Positions 1 to 57,419 of a DNA stretch of 57,419 nucleotides are shown piece by piece. The stretch comes from an uncultured Bacteroidota bacterium (lineage in GTDB: Bacteria; Bacteroidota; Bacteroidia; Flavobacteriales; UBA7312). The notes beneath the pieces were generated by a model that worked only from the letters and a program-made list of their open reading frames with translations, made no database searches and was not told the origin of the DNA. Location of the stretch: positions 1 to 57,419 of the forward strand of contig CACHMF010000004.1 in NCBI GenBank assembly GCA_902580855.1. The letters run 5' to 3'. Both the position numbers and the translations under genes were made by a program. Every line of letters starts with the position of its first letter. Within the stretch, counting starts at the first letter, position 1.

Positions 1-1350
1 GGTAAAATGGGACAAATTAAAGAACAGGGTTATCGCTTTGATACGGGCCCATCACTTTTCACTAAACCCCATCTATTAGAAGAACTTATTCTTTTGTGCA
101 ACAAAGAACCAAATGAGTATTTTCATTATTATAAGCTCAATGAATCATGCCGATATTTTTTTGAAGACCAAACTATGATTATCGGTTATTCAGATTCAAA
201 GCTTTTAGCAAAAGAGCTTTCTAAAAAGACTAATATTGATTCCTCAAAGGTTATTAATCACTTAAAAAAAAGCGCTTTTCTTTATAATTCTACTAGAAGA
301 TTATTTTTAGAGAATTCATTACACAAGCTTTCTACCTATCTTAATTTCAAATCGTTTATTGCCATATGCAAAATACCTTTTCTTGATCTATTCACATCTA
401 TGAGCAAACGAAACAAAAAGCGTTTCAACGATACAAAAACTGAACAAATCTTCAATCGTTATGCTACATATAATGGATCAGATCCTTTTAAAGCTCCTGC
501 AATTTTAAACTTAATCCCACATCTTGAAATTAATCAAGGAGCATACTTTCCTGAAAAAGGAATGCGCTCTATTTCAAATTTATTAGAACGCCTGTGCAGA
601 GAAATGGGCGTGCATATACATACAAACACAAGTGTAGAAAGTATTTCTCATGAAAACCAAAAAGTTAATGGTGTTCATACCAAAAATGAATTTCACGAAT
701 CAGATATAGTTATTTGCAATCAGGATATTTATTTTGTTTATGAACGCCTATTAAAAAACAAAAAAGTTGCTCAGGATTTAAAGCAACAGGAACGTTCAAC
801 TTCAGCAATCATTTTTTACTGGGGTATTAATAAGGAATTTGATGACTTGAAGCTTCACAATATCTTTTTTTCAAAAAATTACAAGGACGAGTTTAATGAG
901 ATTTCTTGCGAAAAGAATGTGCCTGATGATCCGACTATTTATGTAAACATTACTAGTAAAGAACAAAAAAATGATGCTCCAAAAAATTGTGAGAATTGGT
1001 TTGTTATGATCAATACCCCTTCAAATTATGGTCAGGATTGGGAAACTATCGTTTCTAGAGCTAGGAAAAATATAATTGATAAGCTAAATAGAATTTTGGG
1101 CACCACAATTGAGCATCATATTGTTTTCGAGAATATATTAGACCCGCGAAGTATTGAGTCAAAAACAGGTTCTTATAAAGGATCATTATACGGATCAGCT
1201 TCTAACAAAAGAAAAGCAGCTTTTTTTAGACATCCAAACTTTTCTAAAAATATTCAAGGTTTATATTTTTGTGGTGGTAGCGTTCATCCTGGAGGCGGGA
1301 TTCCATTGGCATTATCATCGGCTAAAATTGTAGACAAATTGATTGCATGA
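1..1350 (+). CDS. crtD: 1-hydroxycarotenoid 3,4-desaturase (CrtD, phytoene desaturase family), 5'-truncated by the window edge
   Basis: Frame is open from base 1 (G-K-M-G...GYRFDTGPSLFT follows the missing FAD-binding GxGxxG motif). C-terminal 'FFRHPNFS..IQGLYFCGGSVHPGGGIPLALSSA' is typical of Bacteroidota CrtD. Adjacent to cruF. Confidence 0.85.
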   Translation, partial: GKMGQIKEQGYRFDTGPSLFTKPHLLEELILLCNKEPNEYFHYYKLNESCRYFFEDQTMIIGYSDSKLLAKELSKKTNIDSSKVINHLKKSAFLYNSTRRLFLENSLHKLSTYLNFKSFIAICKIPFLDLFTSMSKRNKKRFNDTKTEQIFNRYATYNGSDPFKAPAILNLIPHLEINQGAYFPEKGMRSISNLLERLCREMGVHIHTNTSVESISHENQKVNGVHTKNEFHESDIVICNQDIYFVYERLLKNKKVAQDLKQQERSTSAIIFYWGINKEFDDLKLHNIFFSKNYKDEFNEISCEKNVPDDPTIYVNITSKEQKNDAPKNCENWFVMINTPSNYGQDWETIVSRARKNIIDKLNRILGTTIEHHIVFENILDPRSIESKTGSYKGSLYGSASNKRKAAFFRHPNFSKNIQGLYFCGGSVHPGGGIPLALSSAKIVDKLIA

Positions 1351-1967
1351 GAAATCATAAAGAAAATATTGGATTAGCACTATTAATAATTATCAATATA
1401 GTAGGTGTTGTTGGATTTCGTTCAGATTGTCTTTTGCCTTATTTTAAATCATTAACTCCATTTAATCTGCTTTTCTCTCTTTTGATCTGCTTTTTCTACC
1501 TTCCATGGAGATCCTTTATTTCTATTTTTCTTCTTCTATTTTCTATAGGTTTTGGTGTAGAGTTTCTAGGTGTAAAAACAGGCCTTCTTTTTGGAAGTTA
1601 TGAATACGGTTCTACACTGGGTTTTAAATGGTATAACGTTCCTTTAATTATTGGCGTAAATTGGTTTGTACTTGCAATAGGAGCAAGAGGGTGTGCGAAC
1701 CGTATTACTGAAAATACTATCTTCCAAGTTTTGTGTGCTGCTTTATTTATGGTAGGATTAGATTATTTTATTGAACCTGTGGCTATGAAATATGACTTTT
1801 GGGACTGGTCTCAAAACAAAGTTCCACTGCAAAATTATTTTATGTGGTTTCTTGTTTCTATATTGATGCAAATTTTGTTGAATAAAAGGAGCATACAAAT
1901 ACCCTTTTCACTTGCATTTGCTATACTAATCTCGCAATTCATTTTTTTCGGAGCCTTATTATTATGA
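1347..1967 (+). CDS. cruF: carotenoid 1,2-hydratase (CruF / carotenoid biosynthesis membrane protein)
   Basis: Multi-TM protein with 'E.LGV.TG..FG.Y.Y...LG', 'VP..IG.NW', 'D...EPVA', 'VP.QNY..W' motifs. ATGA overlap with crtD. Confidence 0.85.
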   Translation: MRNHKENIGLALLIIINIVGVVGFRSDCLLPYFKSLTPFNLLFSLLICFFYLPWRSFISIFLLLFSIGFGVEFLGVKTGLLFGSYEYGSTLGFKWYNVPLIIGVNWFVLAIGARGCANRITENTIFQVLCAALFMVGLDYFIEPVAMKYDFWDWSQNKVPLQNYFMWFLVSILMQILLNKRSIQIPFSLAFAILISQFIFFGALLL

Positions 1968-2674
1968 TAGATTGGTTAGACACTAGGCACTACTATTTAC
2001 TTTTAATGCTATTAAGTATCAGTTACCCCTTTATTAGAAGTTTTGAAAATAAGATAAGTTTCTATAAAAACTGGAAGGCTTTAGCATTGGCCATAACACT
2101 TATGATGATGATTTTTATTACGTGGGATGTTATTTTCACAACTCTTTCGGTATGGTCATTTAATGACAGGTATATTTTAGGGTACAAGCTTTTGAGTTTA
2201 CCCATTGAAGAGTGGATGTTTTTTGTTTGTGTACCTTATTCATGTATATTTATTCATGAAGTATTAAATTATTTCTTTCCACTAAAAAAAATCAATATAA
2301 ATATACATAGGTGGAATTATTGGGTTGCATTACTGTTAATTGTTATCGGAGTTGTATGTTGGAGCAAAATATATACCTGTGTTTGTTTTACACTTACAGG
2401 TCTATTTTTGTTATTGTTACAACGAAAAAATACTCAACTAATAGCAGTAACATATCGTACTTTTATAGTGAGTCTAATACCTTTTTTTATTGTTAACGGG
2501 ATATTGACAGGAGCATTAACAGATGAGCCAATCGTAATGTATAATAATTTACAAAACACTATGATCAGAATAATCACAATTCCTATTGAAGATTTTGTTT
2601 ATTGCTTATTTATGCTCGGGTTAACGATTTGGATTTACGAATCACAAAAAAAGAGGATAAAATCTAAACCTTAG
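1964..2674 (+). CDS. crtY: lycopene cyclase, fused membrane CrtYcd type
   Basis: Two repeats of the P(I)EE/ED motif ('LPIEEWMFF', 'IPIEDFVY'), plus 'WD' and 'VNGILTG'. ATGA overlap with cruF. Confidence 0.85.
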   Translation: MIDWLDTRHYYLLLMLLSISYPFIRSFENKISFYKNWKALALAITLMMMIFITWDVIFTTLSVWSFNDRYILGYKLLSLPIEEWMFFVCVPYSCIFIHEVLNYFFPLKKININIHRWNYWVALLLIVIGVVCWSKIYTCVCFTLTGLFLLLLQRKNTQLIAVTYRTFIVSLIPFFIVNGILTGALTDEPIVMYNNLQNTMIRIITIPIEDFVYCLFMLGLTIWIYESQKKRIKSKP

Positions 2675-2682
2675 CTTTTTAT

Positions 2683-2690
2683 TATTTTTG
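2683..2690 (+). promoter_or_regulatory. Bacteroidota sigma-A -7 element TATTTTTG upstream of GT4 gene
   Basis: Matches TAnnTTTG; the ATG starts 5 nt after the final G. Confidence 0.55.
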
Positions 2691-2694
2691 CAGC

Positions 2695-3732
2695 ATGGCT
2701 AAAAGGCAAAAGGTTTTTTTAGGTGCATATGTCAATAGTATAAATGCGCAAAACTTAAATTGCAGAGCTCTAGCACTACATTTAGATTCGAAAAGATTTA
2801 AATGTAGTGCAATGGAGTTACAAACAGGAGAATTATCTTCCCTTTCTGGTTCAATAAAAATTTTTAAAGTATGCTGGCCACATCGGCTTAACAAGTATAC
2901 CTCCTACCTAAGAGGTATTTTATGGGCGGACGTAGTATATCTGCCCAAAAGAGAAGTGTCAAGATGGTGTCGATTTTTATGTTGGTTATTCAAAAAGCCA
3001 AGTTTTAGCACTATGGAAAGTGTTGACGAGGGGGCAAACTGGGATAAACAGCTAAAAAAATTTGGAAATAAAATAGCATACTTGAGACACTACAAGGGAT
3101 TTAACAAGCTTTTTGCAATAAGTAAATTTATTTCTAATAAAAATGCAGATTTACATGAAATAAGTTTCGATGGTTTGTTGCCTTTGGGAGTGGATTCAAC
3201 TTCTTTTGATAGCAATATTAAAAAAGAACTTCAATCAGTAATTTTAATAGGGAATAACTTATACTATAAAGGTTGGCGATTTTATTTACAGTTAGCTACG
3301 GCATTTCCGACTATCACTTTTCATGTGGTAGGAAGTGGGGTAGGATTGGTTGACCCGAAAAAAGAAAGTCAACATCTAAACAATGTTGTTTGTCATGGAC
3401 GGTGCACACATCACGAGCTAAACGAAATTCTTAAAACTGTAGATCTTCATATTTTGCCCTCTAGAAACGAAGGCTTCCCAAAAGTAGTTTTAGAATGTGC
3501 GGCTGCAGGTATTCCTAGTTTACTTTTTTCAGATTATGGAGCAAAAGAATGGATGGAAGGAGGCTTTGTAGTTGAAAAGAATGAAGAAATGAAGCAAATA
3601 ATTAATTTGCTATTACAGGATCCAAATCGTCTGTGTCAAGCATCAAGCCAGTCAATACTACTAGCAGAAAAGTATGATTGGAAACATGTTGTAAAGCATT
3701 GGGAAGAAGTATTGAGCAGCTTAAGTCCTTAA
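2695..3732 (+). CDS. glycosyltransferase family 4 (GT-B)
   Basis: C-terminal 'ILPSRNEGFPKVVLECAAAGIP' E-x7-E motif and 'KYDWKHVVKHWEEV' terminus. Confidence 0.85.
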   Translation: MAKRQKVFLGAYVNSINAQNLNCRALALHLDSKRFKCSAMELQTGELSSLSGSIKIFKVCWPHRLNKYTSYLRGILWADVVYLPKREVSRWCRFLCWLFKKPSFSTMESVDEGANWDKQLKKFGNKIAYLRHYKGFNKLFAISKFISNKNADLHEISFDGLLPLGVDSTSFDSNIKKELQSVILIGNNLYYKGWRFYLQLATAFPTITFHVVGSGVGLVDPKKESQHLNNVVCHGRCTHHELNEILKTVDLHILPSRNEGFPKVVLECAAAGIPSLLFSDYGAKEWMEGGFVVEKNEEMKQIINLLLQDPNRLCQASSQSILLAEKYDWKHVVKHWEEVLSSLSP

Positions 3733-3772
3733 AGGAGTTCAAAGCTTAATTTAATAAGCCCCATCATTTTCT

Positions 3773-3780
3773 TAACTTTG
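3773..3780 (+). promoter_or_regulatory. -7 promoter element TAACTTTG for the 3828-11048 operon
   Basis: Exact TAnnTTTG(C) match in the 95-bp intergenic region. Confidence 0.6.
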
Positions 3781-3827
3781 CGTTTATAAGCTTTGAACTA
3801 CTAAAAGGTTTTTAGAAAAATCAATCT

Positions 3828-5354
3828 ATGAAATTAGCCAACAATCTATTAATTGCAATAATAATGTTGCTTTTTAATTCGGCTTATTCCCAAACCATAG
3901 GAGAGTCTTCAGTTTATTTTATGTACTCTCCATTGCAAAGTAGTACCACCTATTTAGTAGATACTGATGGGGTAGTATATCATACATGGGATTGTATTGC
4001 TAGCCCAGCTAGTACAGCATATCTTCTTCCTGATGGAAGTATTATTCGACCGTATAGAGTTAGTAGCCCAACTATGATGGGAGGAGCAACAGGTGGTGGA
4101 ATGCAGCGTATAGATTGGAACGGAAATGTTATATGGGACTACACTTGGTCTGATCCTAATCATCAACAGCACCACGAGTGTATTCCAATAGATCAAGGAA
4201 ATGGGAATTATAATGTGTTAATTATTTCTTGGGAGCGAAAAAGTAATGTAGAAGCTATTCAAGCTGGGCGTCAAAATGTAAATGGAGAAATGTGGCCCTT
4301 AGAAATTTTAGAAATAGAGCCTCAAGGAAATAATGGTGGGAATGTTGTTTGGGAATGGCATGCTTGGGATCACCTTTGTCAAGATATTGATTCTACAAAA
4401 GATAACTATTATATAGATTGTTCGTTACATCCAGAACTTATAGATGTGAATATTGGAACATTACCAAGTGGAGGGCCGTTAGGAGGCAGTGGAGACTGGA
4501 TACACGCTAATGGTATTGATTATTGTCCAGAACTTGATCAAATTGTTTTCAGCTCTCATAAGCTACATGAAATATTTGTAATTGACCATAGTACTACAAT
4601 TAATGAGTCAGCGAGCCATAGCGGAGGAAATTCTGGGATGGGAGGAGATATCTTATATCGTTGGGGCAATCCTCAAAATTATGGAGCAGGAACAGCAGCA
4701 GACCAAATTCTTCATGTAGTTCATAGTGCTAACTTTATCGATACTGGATATCCAGGAGAGGGCAATATATTAATGTTTAATAACGGAGATAGAAGCGGTT
4801 CTCAAAATGACTATTCTTCGGTTGAAGAAATAACAGCTCCTTTGAGCGGATATACCTATAATCTACCGTATAACCAAAGTCAGCATTGGATGTACTCTAA
4901 TGGCGGGACATTTTATTCAAATCATTTATCAGGAGCCTTCAGGTTAAAAAACGGCAATACATTAGCAACAGAAGGAACTTCGGGAAGAATTTCCGAAATT
5001 GACAATAATGGAAATATTATTTTTCAATACACTCATCAAGGCGGAGGAAGTAACATGGCTAAAGCGGTTCCATATGAGAAGGATTATGAAGGAATATTGG
5101 GTTTAGCAACAGGTGTTTCGACTCATGAGAAACAAGTATATCACATATATCCAAACCCGGCAAATCATTTTATTCAGCTTTCAACAGATGAGGAAGGTGA
5201 ACTTAAAATTATAGATTTTCTAGGGAAAGTGAGCCATGTAGAATCATTTAAGAAAAGTAGCCGTATAAATATAGAGAATTTACCCAGTGGTGTTTATTAC
5301 ATACAATTGCAAACAACAGAACATTTGTACACAAAATCCCTTATTATTCAATAA
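3828..5354 (+). CDS. arylsulfotransferase (ASST)-like beta-propeller protein with T9SS type A C-terminal sorting domain
   Basis: Signal peptide (SAYS/Q). 'QHHE', 'VWEWHAWDHL', 'DWIHANGIDY', 'GDILYRWGNP.NY', 'ILMFNNG' are ASST motifs. C-terminal 'IYPNPAN...LPSGVYYI...KSLIIQ' CTD. Confidence 0.8.
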   Translation: MKLANNLLIAIIMLLFNSAYSQTIGESSVYFMYSPLQSSTTYLVDTDGVVYHTWDCIASPASTAYLLPDGSIIRPYRVSSPTMMGGATGGGMQRIDWNGNVIWDYTWSDPNHQQHHECIPIDQGNGNYNVLIISWERKSNVEAIQAGRQNVNGEMWPLEILEIEPQGNNGGNVVWEWHAWDHLCQDIDSTKDNYYIDCSLHPELIDVNIGTLPSGGPLGGSGDWIHANGIDYCPELDQIVFSSHKLHEIFVIDHSTTINESASHSGGNSGMGGDILYRWGNPQNYGAGTAADQILHVVHSANFIDTGYPGEGNILMFNNGDRSGSQNDYSSVEEITAPLSGYTYNLPYNQSQHWMYSNGGTFYSNHLSGAFRLKNGNTLATEGTSGRISEIDNNGNIIFQYTHQGGGSNMAKAVPYEKDYEGILGLATGVSTHEKQVYHIYPNPANHFIQLSTDEEGELKIIDFLGKVSHVESFKKSSRINIENLPSGVYYIQLQTTEHLYTKSLIIQ

Positions 5355-6418
5355 TGAAAAAGATAATATTTATTATTCCATTCTTGTTGTGCTTTCAAAA
5401 AGTAAAGGCACAATCCATAATATTACCTGAATTAAATTTAGCAACCTCATTTTATTTTGATCAATGGGTACTAAGCTCAGATACCTTTTTTGTAGCACCT
5501 GTTTATATTGACACCTATCTAGATTTTAATGAATTTCATTTAAATATTAAATATAACCATAATGTAGTAGAGCCCTTAATTAGTGAGTTAAACCAAATCA
5601 ATGACGATAGCTATATTATGGTTGCCAACTATATGGGTTTTGCTGATTTTGCAATGGTTAGTGGAGGTAATATTACTGGTGTAGTGAACACTATAAATGC
5701 GTCACAATCACTTCTAACCTTGTCGTTTAACGGAAGTACTGCCGCACAAACATTGTTTAATTCTTGTAATGGGAACTTATTATATTTAGCTTTTAAAAAG
5801 GTTAATCCTTGCTTCAAAGGGCCTTTTTATTTGCAGTTTTGGAATGGAGATGATAATGGAGCCTTTATCAATCCAAACCAAACACATGCATGTCAAATTA
5901 TCGGGACAACAACTACCCACTCTACAGAAACTGGAAATCTTTTAGCGGTCCAAGGAGAGGTTACTTTTGATATCCCACAAGCAAATATTCAGTTAAATGG
6001 AAATATTTTAGAAGCATTTGTAGTAGGTGGTTCATTGCCGCTATCTTATGAATGGTCTGACAAGTTTGGAACGGTGTTAGGGAGTAGTTATGATTACTCT
6101 CCGATTGATACGGGAATGGTTGTACTAACTGTCATAGATGCAGATGGATGCATGAGTGTCACAAGCCATAATTTTTATTTTTCTTCAAGCACTATTAATG
6201 AGGAAAATAGCTTTCAGACTATATATCCAAACCCTTCAGGGGGTATAATTCATTTGCAGAAAGAGATAGACAGAGTTGTGGTCTTAAATACAATGGGGAA
6301 CGTATGTTATTTAGGAAAAGAAAAAGTTATAGATTTAACATCATTTCAGAAAGGAGTTTATTTGATTCAAACAACAAGAAATAATTACACAACAACCGAA
6401 AAAATAATATTGCATTGA
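5354..6418 (+). CDS. T9SS cargo protein: probable cohesin-like beta-sandwich, SprB/Ig-like repeat and type A CTD
   Basis: Signal peptide (KVKA/Q). 'GGSLPLSYEWS...LTVIDADGC' SprB-like repeat and 'IYPNPSGG...KGVYLI...EKIILH' CTD. The cohesin call rests on alternating beta-strand pattern only. TAATG coupling to the upstream gene. Confidence 0.6.
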   Translation: MKKIIFIIPFLLCFQKVKAQSIILPELNLATSFYFDQWVLSSDTFFVAPVYIDTYLDFNEFHLNIKYNHNVVEPLISELNQINDDSYIMVANYMGFADFAMVSGGNITGVVNTINASQSLLTLSFNGSTAAQTLFNSCNGNLLYLAFKKVNPCFKGPFYLQFWNGDDNGAFINPNQTHACQIIGTTTTHSTETGNLLAVQGEVTFDIPQANIQLNGNILEAFVVGGSLPLSYEWSDKFGTVLGSSYDYSPIDTGMVVLTVIDADGCMSVTSHNFYFSSSTINEENSFQTIYPNPSGGIIHLQKEIDRVVVLNTMGNVCYLGKEKVIDLTSFQKGVYLIQTTRNNYTTTEKIILH

Positions 6419-8637
6419 TAAAGAAATATGTTTGGGCCTTATTGGTTCTTTGTTGGGGACATGCACATACACAATCATTGTACGATAACACCAATGTTAC
6501 GACAATTGAAATCTTCTTTTCCACCTCTAATTGGGATCAGATTTTAGACAATTATTATGCCGCAGGCATGGATCAGAGGTTAATTGCTGATTCAGTTGTG
6601 ATTAATGGAAGCATGAAGGACAGTGTTGGAGTGAAGTATAAAGGTAACAGCACTTACAATGCTAACAATGATAAAAATCCATTAAACCTGTCTTTAGACT
6701 ATATCAAAGGAAATCAAGATTATCAAGGGTTTAGAACTATTAAGCTATCTAATGGAAAAAATGATCCATCTTTTATTCGAGAAGTTCTTTCTTATGAAAT
6801 AGCGCGAAAATATATGGTGGCCCCGCAATCTAATTTTGCAGAGGTGCATATTAACGGGAATTATCACGGAATGTATGTTAATTCAGAGTCTATAAATTCT
6901 GACTTTCAAGATGATTATCTCTACGCTGATCGAGACAATACGCGCTTTAAGTGCAATCCGGAAACTGTCTTTGGAGGCAACGGCTCTTCTTTAGAATACT
7001 TAGGAACCGACTCTGCTTTTTACGAAGATTATTATGAGTTGAAGTCTGATTTTGGTTGGCAAGATTTAATCAACCTTACATATGATATAGTTAATAATCC
7101 ATTAAACTTAGAATCTTCATTAGATATTGATAGAGCATTATGGATGTTAGCATTTAACAATGTCCTGGTGAACCTTGATAGCTATACAGGGCCTTTCCGT
7201 CAGAATTATTACTTAATAAAAGATAATAATAATCGAATGAACCCGATTATTTGGGATTTAAATGAGTGTTTAGGCGGTTTTGAAATGATTAATAATGGAG
7301 GAGGCCCTCCCTCGCTTCAAAATTTAATCCAACTTGACCCTTTAATTAGAATCAATGAAGCTGACTGGCCACTAATACAAACACTACTGAATAATGACAC
7401 TTATCAGCGAATGTATATAGCGCATATGCGAACAATTCTAGAAGAGAATTTTTCAAATGGACTATACCTAACAAGAGCCAACGATTTACAATCTCTAGTG
7501 AGTAGCTTGATTCAGGCAGATGCTAATTCGTTTTATTCTTTTAACGATTTTTCAAATAATATTAATAATTCTGTTGGTGGAGGTCCTAGTGGCTCAGTAG
7601 GAATTACAGAATTGATGGATGCTAGAACAAATTTTTTACAATCACATTCTTTGTTTTTAGTTGCTCCACCTAGTATTGGAGCAGTGTCATCAACTCCATT
7701 ACAAATAAACCCTTACACTGAACCATTTATTACGGTAGATGTTAGTAATGCCACAAATGTATATTTAGCCTATAGGTTTAGGCCACAAGATGTATTTACA
7801 AAACTCGAAATGTTTGATGATGGAATGCATGGAGATGGAAGTGCAGGAGATGGGATTTATGGTATAGATGTTATGGTAGACGCTAGAGATATGCAGTATT
7901 ACATTTATGCTGAAAACAATGATGCAGGAGTATTTTCTCCAGAAAGGGCAGAGCATGAATATCATTATCTTCCTGTTGTTAGCGATTTAGTAATCAACGA
8001 GTTAATGGCGTCTAATATGAATGCGGTAGCAGATCAAAATGGAGAATATGATGATTGGGTAGAGTTATACAATAACGGCACAAACTCAATCATGCTAGAT
8101 GGCTATTTTCTTTCTGATAATGAAAATAATCTAGGTAAATGGCAATTTCCTAACACAGTCCTTCCATCTGGAGGATACTTAACAGTTTGGCTTGATGGAC
8201 AGGATGGATTACAAGCAGGTTTACACACAAGTTTTAAACTATCTGCTGATGGAGAGGAACTGTTTTTGTCAACCCCAACTTTAGACGTGGTCGATGCTAT
8301 TTTTTACACAGCTCTCCCTACAGACATGTCGTTTGCTCGTGTTCCAAACGGAACAGGCCCTTTTACAGTTCAGGCACATACAAACAATGCTAATAACAAT
8401 GGGGTGCTAGAGGTTTTACATTTAGAAAATGAAGTTCTTCTTTATCCAAATCCAACACAGTCAACAATAACAATTGAGCATCCTTCGATAGAAAAGATTG
8501 CTATTTATGATGTGATGGGGAAGTTAATGCATCTAGAAAAATCATACGAAACAACAACAATAAATTGCGAGCATTGGCCTGCAGGAATGTATATTGTAAA
8601 AGTAGGAACTCAAGCACATCGTTTAATTATTCAATAA
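6415..8637 (+). CDS. CotH-family kinase with choice-of-anchor X, lamin-tail domain and T9SS CTD
   Basis: 'VGVKYKGNST', 'REVLSYEI', 'NLDSY...NYYL', 'PIIWDLN' CotH motifs. 'MFDDGMHGDGSAGDGIYG' (anchor X), 'LVINELMASN..DQNGEYDDWVELYN' (LTD), 'LYPNPT...GMYIVKV' CTD. TTG start overlaps the upstream TGA. Confidence 0.88.
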   Translation: MIKKYVWALLVLCWGHAHTQSLYDNTNVTTIEIFFSTSNWDQILDNYYAAGMDQRLIADSVVINGSMKDSVGVKYKGNSTYNANNDKNPLNLSLDYIKGNQDYQGFRTIKLSNGKNDPSFIREVLSYEIARKYMVAPQSNFAEVHINGNYHGMYVNSESINSDFQDDYLYADRDNTRFKCNPETVFGGNGSSLEYLGTDSAFYEDYYELKSDFGWQDLINLTYDIVNNPLNLESSLDIDRALWMLAFNNVLVNLDSYTGPFRQNYYLIKDNNNRMNPIIWDLNECLGGFEMINNGGGPPSLQNLIQLDPLIRINEADWPLIQTLLNNDTYQRMYIAHMRTILEENFSNGLYLTRANDLQSLVSSLIQADANSFYSFNDFSNNINNSVGGGPSGSVGITELMDARTNFLQSHSLFLVAPPSIGAVSSTPLQINPYTEPFITVDVSNATNVYLAYRFRPQDVFTKLEMFDDGMHGDGSAGDGIYGIDVMVDARDMQYYIYAENNDAGVFSPERAEHEYHYLPVVSDLVINELMASNMNAVADQNGEYDDWVELYNNGTNSIMLDGYFLSDNENNLGKWQFPNTVLPSGGYLTVWLDGQDGLQAGLHTSFKLSADGEELFLSTPTLDVVDAIFYTALPTDMSFARVPNGTGPFTVQAHTNNANNNGVLEVLHLENEVLLYPNPTQSTITIEHPSIEKIAIYDVMGKLMHLEKSYETTTINCEHWPAGMYIVKVGTQAHRLIIQ

Positions 8638-8639
8638 TA

Positions 8640-9044
8640 ATGAAGAAAGGAATCACAATACTCAGCCTACTAATTCTTGTTGCAGCGTGCGACAAGCCTT
8701 CAGGGGAAGGAGGAACTTCTTCCATCGAAGGTAAAATTTTAGTTCTAGAAGGGTTTTATAATGTATTTACTCAGAGTTTTGATACAACAGCATTGTATTT
8801 TTCTGAAAATGAAGACGTCTATATTATTTACGGAAGCGATTCATCCAGTATATATAACGATTCATTTGAAACATCTTGGGATGGAACGTATCGATTCGAT
8901 TATTTGCGCAAAGGAAACTATGTGCTGTACGCATACAGTGATTGTGATAGTTGCCCATCAGGCAAAGAGCCTGTTTTTTGGGAGGTAACGATTGACAAAA
9001 ACAATCAATTATATCAGATTTCGGATCAAGTAATACGCAAGTAA
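8640..9044 (+). CDS. lipoprotein, probable prealbumin/carboxypeptidase-regulatory-like fold, with CxxC
   Basis: Start reassigned to ATG 8640 (MKKGITILSLLILVAAC, lipobox). 'DGTYRFDYLRKGNY.LYAYS' beta-sandwich pattern and 'CDSC'. Confidence 0.7.
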   Translation: MKKGITILSLLILVAACDKPSGEGGTSSIEGKILVLEGFYNVFTQSFDTTALYFSENEDVYIIYGSDSSSIYNDSFETSWDGTYRFDYLRKGNYVLYAYSDCDSCPSGKEPVFWEVTIDKNNQLYQISDQVIRK

Positions 9045-9045
9045 A

Positions 9046-9786
9046 TTGAGCGAATTAATTAAGCAAATATCGTTATTTGAACCTATATCATTGTCGGAGA
9101 TGGACAGTGTGAAGCTAATGAATCGTTCCGATACGAAATTCGTTTTTTCAAACCAAACGCTCTTGCAAATATTACCAAAACTACAAGGATACTATCGAGT
9201 TCTAGAAATTGAAAACATACGCTTAAGCTCGTATCAATCGTTATATTATGACACCGAAGATTTTCAATTTTACCACCAACATCACAATGGTAAAACCAAC
9301 AGAAACAAGGTTCGCTATAGAGAATATATAGATTCTGGAATTTCTTTCCTTGAGGTTAAGCATAAAAACAATAAAGGCAAAACGATCAAAAAGCGCATTC
9401 CTGTAAATGCGATTCAAGAAATGTTAGAGGGGGATCATCAATCTTTTGTTGATGAGGTGATAGGAGAAAATCTTAACCTAATACCTCAACACAGAAATAA
9501 ATTTCAACGGCTTACATTAGTGCACAAAATCAATAAAGAACGCCTGACAATTGATATTAACTTTCAATATCAAAACACGATTAAACAAGGCGGGGTTGAA
9601 CAGTTGGTAATTGCCGAAGTTAAACAAGAAAAGAAGAGTCGATCTTCAGATTTTATAAGAATTATTAAAGAAGCGGGCGTTCATCCTTTTAGGATCAGCA
9701 AATACTGTATTGCTACAGCCAGTTTATACACAGAATTAAAAAGGAATAATTTCAAAATGAAATTTTTACATTTAAACAAAATTTAA
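9046..9786 (+). CDS. VTC-domain polyphosphate polymerase (CYTH/triphosphate tunnel superfamily)
   Basis: 'LMNRSDTKF', 'Y.SLYYDT', 'R.KVRYREY', 'FLEVKHK', 'KKR', 'ERLTID', 'IAEVKQ', 'ISKYC' motifs. TTG start. Confidence 0.88.
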   Translation: MSELIKQISLFEPISLSEMDSVKLMNRSDTKFVFSNQTLLQILPKLQGYYRVLEIENIRLSSYQSLYYDTEDFQFYHQHHNGKTNRNKVRYREYIDSGISFLEVKHKNNKGKTIKKRIPVNAIQEMLEGDHQSFVDEVIGENLNLIPQHRNKFQRLTLVHKINKERLTIDINFQYQNTIKQGGVEQLVIAEVKQEKKSRSSDFIRIIKEAGVHPFRISKYCIATASLYTELKRNNFKMKFLHLNKI

Positions 9787-9790
9787 AATA

Positions 9791-10432
9791 ATGAACGAGT
9801 TATTGTTATTGCTAACAGATTTAGAAATATTCGGAACGGATTTTTTCGATAAAAAAGATTTTTTTGAGTTACTGATAAAGGCTGTTTTTAACTTTTTTAT
9901 CATTGCCTATATCGTTCGCTATTTATATTACCCAGCAACAAAAAACAAAGATTATCTATTTACCTATTTATTGATTAGTATCACGGTATTCTTTCTTTGT
10001 TTCTTGCTAGAAAATGTGAAGTTACAACTAGGGTTTGCGCTAGGTCTTTTCGCCATCTTTGGGATTATTCGCTATCGAACAGATCCTATTCCAATTAAAG
10101 AGATGACTTATTTGTTTATTGTGATTGGAGTTTCTGTAATAAACGCTTTAGCAAACAAAAAAATCAGTCATTCCGAGTTACTATTTGCAAACTTTATAAT
10201 CATAGCTGTCACCTACGGGTTGGAAAAAATATGGTTATTGCGACACGAAACACGCAAAACCATTACCTATGAAAAAATAGAGCTTATCAAACCTTCAAAG
10301 AAAGAAGAATTGATGGCAGACTTAAAGGAACGAACAGGACTAAATATCACGCGCATAGAGGTGCGTAGAATAGATTTTTTAAGAGATACGGCTCAAATAA
10401 GAATCTTCTTTTTCGAAGATGAAAAAGCTTAG
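9791..10432 (+). CDS. DUF4956 family inner-membrane protein
   Basis: 'LGFALGLFAIFGIIRYRTDPIPIKEMTYLF' signature, about 5 TM helices, C-terminal 'L.ADLKERTGL.I..IEV..IDFLRD'. Usual neighbour of VTC genes. Confidence 0.88.
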   Translation: MNELLLLLTDLEIFGTDFFDKKDFFELLIKAVFNFFIIAYIVRYLYYPATKNKDYLFTYLLISITVFFLCFLLENVKLQLGFALGLFAIFGIIRYRTDPIPIKEMTYLFIVIGVSVINALANKKISHSELLFANFIIIAVTYGLEKIWLLRHETRKTITYEKIELIKPSKKEELMADLKERTGLNITRIEVRRIDFLRDTAQIRIFFFEDEKA

Positions 10433-11048
10433 CATATTATGTTGCTTGTTGCCGCTCTTTGCGATTGGTCAAGATGATTTTCAACTTTGGTCTAAAGTAG
10501 AATTAGGATATAAAATCAACAAAAAGGTATCCGTAGAGCTTACAGAAGGATTTCGTTTAAGAGAAAACGCATCTCTTCCATCTAAAACATTTACAGATTT
10601 TAACGCTACCTATAAGCATAACAAAAAAGTAAGAATAGGAACGGGTTATCGTTTCATTCAGGTTTTCAACCTTGCACAAGACATTCATTTGCGACATCGT
10701 TGGTATGTCTATATGACATTGAGACAAAAAGTAAAAAGATATCAATTTGGCTTTCGTTCTCGTATACAACACCAAAAAGGAGTTGATCATTTAGAGCGAT
10801 ATTATAGAGGGAAAATATCGGCTTCTTATAATTTCCGAAAAACACCTCTGGAGCCAACTATTTCTATAGAGTCTTTCCTGAATTTACAATCTCCCCAATT
10901 TGATAAATTTCGCTACACGGCAGCTCTTTCATATCCGTTACGTAAAAAAGTGCAAGCAAGCTTATATTACCGTATTCAGCAAGAAATTAATGTGTCTTTC
11001 CCTAATACGTTTTACATATTAGGCGCAGGGGTTTCTTACAATTTTTAA
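10419..11048 (+). CDS. DUF2490-like outer-membrane beta-barrel protein
   Basis: Signal peptide (FAIG/Q), 'DFQLW' N-terminus, amphipathic strands, many Arg, C-terminal aromatic 'GVSYNF'. 14-bp overlap with DUF4956. Confidence 0.75.
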   Translation: MKKLSILCCLLPLFAIGQDDFQLWSKVELGYKINKKVSVELTEGFRLRENASLPSKTFTDFNATYKHNKKVRIGTGYRFIQVFNLAQDIHLRHRWYVYMTLRQKVKRYQFGFRSRIQHQKGVDHLERYYRGKISASYNFRKTPLEPTISIESFLNLQSPQFDKFRYTAALSYPLRKKVQASLYYRIQQEINVSFPNTFYILGAGVSYNF

Positions 11049-11100
11049 TGAATAAGTAAGAATACGCATGCTAAATAGCTCTAGTTACGAGTGTTAATGT

Positions 11101-11108
11101 TAAATTTG
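11101..11108 (+). promoter_or_regulatory. -7 promoter element TAAATTTG for the gingipain-like gene
   Basis: TAnnTTTG match. It overlaps the track's GTG start, which supports ATG 11132 as the real start. Confidence 0.5.
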
Positions 11109-11131
11109 TGGCAATAAATTTTTTAAGTACT

Positions 11132-14100
11132 ATGAAAAAGAGAATTGGGATATTTATAGCAGTATTATTAAGTTCTTTAGTTTCTGCACAACAGATTACG
11201 TTTAATTCAGAAACAAATGATGTTGTTTTAACAGCTAATACAGAACAGTATTTTGAAGTTTTTTCTGGCATTCAATCAATAGAGTCTATTAATGTTAACA
11301 CATCTGAGGGGATTTTTACAAAACTGATTCTTCCTGGATACGTCCATTCGAAAGAATTCGGTAAGCCTGAGCTTCCTCAAATACAAAAACTTATAGAAAT
11401 TCCATTTGGGGCAGAAATAAAAACAGACATTTTAGCGTATGAAAAACAAACGCTATTACTTTCAGATTATGGCATTGTAAACCCATTAATACCATCTCAG
11501 CCGTCTATATCAAAAGCAGAGGATGCCGCTAATGTTCCGTTTAAATATTATCCACAGATATATCAACAAAATGAATTTTTAGGAAAAGAAATTGTTACCG
11601 TAGAACCTTTAGGAGTATTAAGAGGTGTTCAAATGGCAAGATTAACAATAGCTCCATTTAAATATAACCCAGTAACAAACGAGTTAATGGTGTTTAACAA
11701 TCTTGAGGTTCAAGTAGATTTTGGCGATGCTGACTATGAAGAAACAGTAATTCAGAAGCAAAAACATTATTCAGCAGCTTTTAATCCAAGCTATTTAGAG
11801 CTTTTAAACTACAAGCCGTTAGCTAAAGATGTTATCACAACATATCCGGTTAAATATGTTATTGTTTCTGACCCGATGTTTCAATCCGACCTACAAGGTT
11901 TTGTGGAATGGAAAACGAAAAAAGGATTCACGGTCGTTGAAGCTTATACGAACGATCCTGCAGTAGGAAATACAACAACTTCTATTAAAGCATATTTAGA
12001 AGGACTTTATAATGCAGGGTCACCTTCTGATCCAGCTCCATCTTATGTATTATTTGTTGGTGATGTGGCACAAGTACCTTCTTTTAGCGGAAATACTGGC
12101 TGGCATGTTTCAGACTTGTATTATTGTACTTATGATGGGCCTTCGGATATTTATCCAGACATGTATTATGGTAGGTTCTCAGCAACAAATTCTTCACAGC
12201 TAATGCCTCAGATAGAAAAGACACTAATGTTTGAGGAGTACACCTTTCCAGACCCTTCTTATTTAGATGAAGTTTTATTGGTTGCAGGTGTAGATGCTAG
12301 CATGGCACCTACTTATGGCAATGGACAAATAAATTATGGAACTGACAACTATTTTAATTCCGCGCATGGAATAACATCGCATATTTATTTATATGGTTCG
12401 GGAAGTCCAGTAACTTCAGATCAATCCATAGCATCAGGACTTATTATTGATGATGTAAATAATGGAGTTGGCTTTGCTAATTATACAGCGCATTGTTTTG
12501 AGCAAGGATGGGCAGACCCCTCATTTGAATCTAGTGATGTCCCTGGATTAACAAATGAAAATGAATATTGCGTAATTGTTAGTAATTGCTGCTTACCAAA
12601 TGCCTTTGATAATGCAGAATGTTTTGGAGAAGCGATTTTAAGAGCTCACGGTAAAGGTGCAGTTGGACACATTGGAGGATCTAACAATACTTATTGGAAT
12701 GAAGATTATTGGTGGGCAGTCGGAACAGGTTCAATCTCAGCAAATCCTACTTATACTCAAACAGGTCTTGGTGTTTTTGATTGCCTGTTTCATGAAAATG
12801 GTGAGCCAGTTTCTGACTGGTTTGTTAGCTTATCTCAAATGGTACATTCAGGAAACCTTGCTGTTACAGCAGCGGGAGGATCAGAAGATTATTATTGGGA
12901 AATATACCATGTAATGGGTGATCCATCTTTAATGCCTTATATGTCAGTCCCAGACCCTATGACAGTAACGCACTTAGCAACAACTCCTCTAGGATCCTCA
13001 ACATTAAATGTGTCAGCAGAAGAAAATGCATATGTAGCTGTTTCTCAAAATGGCATCTTATTAGACGCTCAGTTAGTGGGAGCTAGCGGAAATGTAACAA
13101 TGACTTTTGCCCCACTTGCTTCTATGGGAGTGTTAGATGTAGTGGTAACAAAGCAAGACCGTCAGCCTTACATTGGAGCAGTTCAGGTTATATCCACAAA
13201 CGCGCCATTTATTACAGCGATTTCTTATCAGATTGATGATGCAGCGGCGAATAACAATCAACTCGCTGATTTTAACGAACAATTTTATTTGGACGTAGAT
13301 TTTCAAAACCTAGGCAGTATAACTGCATCAGGTGTTACAGCTACTCTTACCTCTTCAGATCCTAATGTTACGATTATTGATGGGGTAGAAAATCTAAATA
13401 CTATAACATCTTCAACAACCATAAATGCAACTGGTGCATATGAACTAGCAATTGCCGACGGTATTCAAGATCAACACATTGTAGTGATGGATGTTGCTAT
13501 TACAGATAATGCGTCCAATACTTGGAACGTACCAATCAACATTGTTGTAAATGCTCCTGAACTTAATGTTGGAGGTTTTGAATTGATAGATGCTTCAGGT
13601 AACGGGATTTTAGAGCCCGGAGAAACAGCAACCATCAATATTGAAAATTTTAATGATGGATCTGCTGACTGTGGTAGTTCTGACGCTATTTTAAGTACAA
13701 CAAACATGTATGTTAGTATCACTTCCTCATCATATAACTTTATTAGTTTCCCTCAAGGAGGCACAATGCAGCAAGCATCGTTTACTATCCAGGCAGACGC
13801 AAACATTCCTTATGCAACTGCTGTAACATTTGATTACGATTTATCATTTGGTCTTTATAATGCACAAGAGTCTTTTGACATTATAGCTAATATGGCTAGT
13901 GAAGATTATGAAACAGGCAATATGTTGCAATATGATTGGTCTGTTTCAGGAAATGCTCCTTGGCTTATTGTTGGAACAGGGCAGTTTGAAGGTGATCATT
14001 GTGCGAAATCTGGTCCAATTGGAGGTAATCAAGTGTCTACTATGGAATTAGAATTAAATGTAGCAGTGCCTGGCGAGGTATCATTTTATAAAAAGGTTTC

Positions 14101-14566
14101 TACAGAAGACGGATATGATTATTTGCAATTTTATATTGATAATACCTTAAGAGATGAGTGGTCGGGTGTAATAGATTGGTCAAAAGAATCTTATTTTTTA
14201 ACATCTGGAGTTCATACACTAAAATGGGAATATGTAAAAGATGGTTGGGTAGATGAAAATGATGATTGTGCATGGGTAGATTATATACTATTCCCTCAAT
14301 TAGTTTCAAGTACTGATATAGAAGATCAATTAACATTTGATGTTCAGATTACACCCAACCCCGCATCAAATCAATGCTCTATAAATTTTGATAAAATGGT
14401 TGACGCAAGAGTTCAATTATACGACACGCAAGCGCGATTGATTCTAGAAAAGAATACGGCTGGAGAATCAATTTTATTGAATTTAAGTAATTTAGCAACA
14501 GGTGTATACTATTTAGAGATACATTCAGAGGAAGATAAAATTGTAGAAAAGCTAATAATCAAATAG
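11132..14566 (+). CDS. C25 family cysteine peptidase (gingipain, Kgp-like) with propeptide, Ig-like domains and T9SS CTD
   Basis: Start MKKRIG at 11132 (track gives 11108). Propeptide 'GKPELP', catalytic 'FANYTAHC' and 'SNCCL', 'YWEIYHVMGDPSLMPY', CTD 'ITPNPAS...GVYYLEI...EKLIIK'. Confidence 0.9.
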   Translation: MKKRIGIFIAVLLSSLVSAQQITFNSETNDVVLTANTEQYFEVFSGIQSIESINVNTSEGIFTKLILPGYVHSKEFGKPELPQIQKLIEIPFGAEIKTDILAYEKQTLLLSDYGIVNPLIPSQPSISKAEDAANVPFKYYPQIYQQNEFLGKEIVTVEPLGVLRGVQMARLTIAPFKYNPVTNELMVFNNLEVQVDFGDADYEETVIQKQKHYSAAFNPSYLELLNYKPLAKDVITTYPVKYVIVSDPMFQSDLQGFVEWKTKKGFTVVEAYTNDPAVGNTTTSIKAYLEGLYNAGSPSDPAPSYVLFVGDVAQVPSFSGNTGWHVSDLYYCTYDGPSDIYPDMYYGRFSATNSSQLMPQIEKTLMFEEYTFPDPSYLDEVLLVAGVDASMAPTYGNGQINYGTDNYFNSAHGITSHIYLYGSGSPVTSDQSIASGLIIDDVNNGVGFANYTAHCFEQGWADPSFESSDVPGLTNENEYCVIVSNCCLPNAFDNAECFGEAILRAHGKGAVGHIGGSNNTYWNEDYWWAVGTGSISANPTYTQTGLGVFDCLFHENGEPVSDWFVSLSQMVHSGNLAVTAAGGSEDYYWEIYHVMGDPSLMPYMSVPDPMTVTHLATTPLGSSTLNVSAEENAYVAVSQNGILLDAQLVGASGNVTMTFAPLASMGVLDVVVTKQDRQPYIGAVQVISTNAPFITAISYQIDDAAANNNQLADFNEQFYLDVDFQNLGSITASGVTATLTSSDPNVTIIDGVENLNTITSSTTINATGAYELAIADGIQDQHIVVMDVAITDNASNTWNVPINIVVNAPELNVGGFELIDASGNGILEPGETATINIENFNDGSADCGSSDAILSTTNMYVSITSSSYNFISFPQGGTMQQASFTIQADANIPYATAVTFDYDLSFGLYNAQESFDIIANMASEDYETGNMLQYDWSVSGNAPWLIVGTGQFEGDHCAKSGPIGGNQVSTMELELNVAVPGEVSFYKKVSTEDGYDYLQFYIDNTLRDEWSGVIDWSKESYFLTSGVHTLKWEYVKDGWVDENDDCAWVDYILFPQLVSSTDIEDQLTFDVQITPNPASNQCSINFDKMVDARVQLYDTQARLILEKNTAGESILLNLSNLATGVYYLEIHSEEDKIVEKLIIK

Positions 14567-15228
14567 TGAAAAAAACCGTATTCATATTATTTTTATCATT
14601 AGTATCGAGCTCACTTAGTGCTCAGTCAATTTTTCAAACGCTTTTTACTTCTACTGATGAGCAGGGACAGCTAGGTAGTATGACAGAAATCACGGGTTTA
14701 GTTATCAATAACGACTGTTGTACAGTAACTAAGTTTATACAACACTTAACTTCTTGTGAAATGCCATCTGATTGGCTATGGAGTCATTGCACCCCTGATA
14801 TGTGCTTGCCAACAGGAGATTCGCTAGGGTATTATTATTTAATGCCATCTGATACAGGCGAAGTATCCTTTCGTTTTTATGTGGGGAACACACCGGGGTC
14901 AGCCGAAATGAACATAAGATTTGCTGACAGGGACAATCTATCGGATTATCAGGATGTCCAATTTACCGTTTGGGCAGGCACTAGTGATTTGCAAGAATCT
15001 AATTGGCAACTTCTCATTTACCCCAATCCAGTGAATAATTTCATTCATATTGATGGAGACATTTCAGATCTAACTTGCGATCTTTTTGATGTAAGAGGTA
15101 AAAATTTGTTAAGCTCACTGAATGTGGAAGGAAGAAAGATAAATGTATCAAACATTCAACCAGGAGTATATTTTCTAGCCTTACACAAGCCCGGTGGAAG
15201 GCTAATTAAACGCATCATCATTCAGTAG
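14566..15228 (+). CDS. small Cys-rich T9SS cargo protein (Ig-like domain plus type A CTD)
   Basis: GTG start overlapping the upstream TAG. Signal peptide (SLSA/Q), 'WLWSHCTPDMCLP', CTD 'IYPNPVNN...PGVYFL...KRIIIQ'. Confidence 0.75.
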   Translation: MKKTVFILFLSLVSSSLSAQSIFQTLFTSTDEQGQLGSMTEITGLVINNDCCTVTKFIQHLTSCEMPSDWLWSHCTPDMCLPTGDSLGYYYLMPSDTGEVSFRFYVGNTPGSAEMNIRFADRDNLSDYQDVQFTVWAGTSDLQESNWQLLIYPNPVNNFIHIDGDISDLTCDLFDVRGKNLLSSLNVEGRKINVSNIQPGVYFLALHKPGGRLIKRIIIQ

Positions 15229-15384
15229 GAGAAATAAGCTTTGTATTCTAACAATACATTGAGTTAGTAATTTCATTAATAGTATTTCAAAATAAAAAGA
15301 AGATTGTATCAATAAGCAGAAAACTGGCGCAATATCCTTGTCGTATCCAACTACAAGTAAAATCATTCATTATCTTTACAAAGA

Positions 15385-16020
15385 ATGAAGAAAAAAGTTC
15401 TATTTCGTCAAGTTGTACCATCCTTACTTTTTGTCGCGATAATAATTACGACTAAGTTATTAGAGGATTATTTTCAAGTTCGCTGGACAAAATACGGAGT
15501 ATATCCTAGGTCATTTGAGGGCGTTTTAGCCATTATCACCTCCCCTTTCATTCATGGTGATTGGAAGCATGTATTTAACAATTCTGTGCCATTAATCGTT
15601 TTAGGAACATCACTTCGTTATTTTTATAAAGACATTTCAAAAGAAGTGTTTTTGTGGTCTTGGTTCATGAGCGGATTGTGGCTTTGGGCAATTGGTAGGC
15701 CAAGTTTTCATATTGGAGCAAGCGGCATAGTCTATGCATTAGCATCTTTCTTATTTTTCAGTGGACTCATTCGAAAGCATACTAGTTTAATGGCGGTATC
15801 ATTTGTCGTAGTTTTTTTATATGGCAGTATGGTATGGGGTATTTTCCCAATAAAAGAACATATTTCTTGGGAAGGACACTTATCAGGAGGATTAGCCGGT
15901 GTTATTTTAGCATGGTGGTTTCGATTTGAAGGACCTCCAAAGCAAAAATATCAATATGAAATAGACGAAGAATTAGAAGAAAATGAAGTTATGATTGAGT
16001 ATCATTATAAAGAGAATTAG
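15385..16020 (+). CDS. rhomboid family intramembrane serine protease
   Basis: 'HGDWKHVFNN', 'HIGASG' catalytic Ser, 'SWEGHLSG' catalytic His. Confidence 0.92.
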   Translation: MKKKVLFRQVVPSLLFVAIIITTKLLEDYFQVRWTKYGVYPRSFEGVLAIITSPFIHGDWKHVFNNSVPLIVLGTSLRYFYKDISKEVFLWSWFMSGLWLWAIGRPSFHIGASGIVYALASFLFFSGLIRKHTSLMAVSFVVVFLYGSMVWGIFPIKEHISWEGHLSGGLAGVILAWWFRFEGPPKQKYQYEIDEELEENEVMIEYHYKEN

Positions 16021-16277
16021 TCCTCTTTTTTGTTGGGTTTTGCTACACCAAAGTTCGAGGAAAACCACGCTCTTTCGTGTCCGTAATAAAAAACCAATTT
16101 CACTAATCGGTCAACGATTGTTAAAAATCCAGCACCCTCTTTAGAGATGCCTTCTAACCCAAAATAAGGAGGCAATATGGTTAGGACTAGATAGGTTGTT
16201 GTCATGGCCAATACATTCCATGTTATCGCTTTAAAAACGTGTCTTTTCCTGTTAATTTTTACCTTATTTTCACTCAT
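16017..16277 (-). CDS. DUF2061 family small membrane protein
   Basis: Start reassigned to MSENKV (16277). 'RKRHVFKAITW' and 'KLVFYYGHERAW' signature. Confidence 0.75.
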   Translation of the reverse strand: MSENKVKINRKRHVFKAITWNVLAMTTTYLVLTILPPYFGLEGISKEGAGFLTIVDRLVKLVFYYGHERAWFSSNFGVAKPNKKED

Positions 16278-16314
16278 AGTACTTTCAAATAATGATAACA
16301 ATGATAAGAAAAAT

Positions 16315-16920
16315 CTATAATAATGAAACGGCAATCCATTCTACGATTACTCCTAATATAAACCCAGCATAAACCTGTCGATAGTTGTGTGAATTGGTTT
16401 TTAATCGAGCATAACCAATGAGTCCCGCTACAAAAAATAGAGCCAGGATAAGATAAAAATGATTGAACTGAAAGCGATGTGATAGTCCAACCATGGCTCC
16501 GATTACGCCACCGATACCGAGCATATGGACACTTATTTTCCAACGCAGTGTAATAAAGTGCGCGATTAAAATAACAGTGATGGCACCAATCATTAATAGG
16601 TATAAACTAATGGGTAGCGCTAGATTGGTTAATATTTCAAACCCTAAATAATACCACAAAACGGACAGTAAAAACGGCCATTTTCTCTCTTCGGCTGTTT
16701 TCATATAAATGCTTTTCACTACACCCAATTTCTGTAAAACAATAGCGGTTATAAGAGGTAGTAAAATGGTGAACACGCTTAATATAGTCAGTACAATTGC
16801 TTGAATGCTGTTAGGTACTTGTAAATCGATGTATGGATTAAACTCAAAGATTAAAACCATGGCGTAAACAGGCATAAAAAGTGGATGACCCACAACGGAT
16901 ATGAATTGAGCAAATCGCAT
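16315..16920 (-). CDS. PAP2-superfamily-like integral membrane protein
   Basis: 'KISVHM.G.GG', 'ARL....H...QVYAGF' motifs and about 7 TM helices. Commonly downstream of rpoN in Bacteroidota. Confidence 0.7.
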   Translation of the reverse strand: MRFAQFISVVGHPLFMPVYAMVLIFEFNPYIDLQVPNSIQAIVLTILSVFTILLPLITAIVLQKLGVVKSIYMKTAEERKWPFLLSVLWYYLGFEILTNLALPISLYLLMIGAITVILIAHFITLRWKISVHMLGIGGVIGAMVGLSHRFQFNHFYLILALFFVAGLIGYARLKTNSHNYRQVYAGFILGVIVEWIAVSLL

Positions 16921-18254
16921 TATAATTCCCTCCTTAATCGGGCAACTGAAACACCTAATTGTTCTCGATATTTTGCCACGGTTCTCCTTGCAATGTGATA
17001 CCCTTTTTCATCTAGTAGTTCAGACAGTTTTTCATCAGTTAAGGGTTGCCTTTTGTCTTCTTTTTCCAAAAGGTCTTGCAAATGACTTTTCACTACCTTA
17101 TTTGAAATGGTTGTGCCATCCTCTTTGCTAAAGGCTTCAGAAAAGAATTCCTTGAGTAAAAAAGTGCCAAATGGAGTTTCAATGTATTTACTATTCGTGA
17201 CTCTTGAAACGGTGGAAATGTCAAGCTTAACTTTCTGTGCTACATCTAATAATTTCATAGGTTTCAAATCTTTCACATCACCAGATTTGAAAAAATTATC
17301 CTGCAAGTCTAAAATGCAAGTAATAGTGCTCAGCAGGGTGTCTTCTCTTTGCTTTAACGCATCAGCAAACCATTTTGCTGATTCTAACTTTTTCTTTAAA
17401 AATTCGCTAGCCTCCTTATCCCCTTCTAGTTCAGTAAGCATTTGTTGGTATTGCTTGCTTGGACCAATTTTCCATTTACGCTTATTGTTCAGTCGTAAGT
17501 TTAAATCGCCATCAATATTTTCTAAGATAAAGTCTGGAGTGATATAAGCAGTCCCTTCCTGCGTGTTTGCAAAACCACCTCCAGGCTTTGGGTTCAGTTT
17601 AGAAATCTCTTGAAAGGCTAGTTTCAAATCTTTTTCATTTATTTCTAATTCTCGTTGAATTTTATCAAAGTTTTTGGTGCTAAAAGATTGATATTGCTGA
17701 TTCAGTATCTTTTGCGCTAGCAAAATACCTGAGTTCTCAGCCTTTCTTTTTAATTGAAGTAACAGGCATTCTTGTAAGTTTTGCGCGCCTACCCCTGCAG
17801 GATCTAATGATTGCACTACCTCTAATACAGGCAGTAAATCTCGCTCACTTATTTGCATGTTTTGTTTGAAGAGTAAATCATCAGCAATAGCGTATAAATC
17901 CCTAGCTAAAAAGCCATTATCATCTAAACAACCAATAAGAAATGTTGCTAAAAAAGACTCTTCTTCATTGAGGCTTTGTAGGGGTAATTGTTTGAGCAAA
18001 AATTCTTGAAGTGTTTCTTCTCTTTCAGCTATTACGGGCCTACTATTTTCTTGAGTCTGTTGTGATCTGTAATTTGAAGTGTATTCGTTCTCCCAATTTT
18101 CCTCTTCACTTTCTTCAAGCGCTGGGTTATCCTCTAACTCTTCTTCAATGCGTTTTTCTAGAGATACAATAGGAATTTGTAACAAGTTCAAAAACTGTAT
18201 TTGCTGTGGTGACAGCTTCAGTTGTTGGTTTTGTTGTAATCGCTGTTTTTGCAT
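16920..18254 (-). CDS. rpoN: RNA polymerase sigma-54 factor
   Basis: Gln-rich region I, 'DISTVSRV' HTH, RpoN box 'ARRTVAKYRE'. Confidence 0.97.
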   Translation of the reverse strand: MQKQRLQQNQQLKLSPQQIQFLNLLQIPIVSLEKRIEEELEDNPALEESEEENWENEYTSNYRSQQTQENSRPVIAEREETLQEFLLKQLPLQSLNEEESFLATFLIGCLDDNGFLARDLYAIADDLLFKQNMQISERDLLPVLEVVQSLDPAGVGAQNLQECLLLQLKRKAENSGILLAQKILNQQYQSFSTKNFDKIQRELEINEKDLKLAFQEISKLNPKPGGGFANTQEGTAYITPDFILENIDGDLNLRLNNKRKWKIGPSKQYQQMLTELEGDKEASEFLKKKLESAKWFADALKQREDTLLSTITCILDLQDNFFKSGDVKDLKPMKLLDVAQKVKLDISTVSRVTNSKYIETPFGTFLLKEFFSEAFSKEDGTTISNKVVKSHLQDLLEKEDKRQPLTDEKLSELLDEKGYHIARRTVAKYREQLGVSVARLRREL

Positions 18255-18264
18255 TTATTGATTT

Positions 18265-19707
18265 TTAAAAGGACGCATTTTGCGGAGTACGCGGAAAGGC
18301 AATCACATCTCGCACATTCTTCATCCCTGTTACAAACATGATGAGTCGTTCGAAGCCTAATCCAAATCCGCTGTGTGGACAAGTTCCAAATTTTCGTGTT
18401 TCCAAATACCACCACAGTTCCTCTTGACACACATCCATCTCATCCATTCTAGTTTGCAGTTTATCTAAGCGTTCCTCTCTTTGTGAGCCTCCTACAATTT
18501 CACCAATTCCAGGGAACAGAATGTCCATAGCGCGAACCGTTTCTCCATCTTCATTCATACGCATGTAAAAGGCCTTAATCCCTTTTGGATAATCGGTTAA
18601 GATTACAGGTTTTTTGAATTTTTTCTCAACTAAATAACGCTCGTGTTCCGATTGCAAATCTGCTCCGAATCCTTCAATAAGGTATTGGAACTTCTTTTTT
18701 TTGTTTGGTTTAGAGTTGCGTAAAATATTGATTGCTTCGGTGTATGTTAATCGTTCAAAGTCATTCTCTACAACAAATTTCAATCGCTCAATCAGCCCCA
18801 TTTCCGACTTCTGTTCTTTCGGTAAGTTTTTCTCTTCATCTGTTAATCTCCTATCTAAAAAGGCTAAATCTTCCGGACAAGTGTCTAAAACATATTGAAT
18901 ACAATATTTTAAGAAGTCTTCTGCCAAATCCATATTATCGTTCAAGTCAGCAAAAGCAACCTCTGGTTCAATCATCCAAAACTCTGCTAAATGGCGAGAA
19001 GTGTTGGAGTTTTCAGCACGGAAAGTAGGTCCGAAAGTGTATACTTCTCCAAACGCCATAGCCCCTAATTCAGCCTCTAATTGCCCAGATACAGTTAGGT
19101 TAGTTTTCTTTCCAAAGAAGTCTTGTGTTTCATCTACCTTTCCATCTTTTCGTTTTGGAGGGTTATCCAAATCAAGACTTGTTACTTGAAACATTTCGCC
19201 CGCCCCTTCTGCATCTGCACCGGTAATAATAGGGGTGTGCATATATACAAACCCTTTGTTGTTGAAGAATTGATGAATAGCAAAAGCAAGTGCGTGGCGC
19301 ACTCTAAAAACAGCACTAAAAGTATTGGTTCTAAAACGAAGATGTGCTTTTTCGCGCAAAAACTCTAAACTATGTTTTTTAGGTTGAAGCGGGTATTCGT
19401 CAGGATCAGCAGCACCTAAAACATCAATGTTTTCGGCAGTAATTTCTACCTTTTGGCCACTTCCTTGAGACTCTACTAAGGTCCCGTCTACAGATATACA
19501 TGCGCCTGTAGTGATTTGCTTAAATAGTTCTTCCTCAAAATTTTCTGCTTCGGCAACTACTTGGATGCTGTTGATGGTTGAGCCATCGTTCAGCGCAATA
19601 AATGATACATGCTTACTTCCTCTACGGGTACGAACCCATCCTTTCACATTGATTGATTGACCCACCTTGTCGGCCTGTAAAAGCGTACTAATTTTTGTGC
19701 GTTTCAT
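18265..19707 (-). CDS. asnS: asparagine--tRNA ligase
   Basis: 'LTVSGQL', '[21 protein letters not shown]', 'GFGLGFERL'. Start reassigned to MKRTKI (19707), downstream of a -7 element at 19728-19735. Confidence 0.97.
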
Positions 19708-19727
19708 CCTTAAATTTTCAATTGTGG

Positions 19728-19735
19728 CAAAGATA
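19728..19735 (-). promoter_or_regulatory. -7 element TATCTTTG for the asnS-rpoN unit
   Basis: Plus strand reads caaagata; exact TAnnTTTG on the minus strand. Confidence 0.6.
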
Positions 19736-19770
19736 TAAAACAAAATGGTTTCTCTAGGAAATTTAATTGC

Positions 19771-19801
19771 AGGAAACATTAAGGACTTCAAAACGTTTCT
19801 T
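19771..19801. promoter_or_regulatory. imperfect inverted repeat, candidate TetR operator
   Basis: aggaaacatt-N11-aacgtttctt (8/10 match), just upstream of the tetR -7 element TATTTTTG (19816-19823). Confidence 0.35.
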
Positions 19802-19830
19802 CCGTGTAAAAAGTATATTTTTGCAGTCCA

Positions 19831-20436
19831 ATGAGCAAGAAAGAAAAAATAGTAAATGGTGCATTAGAACTCTATATGCGTATGGGTGTAAAGAGTGTAA
19901 ATATGGACAAAGTGGCAACCAACTTAGGTATTTCTAAAAAGACTTTGTATGTGTATTTTGATAATAAACAAGATTTAGTTAATCATTGTTTTCAGAAGCA
20001 TTACGATTTAGTTTCTGAAATGATAAATACTACAGCAGCTCAATTTGAAAATGCGATTGATGAGCTTTTTGCTATCGATGAGAGTTGTTCTTTAGTTATG
20101 AAACAAACCAACCCTTATTTGTTGGGGGAGTTAAAGCGATATTATCCTAATACTTGGGCTTTAATTGAGCAATTAAAACAAAAGGTTCTGTTCAATATTA
20201 TGAAGAAGAACCTCAATAAAGGAGTTGAACAAGGGATTTACAGAAAGGAAATAGATGTGGATATTATTGCCAAGCTCATGATTAATAGAATAGACGCTTT
20301 GATCAATGAAGAAGTTTTTCCATTGACGCACTACGATTTTAGAAAATTACTGACGGAAATTAGAATTTATCACCTTAGAGGAGTAGCAACTCTAAAAGGC
20401 ATCAACTATTTAGAACAAAAAATCAATGAAGAATAA
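19831..20436 (+). CDS. TetR/AcrR family transcriptional regulator
   Basis: N-terminal HTH '[22 protein letters not shown]'. Confidence 0.93.
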
Positions 20437-21748
20437 TTTATTATTAATCTATATTCTAATAGCGTTTACTTCTTCTGCTCAACAACGCCTATCTGTTACA
20501 GAAGCACAAGAATTAGGGTTACAAAATAATGTCAATGTTAAAAACGCAAAGCTAGAAGTTTCCCTTGCAAGGAAAAAAGTATTGGAAACTATTGGCATTG
20601 GTTTACCCAAGATAAATGCCGAAGTGAATTGGCAACAGTTTTTAGAGATTCCAACCACGGTTGTTCCTGCTAATATGTTTGTGCCAACAGCACAAGAGGG
20701 CGAATATGCTGAATTGCAGTTTGGCACAGAGCATAACTCTACGACATCTATGACAGCATCACAACTTTTGTTTGATGGTAGTTATATAATTGGACTTAAA
20801 GCTACTGCTATTTATAAGAGCCTATCACAACAATCTTTGCAATTGACTGAACAGCAAATACAAGATAGTATTGCAGCAGCATACTACAATGTCTTGGTGG
20901 CAGAAGAAAGAAAAGACTTCTTGAAGCTTATTGCTGAAATACATCAGGGTATTTTGTATGAGGTACAAGCTCGCTATGACCTGGGGATGGTCGAGGATTT
21001 AGATGTGAATAGAATGGCACTCACACTTTCTAATATGGAGATTCAATCTGAAAATATGCAGAGAATGACTGAAGTCGCTTATTTATATTTGAAGTTAATA
21101 TTAGGGATTCCTCTTGAAGAAGAATTAGTGCTTACTGACAGCTTACCTAGTTTATTAAGTCAAAACCAAACACTAAAAATACGAGAACCAAATATTGAAA
21201 ATCGCTTAGAGTTTCAATTGGCTGAAACACAGAGAAAATTATCCAAGTTAGATTTAAGACGTTACCAATCACAATTTTTGCCGAGTATATCTGCATTTGG
21301 CACATACAGTCAAAATGCCTTTCGTGATGACTTTACCTTCTTCGATGACGATTTACGTTGGTACCCCACAAAGGTAGTAGGCGTGAAAGCAACAATGAGC
21401 TTATTTGATGGGTTTTCTCGTATAGCTAAAGTACAACAAGCTAAAATTGAGCTCGAAAAAGCTAAAAATAATCAATCTCAAGTTTTAGAATCTTTGAGCC
21501 TGGCTCATAAAGTAGCGTTGTCAAATTACCTTACAGCCTATCATACTCAAAAACAAAAATCTGAAAGTTTGGAACTGAGTAAAAAAATCTATTTAAAAAC
21601 TATGGCTAAATATAAAGAGGGTTTAGTCAGTAGTATGGAACTATCCCAGTCGGGGGCTGATTACAGTCAGGCTCAAGCCGATCACGCCCAAGCCATATAT
21701 AACTTACTTATTGCAAAAACTAATTATAATCGTTCAGTCGGAAACTAA
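20426..21748 (+). CDS. TolC family outer-membrane efflux protein
   Basis: Signal peptide, two OEP repeats ('GLPKINA', 'QLLFDG', 'FLPSISA', 'SLFDGF'), located between TetR and the MFP. Confidence 0.9.
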   Translation: MKNNLLLIYILIAFTSSAQQRLSVTEAQELGLQNNVNVKNAKLEVSLARKKVLETIGIGLPKINAEVNWQQFLEIPTTVVPANMFVPTAQEGEYAELQFGTEHNSTTSMTASQLLFDGSYIIGLKATAIYKSLSQQSLQLTEQQIQDSIAAAYYNVLVAEERKDFLKLIAEIHQGILYEVQARYDLGMVEDLDVNRMALTLSNMEIQSENMQRMTEVAYLYLKLILGIPLEEELVLTDSLPSLLSQNQTLKIREPNIENRLEFQLAETQRKLSKLDLRRYQSQFLPSISAFGTYSQNAFRDDFTFFDDDLRWYPTKVVGVKATMSLFDGFSRIAKVQQAKIELEKAKNNQSQVLESLSLAHKVALSNYLTAYHTQKQKSESLELSKKIYLKTMAKYKEGLVSSMELSQSGADYSQAQADHAQAIYNLLIAKTNYNRSVGN

Positions 21749-22863
21749 TGAAAACATTAAAATTATTATCAGTATTATCACTTTCCATCCTTGTTGGTTG
21801 TGGCGAAGAGGTCAATGAATTAAGTCAAAAAAAAGAAACCCTAAAAGAGCTTAAGCAACAAATGGGTAATTTAAAATCTCAAATTTCTACTTTAGAAAAA
21901 GAGATAGCTCTTTCCGACACCCTTGCTGAAGGGGGGGTGGTTGTACAAACACAAGTTGTTGAAGGAACTAGCTTTACCCATTATATCAGTCAGCCAGGTA
22001 TTGTCAGTTCCAAGGAGAATATTTTGGTTAGTATTGAGATGGGTGGCATTGTCGTTAATCGTTTGGTAGAAGAAGGGCGTTGGGTCAATAAAGGGGATGC
22101 TATAATACAGCTCGATGCGAGTATTTTATTAAATCAAGTGGAAGATTTAAGACAATCTAAGGACTTAGCCAAAACCACTTACGAGCGTCAAGATAATTTA
22201 TGGAAACAAGGCATTGGTTCAGAAATGCAATACTTACAAGCCAAAAACCAGTACGTTTCATTACAAAAAAAGCTAGCCGCTATGGAAGCTCAGCTTGATA
22301 AGTTGGAGTTGATAGCACCTATTAGTGGACGATTGGACGAAATTTATATCAATGTGGGTGAGTTTGCTGCTCCAGCAATGCCAGCCTTTCGTATCGTCAA
22401 TTCAAAGAAGTTACAAGTCGAAGTAGATGTAGCAGAACGCTATTCGGCAATTATTAAAAAAGGAGACATGGTCAATCTTTCATTTGATGCGTTAGGTATA
22501 AATCGTCAAGAGAAAGTATCTTTTGTAGGGCAGGTTATAAACCCACAAAACAGAACATTCAAAGTAAAGATAAACCTTAATAACATCTCAGGCGACATTA
22601 AGCCTAATGCGGTGGCTTCTGTAAAGTTACAAGACTTTAGTCAAGAGGGCGCTATGGTTTTGCCATCGGCGTGTATCAAAAAAGATATGCGTGGTTCTTT
22701 TGTTTTTGTGGCGGACAATAATAAAGCGATTAAAAAATATGTAGAGACAGGTCTTTCTCAAGACGATATGACACACATTTCCTCAGGCTTAGATTTAGGT
22801 CAAGAAGTAATTGTGATTGGTTATGATGGTGTAGCTAATGGAAGTAAAATAGATATCAAATAA
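21748..22863 (+). CDS. RND efflux periplasmic adaptor (membrane fusion lipoprotein)
   Basis: Lipobox 'LVGC', 'VEEGRWVNKGD', 'IAPISG', 'INPQNRTFKV'. Confidence 0.92.
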   Translation: MKTLKLLSVLSLSILVGCGEEVNELSQKKETLKELKQQMGNLKSQISTLEKEIALSDTLAEGGVVVQTQVVEGTSFTHYISQPGIVSSKENILVSIEMGGIVVNRLVEEGRWVNKGDAIIQLDASILLNQVEDLRQSKDLAKTTYERQDNLWKQGIGSEMQYLQAKNQYVSLQKKLAAMEAQLDKLELIAPISGRLDEIYINVGEFAAPAMPAFRIVNSKKLQVEVDVAERYSAIIKKGDMVNLSFDALGINRQEKVSFVGQVINPQNRTFKVKINLNNISGDIKPNAVASVKLQDFSQEGAMVLPSACIKKDMRGSFVFVADNNKAIKKYVETGLSQDDMTHISSGLDLGQEVIVIGYDGVANGSKIDIK

Positions 22864-22871
22864 TTAAGTCG

Positions 22872-25800
22872 ATGAGCGAAAGATATTTTAAAATTACTAA
22901 CCTATCGCTGAGAAACAAAACCACTGTTTTTATTCTCACTGCACTTTTGACACTGTTTGGGATATTTTCATATAAATCTATGCCTAAGTCCTTGTATCCA
23001 GATATCGTTATGCCAACGATAATGGTGCAAACCGTATATCCTGGTAATTCGCCTGCCGATATAGAAAACCTCATAACTCGACCATTAGAGAAAGAGATTA
23101 AGTCGGTCAAAGGGCTAAAAAAATTAACCTCTAACTCTGTACAAGATAATTCTTCAGTTATTGTAGAATTTAATACCGATATAGAATTAAAAGTCGCCTT
23201 ACAAGATGTTAAAGATGCAGTTGATAAAGCCAAAAGTGATTTGCCATCTGACCTAGAAATGGATCCGATGGTTTTGGATATTGACTTCTCGGAGTTCCCT
23301 ATTTTAAACATTAATCTTTCAGGAGATTTTAGTCTTGATGAGTTAAAAATTCATGCTGAATATTTACAAGACGAGATAGAGGCTTTTTCTGAAATATCTA
23401 AAGTTGAAATAACAGGGCTATTAGGAAAAGAAATAAAAGTTGAAGTAGACTTGCATCGTATGGAAATGAGTCAAGTTAGCTTTAGAGATATAGAAGACGC
23501 TATTGCTTTTGAAAATACCTCTATTGCAGGTGGAGATGTGCTAATTGGAGATACTAGAAGAATGGTACGCACTTCAGCTGAATTTACTTCAGCCGAAGAA
23601 ATAGCCAATATCATTGTCAAACACGAGAAGGGTAATATTGTTTATCTGAAAGATATTGCTTTAGTAACTGATGGCTACGAGGAAAGAGAAAGTTATGCTA
23701 GACTAGATTCTCAGCCCGTTGTTTCCTTAAATGTTGTTAAAAAAAGTGGTGAAAACCTTCTAGAAGCTACGGATAAAATCATCTCCCTACTAGCAACTGC
23801 CAAACAATTAAATAGATTACCTGGAAATTTAAATATTTCCATTACAAACGATCAGTCTGAACAAACAAGAAACCAGCTTAGCAACCTAGAAAATAGTATC
23901 ATTTTTGGTGTAATTTTGGTAGTTTTAGTCCTTCTATTTTTCTTGGGCTTGCGCAACGCCTTATTTGTTGGTATGGCGATACCGCTATCTATGTTCATCA
24001 GTTTCGTGGTGTTAGGCGGCATGGGTACAACTATGAATATGGTGGTCTTATTTGCTCTTATTTTGGCTTTAGGAATGTTGGTAGATAACGCCATTGTGGT
24101 TATTGAAAATATCGACAGACTGTATAGGCAAGAAGGACTCACTAGATTGGAGGCTGCTAAACAAGGTGTTGGTGAAATAGCAGTCGCTATTATTTCTTCT
24201 ACTCTAACAACTCTAGCTGCTTTTTTTCCACTATTATTTTGGGAAGATTTAATGGGTGAGTTTATGGGTTATATCCCTATGACGTTAATAATAGTTTTAG
24301 GTTCATCTTTATTTGTGGCATTAGTCATAAATCCAGTCTTTGCATCTCAGTTTGTGAAAAAAAATGAGCGTATTGCACTAAATAAAAAGAAACTTAAAAT
24401 AACCTCCATTTATGCAGCTGTATTAGCTATAGTATCTCTTCTTACTGGATTCAGAATGTTAGGGTCTTTAGCCCTAGCTTTTGCTTTATTGAACTTATTA
24501 AATGGCTTGTACCTAACTCCTTTATCACATAATTTTCAAGATAAATTTTTAGTGCGATTAGAAAGACTATATTCTAAACTTTTAAATTGGGCTCTTGGTG
24601 GAAGACAACCATTAAAGTTATTGGCTGGAACATTTGGATTGTTGATTTTTTCAATTGGATTCTTTGCTTTAATGAAGCCTAATGTGGAATTTTTCCCTGT
24701 CAACGAGCCTAAGTATATTAATGTATTTTTAGAAATGCCTGAGGCGACAGATGTTGTGGCAACCGATTCTTTAGCTAGAATTGTTGAGGAAAAAGTCATT
24801 ACTATTTTGGAGCCTTGTAAGCATGTGGTATCTTCGGTACTGACTAATGTAGGAGCAGGTACTTCCGACCCTAATGAAATGGGTGGGGCTAATGGCATTA
24901 CTCCTAATAAGGCAAGAATAACAATAAATTTTGTAGAATTTAAATACAGAGATGGTGTTATTACGGGCGATGTGATGAAAGAACTTTCAGCCTCTTTAGC
25001 AGGTATTCCAGGCGTAGATATTAGCGTGGATAAAAATAGAGATGGCCCTCCTATGGGGCGCCCTATAAACATGGAAATTACTGGAGATAATTTCGATCAA
25101 TTGTTATTAATTTCTGAAGATATTCAACATCTTATAGAACAGGAAAATATTGCTGGTATAGAGGGTTTGAAAGTAGATTTAGAAATGAACAAAGCCGAAC
25201 TATTGGTAAATATTGATCGTGACATGGCTCGTCGAATGGGAATTTCTACCGCCCAAGTAGGTTCAACTATCCGTACTGCTTTATTTGGTAAAGAAGTGTC
25301 CAAATTTAAAGATGGAGAAGACGAGTATCCAATTAAAATAAGATTAGCAGACAAATACCGCTACGATGTATCTTCTCTAATGAACCAGCGCATCACTTTC
25401 AGGAGTCAATCGAATGGTAGGATTATGCAAATTCCTGTTTCTTCAGTTGCTGATTACACTTATAATAATACTTATGGTTCGGTTAACAGAAAGAACATGA
25501 AACGACAAGTCACACTTTATTCTAATGTGATTGAGGGATTTAACGAGAATGCAATCAACGATCAGTTAAAAAAACTATTAGCAGACTACCCTATGCCAGA
25601 GAGTTACGACTTGCAGTTTACTGGAAAACAACAAGAACAGCAGCAAACCCAAGATTTTTTATCCAAAGCTTTAATGATTGCCGTCGCTTTGATTACTTTA
25701 ATATTAGTGTCCCAATTTAATTCGGCTTTCAAGCCAGTTATTATAATTATGACGGTACTATTCAGCACAATAGGAGTATTCTTAGGCTTAGCCATTTTCA

Positions 25801-26282
25801 ATATGGATTTTGTCGTTATCATGACAGGGATAGGTATTGTTTCTTTGGCAGGTATTGTAGTAAACAATGCGATTGTATTGATAGATTATATTGATTTGTT
25901 AAAAAGTCGTAAAAGACAAGAACTAGGACTAGAAGAAGAAGCTAAACTAGATGCTAAATCGGCAGTAGAGTGCATTAAACAAGCTGGGCAAAAACGTTTA
26001 AGACCTGTATTATTAACAGCTATAACTACTGTGCTAGGTTTGTTGCCATTAGCTACGGGTATGAATATCAATTTTACAACTTTATTGACAGAATTTAACC
26101 CTCAAGTATTCTTTGGGGGCGATAATGCTATTTTCTGGGGACCAATGGCTTGGACGGTTATATTTGGGTTAACTTTCGCTACTTTTCTCACCTTGGTGAT
26201 TGTACCTGTGATGTATTTATTATCTGACAAAATTAAAGATAGACTTTTAGTGTTTTTTAAAAAAGGAAGTTTTTCCTCGTGA
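22872..26282 (+). CDS. RND efflux transporter permease (AcrB/AcrD/AcrF family)
   Basis: 1136 aa with 'GMLVDNAIVVIENI', 'GIVVNNAIVLID', 'RLRPVLLTAITT'. Confidence 0.95.
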   Translation: MSERYFKITNLSLRNKTTVFILTALLTLFGIFSYKSMPKSLYPDIVMPTIMVQTVYPGNSPADIENLITRPLEKEIKSVKGLKKLTSNSVQDNSSVIVEFNTDIELKVALQDVKDAVDKAKSDLPSDLEMDPMVLDIDFSEFPILNINLSGDFSLDELKIHAEYLQDEIEAFSEISKVEITGLLGKEIKVEVDLHRMEMSQVSFRDIEDAIAFENTSIAGGDVLIGDTRRMVRTSAEFTSAEEIANIIVKHEKGNIVYLKDIALVTDGYEERESYARLDSQPVVSLNVVKKSGENLLEATDKIISLLATAKQLNRLPGNLNISITNDQSEQTRNQLSNLENSIIFGVILVVLVLLFFLGLRNALFVGMAIPLSMFISFVVLGGMGTTMNMVVLFALILALGMLVDNAIVVIENIDRLYRQEGLTRLEAAKQGVGEIAVAIISSTLTTLAAFFPLLFWEDLMGEFMGYIPMTLIIVLGSSLFVALVINPVFASQFVKKNERIALNKKKLKITSIYAAVLAIVSLLTGFRMLGSLALAFALLNLLNGLYLTPLSHNFQDKFLVRLERLYSKLLNWALGGRQPLKLLAGTFGLLIFSIGFFALMKPNVEFFPVNEPKYINVFLEMPEATDVVATDSLARIVEEKVITILEPCKHVVSSVLTNVGAGTSDPNEMGGANGITPNKARITINFVEFKYRDGVITGDVMKELSASLAGIPGVDISVDKNRDGPPMGRPINMEITGDNFDQLLLISEDIQHLIEQENIAGIEGLKVDLEMNKAELLVNIDRDMARRMGISTAQVGSTIRTALFGKEVSKFKDGEDEYPIKIRLADKYRYDVSSLMNQRITFRSQSNGRIMQIPVSSVADYTYNNTYGSVNRKNMKRQVTLYSNVIEGFNENAINDQLKKLLADYPMPESYDLQFTGKQQEQQQTQDFLSKALMIAVALITLILVSQFNSAFKPVIIIMTVLFSTIGVFLGLAIFNMDFVVIMTGIGIVSLAGIVVNNAIVLIDYIDLLKSRKRQELGLEEEAKLDAKSAVECIKQAGQKRLRPVLLTAITTVLGLLPLATGMNINFTTLLTEFNPQVFFGGDNAIFWGPMAWTVIFGLTFATFLTLVIVPVMYLLSDKIKDRLLVFFKKGSFSS

Positions 26283-26334
26283 CTCCCTTGTGCAATGAAG
26301 TTTTGTATATTTGCATTTTGGTAATGTTATACAA

Positions 26335-28263
26335 TTGGTAAAAGCAAAAAACAAATTATTAGATAGAATTCAGCTTCCATCTGATCTAAGAAAGTTGAAA
26401 CAACAACAACTTCCACAGTTTTGCGAGGAACTGAGGCAATTTATTGTTGATGTAGTTTCTTCTAAAGGAGGGCATTTTGGCGCTAGCTTAGGTGTAGTCG
26501 AGATGACAGTTGCTTTACATTATGTCTTCAACACTCCTTATGATCAATTGGTTTGGGATGTTGGGCACCAAGCCTATGGACATAAAATTCTTACTGGGAG
26601 AAAAGACAACTTTCATACCAACAGACAATACAAAGGGGTAAGTGGCTTCCCAAAAAGAAGCGAAAGTGTATATGATACTTTTGGCGTAGGACATTCTTCT
26701 ACTTCTATTTCTGGAGCCTTAGGAATGGCTGTTGCTTCGCAGTACAATGGAGAAAAAGATAAGCAACACATTGCAGTTATCGGAGATGGCTCTATGACAG
26801 CTGGTATTGCATTTGAAGGATTGAACCATGCTGGTATTGAAAACTCAAATCTATTGGTTATACTAAATGACAATTGCATGTCTATTGACCCTGCAGTTGG
26901 CGCGCTTAAAGAATACCTTACAGATATTGCTACTTCTCATACTTACAACAAAGTAAAAGATGAAGTATGGAATTTGCTAGGAATGGTCAGTAAGTTTGGA
27001 CCAAATGCCCAAGCTATTGCATCTAAAGTTGAGAATGCAGTTAAGTCTGCTTTACTAAAGCAAAGCAATTATTTTGAGTCTTTAAACTTCCGTTATTTCG
27101 GGCCAGTAGATGGACATGATGTAGTTCATTTAGCTAAAGTTTTAGATGATTTAAAAGATATTCCAGGACCTAAAATTCTACATTGCATAACAAAAAAAGG
27201 AAAAGGATATCAACCAGCAGAGGAGGGTAGCGCAACTAAGTGGCACGCCCCAGGGTTATTCGATAAGAAAACAGGTCAAATCATTAAGAATTCTCCGAAA
27301 AGTCCACAAGCGCCCAAATATCAAGATGTATTTGGTAAAACAATTGTAGAGCTTGCGGAAAAGAATGAAAAAATTATGGGAATTACCCCAGCAATGCTGA
27401 CAGGTTCTTCATTAACATACATGATGGAACAAATGCCTGATAGAACTTTTGATGTCGGGATTGCAGAACAGCACGCTGTTACTTTTTCTGCAGGTTTAGC
27501 AACACAAGGATTATTACCTTTCTGTAACATTTATTCCACTTTTATGCAACGCGCTTACGATCAGGTTATCCACGATGTAGCATTACAAAATTTAAATGTA
27601 GTATTTTGTCTAGATAGAGGAGGTTTGGTTGGAGCAGATGGAGCAACGCATCATGGAGCTTATGATTTAGCCTATTTCCGTTGCATTCCAAACATGATTG
27701 TTTCAGCTCCGATGAACGAGCAAGAGTTGCGTAATTTGATGTATACAGCTCAGCTCAAAGAATGTGGTCCGTTTTCTATTCGCTACCCCAGAGGAAACGG
27801 AGTGATGTTAGACTGGGAAACACCATTTGAAGAAATTAATATTGGTGAAGGAAGACAAATATCCGAAGGAAATGAAGTAGCAATTTTATCGATAGGACAT
27901 CCAGGAAACTTTACTACAAAAGCCAGAGAAAATATGGAGCAAAATGGCTACAGTATTGCTCATTACGATATGCGTTTTGTAAAGCCTTTAGATGAAAAAT
28001 TATTACATCAAGTATTTAAAAAACATAACAAAGTCATTACGGTAGAGGATGGATGTCTGCAAGGAGGTTTTGGTAGTGCTATTTTAGAATTCATGGCTGA
28101 CTATAACTATCACGCAGAGGTAAAGAGGTTAGGTGTACCGGATGATTTTATTCACCATGGAACACAAGCAGAGTTGTGGCGCGAATGTAATTATGATTCA
28201 CAAGCCATTGAGGAAGCCATACAGCAATTAGTTGGCGTTAAAAAAGTAGCTACTACAGCATAA
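26335..28263 (+). CDS. dxs: 1-deoxy-D-xylulose-5-phosphate synthase
   Basis: 'GGHFGASLG', 'WDVGHQAY', 'GDGSMT...LNDN', 'DRGGLVGADGATH'. The track start (26311) overlaps a -7 element TATATTTG (26306-26313), so the in-frame TTG at 26335 is preferred; exact start uncertain. Confidence 0.95.
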   Translation: MVKAKNKLLDRIQLPSDLRKLKQQQLPQFCEELRQFIVDVVSSKGGHFGASLGVVEMTVALHYVFNTPYDQLVWDVGHQAYGHKILTGRKDNFHTNRQYKGVSGFPKRSESVYDTFGVGHSSTSISGALGMAVASQYNGEKDKQHIAVIGDGSMTAGIAFEGLNHAGIENSNLLVILNDNCMSIDPAVGALKEYLTDIATSHTYNKVKDEVWNLLGMVSKFGPNAQAIASKVENAVKSALLKQSNYFESLNFRYFGPVDGHDVVHLAKVLDDLKDIPGPKILHCITKKGKGYQPAEEGSATKWHAPGLFDKKTGQIIKNSPKSPQAPKYQDVFGKTIVELAEKNEKIMGITPAMLTGSSLTYMMEQMPDRTFDVGIAEQHAVTFSAGLATQGLLPFCNIYSTFMQRAYDQVIHDVALQNLNVVFCLDRGGLVGADGATHHGAYDLAYFRCIPNMIVSAPMNEQELRNLMYTAQLKECGPFSIRYPRGNGVMLDWETPFEEINIGEGRQISEGNEVAILSIGHPGNFTTKARENMEQNGYSIAHYDMRFVKPLDEKLLHQVFKKHNKVITVEDGCLQGGFGSAILEFMADYNYHAEVKRLGVPDDFIHHGTQAELWRECNYDSQAIEEAIQQLVGVKKVATTA

Positions 28264-28264
28264 C

Positions 28265-28306
28265 ATTAAAAAGAAAAGCTCGCTATAGCGAGCTTTTCTT
28301 TTTAAT
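28265..28306. terminator. bidirectional intrinsic terminator (perfect 42-bp palindrome) between dxs and accC
   Basis: attaaaaagaaaagctcgcta|tagcgagcttttctttttaat, with A and T tracts on both sides. Confidence 0.9.
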
Positions 28307-28316
28307 TGTATTTCGA

Positions 28317-29654
28317 TTATTTCAATTCGAAAGTATTCATAAACTTCGTGGTATAATTTCCATTTAGGAAGTCTTCATTCTTCATCAGTTGTTGATGGAA
28401 TGGGATAGTTGTTTTTATACCTTCAATTACGAACTCATCTAATGCTCTTTGCATTTTAGCAATTGCCTCTTCTCTAGTTTGTGCTACTGTAATCAGTTTA
28501 GCAATCATCGAATCGTAATTTGGAGGAATCATATAGTTTGCATATACATGCGTATCGATTCGGATTCCGTGACCACCAGGAGCATGGAAATTATTGATTA
28601 TTCCGGGAGATGGACGGAAATCGTTGTATGGATCTTCGGCATTGATACGACATTCAATAGCGTGTAATTGTGGGTAATAGTTCTTTCCTGAGATAGGAAT
28701 TCCTGCAGCTACTTTAATTTGCTCTTGGATTAAATCGTAATCAACAACTTCTTCTGTAATTGGATGCTCTACCTGAATGCGTGTATTCATTTCCATGAAG
28801 TAAAAGTTACGGTGTTTATCCACCAAAAACTCTACTGTTCCAGCCCCTTCATATTTTACTGCTTCGGCTGCTTTTACGGCTGCTTGCCCCATTGCTTCAC
28901 GGAGGCTATCTGTCATAAAGGGAGAAGGTGTTTCTTCTACCAATTTTTGATGTCTTCTTTGTACGGAACAATCTCTTTCAGAAAGATGACATGCTTTTCC
29001 CCTGCTATCTCCAATAATTTGGATTTCGATATGGCGAGGATCTTCAATGAATTTCTCCATGTACATTCCATCGTTTCCGAAGGCTGCAGCTGACTCCTGA
29101 CGAGCAGAATCCCAAGCCGCTTCTAAAGATTCTTCTTTCCAAACAAGACGCATTCCTCTACCACCCCCACCGGCAGTTGCTTTAAGCATAATAGGATAAC
29201 CGATTTCTTCTGCTAATTTTTTACAATGAGCAAAGTCATCAATTAAGCCGTCCGACCCAGGAATAGTTGGAACGCCTGCTTTTTTCATGGTGTCTTTAGC
29301 AGCAGCTTTATCGCCCATGCCTTCAATCATTTCTGGAGAAGCACCAATGAATTTAATACCGTTTTCTTCACAAATTTTTGAAAACTTAGCGTTTTCAGAA
29401 AGAAAACCATAACCAGGGTGAATAGCATCTGCATTAGTGATTTCTGCTGCGGCTATAATGTTTGGAATATTTAGATAAGATTCTGCACTAGCAGCAGGAC
29501 CTACACAAACAGCTTCATCAGCAAAACGAACATGCAAACTATCTGCATCGGCAGTAGAATATACTGCCACAGTTTTAATGTCCATTTCTTTACATGTTCT
29601 GATAACACGCAGCGCAATCTCACCTCTGTTGGCAATTAATATCTTTTTAAACAT
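28317..29654 (-). CDS. accC: acetyl-CoA carboxylase biotin carboxylase subunit
   Basis: '[13 protein letters not shown]', '[10 protein letters not shown]', '[10 protein letters not shown]'. Confidence 0.97.
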
Positions 29655-29670
29655 TTTATTGCTGTATAAA

Positions 29671-30180
29671 TTATGATGGATCTACCAGGAACAATGCTTG
29701 ATCATACTCAACTGGAGAAGAATCATCTGCTAAAACTTTTACAATTTTGCCAGATATTTCTGATTCAATTTCGTTGAACAGCTTCATTGCTTCTACTACA
29801 CACAAAACATCACCTGGCTTGATTTCGTCACCAATATTAACAAAAGCATCTTTATCTGGTGATGGTTTGCGATAGAAAGTTCCAATCATTGGTGATTTTA
29901 CTGTGATATATTTAGAATTATCTTCTTCAACTTCAATTGCAGTTGGAGTATCTTCTGAAGTAGCAGTTGTTGCTGCTGCTGTTGTTACAGGAGCGGCTGC
30001 AACTAAAGGAGTTGCAACAGGTATATCTGAAACTAATGTTACAGGTGGCTCAATTACTTTACCAGCTTTCATCGCTGGTGATTTGATCGAAATTTTCATA
30101 TTATCGATTTCTAAATCTACTTCTGTCGCACCTGATTTGGCTACAAATTTGATTAATTCTTGAATGTCTTTAATGTCCAT
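29671..30180 (-). CDS. accB: acetyl-CoA carboxylase biotin carboxyl carrier protein
   Basis: 'SPMIGTFY', biotinylation motif 'EAMKL', Ala/Thr/Pro linker. A -7 element lies at 30201-30208 (minus). Confidence 0.97.
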
Positions 30181-30212
30181 ATTTAATGGTTTTATAAGTT
30201 CAAAGATATAAA

Positions 30213-31211
30213 CTATTTGCTGTCATAAGCCCATTTCAAGTAAATAGACCCCCAAGTGAATCCACCACCGAATGCAGCTAATATGATATTATCTCCTTTA
30301 TTTAACTGATTTTCCCATTCCCATAAACAAAGAGGAATAGTAGCATTAGTTGTATTTCCGTAACGCTGAATGTTCAACATTACTTTATCTTTACCTACAC
30401 CCATTCTATTGGCTGTAGCGTCAATGATTCTTTTATTTGCCTGATGTGGAACAAGCCAAGCAATATCGTCACCTGTCAGCTTGTTACGCTCCATAATCTC
30501 AGCAGAAACATCTGCCATACCTTTTACTGCAAACTTAAAGACAGTTTGACCCTCCTGGTGAATAAAGTGTTCTTTAGAATCTACTGTTTTATGAGATGCA
30601 GGTTTAACAGAACCGCCTGCTTTCATGTGTAGGTAATGTCTTCCTTCACCATTACTTTTTAATATAGAGTCTTGAACACCCATTCCATTTTTTGTAGGCT
30701 CTAAAAGAGCTGCCCCAGCGCCATCACCAAAAATGATACAAGTTTGACGATCTTCATAATCAACAATGGATGACATTTTATCTGCTCCAATAACTAGAAC
30801 ACATTTATGGCTTCCACTTTCAATATATTTTGCAGCCGTTGCAACTGAGAATAAAAAGCCAGAGCATGCAGCCATTAAATCGAAACCAAAAGCATTTTTA
30901 GCACCAATTTTATCGGCAATAACACAAGCAGTAGAAGGGAATATCATATCAGGAGTAGCAGTAGCACAAATAATTAAATCGATGTCTTCTGCCGAAAGCC
31001 CTTTCTTTTTTAGCAAACCTCTTGCTGCTTCAGCACCCATGTCTGAACTTCCAAGTCCTTCACCTTTCAGTATCCTTCTTTCTTTGATGCCTGTTCTGGT
31101 TGTTATCCACTCATCGTTAGTGTCAACCATGGTTTCCAATTCTTGATTAGTTAACACATAGTCTGGCACCCAACCATGAATGCCGGTAATGGCAGCTTTT
31201 ATATCACTCAT
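30213..31211 (-). CDS. fabH: beta-ketoacyl-ACP synthase III
   Basis: 'AACSGF', 'HQAN', 'GNT', 'FGGGFTWG'. Confidence 0.97.
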
Positions 31212-32157
31212 TATTGAAAGTATTTTTTATTTTGGATGGTAAATCTGCTTCTACCACATCAGCAGTAAGCACAATCATATTTTTTATTGCGATGTTGTTG
31301 GAGATACCATGCCCAATTACTACAGACTTGTTAAGTCCTAAGATTGGTGTACCACCATAATTTTCGTAGTTGAATCGATTGAAATATTCGTCTTCAATCT
31401 TTCTTTTTTTAATAAGCGTATAAAACGCTTCAGCTTCTTTTAACACCACATTTCCAGTGAAACCATCACACACAATTACATCGGCATGATCACCAAAAAT
31501 ATCGCGACTTTCTATGTTTCCATCGAAATTAAAATGAGAACTATCTTTCATCATTTCGTGTGTTGTTGTGGTTAGCATATTACCTTTCGTTTCTTCTTCG
31601 CCAATGTTTAATAATCCTACTTTTGGATTATTAATGCCACACACATACTCTGCAAATAAAGAGCCTAAAATACCGAACTGATATAGTACATCTGGCTTAC
31701 AATCTGCATTAGCACCTACATCCAAAATAATATTGACACCACCATCTTCTTTTGGTAAAACAGACGAGATACAAGGGCGTAATACTCCAGCAATAGGTTT
31801 TACTGACATGTAGCCACCAACAAACATAGCTCCTGTGTTTCCTGCACTAGCAAAGCCATCAATTTTACCATGTTTAAGTAAGTGAAATCCAACAGCAATA
31901 CTAGAGTTTGGTTTTTTAGTAAAAGCTTTTGTAGGGTGGTCACCCATTTCGATAACATCAGGAGCATTTACAATGCTGAAATGTGTGCTATCTGCCCCTT
32001 TCTTTTTTAAGATGGAAAGAATAGCTTTTTCATCTCCGATAAGAACTAAATCTACGTTGTTGTTTAGCTCCTTTTGAGCTAAAATAGCTCCTTCGGTTGT
32101 TGCTTGTGGGGCAAAGTCCCCACCCATTATATCTATGCCTATTCGGATATTAGCCAT
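31204..32157 (-). CDS. plsX: phosphate acyltransferase
   Basis: 'DIMGGDFAP', 'SAGNTGA', 'LDVGANAD', 'VCDGFTGN'. Confidence 0.96.
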
Positions 32158-32240
32158 TATATAAAAGTAGATTTAACTTCCTTAATTATAACAGCAGCTA
32201 AACATACAAATATTACAGCGTAAATTTAATTTGTGGTAAA

Positions 32241-32420
32241 TTATTTTTCCATTACTATTTTACCCTTGTGGTAAAGAACTCCATCTACCCAGTGCGCTTT
32301 ATGTGTTTGATGTGTTTCACCAGTCGTTGGGCAGGTAGTTAGCTGTTGACTTTCAGCTTTGTAATGTGTTCTCCTTTTGTCTCTTCTAGTTTTGGAGATT
32401 TTTCGCTTTGGATGTGCCAT
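32241..32420 (-). CDS. rpmF: 50S ribosomal protein L32
   Basis: [19 protein letters not shown]; start reassigned to 32420. Confidence 0.96.
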
Positions 32421-32431
32421 TGTTCCTAGTT

Positions 32432-32944
32432 TTATTTTTTCAAGTTTTGAAGTGCTGACCAACGTGGGTCTGCTATTTCTGGCTCTTGAAAGGCCAATTC
32501 TTCTAATTTTTCTAACATTTCTTGATTGCAGTCTGCTCTATCGGCATGTATTCTTCTGCTTGGTAGTGACAAATGAATAAATTCATACAAATGATGTGCC
32601 AATTTAAGCGTGTGCTCATTAGTTGGCAGGATGATGATTTCATCTGTTTCATCTGTTTCTAAAACATCAGAAAACTTTACAATCTGTTTATAGTTGCCTT
32701 CAATGCTTTCTATATAATTTTCGGTGCAAGTATCGCATGCTAATGTTACACTTCCCTTAATTTGGAGGTCTAACTCTAGCATATTGCTTTTTTTTTGAAG
32801 CAATATAATAGCGCTTACTTGTCCTGAACTTAGTTCGGCATAATCAAACAACTGAAAGAACGCGTCCTCAATTTGAAAGTCGAATTTGTGGTTTCCCAAC
32901 TTCAGTCCCGAAAAGGTAATCTGAAAATCTGTTAGCTTCACCAT
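32432..32944 (-). CDS. yceD: YceD/DUF177 family protein
   Basis: 'CDTC', C-terminal 'DPRWSAL', upstream of rpmF. Confidence 0.9.
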
Positions 32945-33018
32945 AATTCAATTCGCTCAAAAAGGGGAGCAAATCTAATAAATTTAATAGAAAATAACTC
33001 CTTTTTTGCCTTTAGTTT

Positions 33019-34092
33019 TTATTCAGGCCGTTGGTGTTCAGACGATTCATGCTGTTTCTTCTGGCTAATTAAAAGTGGATTTTCATTAATTTCGTTAAAT
33101 TCTTGACGCTTTTTGTATATGTCGCAAGCCGTAAAAACTGCCTCTCTGAAAGAGTATTCATTTGCTTTATTTTTTCCAGCAATTTCAAAAGCTGTGCCAT
33201 GATCTGGCGAAGTTCTTATAAAGGATAATCCCGACGTAAAGTTCACACCTTTACCAAAAGCCAATGTTTTGAAAGGAATTAAGCCTTGATCGTGATACAT
33301 GGCTAAAATACCATCGAAAGCACACAATTTATCTGAACCAAAAAAACTATCAGCAGGATAAGGACCAAAAGACATAATATTTTCTTTTTTCGCTTTTAGG
33401 AGAGCAGGACTGATAATGTCATCTTCCTCACTGCCCAATACACCTTGGTCGCCGGCATGTGGGTTAAGTCCAAGTACTGCTATTTTAGGTTTTCTAATCC
33501 CAAAATCTTGTTTCAAGGATTTGTTAAGCAGTCGTAGTTTTTCCAATACTTTATCTTGGCTGATATTGGCGCTAACATGATTCAGTGGAAGATGTCCTGT
33601 TACTACTCCGATTCTTATGCTTTCCGAAAGCATCAACATCAATGCATTTTTTTTGTCTTTTGCGGCTAGGTATTCTGTATGTCCTGGAAATTGAAAAGAA
33701 TTGGATTGTATATTCTGTTTATTGATAGGTGCTGTTACTAACACATCTACCTCATTTTTTTGAAGCGCATTTGTGGCCGCCTCCAAAGATTTGAAAGCAA
33801 ACTTTCCTCCCTCAGAAGTATTTTCGCCTAGTGCGATTTTTGCTTCCTCTTTCCAGCAGTTGATGAGGTTAGCTTTTTTATTGTTAGCCTTGGAGGTATT
33901 GTCTACTACATTGAAGCTGAAATCTTCAATGCCCATTGCTTTTCGGTGAAAAGAAGCCACTTTTGAGCACCCGAAAATAATAGGTGTACACAGCTCTTGC
34001 ATACGCTTATCCATGAAGGTTTTAATAATCACCTCCATTCCAATTCCATTGATATCGCCAATGGATACACCAACTCTTACTTTTTTACTCAT
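33019..34092 (-). CDS. pdxA: 4-hydroxythreonine-4-phosphate dehydrogenase
   Basis: 'GDINGIG', 'TAPINK', 'PGHTEYL', 'LNPHAG', 'MYHDQG', 'RTSPDHGTA'. Confidence 0.95.
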   Translation of the reverse strand: MSKKVRVGVSIGDINGIGMEVIIKTFMDKRMQELCTPIIFGCSKVASFHRKAMGIEDFSFNVVDNTSKANNKKANLINCWKEEAKIALGENTSEGGKFAFKSLEAATNALQKNEVDVLVTAPINKQNIQSNSFQFPGHTEYLAAKDKKNALMLMLSESIRIGVVTGHLPLNHVSANISQDKVLEKLRLLNKSLKQDFGIRKPKIAVLGLNPHAGDQGVLGSEEDDIISPALLKAKKENIMSFGPYPADSFFGSDKLCAFDGILAMYHDQGLIPFKTLAFGKGVNFTSGLSFIRTSPDHGTAFEIAGKNKANEYSFREAVFTACDIYKKRQEFNEINENPLLISQKKQHESSEHQRPE

Positions 34093-35498
34093 GCTAATTT
34101 ATTTTTCAGGAAGTTGAATAATAAACGAACACCCACTCCTGTTCCTCCTATTCCTCGATAGTTAAATTGAGACAACATAAAGGCAGGCCCTGCAATGTCT
34201 AAATGGGTGTAAGGGTAATTGGTAAAATGTTCCAGGAATTTTCCTGCGGTAATAGCGCCTGCTTCAGGACCTCCTAAGTTTTTCAAATCAGCAATGTTTG
34301 ATTTTAAATCATCAGCGTATTCATCCCAAAAAGGAAATTCTGCTAATCGTTCCTGCACCTCATCACCACTTGCTTTCAAGGCTGCCATGGTGTTTTTATC
34401 ATTTCCCATCGCAACAATTCCCTGCTTGCCAATGGCTCGAGCAGCAGCCCCAGTCAAGGTAGCTAAATCAATCACTAATTCTGGATCGTATTTTTTGGCA
34501 TAACTCAATGCATCTGCTAAAATCAAGCGCCCTTCTGCATCTGTGTTCAAAACCTCTACGCTTGTTCCATCATACATAGTAATTACATCTCCTGGCGCGT
34601 ATGCATTTCCAGATGGACGGTTGTCCGTTGCAGGAACCAAACCAATAACATGTATGTTGAGTTTCGCTTTAGCAATGGCTGTCATTACACCTACAACTGC
34701 TGCAGAACCACCCATATCACTCTTCATTAAATCCATAGAATTAGGAGTTGGCTTTAAGCTCAATCCGCCAGTATCGTATACAATACCTTTACCAACTATG
34801 ACTATTGGCTTTTTGTTGGTCGCTTCTTTTGGTTTCCAATTCATAATACTGAAGGTAGGAGGGTCAATACTGCCTTGATTAACTGCTAAAAGACCGCCCA
34901 TTTTAAGGGCTTCAATTTTCTTTTTGTGGAGCACCTCTACTGTGAATCCAAACTTTTTTCCATAAGCTTCGATGTCTTTACTGTATTGTATAGCGTTAAG
35001 GTAAGATAATGGCTCGTTTACCAAATCTCTAGCGACAAAAGTTCCGTTAATAATAGCTTGTAACTCTTCCACATCCGTATCTTGCATGCTTGCGCATAGA
35101 TTAATGGTTTTTAAGCTATACTCTTTTTTGTCTGTTAAGTATTTTAAAAACTGATAATTACTCAAGGCAAGTCCTTCCGAAAAAGCAAAACATATAGGCT
35201 TTTTTTTAACTGTGTCAATCACCGTCACCTCTTCTATTTTATTGGCAACAATTGTAGCGTGTAAACTGTTGGCGGCTTTTCTTGCAGCCTCTCTGCAATC
35301 GCCAATTACTTGTACAAAAACCCATCTATTATATTGATTAATAGCAAAGTTCATTTGCTCAAATTCTAAGCATTTTTTTGCATAATCCATCTCATCTTTC
35401 GATAAAGAAAAGTCTTCTAATTGAGCGACATTATTGATTAAAACAATAAGGTTGTCTGTATCTTTAATACTCGTTTTGCGAGCAATAAAAGTGTTCAT
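34089..35498 (-). CDS. pepA: leucyl aminopeptidase (M17)
   Basis: 'GKGIVYDTGG', 'KSDMGG', 'NTDAEGRL'. Start reassigned to MNTFIA (35498). Confidence 0.93.
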   Translation of the reverse strand: MNTFIARKTSIKDTDNLIVLINNVAQLEDFSLSKDEMDYAKKCLEFEQMNFAINQYNRWVFVQVIGDCREAARKAANSLHATIVANKIEEVTVIDTVKKKPICFAFSEGLALSNYQFLKYLTDKKEYSLKTINLCASMQDTDVEELQAIINGTFVARDLVNEPLSYLNAIQYSKDIEAYGKKFGFTVEVLHKKKIEALKMGGLLAVNQGSIDPPTFSIMNWKPKEATNKKPIVIVGKGIVYDTGGLSLKPTPNSMDLMKSDMGGSAAVVGVMTAIAKAKLNIHVIGLVPATDNRPSGNAYAPGDVITMYDGTSVEVLNTDAEGRLILADALSYAKKYDPELVIDLATLTGAAARAIGKQGIVAMGNDKNTMAALKASGDEVQERLAEFPFWDEYADDLKSNIADLKNLGGPEAGAITAGKFLEHFTNYPYTHLDIAGPAFMLSQFNYRGIGGTGVGVRLLFNFLKNKLA

Positions 35499-35507
35499 AA
35501 TATTGTG

Positions 35508-35529
35508 TATTTTTGAGCATTCAAAATTA
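35508..35529. promoter_or_regulatory. interleaved divergent -7 elements for mqnC (+, TATTTTTG 35508-35515) and pepA (-, TAATTTTG 35522-35529)
   Basis: Two TAnnTTTG matches facing each other in a 41-bp intergenic gap. Confidence 0.5.
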
Positions 35530-35539
35530 GACAATTTAG

Positions 35540-36664
35540 ATGAATACGGACTCTTTGTTGAATCGCGCTTTAGAATTTGAATTTTTAACGGCAGAAGAAG
35601 GACAATTTCTATTTAAAAATGTTCCTACTGCAGAGCTGATGTATGTTGCTAATGAACTGCGAAAAATTCAAAAGCCCGATGGCAAGGTAACTTGGCAAAT
35701 AGATCGTAACGTAAATACGACTAATGCCTGCATTGCCAACTGTAAGTTTTGTAATTTTTTCCGTCCACCGGGTCATGAGGAGGTCTATGTGACTAAAATA
35801 GAAGATTACAAAACCAAGATAGAAGACACCTTGCGTTATGGTGGCGATCAGTTGCTTTTGCAAGGAGGACATCACCCAGATTTAGGCTTAAACTACTACA
35901 CAAATTTATTTAGTGAATTAAAGTCATTATACCCCAATATTCGTTTACACGCTTTGGGACCTCCAGAAGTAGCACACATCTGCAAGTTGGAAGGTAAATC
36001 GCACACAGAAGTATTAAGCGCTTTAAAGGAGAGCGGGATGGATAGCTTACCAGGTGCAGGAGCAGAAATATTAAACGATAGGGTGCGTAGATTGATTTCT
36101 CGTGGTAAGTGTACAGGGCAAGAGTGGTTAGATGTGATGCGAGCTGCGCATAAGCTGAATATCACCACTTCAGCCACAATGATGTTTGGGCATATTGAAA
36201 CGCTAGAAGAACGCTTTGAGCATTTGGTTTGGTTGCGAGAGGTCCAATCAGAAAAACCAGTAAATGTAGATGGTTTTTTGGCATTTATTCCATGGCCATT
36301 TATGGACGATGGTACTCTTTTAAAACGCTTAAGAGGCATTCAAAATAATGTGTCTGCCGATGAATATTTACGCATGATAGCCATCAGCCGTATCATGCTT
36401 CCTAACATTAAAAATATACAAGCATCTTGGCTAACTGTAGGTAAAGAAACCGCACAGCTTTGTTTGCACGGTGGCGCCAACGATTTTGGATCTATCATGA
36501 TAGAGGAAAATGTGGTTTCAGCAGCAGGAGCACCGCACCGCTTCACTTATAAAAGTATACAGGAATCTATCCGAAAGGCAGGATTTGTACCACAGCTTAG
36601 AAGTCAAGACTATAGTTTTAGAGATATTCCAGAAGGTATTGAAGAGCAACTAATAGATTACTAA
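35540..36664 (+). CDS. mqnC: cyclic dehypoxanthine futalosine synthase (CofH/MqnC radical SAM)
   Basis: 'IDRNVNTTNACIANCKFC' CxxxCxxC, 'LLQGGHHP', 'PGAGAEIL', 'IQASWLT.G', 'GANDFGSIMIEENVVSAAG' (MqnC-type). Confidence 0.85.
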   Translation: MNTDSLLNRALEFEFLTAEEGQFLFKNVPTAELMYVANELRKIQKPDGKVTWQIDRNVNTTNACIANCKFCNFFRPPGHEEVYVTKIEDYKTKIEDTLRYGGDQLLLQGGHHPDLGLNYYTNLFSELKSLYPNIRLHALGPPEVAHICKLEGKSHTEVLSALKESGMDSLPGAGAEILNDRVRRLISRGKCTGQEWLDVMRAAHKLNITTSATMMFGHIETLEERFEHLVWLREVQSEKPVNVDGFLAFIPWPFMDDGTLLKRLRGIQNNVSADEYLRMIAISRIMLPNIKNIQASWLTVGKETAQLCLHGGANDFGSIMIEENVVSAAGAPHRFTYKSIQESIRKAGFVPQLRSQDYSFRDIPEGIEEQLIDY

Positions 36665-37248
36665 TGTTTACAGGTATTATAGAACATATGGGCGAAGTGG
36701 TCTCTTTGCAAAATGAAGCAGAAAACCTATATATTTCGATGCGGACACCGATAACGCAAGAGCTAAAGATAGATCAATCGGTCGCACATAATGGTGTTTG
36801 TTTAACAGTCGTGGCTATTGAAGGGGACATATATACCGTTACTGTCATAAAGGAAAGCTTGCAAAAAACTAATTTGGGTAATCTAAAAGTAGGTGACCAA
36901 GTAAATATTGAGCGTTGTATGAAGCTAGGCGATAGGTTGGACGGACATTTAGTACAAGGGCATGTTGACCAAACTGCGAAATGTGTAGATGTTGTTGAAG
37001 TAGATGGATCATGGTATTTTACTTTTTCTTACGAAAATTTAGGTAATATTACAGTAGAGAAAGGCTCTATATGTGTCAATGGAGTAAGCTTGACAGTTGT
37101 TAACTCTCAAGCTGATTCTTTTTCTGTAGCCATTATCCCATATACTTATAATCACACTAATTTCCATAATTTTAAGATAGGCACTATAGTTAACCTAGAA
37201 TTTGACATTTTAGGTAAATACATTGTTAAAATGAATCAATTAAAATGA
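36664..37248 (+). CDS. ribE: riboflavin synthase (alpha chain; RibC in E. coli nomenclature)
   Basis: 'MFTGII', 'NGVCLTV', 'GHLVQGHVD', 'VNLEFD'. Confidence 0.96.
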   Translation: MFTGIIEHMGEVVSLQNEAENLYISMRTPITQELKIDQSVAHNGVCLTVVAIEGDIYTVTVIKESLQKTNLGNLKVGDQVNIERCMKLGDRLDGHLVQGHVDQTAKCVDVVEVDGSWYFTFSYENLGNITVEKGSICVNGVSLTVVNSQADSFSVAIIPYTYNHTNFHNFKIGTIVNLEFDILGKYIVKMNQLK

Positions 37249-37517
37249 ATTCAATTTTCAGAATCACAGCCTTTCTTGAGGGTCTTTCCTATATCTTACT
37301 ATTATTTGTAGCTGTACCTATTAAGTATCAAAGTGGAGACGACTTTTATGTGCAACTATTATGCATGCCACACGGACTACTATTTATGGCTTATGTGTTT
37401 TTAGCGCTGTACCTCAAGCCACAATACAATTGGGATACTAAAACATTCCTATTGGTGCTAGCAGCATCCATTATTCCTTTCGGTACTTTTTATGTGGATA
37501 GAAAGGTGTTGAAATAG
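37245..37517 (+). CDS. DUF3817 family membrane protein
   Basis: 'FRITAFLEGLSY', 'PHGLLF', 'SIIPFGTF'. Confidence 0.88.
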   Translation: MNSIFRITAFLEGLSYILLLFVAVPIKYQSGDDFYVQLLCMPHGLLFMAYVFLALYLKPQYNWDTKTFLLVLAASIIPFGTFYVDRKVLK

Positions 37518-37556
37518 AACGATTTCTCTTCATAAATTTAATTATTTTCGCAGTGC

Positions 37557-39344
37557 ATGAAAAAGATTAGAAATTTTTGCATCATTGCTCATATCGACCA
37601 CGGTAAAAGTACTTTGGCGGATAGGCTGTTAGAATATACAGGTGCGGTAACAGAAAGAGAGGCACAAGACCAATTACTAGACAATATGGACTTGGAGCGC
37701 GAAAGAGGGATTACCATCAAAAGTCATGCCATACAAATGGAGTACGAACTTAATGGAGAACAGTATGTGTTAAACTTGATTGACACTCCTGGTCATGTGG
37801 ATTTTTCCTATGAAGTATCGCGCTCTATCGCGGCTTGCGAGGGGGCTTTGTTAATTGTAGATGCGGCACAAGGCATACAAGCGCAGACTATTTCCAACCT
37901 CTATTTGGCTTTGGAAAATAATTTAGAAATCATCCCGGTACTAAATAAAATTGACCTCCCTTCAGCCGAGCCAGAATTAGTTAAAGACCAAATTATTGAC
38001 CTTATTGGTTGTGATGATGAAGACATTATTCCCGCTTCTGCTAAAACAGGTTTAGGAATACACGATATTTTACGTGCTATAGTAGAACGTGTGCCAGCTC
38101 CAGAAGGAGATCCACAAGCGCCTTTGCAAGCCATGATTTTCGATTCGGTATTTAATCCTTTTAGAGGGATTGAGGCTTACTTTAAAGTAGTTAATGGATC
38201 CGTCAAAAAAGGAGATGAGGTACAGTTTATGGCTACAGGGAAAAAGTATTTTGCTGATGAGATTGGAGCGCTTAAACTAAAACAACAACCAAAAAAAATA
38301 CTTTCGACAGGTGAGGTAGGCTACATTATTTCAGGAATAAAAGATGCGCGTGAAGTTAAAGTAGGAGATACTATTACCCGAACTGACGAACCTGCACATG
38401 AGGCAATTCAAGGATTTGAGGATGTGAAACCGATGGTCTTTGCAGGAATTTATCCTGTTGACACTGAAGATTATGAAGAATTACGTAATTCAATGGAAAA
38501 GTTGCAATTAAATGATGCTTCTTTAACCTTTGAGCCAGAATCCTCTGCAGCATTAGGCTTTGGTTTCCGTTGTGGATTCTTAGGAATGTTGCATATGGAA
38601 ATTATTCAAGAACGCTTGGAGCGTGAGTTCGGCATGACAGTGATTACTACTGTGCCAAACGTATCTTACTATGCCTACACCAAAGCAGGAGAGGAGCTGG
38701 TTATTAACAACCCTTCTGATTTACCAGAACCCTCTACTTTAGATTATGTGAAGGAGCCGTATATCCGTGCTCAAATCATCACTAAATCCGACTTTGTGGG
38801 TTCGGTTATGAGCTTGTGTATTGATAAAAGAGGCGAGCTGAAAAACCAGGTTTATTTAACCACTGACCGTGTAGAGCTGACTTTTGAAATGCCTTTAGGA
38901 GAGATAGTATTTGACTTTTATGACAAGCTGAAAACGATTTCTAGAGGATACGCTTCTTTCGATTATTTTCCACTAGAATTCCGCCAATCGAACTTAGCAA
39001 AATTAGATATACTTCTAAATGGAGATCAGGTAGATGCATTGTCTGCTTTGATTTTCAGAGACAACGCATATGCCCTAGGGAAGAAGATTTGTTTGAAGCT
39101 AAAAGAATTGATTCCTCGCCAACAATTTGATATTGCCATTCAGTCGGCTATTGGTGCAAAAATCATATCTAGAGAAACAGTGAAAGCACTCAGAAAAGAT
39201 GTTACAGCAAAGTGTTATGGTGGTGATATTACGCGTAAGCGCAAGTTGCTTGAAAAGCAGAAAAAAGGAAAGAAGCGTATGCGTCAAGTAGGAAATGTGG
39301 AGGTGCCTCAATCGGCATTCTTGGCGGTTTTAAAATTAGACTAA
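37557..39344 (+). CDS. lepA: translation elongation factor 4
   Basis: '[20 protein letters not shown]', '[11 protein letters not shown]', '[12 protein letters not shown]'. Confidence 0.98.
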
Positions 39345-39392
39345 AACACTATCTTTGGATAACCAGTAATAGTTCGAAATAAACAAAAAACT

Positions 39393-40142
39393 ATGGGTAG
39401 AGCATTTGAGTTTAGAAAAGCGCGTAAGATGAAACGTTGGTCCAAAATGGCCAAGACTTTTACGCGTATTGGAAAAGACATTGTGATGGCGGTGAAAGAT
39501 GGGGGTCCGAATCCGGAAACAAATTCGCGATTGCGCCAGATAATTCAAAATGCCAAAGCTGCCAACATGCCGAAGGATAATGTAGAGCGCGCCATTAAAA
39601 AAGCAAGCGGAGCAGATGCAACAAACTATGTAGAGATGTCTTTAGAAGGATACTCCGCCAATGGAGTAGCTGTTTTTGTAGAGTGTACTACAGATAATAA
39701 CAACCGAACAGTTGCTAATGTACGTTCTTACTTCAATAAATGTGAAGGAAACTTAGGGACCAATGGATCTTTAGAATTCATATTTGACAGAAAAGGGGTG
39801 TTTACAGTAGATCCTTCTAAGGTGGAAATGGACTTGGAAGAGCTAGAAATGGACTTGATTGATGGTGGTTTGGAAGAGCTAGAGCAAGATGAAGAAGCAA
39901 TTATTATCTACACCGATTTTGCAGACTTCTCTAACATGACCAATCTATTAGAAAAGTTAAACATTGAAGTAAAGAATGCAGAGCTACAACGCATTCCAAA
40001 TAATTTCAAATGCATCACTTCGGAACAAGCGCCATTGGTGTTAAAGCTGCTGGATAAATTAGAGGAAGACGACGATGTGCAGAATGTATTTCACAACATG
40101 GAAATGAGCGAGGAGATTATGTCTTTAATGGAGGGAGAGTAA
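39393..40142 (+). CDS. yebC: YebC/PmpR family protein
   Basis: Bacteroidota-type 'MGRAFEFRK', 'TDNNNRT', 'EEDDDVQNVFHN'. -7 element at 39350-39357. Confidence 0.95.
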   Translation: MGRAFEFRKARKMKRWSKMAKTFTRIGKDIVMAVKDGGPNPETNSRLRQIIQNAKAANMPKDNVERAIKKASGADATNYVEMSLEGYSANGVAVFVECTTDNNNRTVANVRSYFNKCEGNLGTNGSLEFIFDRKGVFTVDPSKVEMDLEELEMDLIDGGLEELEQDEEAIIIYTDFADFSNMTNLLEKLNIEVKNAELQRIPNNFKCITSEQAPLVLKLLDKLEEDDDVQNVFHNMEMSEEIMSLMEGE

Positions 40143-40151
40143 AAATCTGAT

Positions 40152-41693
40152 ATGAAAAAGAAATTAGAAATATTAGAAGCGAAAAAAGCAGAAGCCCAAT
40201 TGGGTGGAGGTGAAAAACGTATCGAATCGCAACATGCTAAAGGAAAGTTAACAGCGCGTGAGCGTATCCACTTTTTATTAGACGAAGGCTCTTTTGAAGA
40301 GATAGGCATGTTGGTAACACACCGTTCTACCAACTTTGGTTTGGATAAACAAAAGTTTTTAGGTGATGGTGTGGTAACGGGTTACGGAACCATTGATGGC
40401 AGATTGGTGTATGTATTTGCACAAGACTTTACGGTTATGGGGGGGTCTTTGGCAGAGGCACATGCCGAGAAAATCTGCAAGGTGATGGATCTTGCTATGA
40501 AAAATGGCGCACCCATTATTGGATTAAACGATAGTGGCGGAGCACGTATTCAAGAAGGCGTTGTTTCTCTTGGTGGCTATGCCGACATCTTTTATAGAAA
40601 CACTAAGGCCAGTGGCGTTATCCCACAGCTTTCAGCCATTATGGGTCCTTGTGCAGGAGGGGCAGTTTATTCTCCAGCACTTACTGACTTCATTATGATG
40701 GTAGAGAATACCTCATATATGTTTGTTACAGGCCCTAATGTGGTAAAAACAGTAACTCATGAAGAGGTGACTGCCGAAGAATTGGGAGGAGCATCTACTC
40801 ACTCTACTAAATCCGGGGTAGCACATTTTACTTATGCCAATGAGATTGAACTCATCAATAACTTGAAAAGGTTGTTGAGTTATATGCCTCAAAATTGTGA
40901 GGAAGACGCTCCTGCTTTAGCGTATAAGGGTGGCGATGAAACCATAGCTGCTTTGGATGAAATCATTCCAGAAAATCCAAACCAGCCTTATGATATTCGA
41001 GAGGTGATTGAAGGAACAATAGATGAAGGTTCTTTCCATGAAGTGCATAAAGATTATGCCGAAAACATTGTGTGTGGGTTTGCACGATTAGGCGGTCGTT
41101 CTATCGGTATTGTAGCAAATCAGCCAGCTTTTTTAGCAGGTGTTTTAGATAACCATGCTTCAATCAAAGCAGCACGTTTTGTGCGTTTCTGCGATTGCTT
41201 CAATATTCCTTTATTGGTTTTTGAGGATGTTCCTGGATTTTTGCCTGGAACCGATCAAGAGTGGAATGGAATCATCAATAATGGCGCAAAATTATTGTAT
41301 GCATTTTCGGAAGCATCAGTGCCGCGTATTACAGTGATTACGCGTAAAGCTTATGGTGGTGCATATGATGTTATGAACTCTAAGCACATTGGTGCAGATC
41401 TGAACTATGCATGGCCATCGGCAGAAATTGCAGTGATGGGAGCTAAGGGTGCAGCCGAAATCATTTTCCGCAAAGAAATTAAAGAGTCAACAAATGCAGA
41501 GGTTAAGTGGAGGGAGAAAGAAGCAGAATATGCCGAACTTTTTGCAAACCCCTACAGTGCTGCCGCTCGGGGTTTTGTAGATGAGGTGATAACACCTTCC
41601 AAAACAAGAGAAAAGTTAATCAAGGCATTCAAAATGCTTGAGAATAAGGTAGACAGCCTACCAAAGAAAAAACACGGAAATATTCCTTTATAG
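40152..41693 (+). CDS. pccB: acyl-CoA (propionyl-CoA) carboxylase carboxyltransferase beta subunit
   Basis: 'GKLTARERI', '[10 protein letters not shown]', 'DVPGFLPG', 'KKHGNIPL'. Confidence 0.9.
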
Positions 41694-42980
41694 ATGAACG
41701 TATTAGTAGTAGGATCGGGAGGTAGAGAACATGCCTTGAGTTGGAAAATAGCACAGAGCAGTTTGTGCGAAAAACTCTTCATTGCGCCTGGAAATGCAGG
41801 AACAGCTAGCTTGGGAGAAAATATATCCATTGCAGTGGATGACTTTGAAGCGATGAAAGACTTAGTCTTGGAACATAACATCAGCATGGTTGTGGTTGGC
41901 CCAGAAGATCCATTGGTAAAAGGGATTTACGATTACTTTTCTGCAGACGAAGCTTTGAAGGAAGTTACTGTAATTGGGCCCTCTAAAAGAGGGGCTCAGC
42001 TAGAAGGAAGTAAGGAGTTTTCTAAACAATTTATGCAAAAATTTGGTGTGCCAACAGCCGCTTACCGAAGTTTTACCAAAGATACGTTGGAAACGGGATA
42101 TGATTTCTTGGAAACCTTGAATCCGCCATTCGTATTAAAAGCTGACGGATTAGCTGCAGGGAAGGGTGTATTGATAATTGACGACTTAACTGAAGCAAAA
42201 GCAGAGTTGAAGGCTATGTTGGCAGATGCAAAGTTTGGTGATGCAAGTTCTAAAGTTGTGATTGAAGAATTCTTAGATGGAATAGAGCTTTCTGTTTTTG
42301 TGTTAACAGATGGAGAAAGCTATAAAGTGTTGCCATCAGCAAAGGATTACAAGCGAATAGGTGAAGGTGATATAGGCTTAAATACGGGAGGTATGGGAGC
42401 TATTTCTCCTGTCCCGTTTGCGGACAAATTCTTTTTAGAGAAAGTTGAAGACAGAATTATTAAGCCAACCGTTAATGGATTAAAAGAAGAAGGAATTGTT
42501 TACAAAGGATTCATCTTTATTGGCTTGATGAATGTGAATGGAGATCCTTATGTAATTGAGTACAATGTGCGTATGGGTGATCCTGAAACAGAGGTGGTCA
42601 TTCCTAGAATCAAATCAGACTTATTGAATCTATTTAAAGGAATTGGCGATGGCACTTTCAGTGAAAAAGATTTTTATGTTGATGAAGATACTGCAGTGAC
42701 CGTTATGTTGGTGTCGGGAGGATATCCAGAAGCATACGAAAAAGGCAAGGTAATGAGTGGTTTTGAAGACTGTGAAGATAGTATTCTATTCCATGCTGGA
42801 ACCAAACAGGAAGGAGAAGATGTAGTGACTAATGGAGGCCGTGTATTGGCTATTACTTCTTACGGAAGAGACATGGACATAGCACTTGCTAAATCATTCG
42901 CTAACGCAGAAAAAATAAATTTCGAAAAGAAATACTTCCGAAGAGATATCGGTTTTGACTTACAAACAGAAGAGGCTTAG
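41694..42980 (+). CDS. purD: phosphoribosylamine--glycine ligase
   Basis: 'GSGGREHAL', 'KADGLAAGKGV', 'NTGGMG', 'EYNVRMGDPE'. Confidence 0.97.
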   Translation: MNVLVVGSGGREHALSWKIAQSSLCEKLFIAPGNAGTASLGENISIAVDDFEAMKDLVLEHNISMVVVGPEDPLVKGIYDYFSADEALKEVTVIGPSKRGAQLEGSKEFSKQFMQKFGVPTAAYRSFTKDTLETGYDFLETLNPPFVLKADGLAAGKGVLIIDDLTEAKAELKAMLADAKFGDASSKVVIEEFLDGIELSVFVLTDGESYKVLPSAKDYKRIGEGDIGLNTGGMGAISPVPFADKFFLEKVEDRIIKPTVNGLKEEGIVYKGFIFIGLMNVNGDPYVIEYNVRMGDPETEVVIPRIKSDLLNLFKGIGDGTFSEKDFYVDEDTAVTVMLVSGGYPEAYEKGKVMSGFEDCEDSILFHAGTKQEGEDVVTNGGRVLAITSYGRDMDIALAKSFANAEKINFEKKYFRRDIGFDLQTEEA

Positions 42981-43144
42981 GCTTCTCCGTTTCTTTTAAA
43001 CTGAATTAGTTTTACAGTCCAGTAAATAAACAACGCAGAGACAACAAGAATAGAGATGTCATTTGGGATATTACCAATAGAAGGCATGATTGTCCATAAG
43101 CTTTCAAACATATCACCAATTCTGTAAAAGAAATCTCTTATCAT
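42977..43144 (-). CDS. 55-aa membrane protein, DUF6341-like (absent from the ORF track)
   Basis: Manual translation: MIRDFFYRIGDMFESLWTIMPSIGNIPNDISILVVSALFIYWTVKLIQFKRNGEA. One TM helix, upstream TACTTTTG -7 element, sits between purD and DUF6427 as I recall for DUF6341 in flavobacteria. Confidence 0.7.
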   Translation of the reverse strand: MIRDFFYRIGDMFESLWTIMPSIGNIPNDISILVVSALFIYWTVKLIQFKRNGEA

Positions 43145-43192
43145 TTTTTGTAATTTTAATTTCGAAACAAAAGTAGAAATATTCTGAAATAA

Positions 43193-44170
43193 ATGTTAGT
43201 AAAACTGCTTAAAACCACACGCCCTGCGGCACTTTTCTGTTTCTTTGGGATGGCAATCTTATTTTTCGCCTTTCAATTATTACACCTTTCGGATTACTCT
43301 TTTGCACAAACAGGATATCCTTTATTTGATTTAGCCCAGCATTTAATCTTTAGTAATAAGTGGCTGGCAGCCATTTTAGTTTTCGTATTGTCTTTGCTAA
43401 TGGCTATGGGCTTTAACAACTTGATTTCTGAGAAAGGGGTATTAAAGTACAACACAGTATTACCTGCTTCAGTGCTGATTATTTTTGTTTCTATTTTTTC
43501 CTTTTCGCCAGTTTGGTTAGCTGTTTTTTTTCTTCTTTTTTTCCTTAATAAGCTATTAGGATTGTATCAAAAAGAGCGACCATATGCTGTATTGTTTGAC
43601 GCAGCTTTTTTACTTGGGATGAGTGTATTGATATATCCACCAACGATCTTTTTGTTTCCGCTTATTTTTATCGCTAACCTTACTTACAGCGCAGTAGGAT
43701 GGAGGAATTATATCATTCCAGTTTTGGGTTTTATAAGCCCATTGTTAATAATGGCATGTTATTTGTTTTTTGTAGATACACTACCGCTTTACAAAGAGCA
43801 TTATCTACGTATGCTTAACCTGTTTTTACCTAGTATTGAAATTTCACTTTCACAAGGCATCTTTTTCGTGACGTTAACAATTCTGCTTTTAAGCGCTTTT
43901 AAGGAATTGGCACAATGGTTTATAATGAAAAGTTTGCGTTCTAGAAAGGCATTTATTGTTTTTGTAGCGTATCTTTTATTTGCACTTTTCAGTTTTTTTA
44001 CGATTGCTGCGGACGGCCTTCAGCACCTTTTGGTGTTGGCTTTTCCAATAGTAGCATTAGTGGGGAATTACTTGTTGTTTGCGCGTAAGTGGTGGTGGTA
44101 CGAAACACTCTTTGCTCTTTTTCTTTTATCCGCTATTTATTTCCATCTTTCTCAAGTATTCGGATTGTAA
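43193..44170 (+). CDS. DUF6427-like multi-pass membrane protein
   Basis: About 10 TM helices, 'LFDAAFLLG...LIYPP', 'WRNYIIPVLG'. purD-neighbour context. Confidence 0.65.
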   Translation: MLVKLLKTTRPAALFCFFGMAILFFAFQLLHLSDYSFAQTGYPLFDLAQHLIFSNKWLAAILVFVLSLLMAMGFNNLISEKGVLKYNTVLPASVLIIFVSIFSFSPVWLAVFFLLFFLNKLLGLYQKERPYAVLFDAAFLLGMSVLIYPPTIFLFPLIFIANLTYSAVGWRNYIIPVLGFISPLLIMACYLFFVDTLPLYKEHYLRMLNLFLPSIEISLSQGIFFVTLTILLLSAFKELAQWFIMKSLRSRKAFIVFVAYLLFALFSFFTIAADGLQHLLVLAFPIVALVGNYLLFARKWWWYETLFALFLLSAIYFHLSQVFGL

Positions 44171-44211
44171 ATAATCCGTAACTTTACTGCATCAATTTTT
44201 ATTCGAAAAAC

Positions 44212-44907
44212 ATGAAGTTTGGAGTAGTTGTTTTCCCAGGATCTAATTGTGATATGGACATGGTATATGTTCTAGAAACCATCATGGGACAAGAAGTAGT
44301 AAAACTATGGCATAAAGACACCGATTTACAAGGTTGTGAATTTATTGTTTTGCCAGGAGGGTTCTCTTACGGAGATTATTTGCGTTCTGGAGCCATTGCA
44401 CGCTTTTCACCAATTATGGAAAAAGTGATTGAGTTTGCCAACAATGGCGGATATATAATGGGTATTTGTAATGGTTTCCAAATTTTGTGTGAGTCGGGGT
44501 TATTGCCGGGCGCATTGTTGCATAATAACAGCCATAAGTTCATTTGTAAAAATGTGAACTTAAGTACACAAACAACCAACACTTTGGTGACGAACAAATT
44601 TGCGGAAGGACAAAATATCTTAATCCCAATTGCTCATGGAGAAGGACGCTATCATGCAGATTCAGAAACATTGAAAATATTGAATGAAAATGATCAGGTA
44701 TTGTTTCGCTATTGTGATGAAAACGGTAACATTACCGATGAAGCAAATCCAAACGGAGCGATTGAAAACATTGCAGGTGTTTGTAATGCAGGACGAAATG
44801 TATTTGGCATGATGCCTCATCCAGAGCGCGCAGCTGATGAGGAGTTGAGCAACACAGATGGTCGAGCTTTATTTGAAAGCATTTTAGCAGCAGTTGAGGC
44901 AGCTTAA
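44212..44907 (+). CDS. purQ: phosphoribosylformylglycinamidine synthase glutaminase subunit
   Basis: 'FPGSNCD', 'PGGFSYGDYLR', 'GICNGFQ', 'MMPHPER'. Confidence 0.97.
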   Translation: MKFGVVVFPGSNCDMDMVYVLETIMGQEVVKLWHKDTDLQGCEFIVLPGGFSYGDYLRSGAIARFSPIMEKVIEFANNGGYIMGICNGFQILCESGLLPGALLHNNSHKFICKNVNLSTQTTNTLVTNKFAEGQNILIPIAHGEGRYHADSETLKILNENDQVLFRYCDENGNITDEANPNGAIENIAGVCNAGRNVFGMMPHPERAADEELSNTDGRALFESILAAVEAA

Positions 44908-44927
44908 TTGTGGCCTAAGCATAAATG

Positions 44928-44955
44928 AAAAGCCCCACCTTGAGTGGGTTTTTTT
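44928..44955. terminator. intrinsic terminator between convergent purQ and nadD
   Basis: aaaagc-cccac-cttga-gtggg-ttttttt. Confidence 0.65.
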
Positions 44956-45526
44956 ATTTGTAAAAATTCATTTCATCTAAATACTGCCACACTTTGGGTG
45001 GTAAAAAGTAGCTGATGTCTTTTTTGTCAGCGATACTTTTTCGGATGAAGCTAGCAGAAATGTCCATGAGCGGAGCTTGTGTTAAATGCACTTTTGGATG
45101 CCTTGCTAAGTTGCAATCTCTGCTTTCAGTTCTTGGGTATACATACAATTCGTGTTCTTCCAAAATGTGTTCGTAGTTTTTCCACTTATGAAATGAATTT
45201 AAATTATCTCCGCCCATAATGAGTGCAAAATTGAGTGTGGGGTATTTCTCTTTTAAATAAGTAAGTGTATCTATTGTGTAAGATGGTTGCGAAAGATTGA
45301 ATTCAATATTAGATGCTTGAAACTGTGGATGATCTTCTGTTGCTATACGCACCATCATTAGTCGGTGTTGTTGGTCTAATAAACTGCGTTTTTCTTTGAA
45401 AGGATTTTGTGGGGAAACCACAAACCAAACTTGCTTTAAATCGGTAAACTCTACCATGTATTGCGCAATGGTAATGTGGCCAATATGCAAAGGATTAAAA
45501 GAACCAAAAAAGAGTCCCGTTTTCAT
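44954..45526 (-). CDS. nadD: nicotinate-nucleotide adenylyltransferase
   Basis: 'FGSFNPLHIGH', 'SYTIDTL', 'ISASFIR'. Confidence 0.96.
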   Translation of the reverse strand: MKTGLFFGSFNPLHIGHITIAQYMVEFTDLKQVWFVVSPQNPFKEKRSLLDQQHRLMMVRIATEDHPQFQASNIEFNLSQPSYTIDTLTYLKEKYPTLNFALIMGGDNLNSFHKWKNYEHILEEHELYVYPRTESRDCNLARHPKVHLTQAPLMDISASFIRKSIADKKDISYFLPPKVWQYLDEMNFYK

Positions 45527-45528
45527 GT

Positions 45529-46098
45529 TTACTTGTTTATAAAGTCAGTGACTTTTGTAATTACTTCTTGGCGCGCAGTATCTAAATCATCATTCACAAC
45601 AACAATGTCAAAAGCATCTTGTTGGGCCATTTCTTCTACAACTTTAGCTAATCGTTTTTGTAAACTCTCAGCAGTTTCAGTACCTCTTCCTTCTAATCGA
45701 CTTTTCAATTCCTCTATAGATGGAGGAGCCACAAAGACGGAAAGTGCTTGCACGCCAAAGTGTTTTTTAATGTTAATTCCCCCTACAACATCTACATCAA
45801 AAATGACTTGTTTGCCATTTGCCCAGATGCGTTCCACTTCCGATTTTAAGGTGCCGTAAAACATGTCTCTATACACCTCTTCCCACTCTAAAAAAGCATT
45901 TTCCGCTATTTTTTCTTTGAAGTCTCTAGGACTTAAAAAGTAGTAATCTTTGCCATCTTTCTCATTTGCTCTTGGCGAACGGCTACAAGCTGAAATAGAA
46001 AATTCTAAAGGTAGCCCTTGATCAAGTAAATGGCGTACTAAAGTTGTTTTACCAGCACCTGAAGGGGCAGAAAATATGACTACTTTCTTAGAGAACAT
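45529..46098 (-). CDS. gmk: guanylate kinase
   Basis: 'APSGAGKTT', 'R..E.DGKDYYF', 'YGT'. Confidence 0.96.
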   Translation of the reverse strand: MFSKKVVIFSAPSGAGKTTLVRHLLDQGLPLEFSISACSRSPRANEKDGKDYYFLSPRDFKEKIAENAFLEWEEVYRDMFYGTLKSEVERIWANGKQVIFDVDVVGGINIKKHFGVQALSVFVAPPSIEELKSRLEGRGTETAESLQKRLAKVVEEMAQQDAFDIVVVNDDLDTARQEVITKVTDFINK

Positions 46099-46987
46099 TC
46101 AGCAGTTGTTCTTTAATTTTTTCTAACTCATCTTTCATCTGCACCACCACTTTTTGCATACCTGCTTCTGATGATTTAGAACCAATGGTGTTAATTTCTC
46201 TTCCAATTTCTTGACTAATAAAACCCAGTTTTTTCCCGTTTGGAGAGCCAGCATCCATGGTTTCTAAAAAATAGTTGAGGTGTGCCGAAAGGCGTACTTG
46301 CTCTTCAGTGATATCTTGCTTTTCTAGGTAATAAATTAGTTCCTGTTCAAATCGGTTTTCATCAATATTCTTTGACTCTAATTCAGCTAATTTATCTTGC
46401 AGGCTGCTTTTTACCTTTTCAATACGTTGCTTGGCAAGCGGTGCAATATCTGCTAAAAGTTGCGCGATGATATTGATGCGCTTGCGAATGTCTTCCTCTA
46501 GCTTCTTCCCTTCATCTGTACGGAATTGTACCAAATTACTAATAGCCAAACGAACGCCTTCTTCTACTTTTTGCCATTCGTTCTCATCAGCGGCTTCTTC
46601 TCCTTTAATCATGATGTCAGGCATACGTACCATAGTTTGCATGATGTCTCTGTAAATACTTCTTTCTGACATAGAAAAAGGTTCTTTGTAGCCCAACTCT
46701 TTGCGTAGTTCATCAATTTGTTGGTGGTACGCTTTCACCACTTCTTTGTTGATGGAATAACGACTTGCACTCGCAATCTCTTCGCGCCAAATAGAAAGCT
46801 CTACTTTTCCGCGAACTAACTTTTCTGATAGGATTTTACGCAAGCCAATTTCTTTCTCTCTATAGATAGAAGACATCTTTACATAAGCATCAATTTGCTT
46901 GGAGTTAAGCGATTTCACTTCAATGGTAAAGTTCGCATGAGGTAGGTTCAGTTCGGCTTTTCCGTAGCCAGTCATTGATAGCATCAT
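46088..46987 (-). CDS. yicC: YicC/YloC family endoribonuclease
   Basis: 'SMTGYG', 'DITEE..RL..H', 'GKKLGF..QEIGREINTIGSK'. Confidence 0.93.
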   Translation of the reverse strand: MMLSMTGYGKAELNLPHANFTIEVKSLNSKQIDAYVKMSSIYREKEIGLRKILSEKLVRGKVELSIWREEIASASRYSINKEVVKAYHQQIDELRKELGYKEPFSMSERSIYRDIMQTMVRMPDIMIKGEEAADENEWQKVEEGVRLAISNLVQFRTDEGKKLEEDIRKRINIIAQLLADIAPLAKQRIEKVKSSLQDKLAELESKNIDENRFEQELIYYLEKQDITEEQVRLSAHLNYFLETMDAGSPNGKKLGFISQEIGREINTIGSKSSEAGMQKVVVQMKDELEKIKEQLLNVL

Positions 46988-47020
46988 GAGTCTGAAAATT
47001 TTAACAAAGGTAGCAAATTG

Positions 47021-47908
47021 CTAGTACTGCTTGGGGCGAAAACTCACTAAATATACGCCTGTAAAAATAATAAGGGCAGCACCTATCTTAACAGGACTTA
47101 AAGAATCACTACCTGCAAAAATAGCCACCAAACTAGCCAAAACGGGCTGCAAATAAATGTAGGTGCTTACTGTAGAGGGGTTGAGCGAATTCAGTCCATA
47201 GATGTTTAAGAGGTAAGCCATAAAAGTGGTGCAAATCACTACAAAAGCGGCTTTCCAAAGGATGTCTGTAGGCATGCTAGTCCATTCAATAACTTGAAAT
47301 TCTTCCCAGCCAAAAGGGATGACAAAGATCAAGCCAAACAGAAAAACCCAGGAGATAACTGTAATGGGCTTGTATTTCTGCATAAGGGGTTTGACCAAAA
47401 CGAGATACACCCCATATGATGCCGCATTGATAAGCACCATGATGTTGCCCCAGAAATGATCGGGGTTAAGCTCTAATGCGCCGCCATAAGTGATAAGAGA
47501 AATAGCGCCAGTTGCTCCAAGTGCGATACCCAAAATTTTACGCTTGGTAATAGTTTCAGTAGCTAAAAAAGCACCCATAATCAATACCAAAATAGGATTG
47601 GTAACCATAATTACAGCGGCATTGATGGGGGTGGTGAGATTCAGACCTTCGAAAAATAACATTTGATTTATGGCAACACCAAATAATCCGCAAAGCGCCA
47701 ATTTGAACAAATCGCCTTTGACTACCTTTTCATAAAAGAACATACGATAACAAAACCAAAAGAGTAATACAGCTCCGCTGACCCTTAAGAAGATGAAACC
47801 TAAAGGTTGAATGTAGTCAGGCATAACATCCTTAGCTACTGTGTAGTTAATACCGTATATAAGGTTGGCTGTAAATAGTGCGATATGTGCGAGTAGTCGC
47901 TTACTCAT
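47021..47908 (-). CDS. DMT/EamA family transporter
   Basis: Ten TM helices in two EamA repeats, 'YIYLQPV'. Confidence 0.9.
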   Translation of the reverse strand: MSKRLLAHIALFTANLIYGINYTVAKDVMPDYIQPLGFIFLRVSGAVLLFWFCYRMFFYEKVVKGDLFKLALCGLFGVAINQMLFFEGLNLTTPINAAVIMVTNPILVLIMGAFLATETITKRKILGIALGATGAISLITYGGALELNPDHFWGNIMVLINAASYGVYLVLVKPLMQKYKPITVISWVFLFGLIFVIPFGWEEFQVIEWTSMPTDILWKAAFVVICTTFMAYLLNIYGLNSLNPSTVSTYIYLQPVLASLVAIFAGSDSLSPVKIGAALIIFTGVYLVSFRPKQY

Positions 47909-48248
47909 GGAGGGCTGTTTGTACTGCTTCTATCGTCTTTTTAGTATTGCCAATAAAGATAGCTCCATCAATTAAAAAGACCGGTCTTTTTAAGAAAGTA
48001 TCTTCCTCTAAAATAAGTTGTTTGTAGTCTGCTTCACTAAGCATTTTCCCTTTCAGCTTCATGGTCTTGTATTTAATTGCTTTTCGGCTGAAAAGTGCTT
48101 CATAAGAACCGGCTAAAATAGCCATTTCATTCAGCTGTTTCTCCGTTATTTTTTCAGAACGAATTTCTTGTGTTTTCTCATCCCAATTCAGTTCCTCCAA
48201 TATACGCTGGCAAGTGGTGCATTTTCCTAAGTGATAAACCTTTTTCAT
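47901..48248 (-). CDS. ArsC/Spx/YffB family thioredoxin-fold protein
   Basis: 'CTTC' and 'FLKRPV'. Confidence 0.85.
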   Translation of the reverse strand: MKKVYHLGKCTTCQRILEELNWDEKTQEIRSEKITEKQLNEMAILAGSYEALFSRKAIKYKTMKLKGKMLSEADYKQLILEEDTFLKRPVFLIDGAIFIGNTKKTIEAVQTALHE

Positions 48249-48312
48249 ATTCTTTTATTTGCTTCAAAAGTAAGAACAAATCCCTACATTTGTGAGGCAA
48301 AATTTTAGAAGG

Positions 48313-49473
48313 ATGAGCAAGCAAGAGATGAAATTCAACACAAAGGTGATACATGCCGGTTTAGAGCCGGATCCAACAACAGGCGCCATCATGACGCCTA
48401 TTTACCAAACATCCACTTATGTACAAGCCTTTCCAGGCGACCATAAGGGGTTTGAATATTCTAGAACAGGTAATCCAACGCGTGCGGCTTTAGAAGCAAA
48501 TTTAGCAGCTTTAGAAAATGCAAAATATGGTTTGTGTTTTGGCAGCGGCTTAGCCGCTATTGATGCAGTTATTAAGTTGCTGAGTCCTGGGGATGAAGTC
48601 GTTTCTACCAACGATTTGTATGGGGGAACTTATCGCATCTTTTCCAAAGTATTTGAAAACTATGGGATCAAGTTCAACTTTATTGGCATGGAAAATGTAG
48701 ATAAAATTGAGGAACATATTACAGAAAAAACCAAGCTCATTTGGGTGGAAACACCAACCAACCCAATGCTGAATATTATTGACATTGAAGCAGTGAATAA
48801 ATTAGCTAAAAGACACGGTATCTTGTTGGGCGTTGATAATACTTTCGCTTCGCCATATCTTCAAAATCCAATGGATTTAGGTGCGGATATTGTGATGCAT
48901 TCTGTGACTAAATATTTAGGTGGTCATTCGGATGTAGTGATGGGTGCTTTAATGGTATGTGATGATGCCTTAGCGGAGCGCTTATATTTTATCCAAAATT
49001 CTTGTGGCGCAGTACCAGGGCCAATGGATAGTTTCTTAGTGCTAAGAGGGATTAAAACTCTACACTTGCGCATGCAGCGCCATTGCGAGAACGGTAAAGA
49101 AATCGCCCATTTCTTAAAGAGCCATCCGAAAGTGGAACATGTATATTGGCCTGGCTTTGAAACACATCCAAATCATGAGATTGCTAAAGCTCAAATGAAA
49201 GATTTTGGAGGGATGATGTCATTCTCCTTGAGAGGTAATAAGTTAGAAGATGCCTTCCAAGTAGTGTCTTCAATGAGAGTATTCACCTTGGCAGAATCTT
49301 TAGGTGGTGTTGAGTCTTTATCAGGCCATCCAGCAAGCATGACACATGCAGCCATTCCAAAAGAAGAAAGAGAAAAAACAGGAGTAGTTGACTCTTTGAT
49401 TCGTTTGAGTGTTGGCGTAGAAGACATCGAAGACTTGAAAGCCGATTTAGCACAAGCCTTAGCGCAACTTTAA
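48313..49473 (+). CDS. metB: cystathionine gamma-synthase/gamma-lyase (PLP trans-sulfuration enzyme)
   Basis: 'YSRTGNPT', 'ETPTNP', 'DNTF', 'HSVTKYLGGHSD'. The track start 48292 overlaps a -7 element (TACATTTG 48285-48292), so ATG 48313 or 48328 is preferred. Synthase versus lyase cannot be resolved from sequence. Confidence 0.85.
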   Translation: MSKQEMKFNTKVIHAGLEPDPTTGAIMTPIYQTSTYVQAFPGDHKGFEYSRTGNPTRAALEANLAALENAKYGLCFGSGLAAIDAVIKLLSPGDEVVSTNDLYGGTYRIFSKVFENYGIKFNFIGMENVDKIEEHITEKTKLIWVETPTNPMLNIIDIEAVNKLAKRHGILLGVDNTFASPYLQNPMDLGADIVMHSVTKYLGGHSDVVMGALMVCDDALAERLYFIQNSCGAVPGPMDSFLVLRGIKTLHLRMQRHCENGKEIAHFLKSHPKVEHVYWPGFETHPNHEIAKAQMKDFGGMMSFSLRGNKLEDAFQVVSSMRVFTLAESLGGVESLSGHPASMTHAAIPKEEREKTGVVDSLIRLSVGVEDIEDLKADLAQALAQL

Positions 49474-50174
49474 TGAACCTCATTTACATAACGGGCAGCA
49501 GTAGTGGTTTGGGTAAAGCCCTTGCTGAATTATTGTTGGAAGACAAAAATAATTTTGTTGTAGGAATTGCTCGAAGAGAAACAATTCAGCACGAGCGATA
49601 TACTCATTATACACTAGATTTAAAGGAAGTGATAAATCTAAATATTTTTCAAAAGCTTCCATGCACTTGCAAAAAGGTGGTACTCATTAATAATGCAGGC
49701 GCTGTAGGGCCAATTACAAGAGTCGGTTCTCAATCCTATGAAGAAGTAGCCGATAATTATTCTATTAATGTAACCGCTCCTTCTTTTTTATGTAATCAGT
49801 TTGTAAATGCATATCAAAATGAAAAGGTGCAAAAAATTATAATCAATGTTAGCTCAGGAGCAGGCAAGCACCCCATTGAAGCCTGGAGCACTTATTGTGC
49901 TTCTAAAGCTGCTTTAGATATGTTTACACAGGTTTTACAAGCCGAATATGCCGATTTTAAAGTCTTTGCAGTTGCTCCTGGAATAGTGGATACACCTATG
50001 CAGGATAATATCCGAAATGCAGATGAGCAACATTTCCCCCACTTAGATCGTTTTCAGAACTATAAAGCCGATGGTGAATTAGTTTCTACTAGAGAAGTAG
50101 CGCTGAAATATTTGAAAATCATACAAGAGCCACAAAATTTTAAAGAAGTACTACTTTCAGTGCGTGATTTTTAA
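49473..50174 (+). CDS. SDR family oxidoreductase (sepiapterin/benzil reductase-like)
   Basis: 'TGSSSGLG', 'INNAG', 'SSGAG', 'YCASK', 'PGIVDT.MQ'. Confidence 0.9.
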   Translation: MNLIYITGSSSGLGKALAELLLEDKNNFVVGIARRETIQHERYTHYTLDLKEVINLNIFQKLPCTCKKVVLINNAGAVGPITRVGSQSYEEVADNYSINVTAPSFLCNQFVNAYQNEKVQKIIINVSSGAGKHPIEAWSTYCASKAALDMFTQVLQAEYADFKVFAVAPGIVDTPMQDNIRNADEQHFPHLDRFQNYKADGELVSTREVALKYLKIIQEPQNFKEVLLSVRDF

Positions 50175-50421
50175 CTGTTGATAAAAACGAGTCTTTTTTA
50201 CTTAAAAGACAATCAAAATACAGTATAAAAAGCTATAAATCAGTAAATTAAAAAACAACTCAATTTTTAACAGATTTTTGTTAATAAGCACCTTTTCAAA
50301 AGACCTTAAAACTTATTAATAAAAATATAAACATTTGAAAATCAGCTAAATAAAAAAATATAAGTTATGATTTTGATAATTACAGAGTGAAATATCTTCT
50401 ATAATGTAAAAAGCTTAATTA

Positions 50422-50453
50422 TTTGATAAGTAACAAATTACCTCTTATGTTTG
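50422..50453 (+). promoter_or_regulatory. full consensus Bacteroidota promoter: -33 TTTG (50422-50425), 20-nt spacer, -7 TATGTTTG (50446-50453)
   Basis: Both elements match consensus with canonical spacing, 31 nt before ATG 50485. Confidence 0.7.
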
Positions 50454-50484
50454 ATATCGTATTAACCAAACCTTTTATAATATT

Positions 50485-50706
50485 ATGGACAAGGTATTTA
50501 AGTATTTCAATGACTTTTTTAAAGGTCTTACTGGCTTACTAATGACTTTATTAGGATTAGCAGTAGCGATTCAAATTTTATTTGGTGGCGCTGTTTTCGG
50601 AATGGATGTTATTAAACATGTATCAGATGTTATCACTGTTTTAGGTGATGGTGGTTTTGTTGGCCTATTAACACTACTTATACTTTATTCATTCTTAACT
50701 AAGTAA
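50485..50706 (+). CDS. 73-aa two-TM membrane protein of unknown function (paralog A)
   Basis: Own promoter and terminator, two hydrophobic helices, clear similarity to the downstream ORF. Confidence 0.85.
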   Translation: MDKVFKYFNDFFKGLTGLLMTLLGLAVAIQILFGGAVFGMDVIKHVSDVITVLGDGGFVGLLTLLILYSFLTK

Positions 50707-50728
50707 GATAAGAATGTGTTGAATGAAT

Positions 50729-50756
50729 AAAGCCCGCTCACATGCGGGCTTTTTTT
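50729..50756 (+). terminator. intrinsic terminator after paralog A
   Basis: aaagcccgc-tcacat-gcgggcttt followed by a T run. Confidence 0.88.
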
Positions 50757-50800
50757 GTTTTTCTAGGAAATTATTAAGTTTGAACAGACTAAACCCTATT

Positions 50801-51031
50801 ATGAAAAAGAAATTATCACAGTTTAAAGACTTACTTTCAGAGTTAACCTCTTTTGCGGTAGTCTTATTATGTTTAGGTATAACCGTTCAATTACTCATTG
50901 GCGAATCTCTTTTAGGTTGGGATGTAGTAGGAAACATCACTAAATCTATTGGCAAGATGGGGCAGAGTAACTTTATAGGTGTTGCTGCCTTATTAGTGCT
51001 TTATTCTATTTACACTAAGAAAAAAGACTAA
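50801..51031 (+). CDS. 76-aa two-TM membrane protein of unknown function (paralog B)
   Basis: Start reassigned to MKKKLSQ (50801), because the track start lies upstream of the terminator. Own -7 element TAAGTTTG at 50775-50782. Confidence 0.8.
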   Translation: MKKKLSQFKDLLSELTSFAVVLLCLGITVQLLIGESLLGWDVVGNITKSIGKMGQSNFIGVAALLVLYSIYTKKKD

Positions 51032-53823
51032 TGTGCTTCTAGCCAGCTAATACCTGTTCCCATATCAACCTCTAAAGGAACAGATAGTTGAACAGCATTT
51101 TCCATTTTTTGTTGAATGATGGATTGGATAGTTTCTAATTCATCATTATGTACATCAAAAACTAGTTCATCATGTACTTGTAAAAGCATTTTAGAAAGAA
51201 AGTCCTCTTGCTGAAAAGCTTTGTGTACATCAATCATAGCGACTTTTATAATATCAGCAGCAGAGCCCTGTATAGGAGCATTGATAGCGTTTCGCTCGGC
51301 ATATCCTCTTACAACTGCATTTCTAGAATTGATGTCTTTAAGTAATCGCTTACGCCCCATTAATGTTTCTACATATCCTTTTTCGCGAGCTCTTTCAATA
51401 CTCAAGTCCATGTATGTTTTAACCTTTGGATATTGTGCAAAATAATTTTCTATAATCTCTTTTGCTTCTGATCTTTTGATGCCTAAGCGCTGTGCTAGTC
51501 CGAAGGCAGAAATACCATATATTATTCCAAAGTTTACCATTTTGGCATGTGATCTTTGCTCTCTGCTAACCTCTTCTAGCGAAACTTGATATACTTTTGC
51601 GGCAGTAGCAGCATGAATATCTTCTTTATTTTGAAACGCAGACAGCATGCCTTCATCTTGTGATAAATGAGCCATTAAACGCAATTCAATCTGAGAATAG
51701 TCAGCAGCAAGCAAGGTGAAGTTCTCATTTCTAGCAACGAAAGCCTTGCGTACCTCTCTTCCTTTTTCACTACGGATAGGAATGTTTTGCAGGTTTGGAT
51801 TGATAGAGCTTAAACGCCCTGTTGAAGCTACAGCTTGTTGATAGGTAGTATGTATTCTCTCTTCTTTTTCAGAAGCTAATTCAGGTAAGGCATCCACATA
51901 GGTCGACTTTAATTTTTGTAGCTGTCTAAACTCCAAAATATCATCAATGATTTCATGCTTACCTTTCAGTTTTAACAAGGTTTCTTCAGAAGTGGAATAC
52001 TGTCCTGTTTTAGTCTTTTTAGGTTTGTCAACCAGTTTTAGATGCTCAAAAAGAACTTGTCCCAACTGTTTAGGAGAAGCTAAGTTGAATGGTATTCCTG
52101 CTATCGTTTGCACGCTATCATTTAGCTCCAAAATGCGACTTTCTAACTCTTTAGAAAAGTCATTTAGTGCATCAATATCAATACGAATACCTTCTATTTC
52201 CATAGCGGATAACACAGGAATCAGCGGGAGTTCAATATCGTTGAACAACTTTTCTAGATGTGTTCCTTTTAACTTTTGAGCAAATATTTGCTTCAGCTGC
52301 CAAGTGATGTCGGCATCTTCACATGCGTATTCATACACTTTATCTAACGGGGCTTGGCGCATGCTGAGTTGGTTTTTTCCTTTTTTTCCAATGAGCGTTT
52401 CTATACTAATTGGAGAATAATTCAAATAGTTTTGCGCTAACACATCCATGTTATGTCTTTGATCGGGCTTTAAAAGGTAATGAGCCAACATGGTATCAAA
52501 ATAAGGAGCCGCGACAACTATGTCGTATTTCGCTAATATTTTGTAGTCATATTTCAGATTTTGGGCAATTTTTTCGATGCCTTGTTTTTCAAAAAACACT
52601 TTAAATTCATTTGCAATATTCTGTTCTTCCCCTTCTGGAATGTGCACATAAAACGCTTGGTTTTTTTCAAAGCAAAAAGCGAGTCCTATAAGATCTGCTG
52701 TTAGTGGGTTTAGCCCTGTGGTTTCTGTGTCGAAACAGACAGAAGTCTGTTGCATTAAATCAGTTAAAAGCTGAGAGCGCTGTTCGGTTGTTGAGACAAG
52801 TTGATATTTTATTTGCTTATCGCTGATGTTTTGGTAACAGGCAACAGGAATTTCTTCTTTCATAGAAAATAAATCCATTTGACCAGAATTAGTATTTTTC
52901 TTCGAAGAAGTTGCTTGTGTTGCTCTATTTATAGTGTTTTCTGACTCTACATTTAATATTCTTTTTGCTAAGGTTCTGAACTCAAGTTCTTCAAAAAGAT
53001 TTTGCACTTTTTCTGCATCAAATTTTTGTACCTGTAGCACTTCCTCATCTAATTCTATTGGTGCGTTTAAAAGTATCGTAGCTAGCTTTTTAGACAAGAC
53101 TCCTTGTGCTTTATTGGCTTCAATTTTTTCTTTTATTTTTCCTTTCAGTTGATTAGTATTGGCTAGAAGATTTTCCATGCTTCCGTACTCTGCAAGGAAT
53201 TTTTTGGCAGTCTTTTCTCCTACCCCTGGCAGTCCTGGTATATTATCAACCGCATCTCCCATCATCCCTAGAAAGTCAATGACTTGATCAACTTGATTAA
53301 TCTCAAATTTATCGAGTACCTCTTGCACTCCCCATACTTCTGTTGGCTTCCACTTATTACCAGGTCTATAAAGTAAAATGTTTTCTGAAACCAATTGAGC
53401 AAAATCTTTATCAGGGGTCATCATATATGTGGTAAACCCTGCTTTTTCCGCCTTTTTAGCGAGTGTACCAATAACATCATCGGCTTCATATCCATCCACA
53501 AAAATTTTAGGAATATTGAAGGCATCAAGCACTTGGTCGATATACGGAAGTGCCACCGAAATTCCTTCTGGCATTGCTTCACGGTTAGCTTTGTATTCGG
53601 TGTATTCTATGTGTCGTACGGTAGCAGCAGGGGTATCGAAAACCACTGCTATATGCGTAGGATTTTCTTTCTTTAGCACATCCACAAGTGTATTGACAAA
53701 TCCCAATACAGCCGAAGTCTCGACGCCTTTAGAATTTATGCGTGGATTTTTGCTAAACGCAAAATAAGCGCGATAAATAATCGCAAAAGCATCTATTAAA
53801 AAGAGTTTCTTGATGTTAGACAT
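51028..53823 (-). CDS. polA: DNA polymerase I
   Basis: 5'-3' exonuclease 'LFLIDA..IYRAYFA', 'YEADDVIGT'; 3'-5' exonuclease 'FDTETTG'; polymerase 'ADYSQIELR', 'QVHDEL'. Start reassigned to MSNIKK (53823). Confidence 0.98.
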   Translation of the reverse strand: MSNIKKLFLIDAFAIIYRAYFAFSKNPRINSKGVETSAVLGFVNTLVDVLKKENPTHIAVVFDTPAATVRHIEYTEYKANREAMPEGISVALPYIDQVLDAFNIPKIFVDGYEADDVIGTLAKKAEKAGFTTYMMTPDKDFAQLVSENILLYRPGNKWKPTEVWGVQEVLDKFEINQVDQVIDFLGMMGDAVDNIPGLPGVGEKTAKKFLAEYGSMENLLANTNQLKGKIKEKIEANKAQGVLSKKLATILLNAPIELDEEVLQVQKFDAEKVQNLFEELEFRTLAKRILNVESENTINRATQATSSKKNTNSGQMDLFSMKEEIPVACYQNISDKQIKYQLVSTTEQRSQLLTDLMQQTSVCFDTETTGLNPLTADLIGLAFCFEKNQAFYVHIPEGEEQNIANEFKVFFEKQGIEKIAQNLKYDYKILAKYDIVVAAPYFDTMLAHYLLKPDQRHNMDVLAQNYLNYSPISIETLIGKKGKNQLSMRQAPLDKVYEYACEDADITWQLKQIFAQKLKGTHLEKLFNDIELPLIPVLSAMEIEGIRIDIDALNDFSKELESRILELNDSVQTIAGIPFNLASPKQLGQVLFEHLKLVDKPKKTKTGQYSTSEETLLKLKGKHEIIDDILEFRQLQKLKSTYVDALPELASEKEERIHTTYQQAVASTGRLSSINPNLQNIPIRSEKGREVRKAFVARNENFTLLAADYSQIELRLMAHLSQDEGMLSAFQNKEDIHAATAAKVYQVSLEEVSREQRSHAKMVNFGIIYGISAFGLAQRLGIKRSEAKEIIENYFAQYPKVKTYMDLSIERAREKGYVETLMGRKRLLKDINSRNAVVRGYAERNAINAPIQGSAADIIKVAMIDVHKAFQQEDFLSKMLLQVHDELVFDVHNDELETIQSIIQQKMENAVQLSVPLEVDMGTGISWLEAH

Positions 53824-53872
53824 GAAATGGTGATTTCTGTGCAAGATACAAGAATATGCCTATTTTTGGGGT

Positions 53873-54169
53873 ATGCGATTAGGCTTATTCATAGCGGTTT
53901 TAACCCTTTGTTTTGCAGCAAAAGCACAAACACAATTAGATACTTTAGAAGGATGGTGGACAATGCAAGACGGTCAACACTATTTTGAAGATAATGATTT
54001 AATCAAAGTTAAGTTTGTTGGAGAAGAAGTATGGGGGATGGAAGATTATTATGCTGCAATGGTACCTCAACTAGGCTTACCACTGCAAGTTATAATCATT
54101 GCTGTCAAAAAAGAAGATTTTTTAGAAGTATATACGCTAAATCCTTCACCAGAGGGTTGTGATAATTGA
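53873..54169 (+). CDS. small secreted acidic protein of unknown function
   Basis: Signal peptide (AAKA/Q), upstream TATTTTTG -7 element (53861-53868). Confidence 0.65.
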   Translation: MRLGLFIAVLTLCFAAKAQTQLDTLEGWWTMQDGQHYFEDNDLIKVKFVGEEVWGMEDYYAAMVPQLGLPLQVIIIAVKKEDFLEVYTLNPSPEGCDN

Positions 54170-54258
54170 CCTATTTCTAAAAAGAATTCACCCTTTAGCT
54201 CTTCCAAAATGTTGCTAATAAGTAGCTTATAGCTAACTCTTTCTTTTATTTGTTAAGC

Positions 54259-54999
54259 TTATTTTAGTGCAACAGGGTTCAACTTTATAATTCCAATCCA
54301 ATCAAACAATCGAATAATTGGATAGATAGGGTCAATTTCGTACCACTTTTCGGCAAAATTAGCTCTTCCCCCATGCGCATGATGGTTATTATGATAACCT
54401 TCTCCTAGCATAAAAGGATCGAATGGCATTAGGTTTTTAGAAGTGTTGTCAATATCATGATTAGTGTAGCCAATTTTGTGTGCAAACCAGTTTACAATTG
54501 TGCCATGTACCGGCCCCATTAAAACATGAATTGGAACTAGTAAGAACATCCACCAAGCAGTTGCAAATTTGATATAAAATAAGATGTAAACAGCAGCCCA
54601 CAACAATTTTACGAAGAAAGAGCCAGCCATCTTATCAAACCATTTCCAATCAGGAAGATTCTTATAGAATGCATCTTTTAATTCTATTGTTTTATCTTGG
54701 ACACCTTTAAACTGATGGTAGGTTTTAACCATTAGCTTAATCACATTATTTGAATATTTCGGAGAATGCGGATCTTTTTCTGTATCTGCATGTGCATGAT
54801 GCATTCTATGCATTGCACCATATACTTTTGGGCTCATGTATGATGAACCTTGAACAATAAAAGAAAAAACAAAAAATATTTTTTCGGTGAATTTATTCAT
54901 CGTAAACATTTGGTGTGCTGAATATCTATGGTGAAAAAAGGATTGTGCGAAAAGCGAAAGATACCAGTGTGCAACAAAAAAAATTAAAATTTCCATCAT
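54259..54999 (-). CDS. acyl-CoA (delta-9 type) fatty acid desaturase
   Basis: His boxes 'HRYSAH', 'HRMHH', 'HNNHH', plus 'DPHSP'. -7 element at 55025-55032 (minus). Confidence 0.92.
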   Translation of the reverse strand: MMEILIFFVAHWYLSLFAQSFFHHRYSAHQMFTMNKFTEKIFFVFSFIVQGSSYMSPKVYGAMHRMHHAHADTEKDPHSPKYSNNVIKLMVKTYHQFKGVQDKTIELKDAFYKNLPDWKWFDKMAGSFFVKLLWAAVYILFYIKFATAWWMFLLVPIHVLMGPVHGTIVNWFAHKIGYTNHDIDNTSKNLMPFDPFMLGEGYHNNHHAHGGRANFAEKWYEIDPIYPIIRLFDWIGIIKLNPVALK

Positions 55000-55071
55000 C
55001 TATTTTTGTATAAATTACTTACAACAAAGTTATACAAATTATTTTTAAACTTATTCATGTCTTAAATTTTA

Positions 55072-56043
55072 TTACTCATTGTATACAACTTCCATAATAG
55101 TTTGTCCTACAGCTTTAAGTGTTTCTTTATTGATATTTTCCATATTATCTCCATGTGTATGCCAATGTTTATTGAAACCGCTTAAAGTTTGGTTATCATG
55201 TTCAATAATATCTATGGTAGGTATATGGGCTAGCTTATTAATGTAATAATGATCGTCGATAATTTCTGGTGTTAATTGGTATTGAAAAAATTGTCCGTAG
55301 CCTAAATTATTGGCAATTCCCCAAACCTTTTTCAGAATACTTGGGGCATAATGTTTAGAAACAGCATCATGTTTAAAAACTGCGTTTGGAGCCCCTACCA
55401 TGTCTAGTAAAATACCGTATCTAGCATAATAGTCATATTTATGAGGGTTTTTTGACCAATACTGTGACCCAATACACCATGTATCTTGTTGAGGAGCACT
55501 TAATGAGCTTTGTGGTTGCCCATAATCTTCAGCATCAAATAGGATGATGTCAACACCAATATTACTGTTTTTTATCGCTAACTGTCGAGCTAACTCTAAA
55601 AGAACTCCTACGCCACTTCCACCATCATTTGCACCTAATATGGGTTCGTTAGTTCTTTCAGTATCATGGTCAGCAACATGGCGTGTATCCCAGTGTGCAC
55701 ACAGTAAAATTCGGTTGTTCTTTTCTGGACTAAACTCTGCAATAATGTTTCTTAGTTGATGATTTTTTCCATCATAAGTAGTAAAGGGTGTGTTTTGTTC
55801 TTGCACATAAGGAGTATACTTTTTAAGTTCATTAAAAAGGTAATCTCCACATGCTTCCCATCCCTTACTACTGATGTATCGTGGGCCAAAATCTACTTGA
55901 GTTTGAATGTAATGATATGCGCTATCCGAATTAAAAGTAGGGACTTCTACTTTTGGTTTCTCTGCTTGTTTTTGTTGTTTAGGAGTTTCACTAGAACATG
56001 CTACAAGAAAAGCAATAATAAGAATGTAAAAATATTTTTTCAT
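55072..56043 (-). CDS. M28-family lipoprotein, probable glutaminyl-peptide cyclotransferase
   Basis: Lipobox 'LVAC', 'AHWDTR', 'GANDGGSG', 'FDAEDYG', 'LLDMVG', 'DDH', 'WHT..D'. Confidence 0.8.
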   Translation of the reverse strand: MKKYFYILIIAFLVACSSETPKQQKQAEKPKVEVPTFNSDSAYHYIQTQVDFGPRYISSKGWEACGDYLFNELKKYTPYVQEQNTPFTTYDGKNHQLRNIIAEFSPEKNNRILLCAHWDTRHVADHDTERTNEPILGANDGGSGVGVLLELARQLAIKNSNIGVDIILFDAEDYGQPQSSLSAPQQDTWCIGSQYWSKNPHKYDYYARYGILLDMVGAPNAVFKHDAVSKHYAPSILKKVWGIANNLGYGQFFQYQLTPEIIDDHYYINKLAHIPTIDIIEHDNQTLSGFNKHWHTHGDNMENINKETLKAVGQTIMEVVYNE

Positions 56044-56047
56044 CTGT

Positions 56048-57419
56048 TTAATTTTTCAACTCCCAAGAAGAGCCGTCTTTACCATCTTTTACTTGTATGT
56101 TGAGTTTGTTCAGTTCCTCACGAATCAAATCTGCAGAATCCCAATCTTTATTTTCTTTGGCCTTGGAGCGTAGCTGTAAAACAATATCCATAACTTCATT
56201 AGTAAGGTCGTTTCCAGCTTCTTCTTTAGTTGATTTTAATCCCAAAATATCTGTTACAAATGTTTGGAATAATTGTTTCAAATCAGCAAGATCATTTGCG
56301 CTTAACTGCTCAGTGCCATCTTTAACAGAGTTGATGATGCGTACACCATCAAACAAATGCGATATTAAAATAGGCGTGTTGAAGTCATCATTCATTGCTG
56401 TATAGCATTTGTCTTTCAACGCAGCTACATCATAAGTAGAGCTATCACTTGCAGTTAATCCTTCAAGTGTTTCATACGCATTCATCAGTTTGGCCATGCC
56501 TTTTTCTGCTGCCTGTAAGGCCTCATTTGAAAAATCGACCGTACTTCTATAGTGAGCCTGTAAGATGAAAAAACGAATAGTCATAGGCGTATAAGCGCGC
56601 TCTAATAAGTCATGATTTCCTGTGAAAAACTGCTCTAGGTTTACAGCGTTTCCTAAAGACTTACCCATCTTTTGTCCGTTGATGGTAATCATGTTATTAT
56701 GCATCCAAAATTTAGCGGGATCGCAATCATTACATGCGTTCGATTGAGCAATTTCTGCTTCATGATGAGGAAACACTAAGTCCATTCCACCTCCATGAAT
56801 GTCAAAAGTGTCGCCTAGGTATTTGCTGCTCATGGCAGAACACTCTAAATGCCATCCAGGAAAACCTTCTCCCCATGGAGATGACCAGCGCATGATGTGC
56901 TCGGGAGCTGCTTTTTTCCAAATAGCAAAATCAACAGGACTTTTCTTCTCGTTTTGCCCATCTAGGGAGCGTGTGTTTTCTAATGTATCCTCCAAATTCC
57001 TTCCAGAAAGTTTTCCGTAAGGGTATTTTTCATTGTACTTATTTACATCTAAATACACAGATCCACTTGCCTCATAAGCTAATCCGTTGTCAAGGATTTG
57101 TTTCACCATCTCAATTTGTTCAATAATGTGTCCAGTAGCTCTCGGCTCAATGCTTGGAGAAAGGCAATTCAATGCTTCAACGGCTTGATGATAGCGTAGC
57201 GTGTAATACTGTACTACTTCCATCGGTTCTAACTGCTCTAAGCGCGCCTTTTTAGTAATTTTATCTTCGCCTACTTCAGCATCATTTTCTAGGTGTCCAG
57301 CATCCGTGATGTTGCGTACATAGCGCACTTTAAAATCGAGGTGTTGTAAATATCTAAAAACGATATCGAAAGTAATGGCAGGACGAGCATGCCCTAAATG
57401 AGGGTCTCCATAAACGGTG
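56048..57419 (-). CDS. cysS: cysteine--tRNA ligase, 5' end beyond the window
   Basis: Frame is open to the window edge and reads [12 protein letters not shown] (HIGH motif), then '[12 protein letters not shown]', 'DIHGGG.DL.FPHHE', 'KMGKS'. Confidence 0.97.

Follow-up and report, generated by a model that had tools for sequence, protein, structure and literature searches.

In the window, i.e., the whole 57,419-nt stretch of marine flavobacterial DNA that was analyzed, ORF calling revealed seven tightly packed, co-oriented genes on the (+) strand at 3828–11048, in exact agreement with the overlaps and gaps given in the initial annotation. Specifically, genes 1 and 2 share 1 nt (TAATG at 5354) and genes 2 and 3 share 4 nt (TTGA at 6415–6418), followed by short gaps between genes 3 and 4 (8638–8639), 4 and 5 (9045), and 5 and 6 (9787–9790) and by a 14-nt overlap between genes 6 and 7 (10419–10432). 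The family and location calls made earlier for all of the genes agreed with Pfam and NCBIfam. A Bacteroidota-type −7 promoter-like motif, TAACTTTG, is found on the (+) strand at 3773–3780 (one base off the position first claimed), 47 nt before the ATG of gene 1 and within the 95-nt gap between this gene and an unrelated GT4 gene. Motifs of the class TAnnTTTG show no enrichment across the window (71 versus 82.7 ± 9.7 expected), so only the position of TAACTTTG speaks for a promoter. A second copy, TAAATTTG, lies at 11101–11108 ahead of the next gene (ATG at 11133), which makes 11048 a plausible operon end, and no terminator-like sites were found between any of the seven genes. Metatranscriptome contigs from three libraries matched pieces of genes 1, 2, 3, 5, 6, and 7 at 92–99% likeness, with no convincing bridge over any gene junction and with DNA carry-over possible. 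Judged by their layout, all seven probably form a single compact operon with two layers: a conserved envelope module and a variable set of secreted proteins.

Genes 1 to 3 encode proteins that carry type-A sorting domains of the T9SS (NCBIfam; TIGR04183 in gene 1), and the T9SS components SprA and PorV are present in the same genome. Gene 1 (3828–5354) encodes a secreted ASST-family β-propeller protein (Pfam, NCBIfam) with an Arylsulfotrans domain (PF05935; 1.4e-17; 64.3 bits, cut-off 24.2) and a T9SS C-terminal domain (CTD) (PF18962; 2e-13); a sequence search of the PDB with its ASST part gave no match. The proposal that ASST belongs to a conserved system failed, as a homologue was found at 0 of 80 close loci (i.e., loci of close DUF4956 relatives) and at 1 of 40 distant loci (L038); the ASST of gene 1 is variable cargo outside the conserved module. 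Gene 2 (5354–6418) encodes a T9SS cargo consisting of a signal peptide, a part of ~270 aa without a family, and a CTD, the sole Pfam match (PF18962; 1.3e-8). As a side observation, its Atlas features come closest (best 0.82) to cohesin/PKD/SprB-type surface proteins, which we take as a lead. Gene 3 (6415–8637; TTG start) encodes a secreted CotH-family kinase-like protein with CotH (7.1e-38), lamin-tail (LTD; 3.3e-15), and CTD (4.2e-13) Pfam domains. Its CotH-domain profile matches Bacillus cereus CotH (5jd9) at 8.3e-45, and its invariant residues D255 and D281 line up with the two Asp positions at which mutation abolishes the activity of Bacillus subtilis CotH. With both catalytic Asp residues kept, the protein looks catalytically competent, consistent with the original assignment to the CotH kinase family.

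The fifth gene (9046–9786; TTG start) encodes a predicted cytoplasmic single-domain VTC protein (PF09359; 8.1e-28), a Vtc4-type triphosphate-tunnel enzyme. In a PDB search, the profile of 37 homologues matched Vtc4 (3g3q; 2.3e-22) better than Vtc2 (5.8e-13) and Vtc3 (1.9e-9). Residues K31, R90, R92, E103, K105, K115, R117, R155, and K219, all aligned to the Vtc4 tunnel, are invariant, and R166, E191, K193, and S218 are nearly so (at least 90% of the 37 sequences). K31, R90/R92, K105, and R155 align with Vtc4 K200, R264/R266, K281, and R361, and R166, E191, and S218/K219 align with R373, E426, and S457/K458. The Vtc4-type catalytic tunnel thus appears to be retained, and we regard the protein as a candidate polyphosphate polymerase. 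A literature search found no biochemical data for any bacterial VTC-domain protein. Separately, a VTC-DUF4956 fusion was considered and rejected: one longer match and a 778-aa ORF proved to be upstream ORF extensions in GC-rich DNA, and no fusion was found.

The triphosphate-tunnel fold (CYTH/TTM superfamily) serves hydrolases as well as the Vtc4 polymerase, and the conserved tunnel residues are also common to triphosphatases of the same superfamily. VTC could then be a triphosphatase or an NTP-dependent switch, and its role would be to drive or gate an exporter based on DUF4956 that cooperates with partners of the membrane-fusion and outer-membrane types. The cargo would be something other than polyphosphate (a cation, phosphate, or small anionic metabolite, for instance). 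In line with such a role, DUF4956 occurs without VTC in 43 of 90 DUF4956-positive genomes, where it adjoins HlyD-like genes (the next gene in L050) or purple-acid-phosphatase genes; its membrane function is therefore not strictly dependent on VTC. However, the profile is closer to catalytic Vtc4 than to the nonpolymerizing Vtc2 or Vtc3, and every position that could be mapped onto the Vtc4 tunnel is conserved, among them the Lys that corresponds to K200, and we consider an exporter of another substrate quite improbable. Polyphosphate, as the product of VTC, is slightly favored over the other possibilities taken together.

Gene 6 (9791–10432) encodes a DUF4956 inner-membrane protein with five predicted helices (PF16316; 7.2e-57) and an invariant RxR motif (R94 and R96 in an alignment of 37 sequences). 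Its AF2 model (pLDDT 87) has an ACT-like C-terminal domain with weak ACT-type fold matches, and the whole model found no significant match in a fold search (best Z 9.9, below the helical noise level). The yeast VTC channel chains are absent among the best 50 matches listed, which goes against the earlier idea that DUF4956 is the channel half of a split Vtc4-like complex. A DUF4956 profile found nothing in the PDB, and a weak MgtC likeness (E 0.06) is as compatible with a regulator as with a channel.

Two further genes encode outer-envelope parts. Gene 4 (8640–9044; ATG start) encodes a small lipoprotein of 134 aa with a signal peptide ending in the lipobox LVAAC. It matched no Pfam family, and its predicted fold is a prealbumin/NOMO1-like β-sandwich (the Atlas's own model, with a pTM of 0.81, matches β-sandwich clusters). 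Homologues lie directly 5′ of VTC in L014, L021, L022, and L023 and 3′ of DUF4956 in L008. Gene 7 (10419–11048) encodes a DUF2490 outer-membrane β-barrel of the 12-strand class (PF10677; 2e-23). Its AF2 model (pLDDT 90.4; pTM 0.82) matched KdgM (Z 16.7; rmsd 2.2 Å; 156 residues aligned), NanC (Z 16.1), and VhGalP (Z 15.7), and 20 K/R versus 7 D/E residues face the lumen by strand alternation, all conserved Arg residues among them. On the strength of this model, gene 7 is assigned a 12-strand fold of the KdgM/NanC type, the interior of which is rich in Arg. The cationic barrel of the initial annotation is thus upheld by the model but not as a special adaptation: the mean net charge is +8.0 for VTC-linked DUF2490 (n = 12; range −3 to +18) and +9.4 for unlinked paralogues (n = 11 recognized out of 20 fetched), so that positive charge is a DUF2490 family trait and not special to VTC-linked copies. 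According to a preprint, charge networks are buried, not pore-lining, in 238 of 2,789 DUF2490 models.

In other lineages of Bacteroidota, we found a new element, a gene for a periplasmic adaptor (membrane-fusion protein) ahead of VTC. Profile searches of the PDB identified the ORFs that immediately precede VTC at 16 such loci as membrane-fusion proteins, with all 14 matches at E ≤ 0.01 being adaptors of this kind (6vej, 1.2e-8; ZneB, 1.3e-7; AcrA, 8e-6; EmrA, 1e-5); adding three further flanking ORFs to the profile gave EmrA at 9.8e-12. This protein is an independent pointer to envelope-crossing transport. The lipoprotein of gene 4 was rejected as its relative (hhalign probability 0.1%).

How much of the operon is conserved was assessed in two locus surveys and in a phylum sample of 301 genomes (47 VTC positive and 254 VTC negative). 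The first survey started from the 50 VTC matches outside the window; loci were retrieved for 40 of them, and a VTC ORF was picked in 39; a co-oriented DUF4956 gene lies directly 3′ of VTC in 39/39. In the close set, for which counts are limited to loci with room, VTC lies directly upstream of DUF4956 in 72/75, the lipoprotein is present in 30/71, and DUF2490 comes after DUF4956 in 34/73. VTC and DUF4956 are therefore an obligate gene pair, with DUF4956 the constant partner of VTC, flanked by the lipoprotein and the barrel in about half of the window-type loci, and the conserved core is smaller than the seven-gene operon. CotH adjacency, also expected from the initial annotation, holds for a minority: a CotH gene was found no more than about 5 kb away in 11 of the 43 close loci with room and in 8 of the 21 distant ones, and just 1 of the 19 class-level loci in the first survey has CotH as a direct neighbor. 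The order CotH-LTD, lipoprotein, VTC, DUF4956, DUF2490 is found in the closest relatives (L073, L074, L076, L077, and L082) and partially in L080 (where DUF2490 is not labeled) and L085 (where the lipoprotein is not labeled). Genome-wide, the VTC-DUF4956-CotH co-occurrence named in the initial annotation was confirmed, as both partners are present in 47/47 VTC-positive genomes (CotH in 72/254 VTC-negative ones) and in the VTC-positive controls Bacteroides thetaiotaomicron, C. glutamicum, and M. acetivorans.

These data also bear on whether VTC serves storage or homeostasis only, with its polyphosphate staying inside the cell or on the inner membrane face, DUF4956 anchoring or regulating in the manner of MgtC through a sensor domain of the ACT type, and the barrel, lipoprotein, and T9SS cargo sharing no chemistry with it. 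The MgtC-like architecture of DUF4956 and its model without fold likeness to a known channel would suit such a role. So would the 75%-complete genome of the window, in which PPK1 and PPK2 were not found and a Ppx/GppA gene is present, and the genomes G295, G075, and G119, which likewise have VTC without PPK1. DUF2490, moreover, is common without VTC (103/301 genomes, frequently in multiple copies). On the other hand, PPK1 is kept in 41/47 VTC-positive genomes, which marks VTC as an extra, specialized system and not a PPK1 replacement; the recurrence of a membrane-fusion protein, lipoprotein, and barrel at VTC-DUF4956 across lineages is hard to square with a purely cytoplasmic product; and the genome-wide coupling to secreted CotH is complete. 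We judge storage only to be rather unlikely.

The operon context instead suggests synthesis of polyphosphate for an extracellular use, and its export is plausible, with a chance just short of even. In the first layer (lipoprotein, VTC, DUF4956, and DUF2490), VTC most likely polymerizes the γ-phosphate of ATP into polyphosphate at the cytoplasmic membrane face. DUF4956 is probably oligomeric, with its invariant Arg pair where helix 3 ends on the cytoplasmic side; there it could take up the growing chain and conduct it across the inner membrane. The outer-membrane step would fall to the lipoprotein and the basic 12-strand barrel and, in other Bacteroidota, to the membrane-fusion protein encoded directly before VTC. 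In the second layer, the variable T9SS cargo, of which the apparently intact CotH kinase is the recurrent member and to which the ASST-like propeller and the unassigned surface protein would have been added in this genome only, would work at the cell surface, either on the exported product or together with it. That CotH uses polyphosphate as a phosphoryl donor is speculative and unlikely. The two-layer reading as a whole remains tentative, a little less probable than its negation, and the interpretation in the initial annotation is partly supported.

The same three families are known from Gram-positive bacteria, where, in the available text of two papers, a cotH/polyphosphate polymerase/DUF4956 trio directly adjoins pel operons of streptococci, clostridia, and bifidobacteria (PMC7112168, Whitfield 2020), and SIR_1592-1594 form the pel-locus accessory trio of S. 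intermedius (PMC12345266). There, CotH is a predicted secreted protein, with VTC assigned to the cytoplasm and DUF4956 to the membrane (PMC7112168, PMC12345266), and the S. intermedius DUF4956 homologue is likewise described as MgtC-like, with five helices and a C-terminal ACT-like domain (PMC12345266). In S. intermedius, deletions of the DUF4956-like and CotH genes change the Pel level and lower aggregation by >50% in 10% ASM; the consulted portion of the same paper reports no such decrease for the VTC deletion, which we count against the two-layer reading. A trio of this kind might tune an exopolysaccharide or surface-protein layer, with CotH phosphorylating the matrix from ATP or another donor and VTC and DUF4956 contributing indirectly, e.g., through polyphosphate as a counter-ion or chaperone. 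The Gram-positive synteny and deletion phenotypes fit this, as do the carbohydrate-binding Cthe_2159, CBM9/DUF5916, and glycoside hydrolases near some Bacteroidota loci. Yet no polysaccharide synthase was found within or adjoining the operon, whose neighbors are carotenoid genes and the GT4 gene upstream and a C25 peptidase downstream, and housekeeping genes flank most class-level loci, making a matrix accessory very improbable here. Although the S. intermedius authors report that they saw no case of the three-gene synteny beyond the Pel locus (PMC12345266), the Bacteroidota loci lie outside any Pel locus; the window operon has no pel genes and adds a lipoprotein, an outer-membrane barrel, and T9SS sorting domains.

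The export reading has its closest parallels in two other systems: the pair of VTC and DUF4956 would resemble a synthase-dependent exopolymer system or a counterpart of the yeast VTC complex assembled from unrelated membrane parts. The yeast complex (3g3q, 7ytj, 8i6v), in which the polyphosphate polymerase Vtc4 is coupled to a membrane channel, has a catalytic domain of the same Pfam family with aligned tunnel residues, and both place a soluble synthase beside a membrane protein. However, the window VTC lacks the SPX domain and the fused transmembrane domain, its partner is a separate gene with no fold likeness to the yeast channel detected, and the setting is that of a diderm envelope, in which an outer-membrane barrel or a membrane-fusion protein is present. 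Synthase-dependent exopolymer secretion would share the logic of polymerase, inner-membrane partner, adaptor or lipoprotein, and outer-membrane barrel, as in alginate (Alg8/Alg44/AlgE), Pel (PelF/PelD-G/PelBC), and PNAG (PgaCD/PgaA) export. Here, the polymer would be inorganic and the barrel has 12 strands versus 16–18, with PgaA and PelB among the weaker fold matches of gene 7; with tripartite efflux/exopolymer systems, VTC loci of other Bacteroidota share the membrane-fusion protein as the sole homologous component. The best structural matches of the modeled barrel, the acidic-sugar porins KdgM and NanC, share 12–14% sequence identity with it, DUF2490 being a separate Pfam family, and tie within 1–2 Z with other 12-strand barrels (Z about 15). 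Finally, the Bacillus CotH spore-coat kinase (5jd9) has the same domain as gene 3, with both catalytic Asp residues kept, whereas the gene 3 protein is predicted to be T9SS secreted, carries a fused lamin-tail domain as well as a CTD, and involves no spore.

Seven ORFs in one orientation, here called g1 to g7, occupy positions 3828-11048 on the (+) strand of the window. According to Pfam and NCBIfam, g1 carries an ASST-family domain together with a T9SS type-A sorting domain, g2 a sorting domain only, and g3 a CotH domain, a lamin-tail domain, and a sorting domain; g4 matches no family in either collection and has a clear lipobox (LVAAC), and Pfam assigns g5 to VTC, g6 to DUF4956, and g7 to DUF2490. 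The initial annotation had described these genes as co-oriented and tightly packed, and the junctions are exactly as it described them: g1 and g2 overlap by 1 nt at 5354, g2 and g3 by 4 nt at 6415-6418, and g6 and g7 by 14 nt at 10419-10432, the remaining junctions being gaps of 2 nt (8638-8639), 1 nt (9045), and 4 nt (9787-9790). We confirm the observation, and the operon stands out from the ordinary. Upstream, TAACTTTG is found at 3773-3780, inside the 95-nt gap 3′ of an unrelated GT4 gene; the window shows no enrichment of its motif class (71 observed vs 82.7 +/- 9.7 expected), so only its position suggests a promoter. A scan for sigma-70 promoters gave a chance-level count (58 observed vs 59.8 expected), and TAAATTTG occurs a second time at 11101-11108, within the 84-nt gap 3′ of the operon. 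In three metatranscriptome libraries, contigs match fragments of six operon genes out of seven, with parts left uncovered, which hints at expression; no contig from these libraries spans an operon gene junction, so they support no conclusion on co-transcription. A terminator-like hairpin (8959-8973; CAGGC-AAAGA-GCCTG followed by T6) lies inside g4, ~70 nt 5′ of its stop codon. It could reduce read-through into VTC or be due to chance, and the total from the terminator-like scan was near chance (11 sites vs 7.0 +/- 2.7 expected).

Analysis of related loci revealed which of these genes belong together. In the first survey, of the 50 VTC matches outside the window, 40 were taken with ~20 kb of surrounding DNA (ten were left out), and ORFs were labeled with profiles iterated from the window proteins as well as with Pfam. 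In every locus with a picked VTC ORF (39 of 39), a co-oriented DUF4956 gene followed VTC directly; the ORF picker missed the VTC ORF of one locus (L029). Nineteen loci (L005-L023) come from the window's order or class or have a window-type DUF4956. In these, which are flanked by unrelated housekeeping genes, DUF2490 adjoined the VTC-DUF4956 pair in 11, the small lipoprotein was present in 5, and CotH was adjacent in 1 (L017, with a sorting domain). The second survey covered the best 80 loci of window-type DUF4956 in named records (55-84% identity), and its position counts include only loci with enough flanking DNA. Here, VTC lay directly upstream of DUF4956 in 72/75 loci, DUF2490 downstream in 34/73, the lipoprotein in 30/71, and CotH within about 5 kb in 11/43; a membrane-fusion protein was found in 1 of the 80 window-type loci and ASST in none of these 80 close loci. 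Five of the closest relatives (L073, L074, L076, L077, and L082) have in common the order CotH-LTD, lipoprotein, VTC, DUF4956, DUF2490, and otherwise similar close relatives are without a DUF2490 label (L080) or a lipoprotein label (L085). Puteibacter caeruleilacunae JC036 (L133) carries lipoprotein, VTC, DUF4956, DUF2490, and CotH in one row, and a distant locus (L038) has CotH-LTD, ASST with a sorting domain, and a BNR propeller, followed by an adaptor (membrane-fusion protein), VTC, and DUF4956.

Taken together, the survey counts and the shared gene order define lipoprotein-VTC-DUF4956-DUF2490 as the conserved unit. CotH is a cargo often attached to this four-gene unit, and g1 (ASST) and g2 are extras specific to the window's own genome. 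The initial annotation had treated all seven genes as one system and called for a survey of gene neighborhoods; a four-gene core plus CotH survives from that proposal and the VTC-DUF4956 pairing is borne out, whereas CotH is adjacent in only a minority of loci and ASST has to be dropped.

A different neighborhood recurs in many Flavobacteriales, where VTC-DUF4956(-DUF2490) is followed by opposite-strand ORFs of ~160, 420, and 1290 aa (L010, L011, L075, L087, L089, L110, L112, L115, L118, L120, L121, L126, and L129, and, after DUF2490, L088, L103, and L105). In L010 and L011, Pfam identifies these ORFs as IspF (YgbB), PorV, and a PorU-like C25 protein, indicating that the VTC module often abuts core T9SS genes, perhaps simply through inherited gene order. 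One locus that follows this pattern by ORF size (L075; PBNL01000005.1) is labeled as a Methanobacteriota archaeon MAG and has VTC plus a DUF4956 84% identical to that of the window; most likely, a flavobacterial contig was assigned to this MAG by a binning error.

The same 301-genome phylum sample was searched with each family and the genome rows were compared by hand, which placed VTC in 47 genomes, DUF4956 in 90, CotH in 119, DUF2490 in 103, and PPK1 in 255. All 47 VTC-positive genomes also had DUF4956 and CotH, and CotH occurred in 72 of the 254 VTC-negative genomes; VTC is spread over 35 genera, and kin genomes in the sample are not independent. PPK1 is kept in 41 of the 47 VTC-positive genomes (absent from the window's own genome, G000, and from G295, G075, G119, G189, and G289), which argues for a specialized role of VTC rather than storage. 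In the own genome, neither PPK1 nor PPK2 was found and a Ppx/GppA gene is present, which is weak evidence in an assembly that is 75% complete (1.34 Mb, 69 contigs). Two further CotH genes, with frames of 496 and 1,094 aa, are located on its contigs C54 and C6 (L002 and L004), off the VTC locus. In control searches, Bacteroides thetaiotaomicron gave matches for VTC, DUF4956, CotH, and DUF2490. DUF4956 also occurs without VTC, in 43 of the 90 DUF4956-positive genomes, 34 of the 43 falling in one family. In family f29 (L049-L052), its neighborhood is a fixed row made up of DUF6580, DUF4956, a 330-aa protein resembling HlyD, an unknown of 410 aa, and a short-chain dehydrogenase, and another locus (L045; G135:C1) has DUF4956 and then DUF2490, with a CotH gene adjoining; by Pfam, VTC is absent from this locus and from the G135 genome, where PPK1 was likewise not found.

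The VTC protein g5 matched PF09359 with 98 bits (cut-off 23). Profiles were needed for structural assignment, as single-sequence PDB searches with VTC, CotH, and ASST returned nothing useful, and the g5-family profile matched Vtc4 (3g3q, 2.3e-22) better than Vtc2 (5.8e-13) or Vtc3 (1.9e-9). In an alignment of 37 sequences, K31, Y67, D69, R86, K88, R90, R92, Y94, E103, K105, K115, R117, R155, K219, and Y220 are invariant, and R27, Y76, R166, T168, D170, E191, K193, and S218 are nearly so, with R166, E191, K193, and S218 kept in at least 90% of the 37. K31, R90, R92, E103, K105, K115, R117, R155, and K219, together with the last-named four, align with Vtc4 tunnel positions. Specifically, counting along the printed alignment with a 3-residue offset between 5iiq and 8i6v, K31 corresponds to Vtc4 K200, R90 and R92 to R264 and R266, K105 to K281, R155 to R361, R166 to R373, E191 to E426, and S218 and K219 to S457 and K458; in Vtc4, these tunnel residues are catalytic. 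Fused or longer VTC forms were sought and no true one was found: a 778-aa VTC (L043, 8100-10436) proved to be an upstream ORF extension, an Arg/Gly/Pro-rich read-through of GC-rich DNA with no extra domain, and a 452-aa match (P0054) is likewise an Arg/Gly/Pro-rich, domain-less upstream ORF extension rather than a fusion. The literature searched contained no assay of any bacterial VTC protein.

Its partner g6 matched PF16316 with 192 bits (cut-off 30.6), and the sole invariant residues of DUF4956 among 37 sequences are L86, R94, and R96, which lie within the motif GLFAIFGIIRYRT. The AF2 model (pLDDT 87) shows five long helices, with a beta-alpha-beta-beta domain at the C-terminus; by the positive-inside rule, the Arg pair would sit where helix 3 meets the cytoplasm, and the C-domain would be cytoplasmic. 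The C-domain gave weak ACT-type fold matches, and Foldseek with the whole model returned none at E<=1e-3, leaving the membrane part without a match. In VIA, the best Z was 9.9, for archaeal-virus helical proteins and within helical noise; no match was found for the profile among PDB sequences, and neither model nor profile matched the yeast VTC channel chains 7ytj and 8i6v, an absence that does not exclude likeness. The MgtC Pfam family matched one DUF4956 homologue only, and weakly (E 0.06). Complex prediction for VTC and DUF4956, with 37-row alignments for each, scored 0.00, which reads neither way. The two proteins are, in our judgment, very probably paired in function.

Other Bacteroidota lineages encode an additional component, an ORF of ~345-386 aa without a Pfam family located directly before VTC. 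When a profile of 16 such ORFs was searched against PDB, all 14 matches at E<=0.01 were membrane-fusion proteins, including a TriA/B-type adaptor (6vej, 1.2e-8), ZneB (1.3e-7), AcrA (8e-6), and EmrA (1e-5), and a profile enlarged by three flanking ORFs matched EmrA at 9.8e-12. An HlyD_3 protein lies directly 3′ of DUF4956 in L028 and L040, a VTC-less DUF4956 gene is followed by an HlyD-like gene in L050, and in L046 and L047 a VTC-less DUF4956 is followed by an unassigned 341-356-aa ORF and then by a purple-acid or metallophosphatase gene. The window operon encodes no adaptor. A standard RND efflux operon at 19831-26282 (TetR regulator, outer-membrane efflux protein, HlyD-type adaptor, and AcrB-type pump) is the sole source of a membrane-fusion protein within the scanned part of the window (to ~32 kb). 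The g4 lipoprotein belongs to a Bacteroidota family and has a prealbumin/NOMO1-like beta-sandwich fold; its reading as a cut-down membrane-fusion protein was ruled out (hhalign probability 0.1%), and the 142-aa pre-VTC ORFs of L007 and L012 belong to another family than g4. That separate lineages pair VTC-DUF4956 either with an adaptor or with a lipoprotein and barrel is the strongest argument found here for work across the envelope.

The barrel itself is a less specific witness. With 83.5 bits to PF10677 (cut-off 29.8), g7 has a signal peptide and the characteristics of a closed beta-barrel, and its model (pLDDT 90.4, pTM 0.82) is a closed barrel with 11 DSSP strands that superposes on 12-strand barrels. 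The best fold matches were KdgM (Z 16.7, rmsd 2.2 A, 156 aligned), NanC (16.1), and VhGalP (15.7), with other 12-strand barrels at Z about 15. By strand alternation, 20 K/R vs 7 D/E face the lumen, and this set includes all conserved Arg (R46, R78, R94, R113, R130, and R165) and E151. A cationic barrel had been proposed to pass polyphosphate (polyP), and we withdraw its charge as specific evidence: 11 unlinked DUF2490 paralogues from the same genomes (those recognized by profile among 20 fetched) have a mean net charge of +9.4 vs +8.0 for 12 VTC-linked copies, ruling out that the linked barrels are specially cationic. DUF2490 is, moreover, common and multi-copy in genomes without VTC, and a 2026 preprint describes buried two-cation/two-anion/Tyr networks in 238 of 2,789 DUF2490 models, so that the barrel argument is weakened from three sides.

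Among the secreted proteins, g3 matched CotH (PF08757) with 131 bits, and a seven-sequence CotH domain alignment matched Bacillus cereus CotH at 8.3e-45. In that match, the invariant Asp residues of the alignment (D255 and D281 in g3) fall on B. cereus D224 and D247. These are the positions of Bacillus subtilis D228 and D251, and mutation of the latter is reported to inactivate the kinase (PMC7821199). In comparison, g1 matched PF05935 with 64.3 bits (cut-off 24.2), and a PDB search by sequence with its ASST domain gave no alignable solved structure. TIGR04183 matches g1, g2, and g3, and the presence of SprA and PorV in the own genome makes their T9SS secretion credible. Downstream of the operon lie a C25-family peptidase (ATG 11133-14566, 1,144 aa) with a propeptide, an Ig-like domain, a T9SS sorting domain, and a weak PorU2-type N-terminal match (4e-8), then a 220-aa sorting-domain protein (14566-15228) that overlaps the peptidase stop, and then a rhomboid gene; g1-g3, the peptidase, and the 220-aa protein make up five consecutive T9SS cargo genes. 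At the other end, 7-3732 encodes an amine-oxidase-type desaturase, a carotenoid synthesis protein, a lycopene cyclase, and then the GT4 glycosyltransferase, perhaps a gene set for glycosylating carotenoids, with no connection to the operon. The closest named relatives of the genome's genes are marine Flavobacteriales MAGs, and the locus is present in seawater and marine metagenome runs from 12 studies.

A trio of cotH, a polyP-polymerase-domain gene, and DUF4956 has already been described as accessory genes that accompany Gram-positive pel loci (PMC7112168), and it was also seen in NELoc-2 of Clostridium perfringens (PMC2879425). The sections of a Streptococcus intermedius paper that deal with the trio liken its DUF4956 protein to MgtC, with an ACT domain, state that synteny of the three genes was not seen beyond the Pel locus, and show that deletion of the DUF4956-like gene or CotH cuts aggregation by >50% in 10% ASM; within those sections, no such drop is reported for the VTC deletion (PMC12345266). 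A strict pathway in which VTC feeds CotH would predict otherwise, at least in that organism. In B. thetaiotaomicron, BT3498-99, annotated as DUF4956 and DUF2490, are grouped together in a table of the iron stimulon (-7.6-fold, p 0.175; PMC10434189), which makes this species a tractable model. What is new here is the form that the module takes in diderms, with a lipoprotein and a DUF2490 barrel, along with the membrane-fusion protein of sister lineages, a CotH borne by the T9SS, the counts of genome-level coupling, and the negative controls on barrel and ASST.

Textbook bacterial polyP is a matter of intracellular PPK1/PPK2 chemistry. The most economical reading of the VTC module is a synthase-dependent export line, in which VTC would polymerize phosphate at the membrane, DUF4956 would carry the polyP chain across the inner membrane, the outer-membrane step would fall to the lipoprotein and barrel (in other lineages, to the adaptor), and CotH and other T9SS cargo would act outside the cell. 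PolyP is a somewhat likely product of VTC; its export is possible, if a little short of likely, and use of polyP by CotH, as first proposed, seems unlikely. We regard as about equally doubtful the broadest version, that of a dedicated polyP secretion machine in several phyla, with a Vtc4-type polymerase, DUF4956 as a new inner-membrane translocon, an adaptor or a lipoprotein and 12-strand barrel in diderms, and the exported chain serving as phosphoryl donor for secreted CotH kinases at sites that lack ATP. If a second, eukaryote-type polymerase is indeed wired to envelope-crossing parts, some bacteria would make polyP for the outside, which would bear on biofilm matrices, on metal and calcium capture in seawater, and on host interactions of gut Bacteroides, and would offer a possible source of phosphoryl donor for secreted CotH and for further kinases that act outside the cell. 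The comparison of loci and genomes narrows the question to four genes and points to tractable organisms.

The export-line reading can be set beside several known systems. Tripartite adaptor-dependent export resembles the 16 other-lineage loci with an adaptor before VTC and differs from the window operon. MgtC-like proteins join an MgtC TM domain to an ACT-like C-domain; DUF4956, with five helices and its beta-alpha-beta-beta domain, may be of this type. In the yeast VTC complex, the catalytic domain is fused to an SPX domain and a channel-forming TM domain, whereas g5 is a 246-aa single-domain protein. At the outer membrane, the nearest folds to the g7 model, KdgM, NanC, and VhGalP, are 12-strand porins for acidic sugars.
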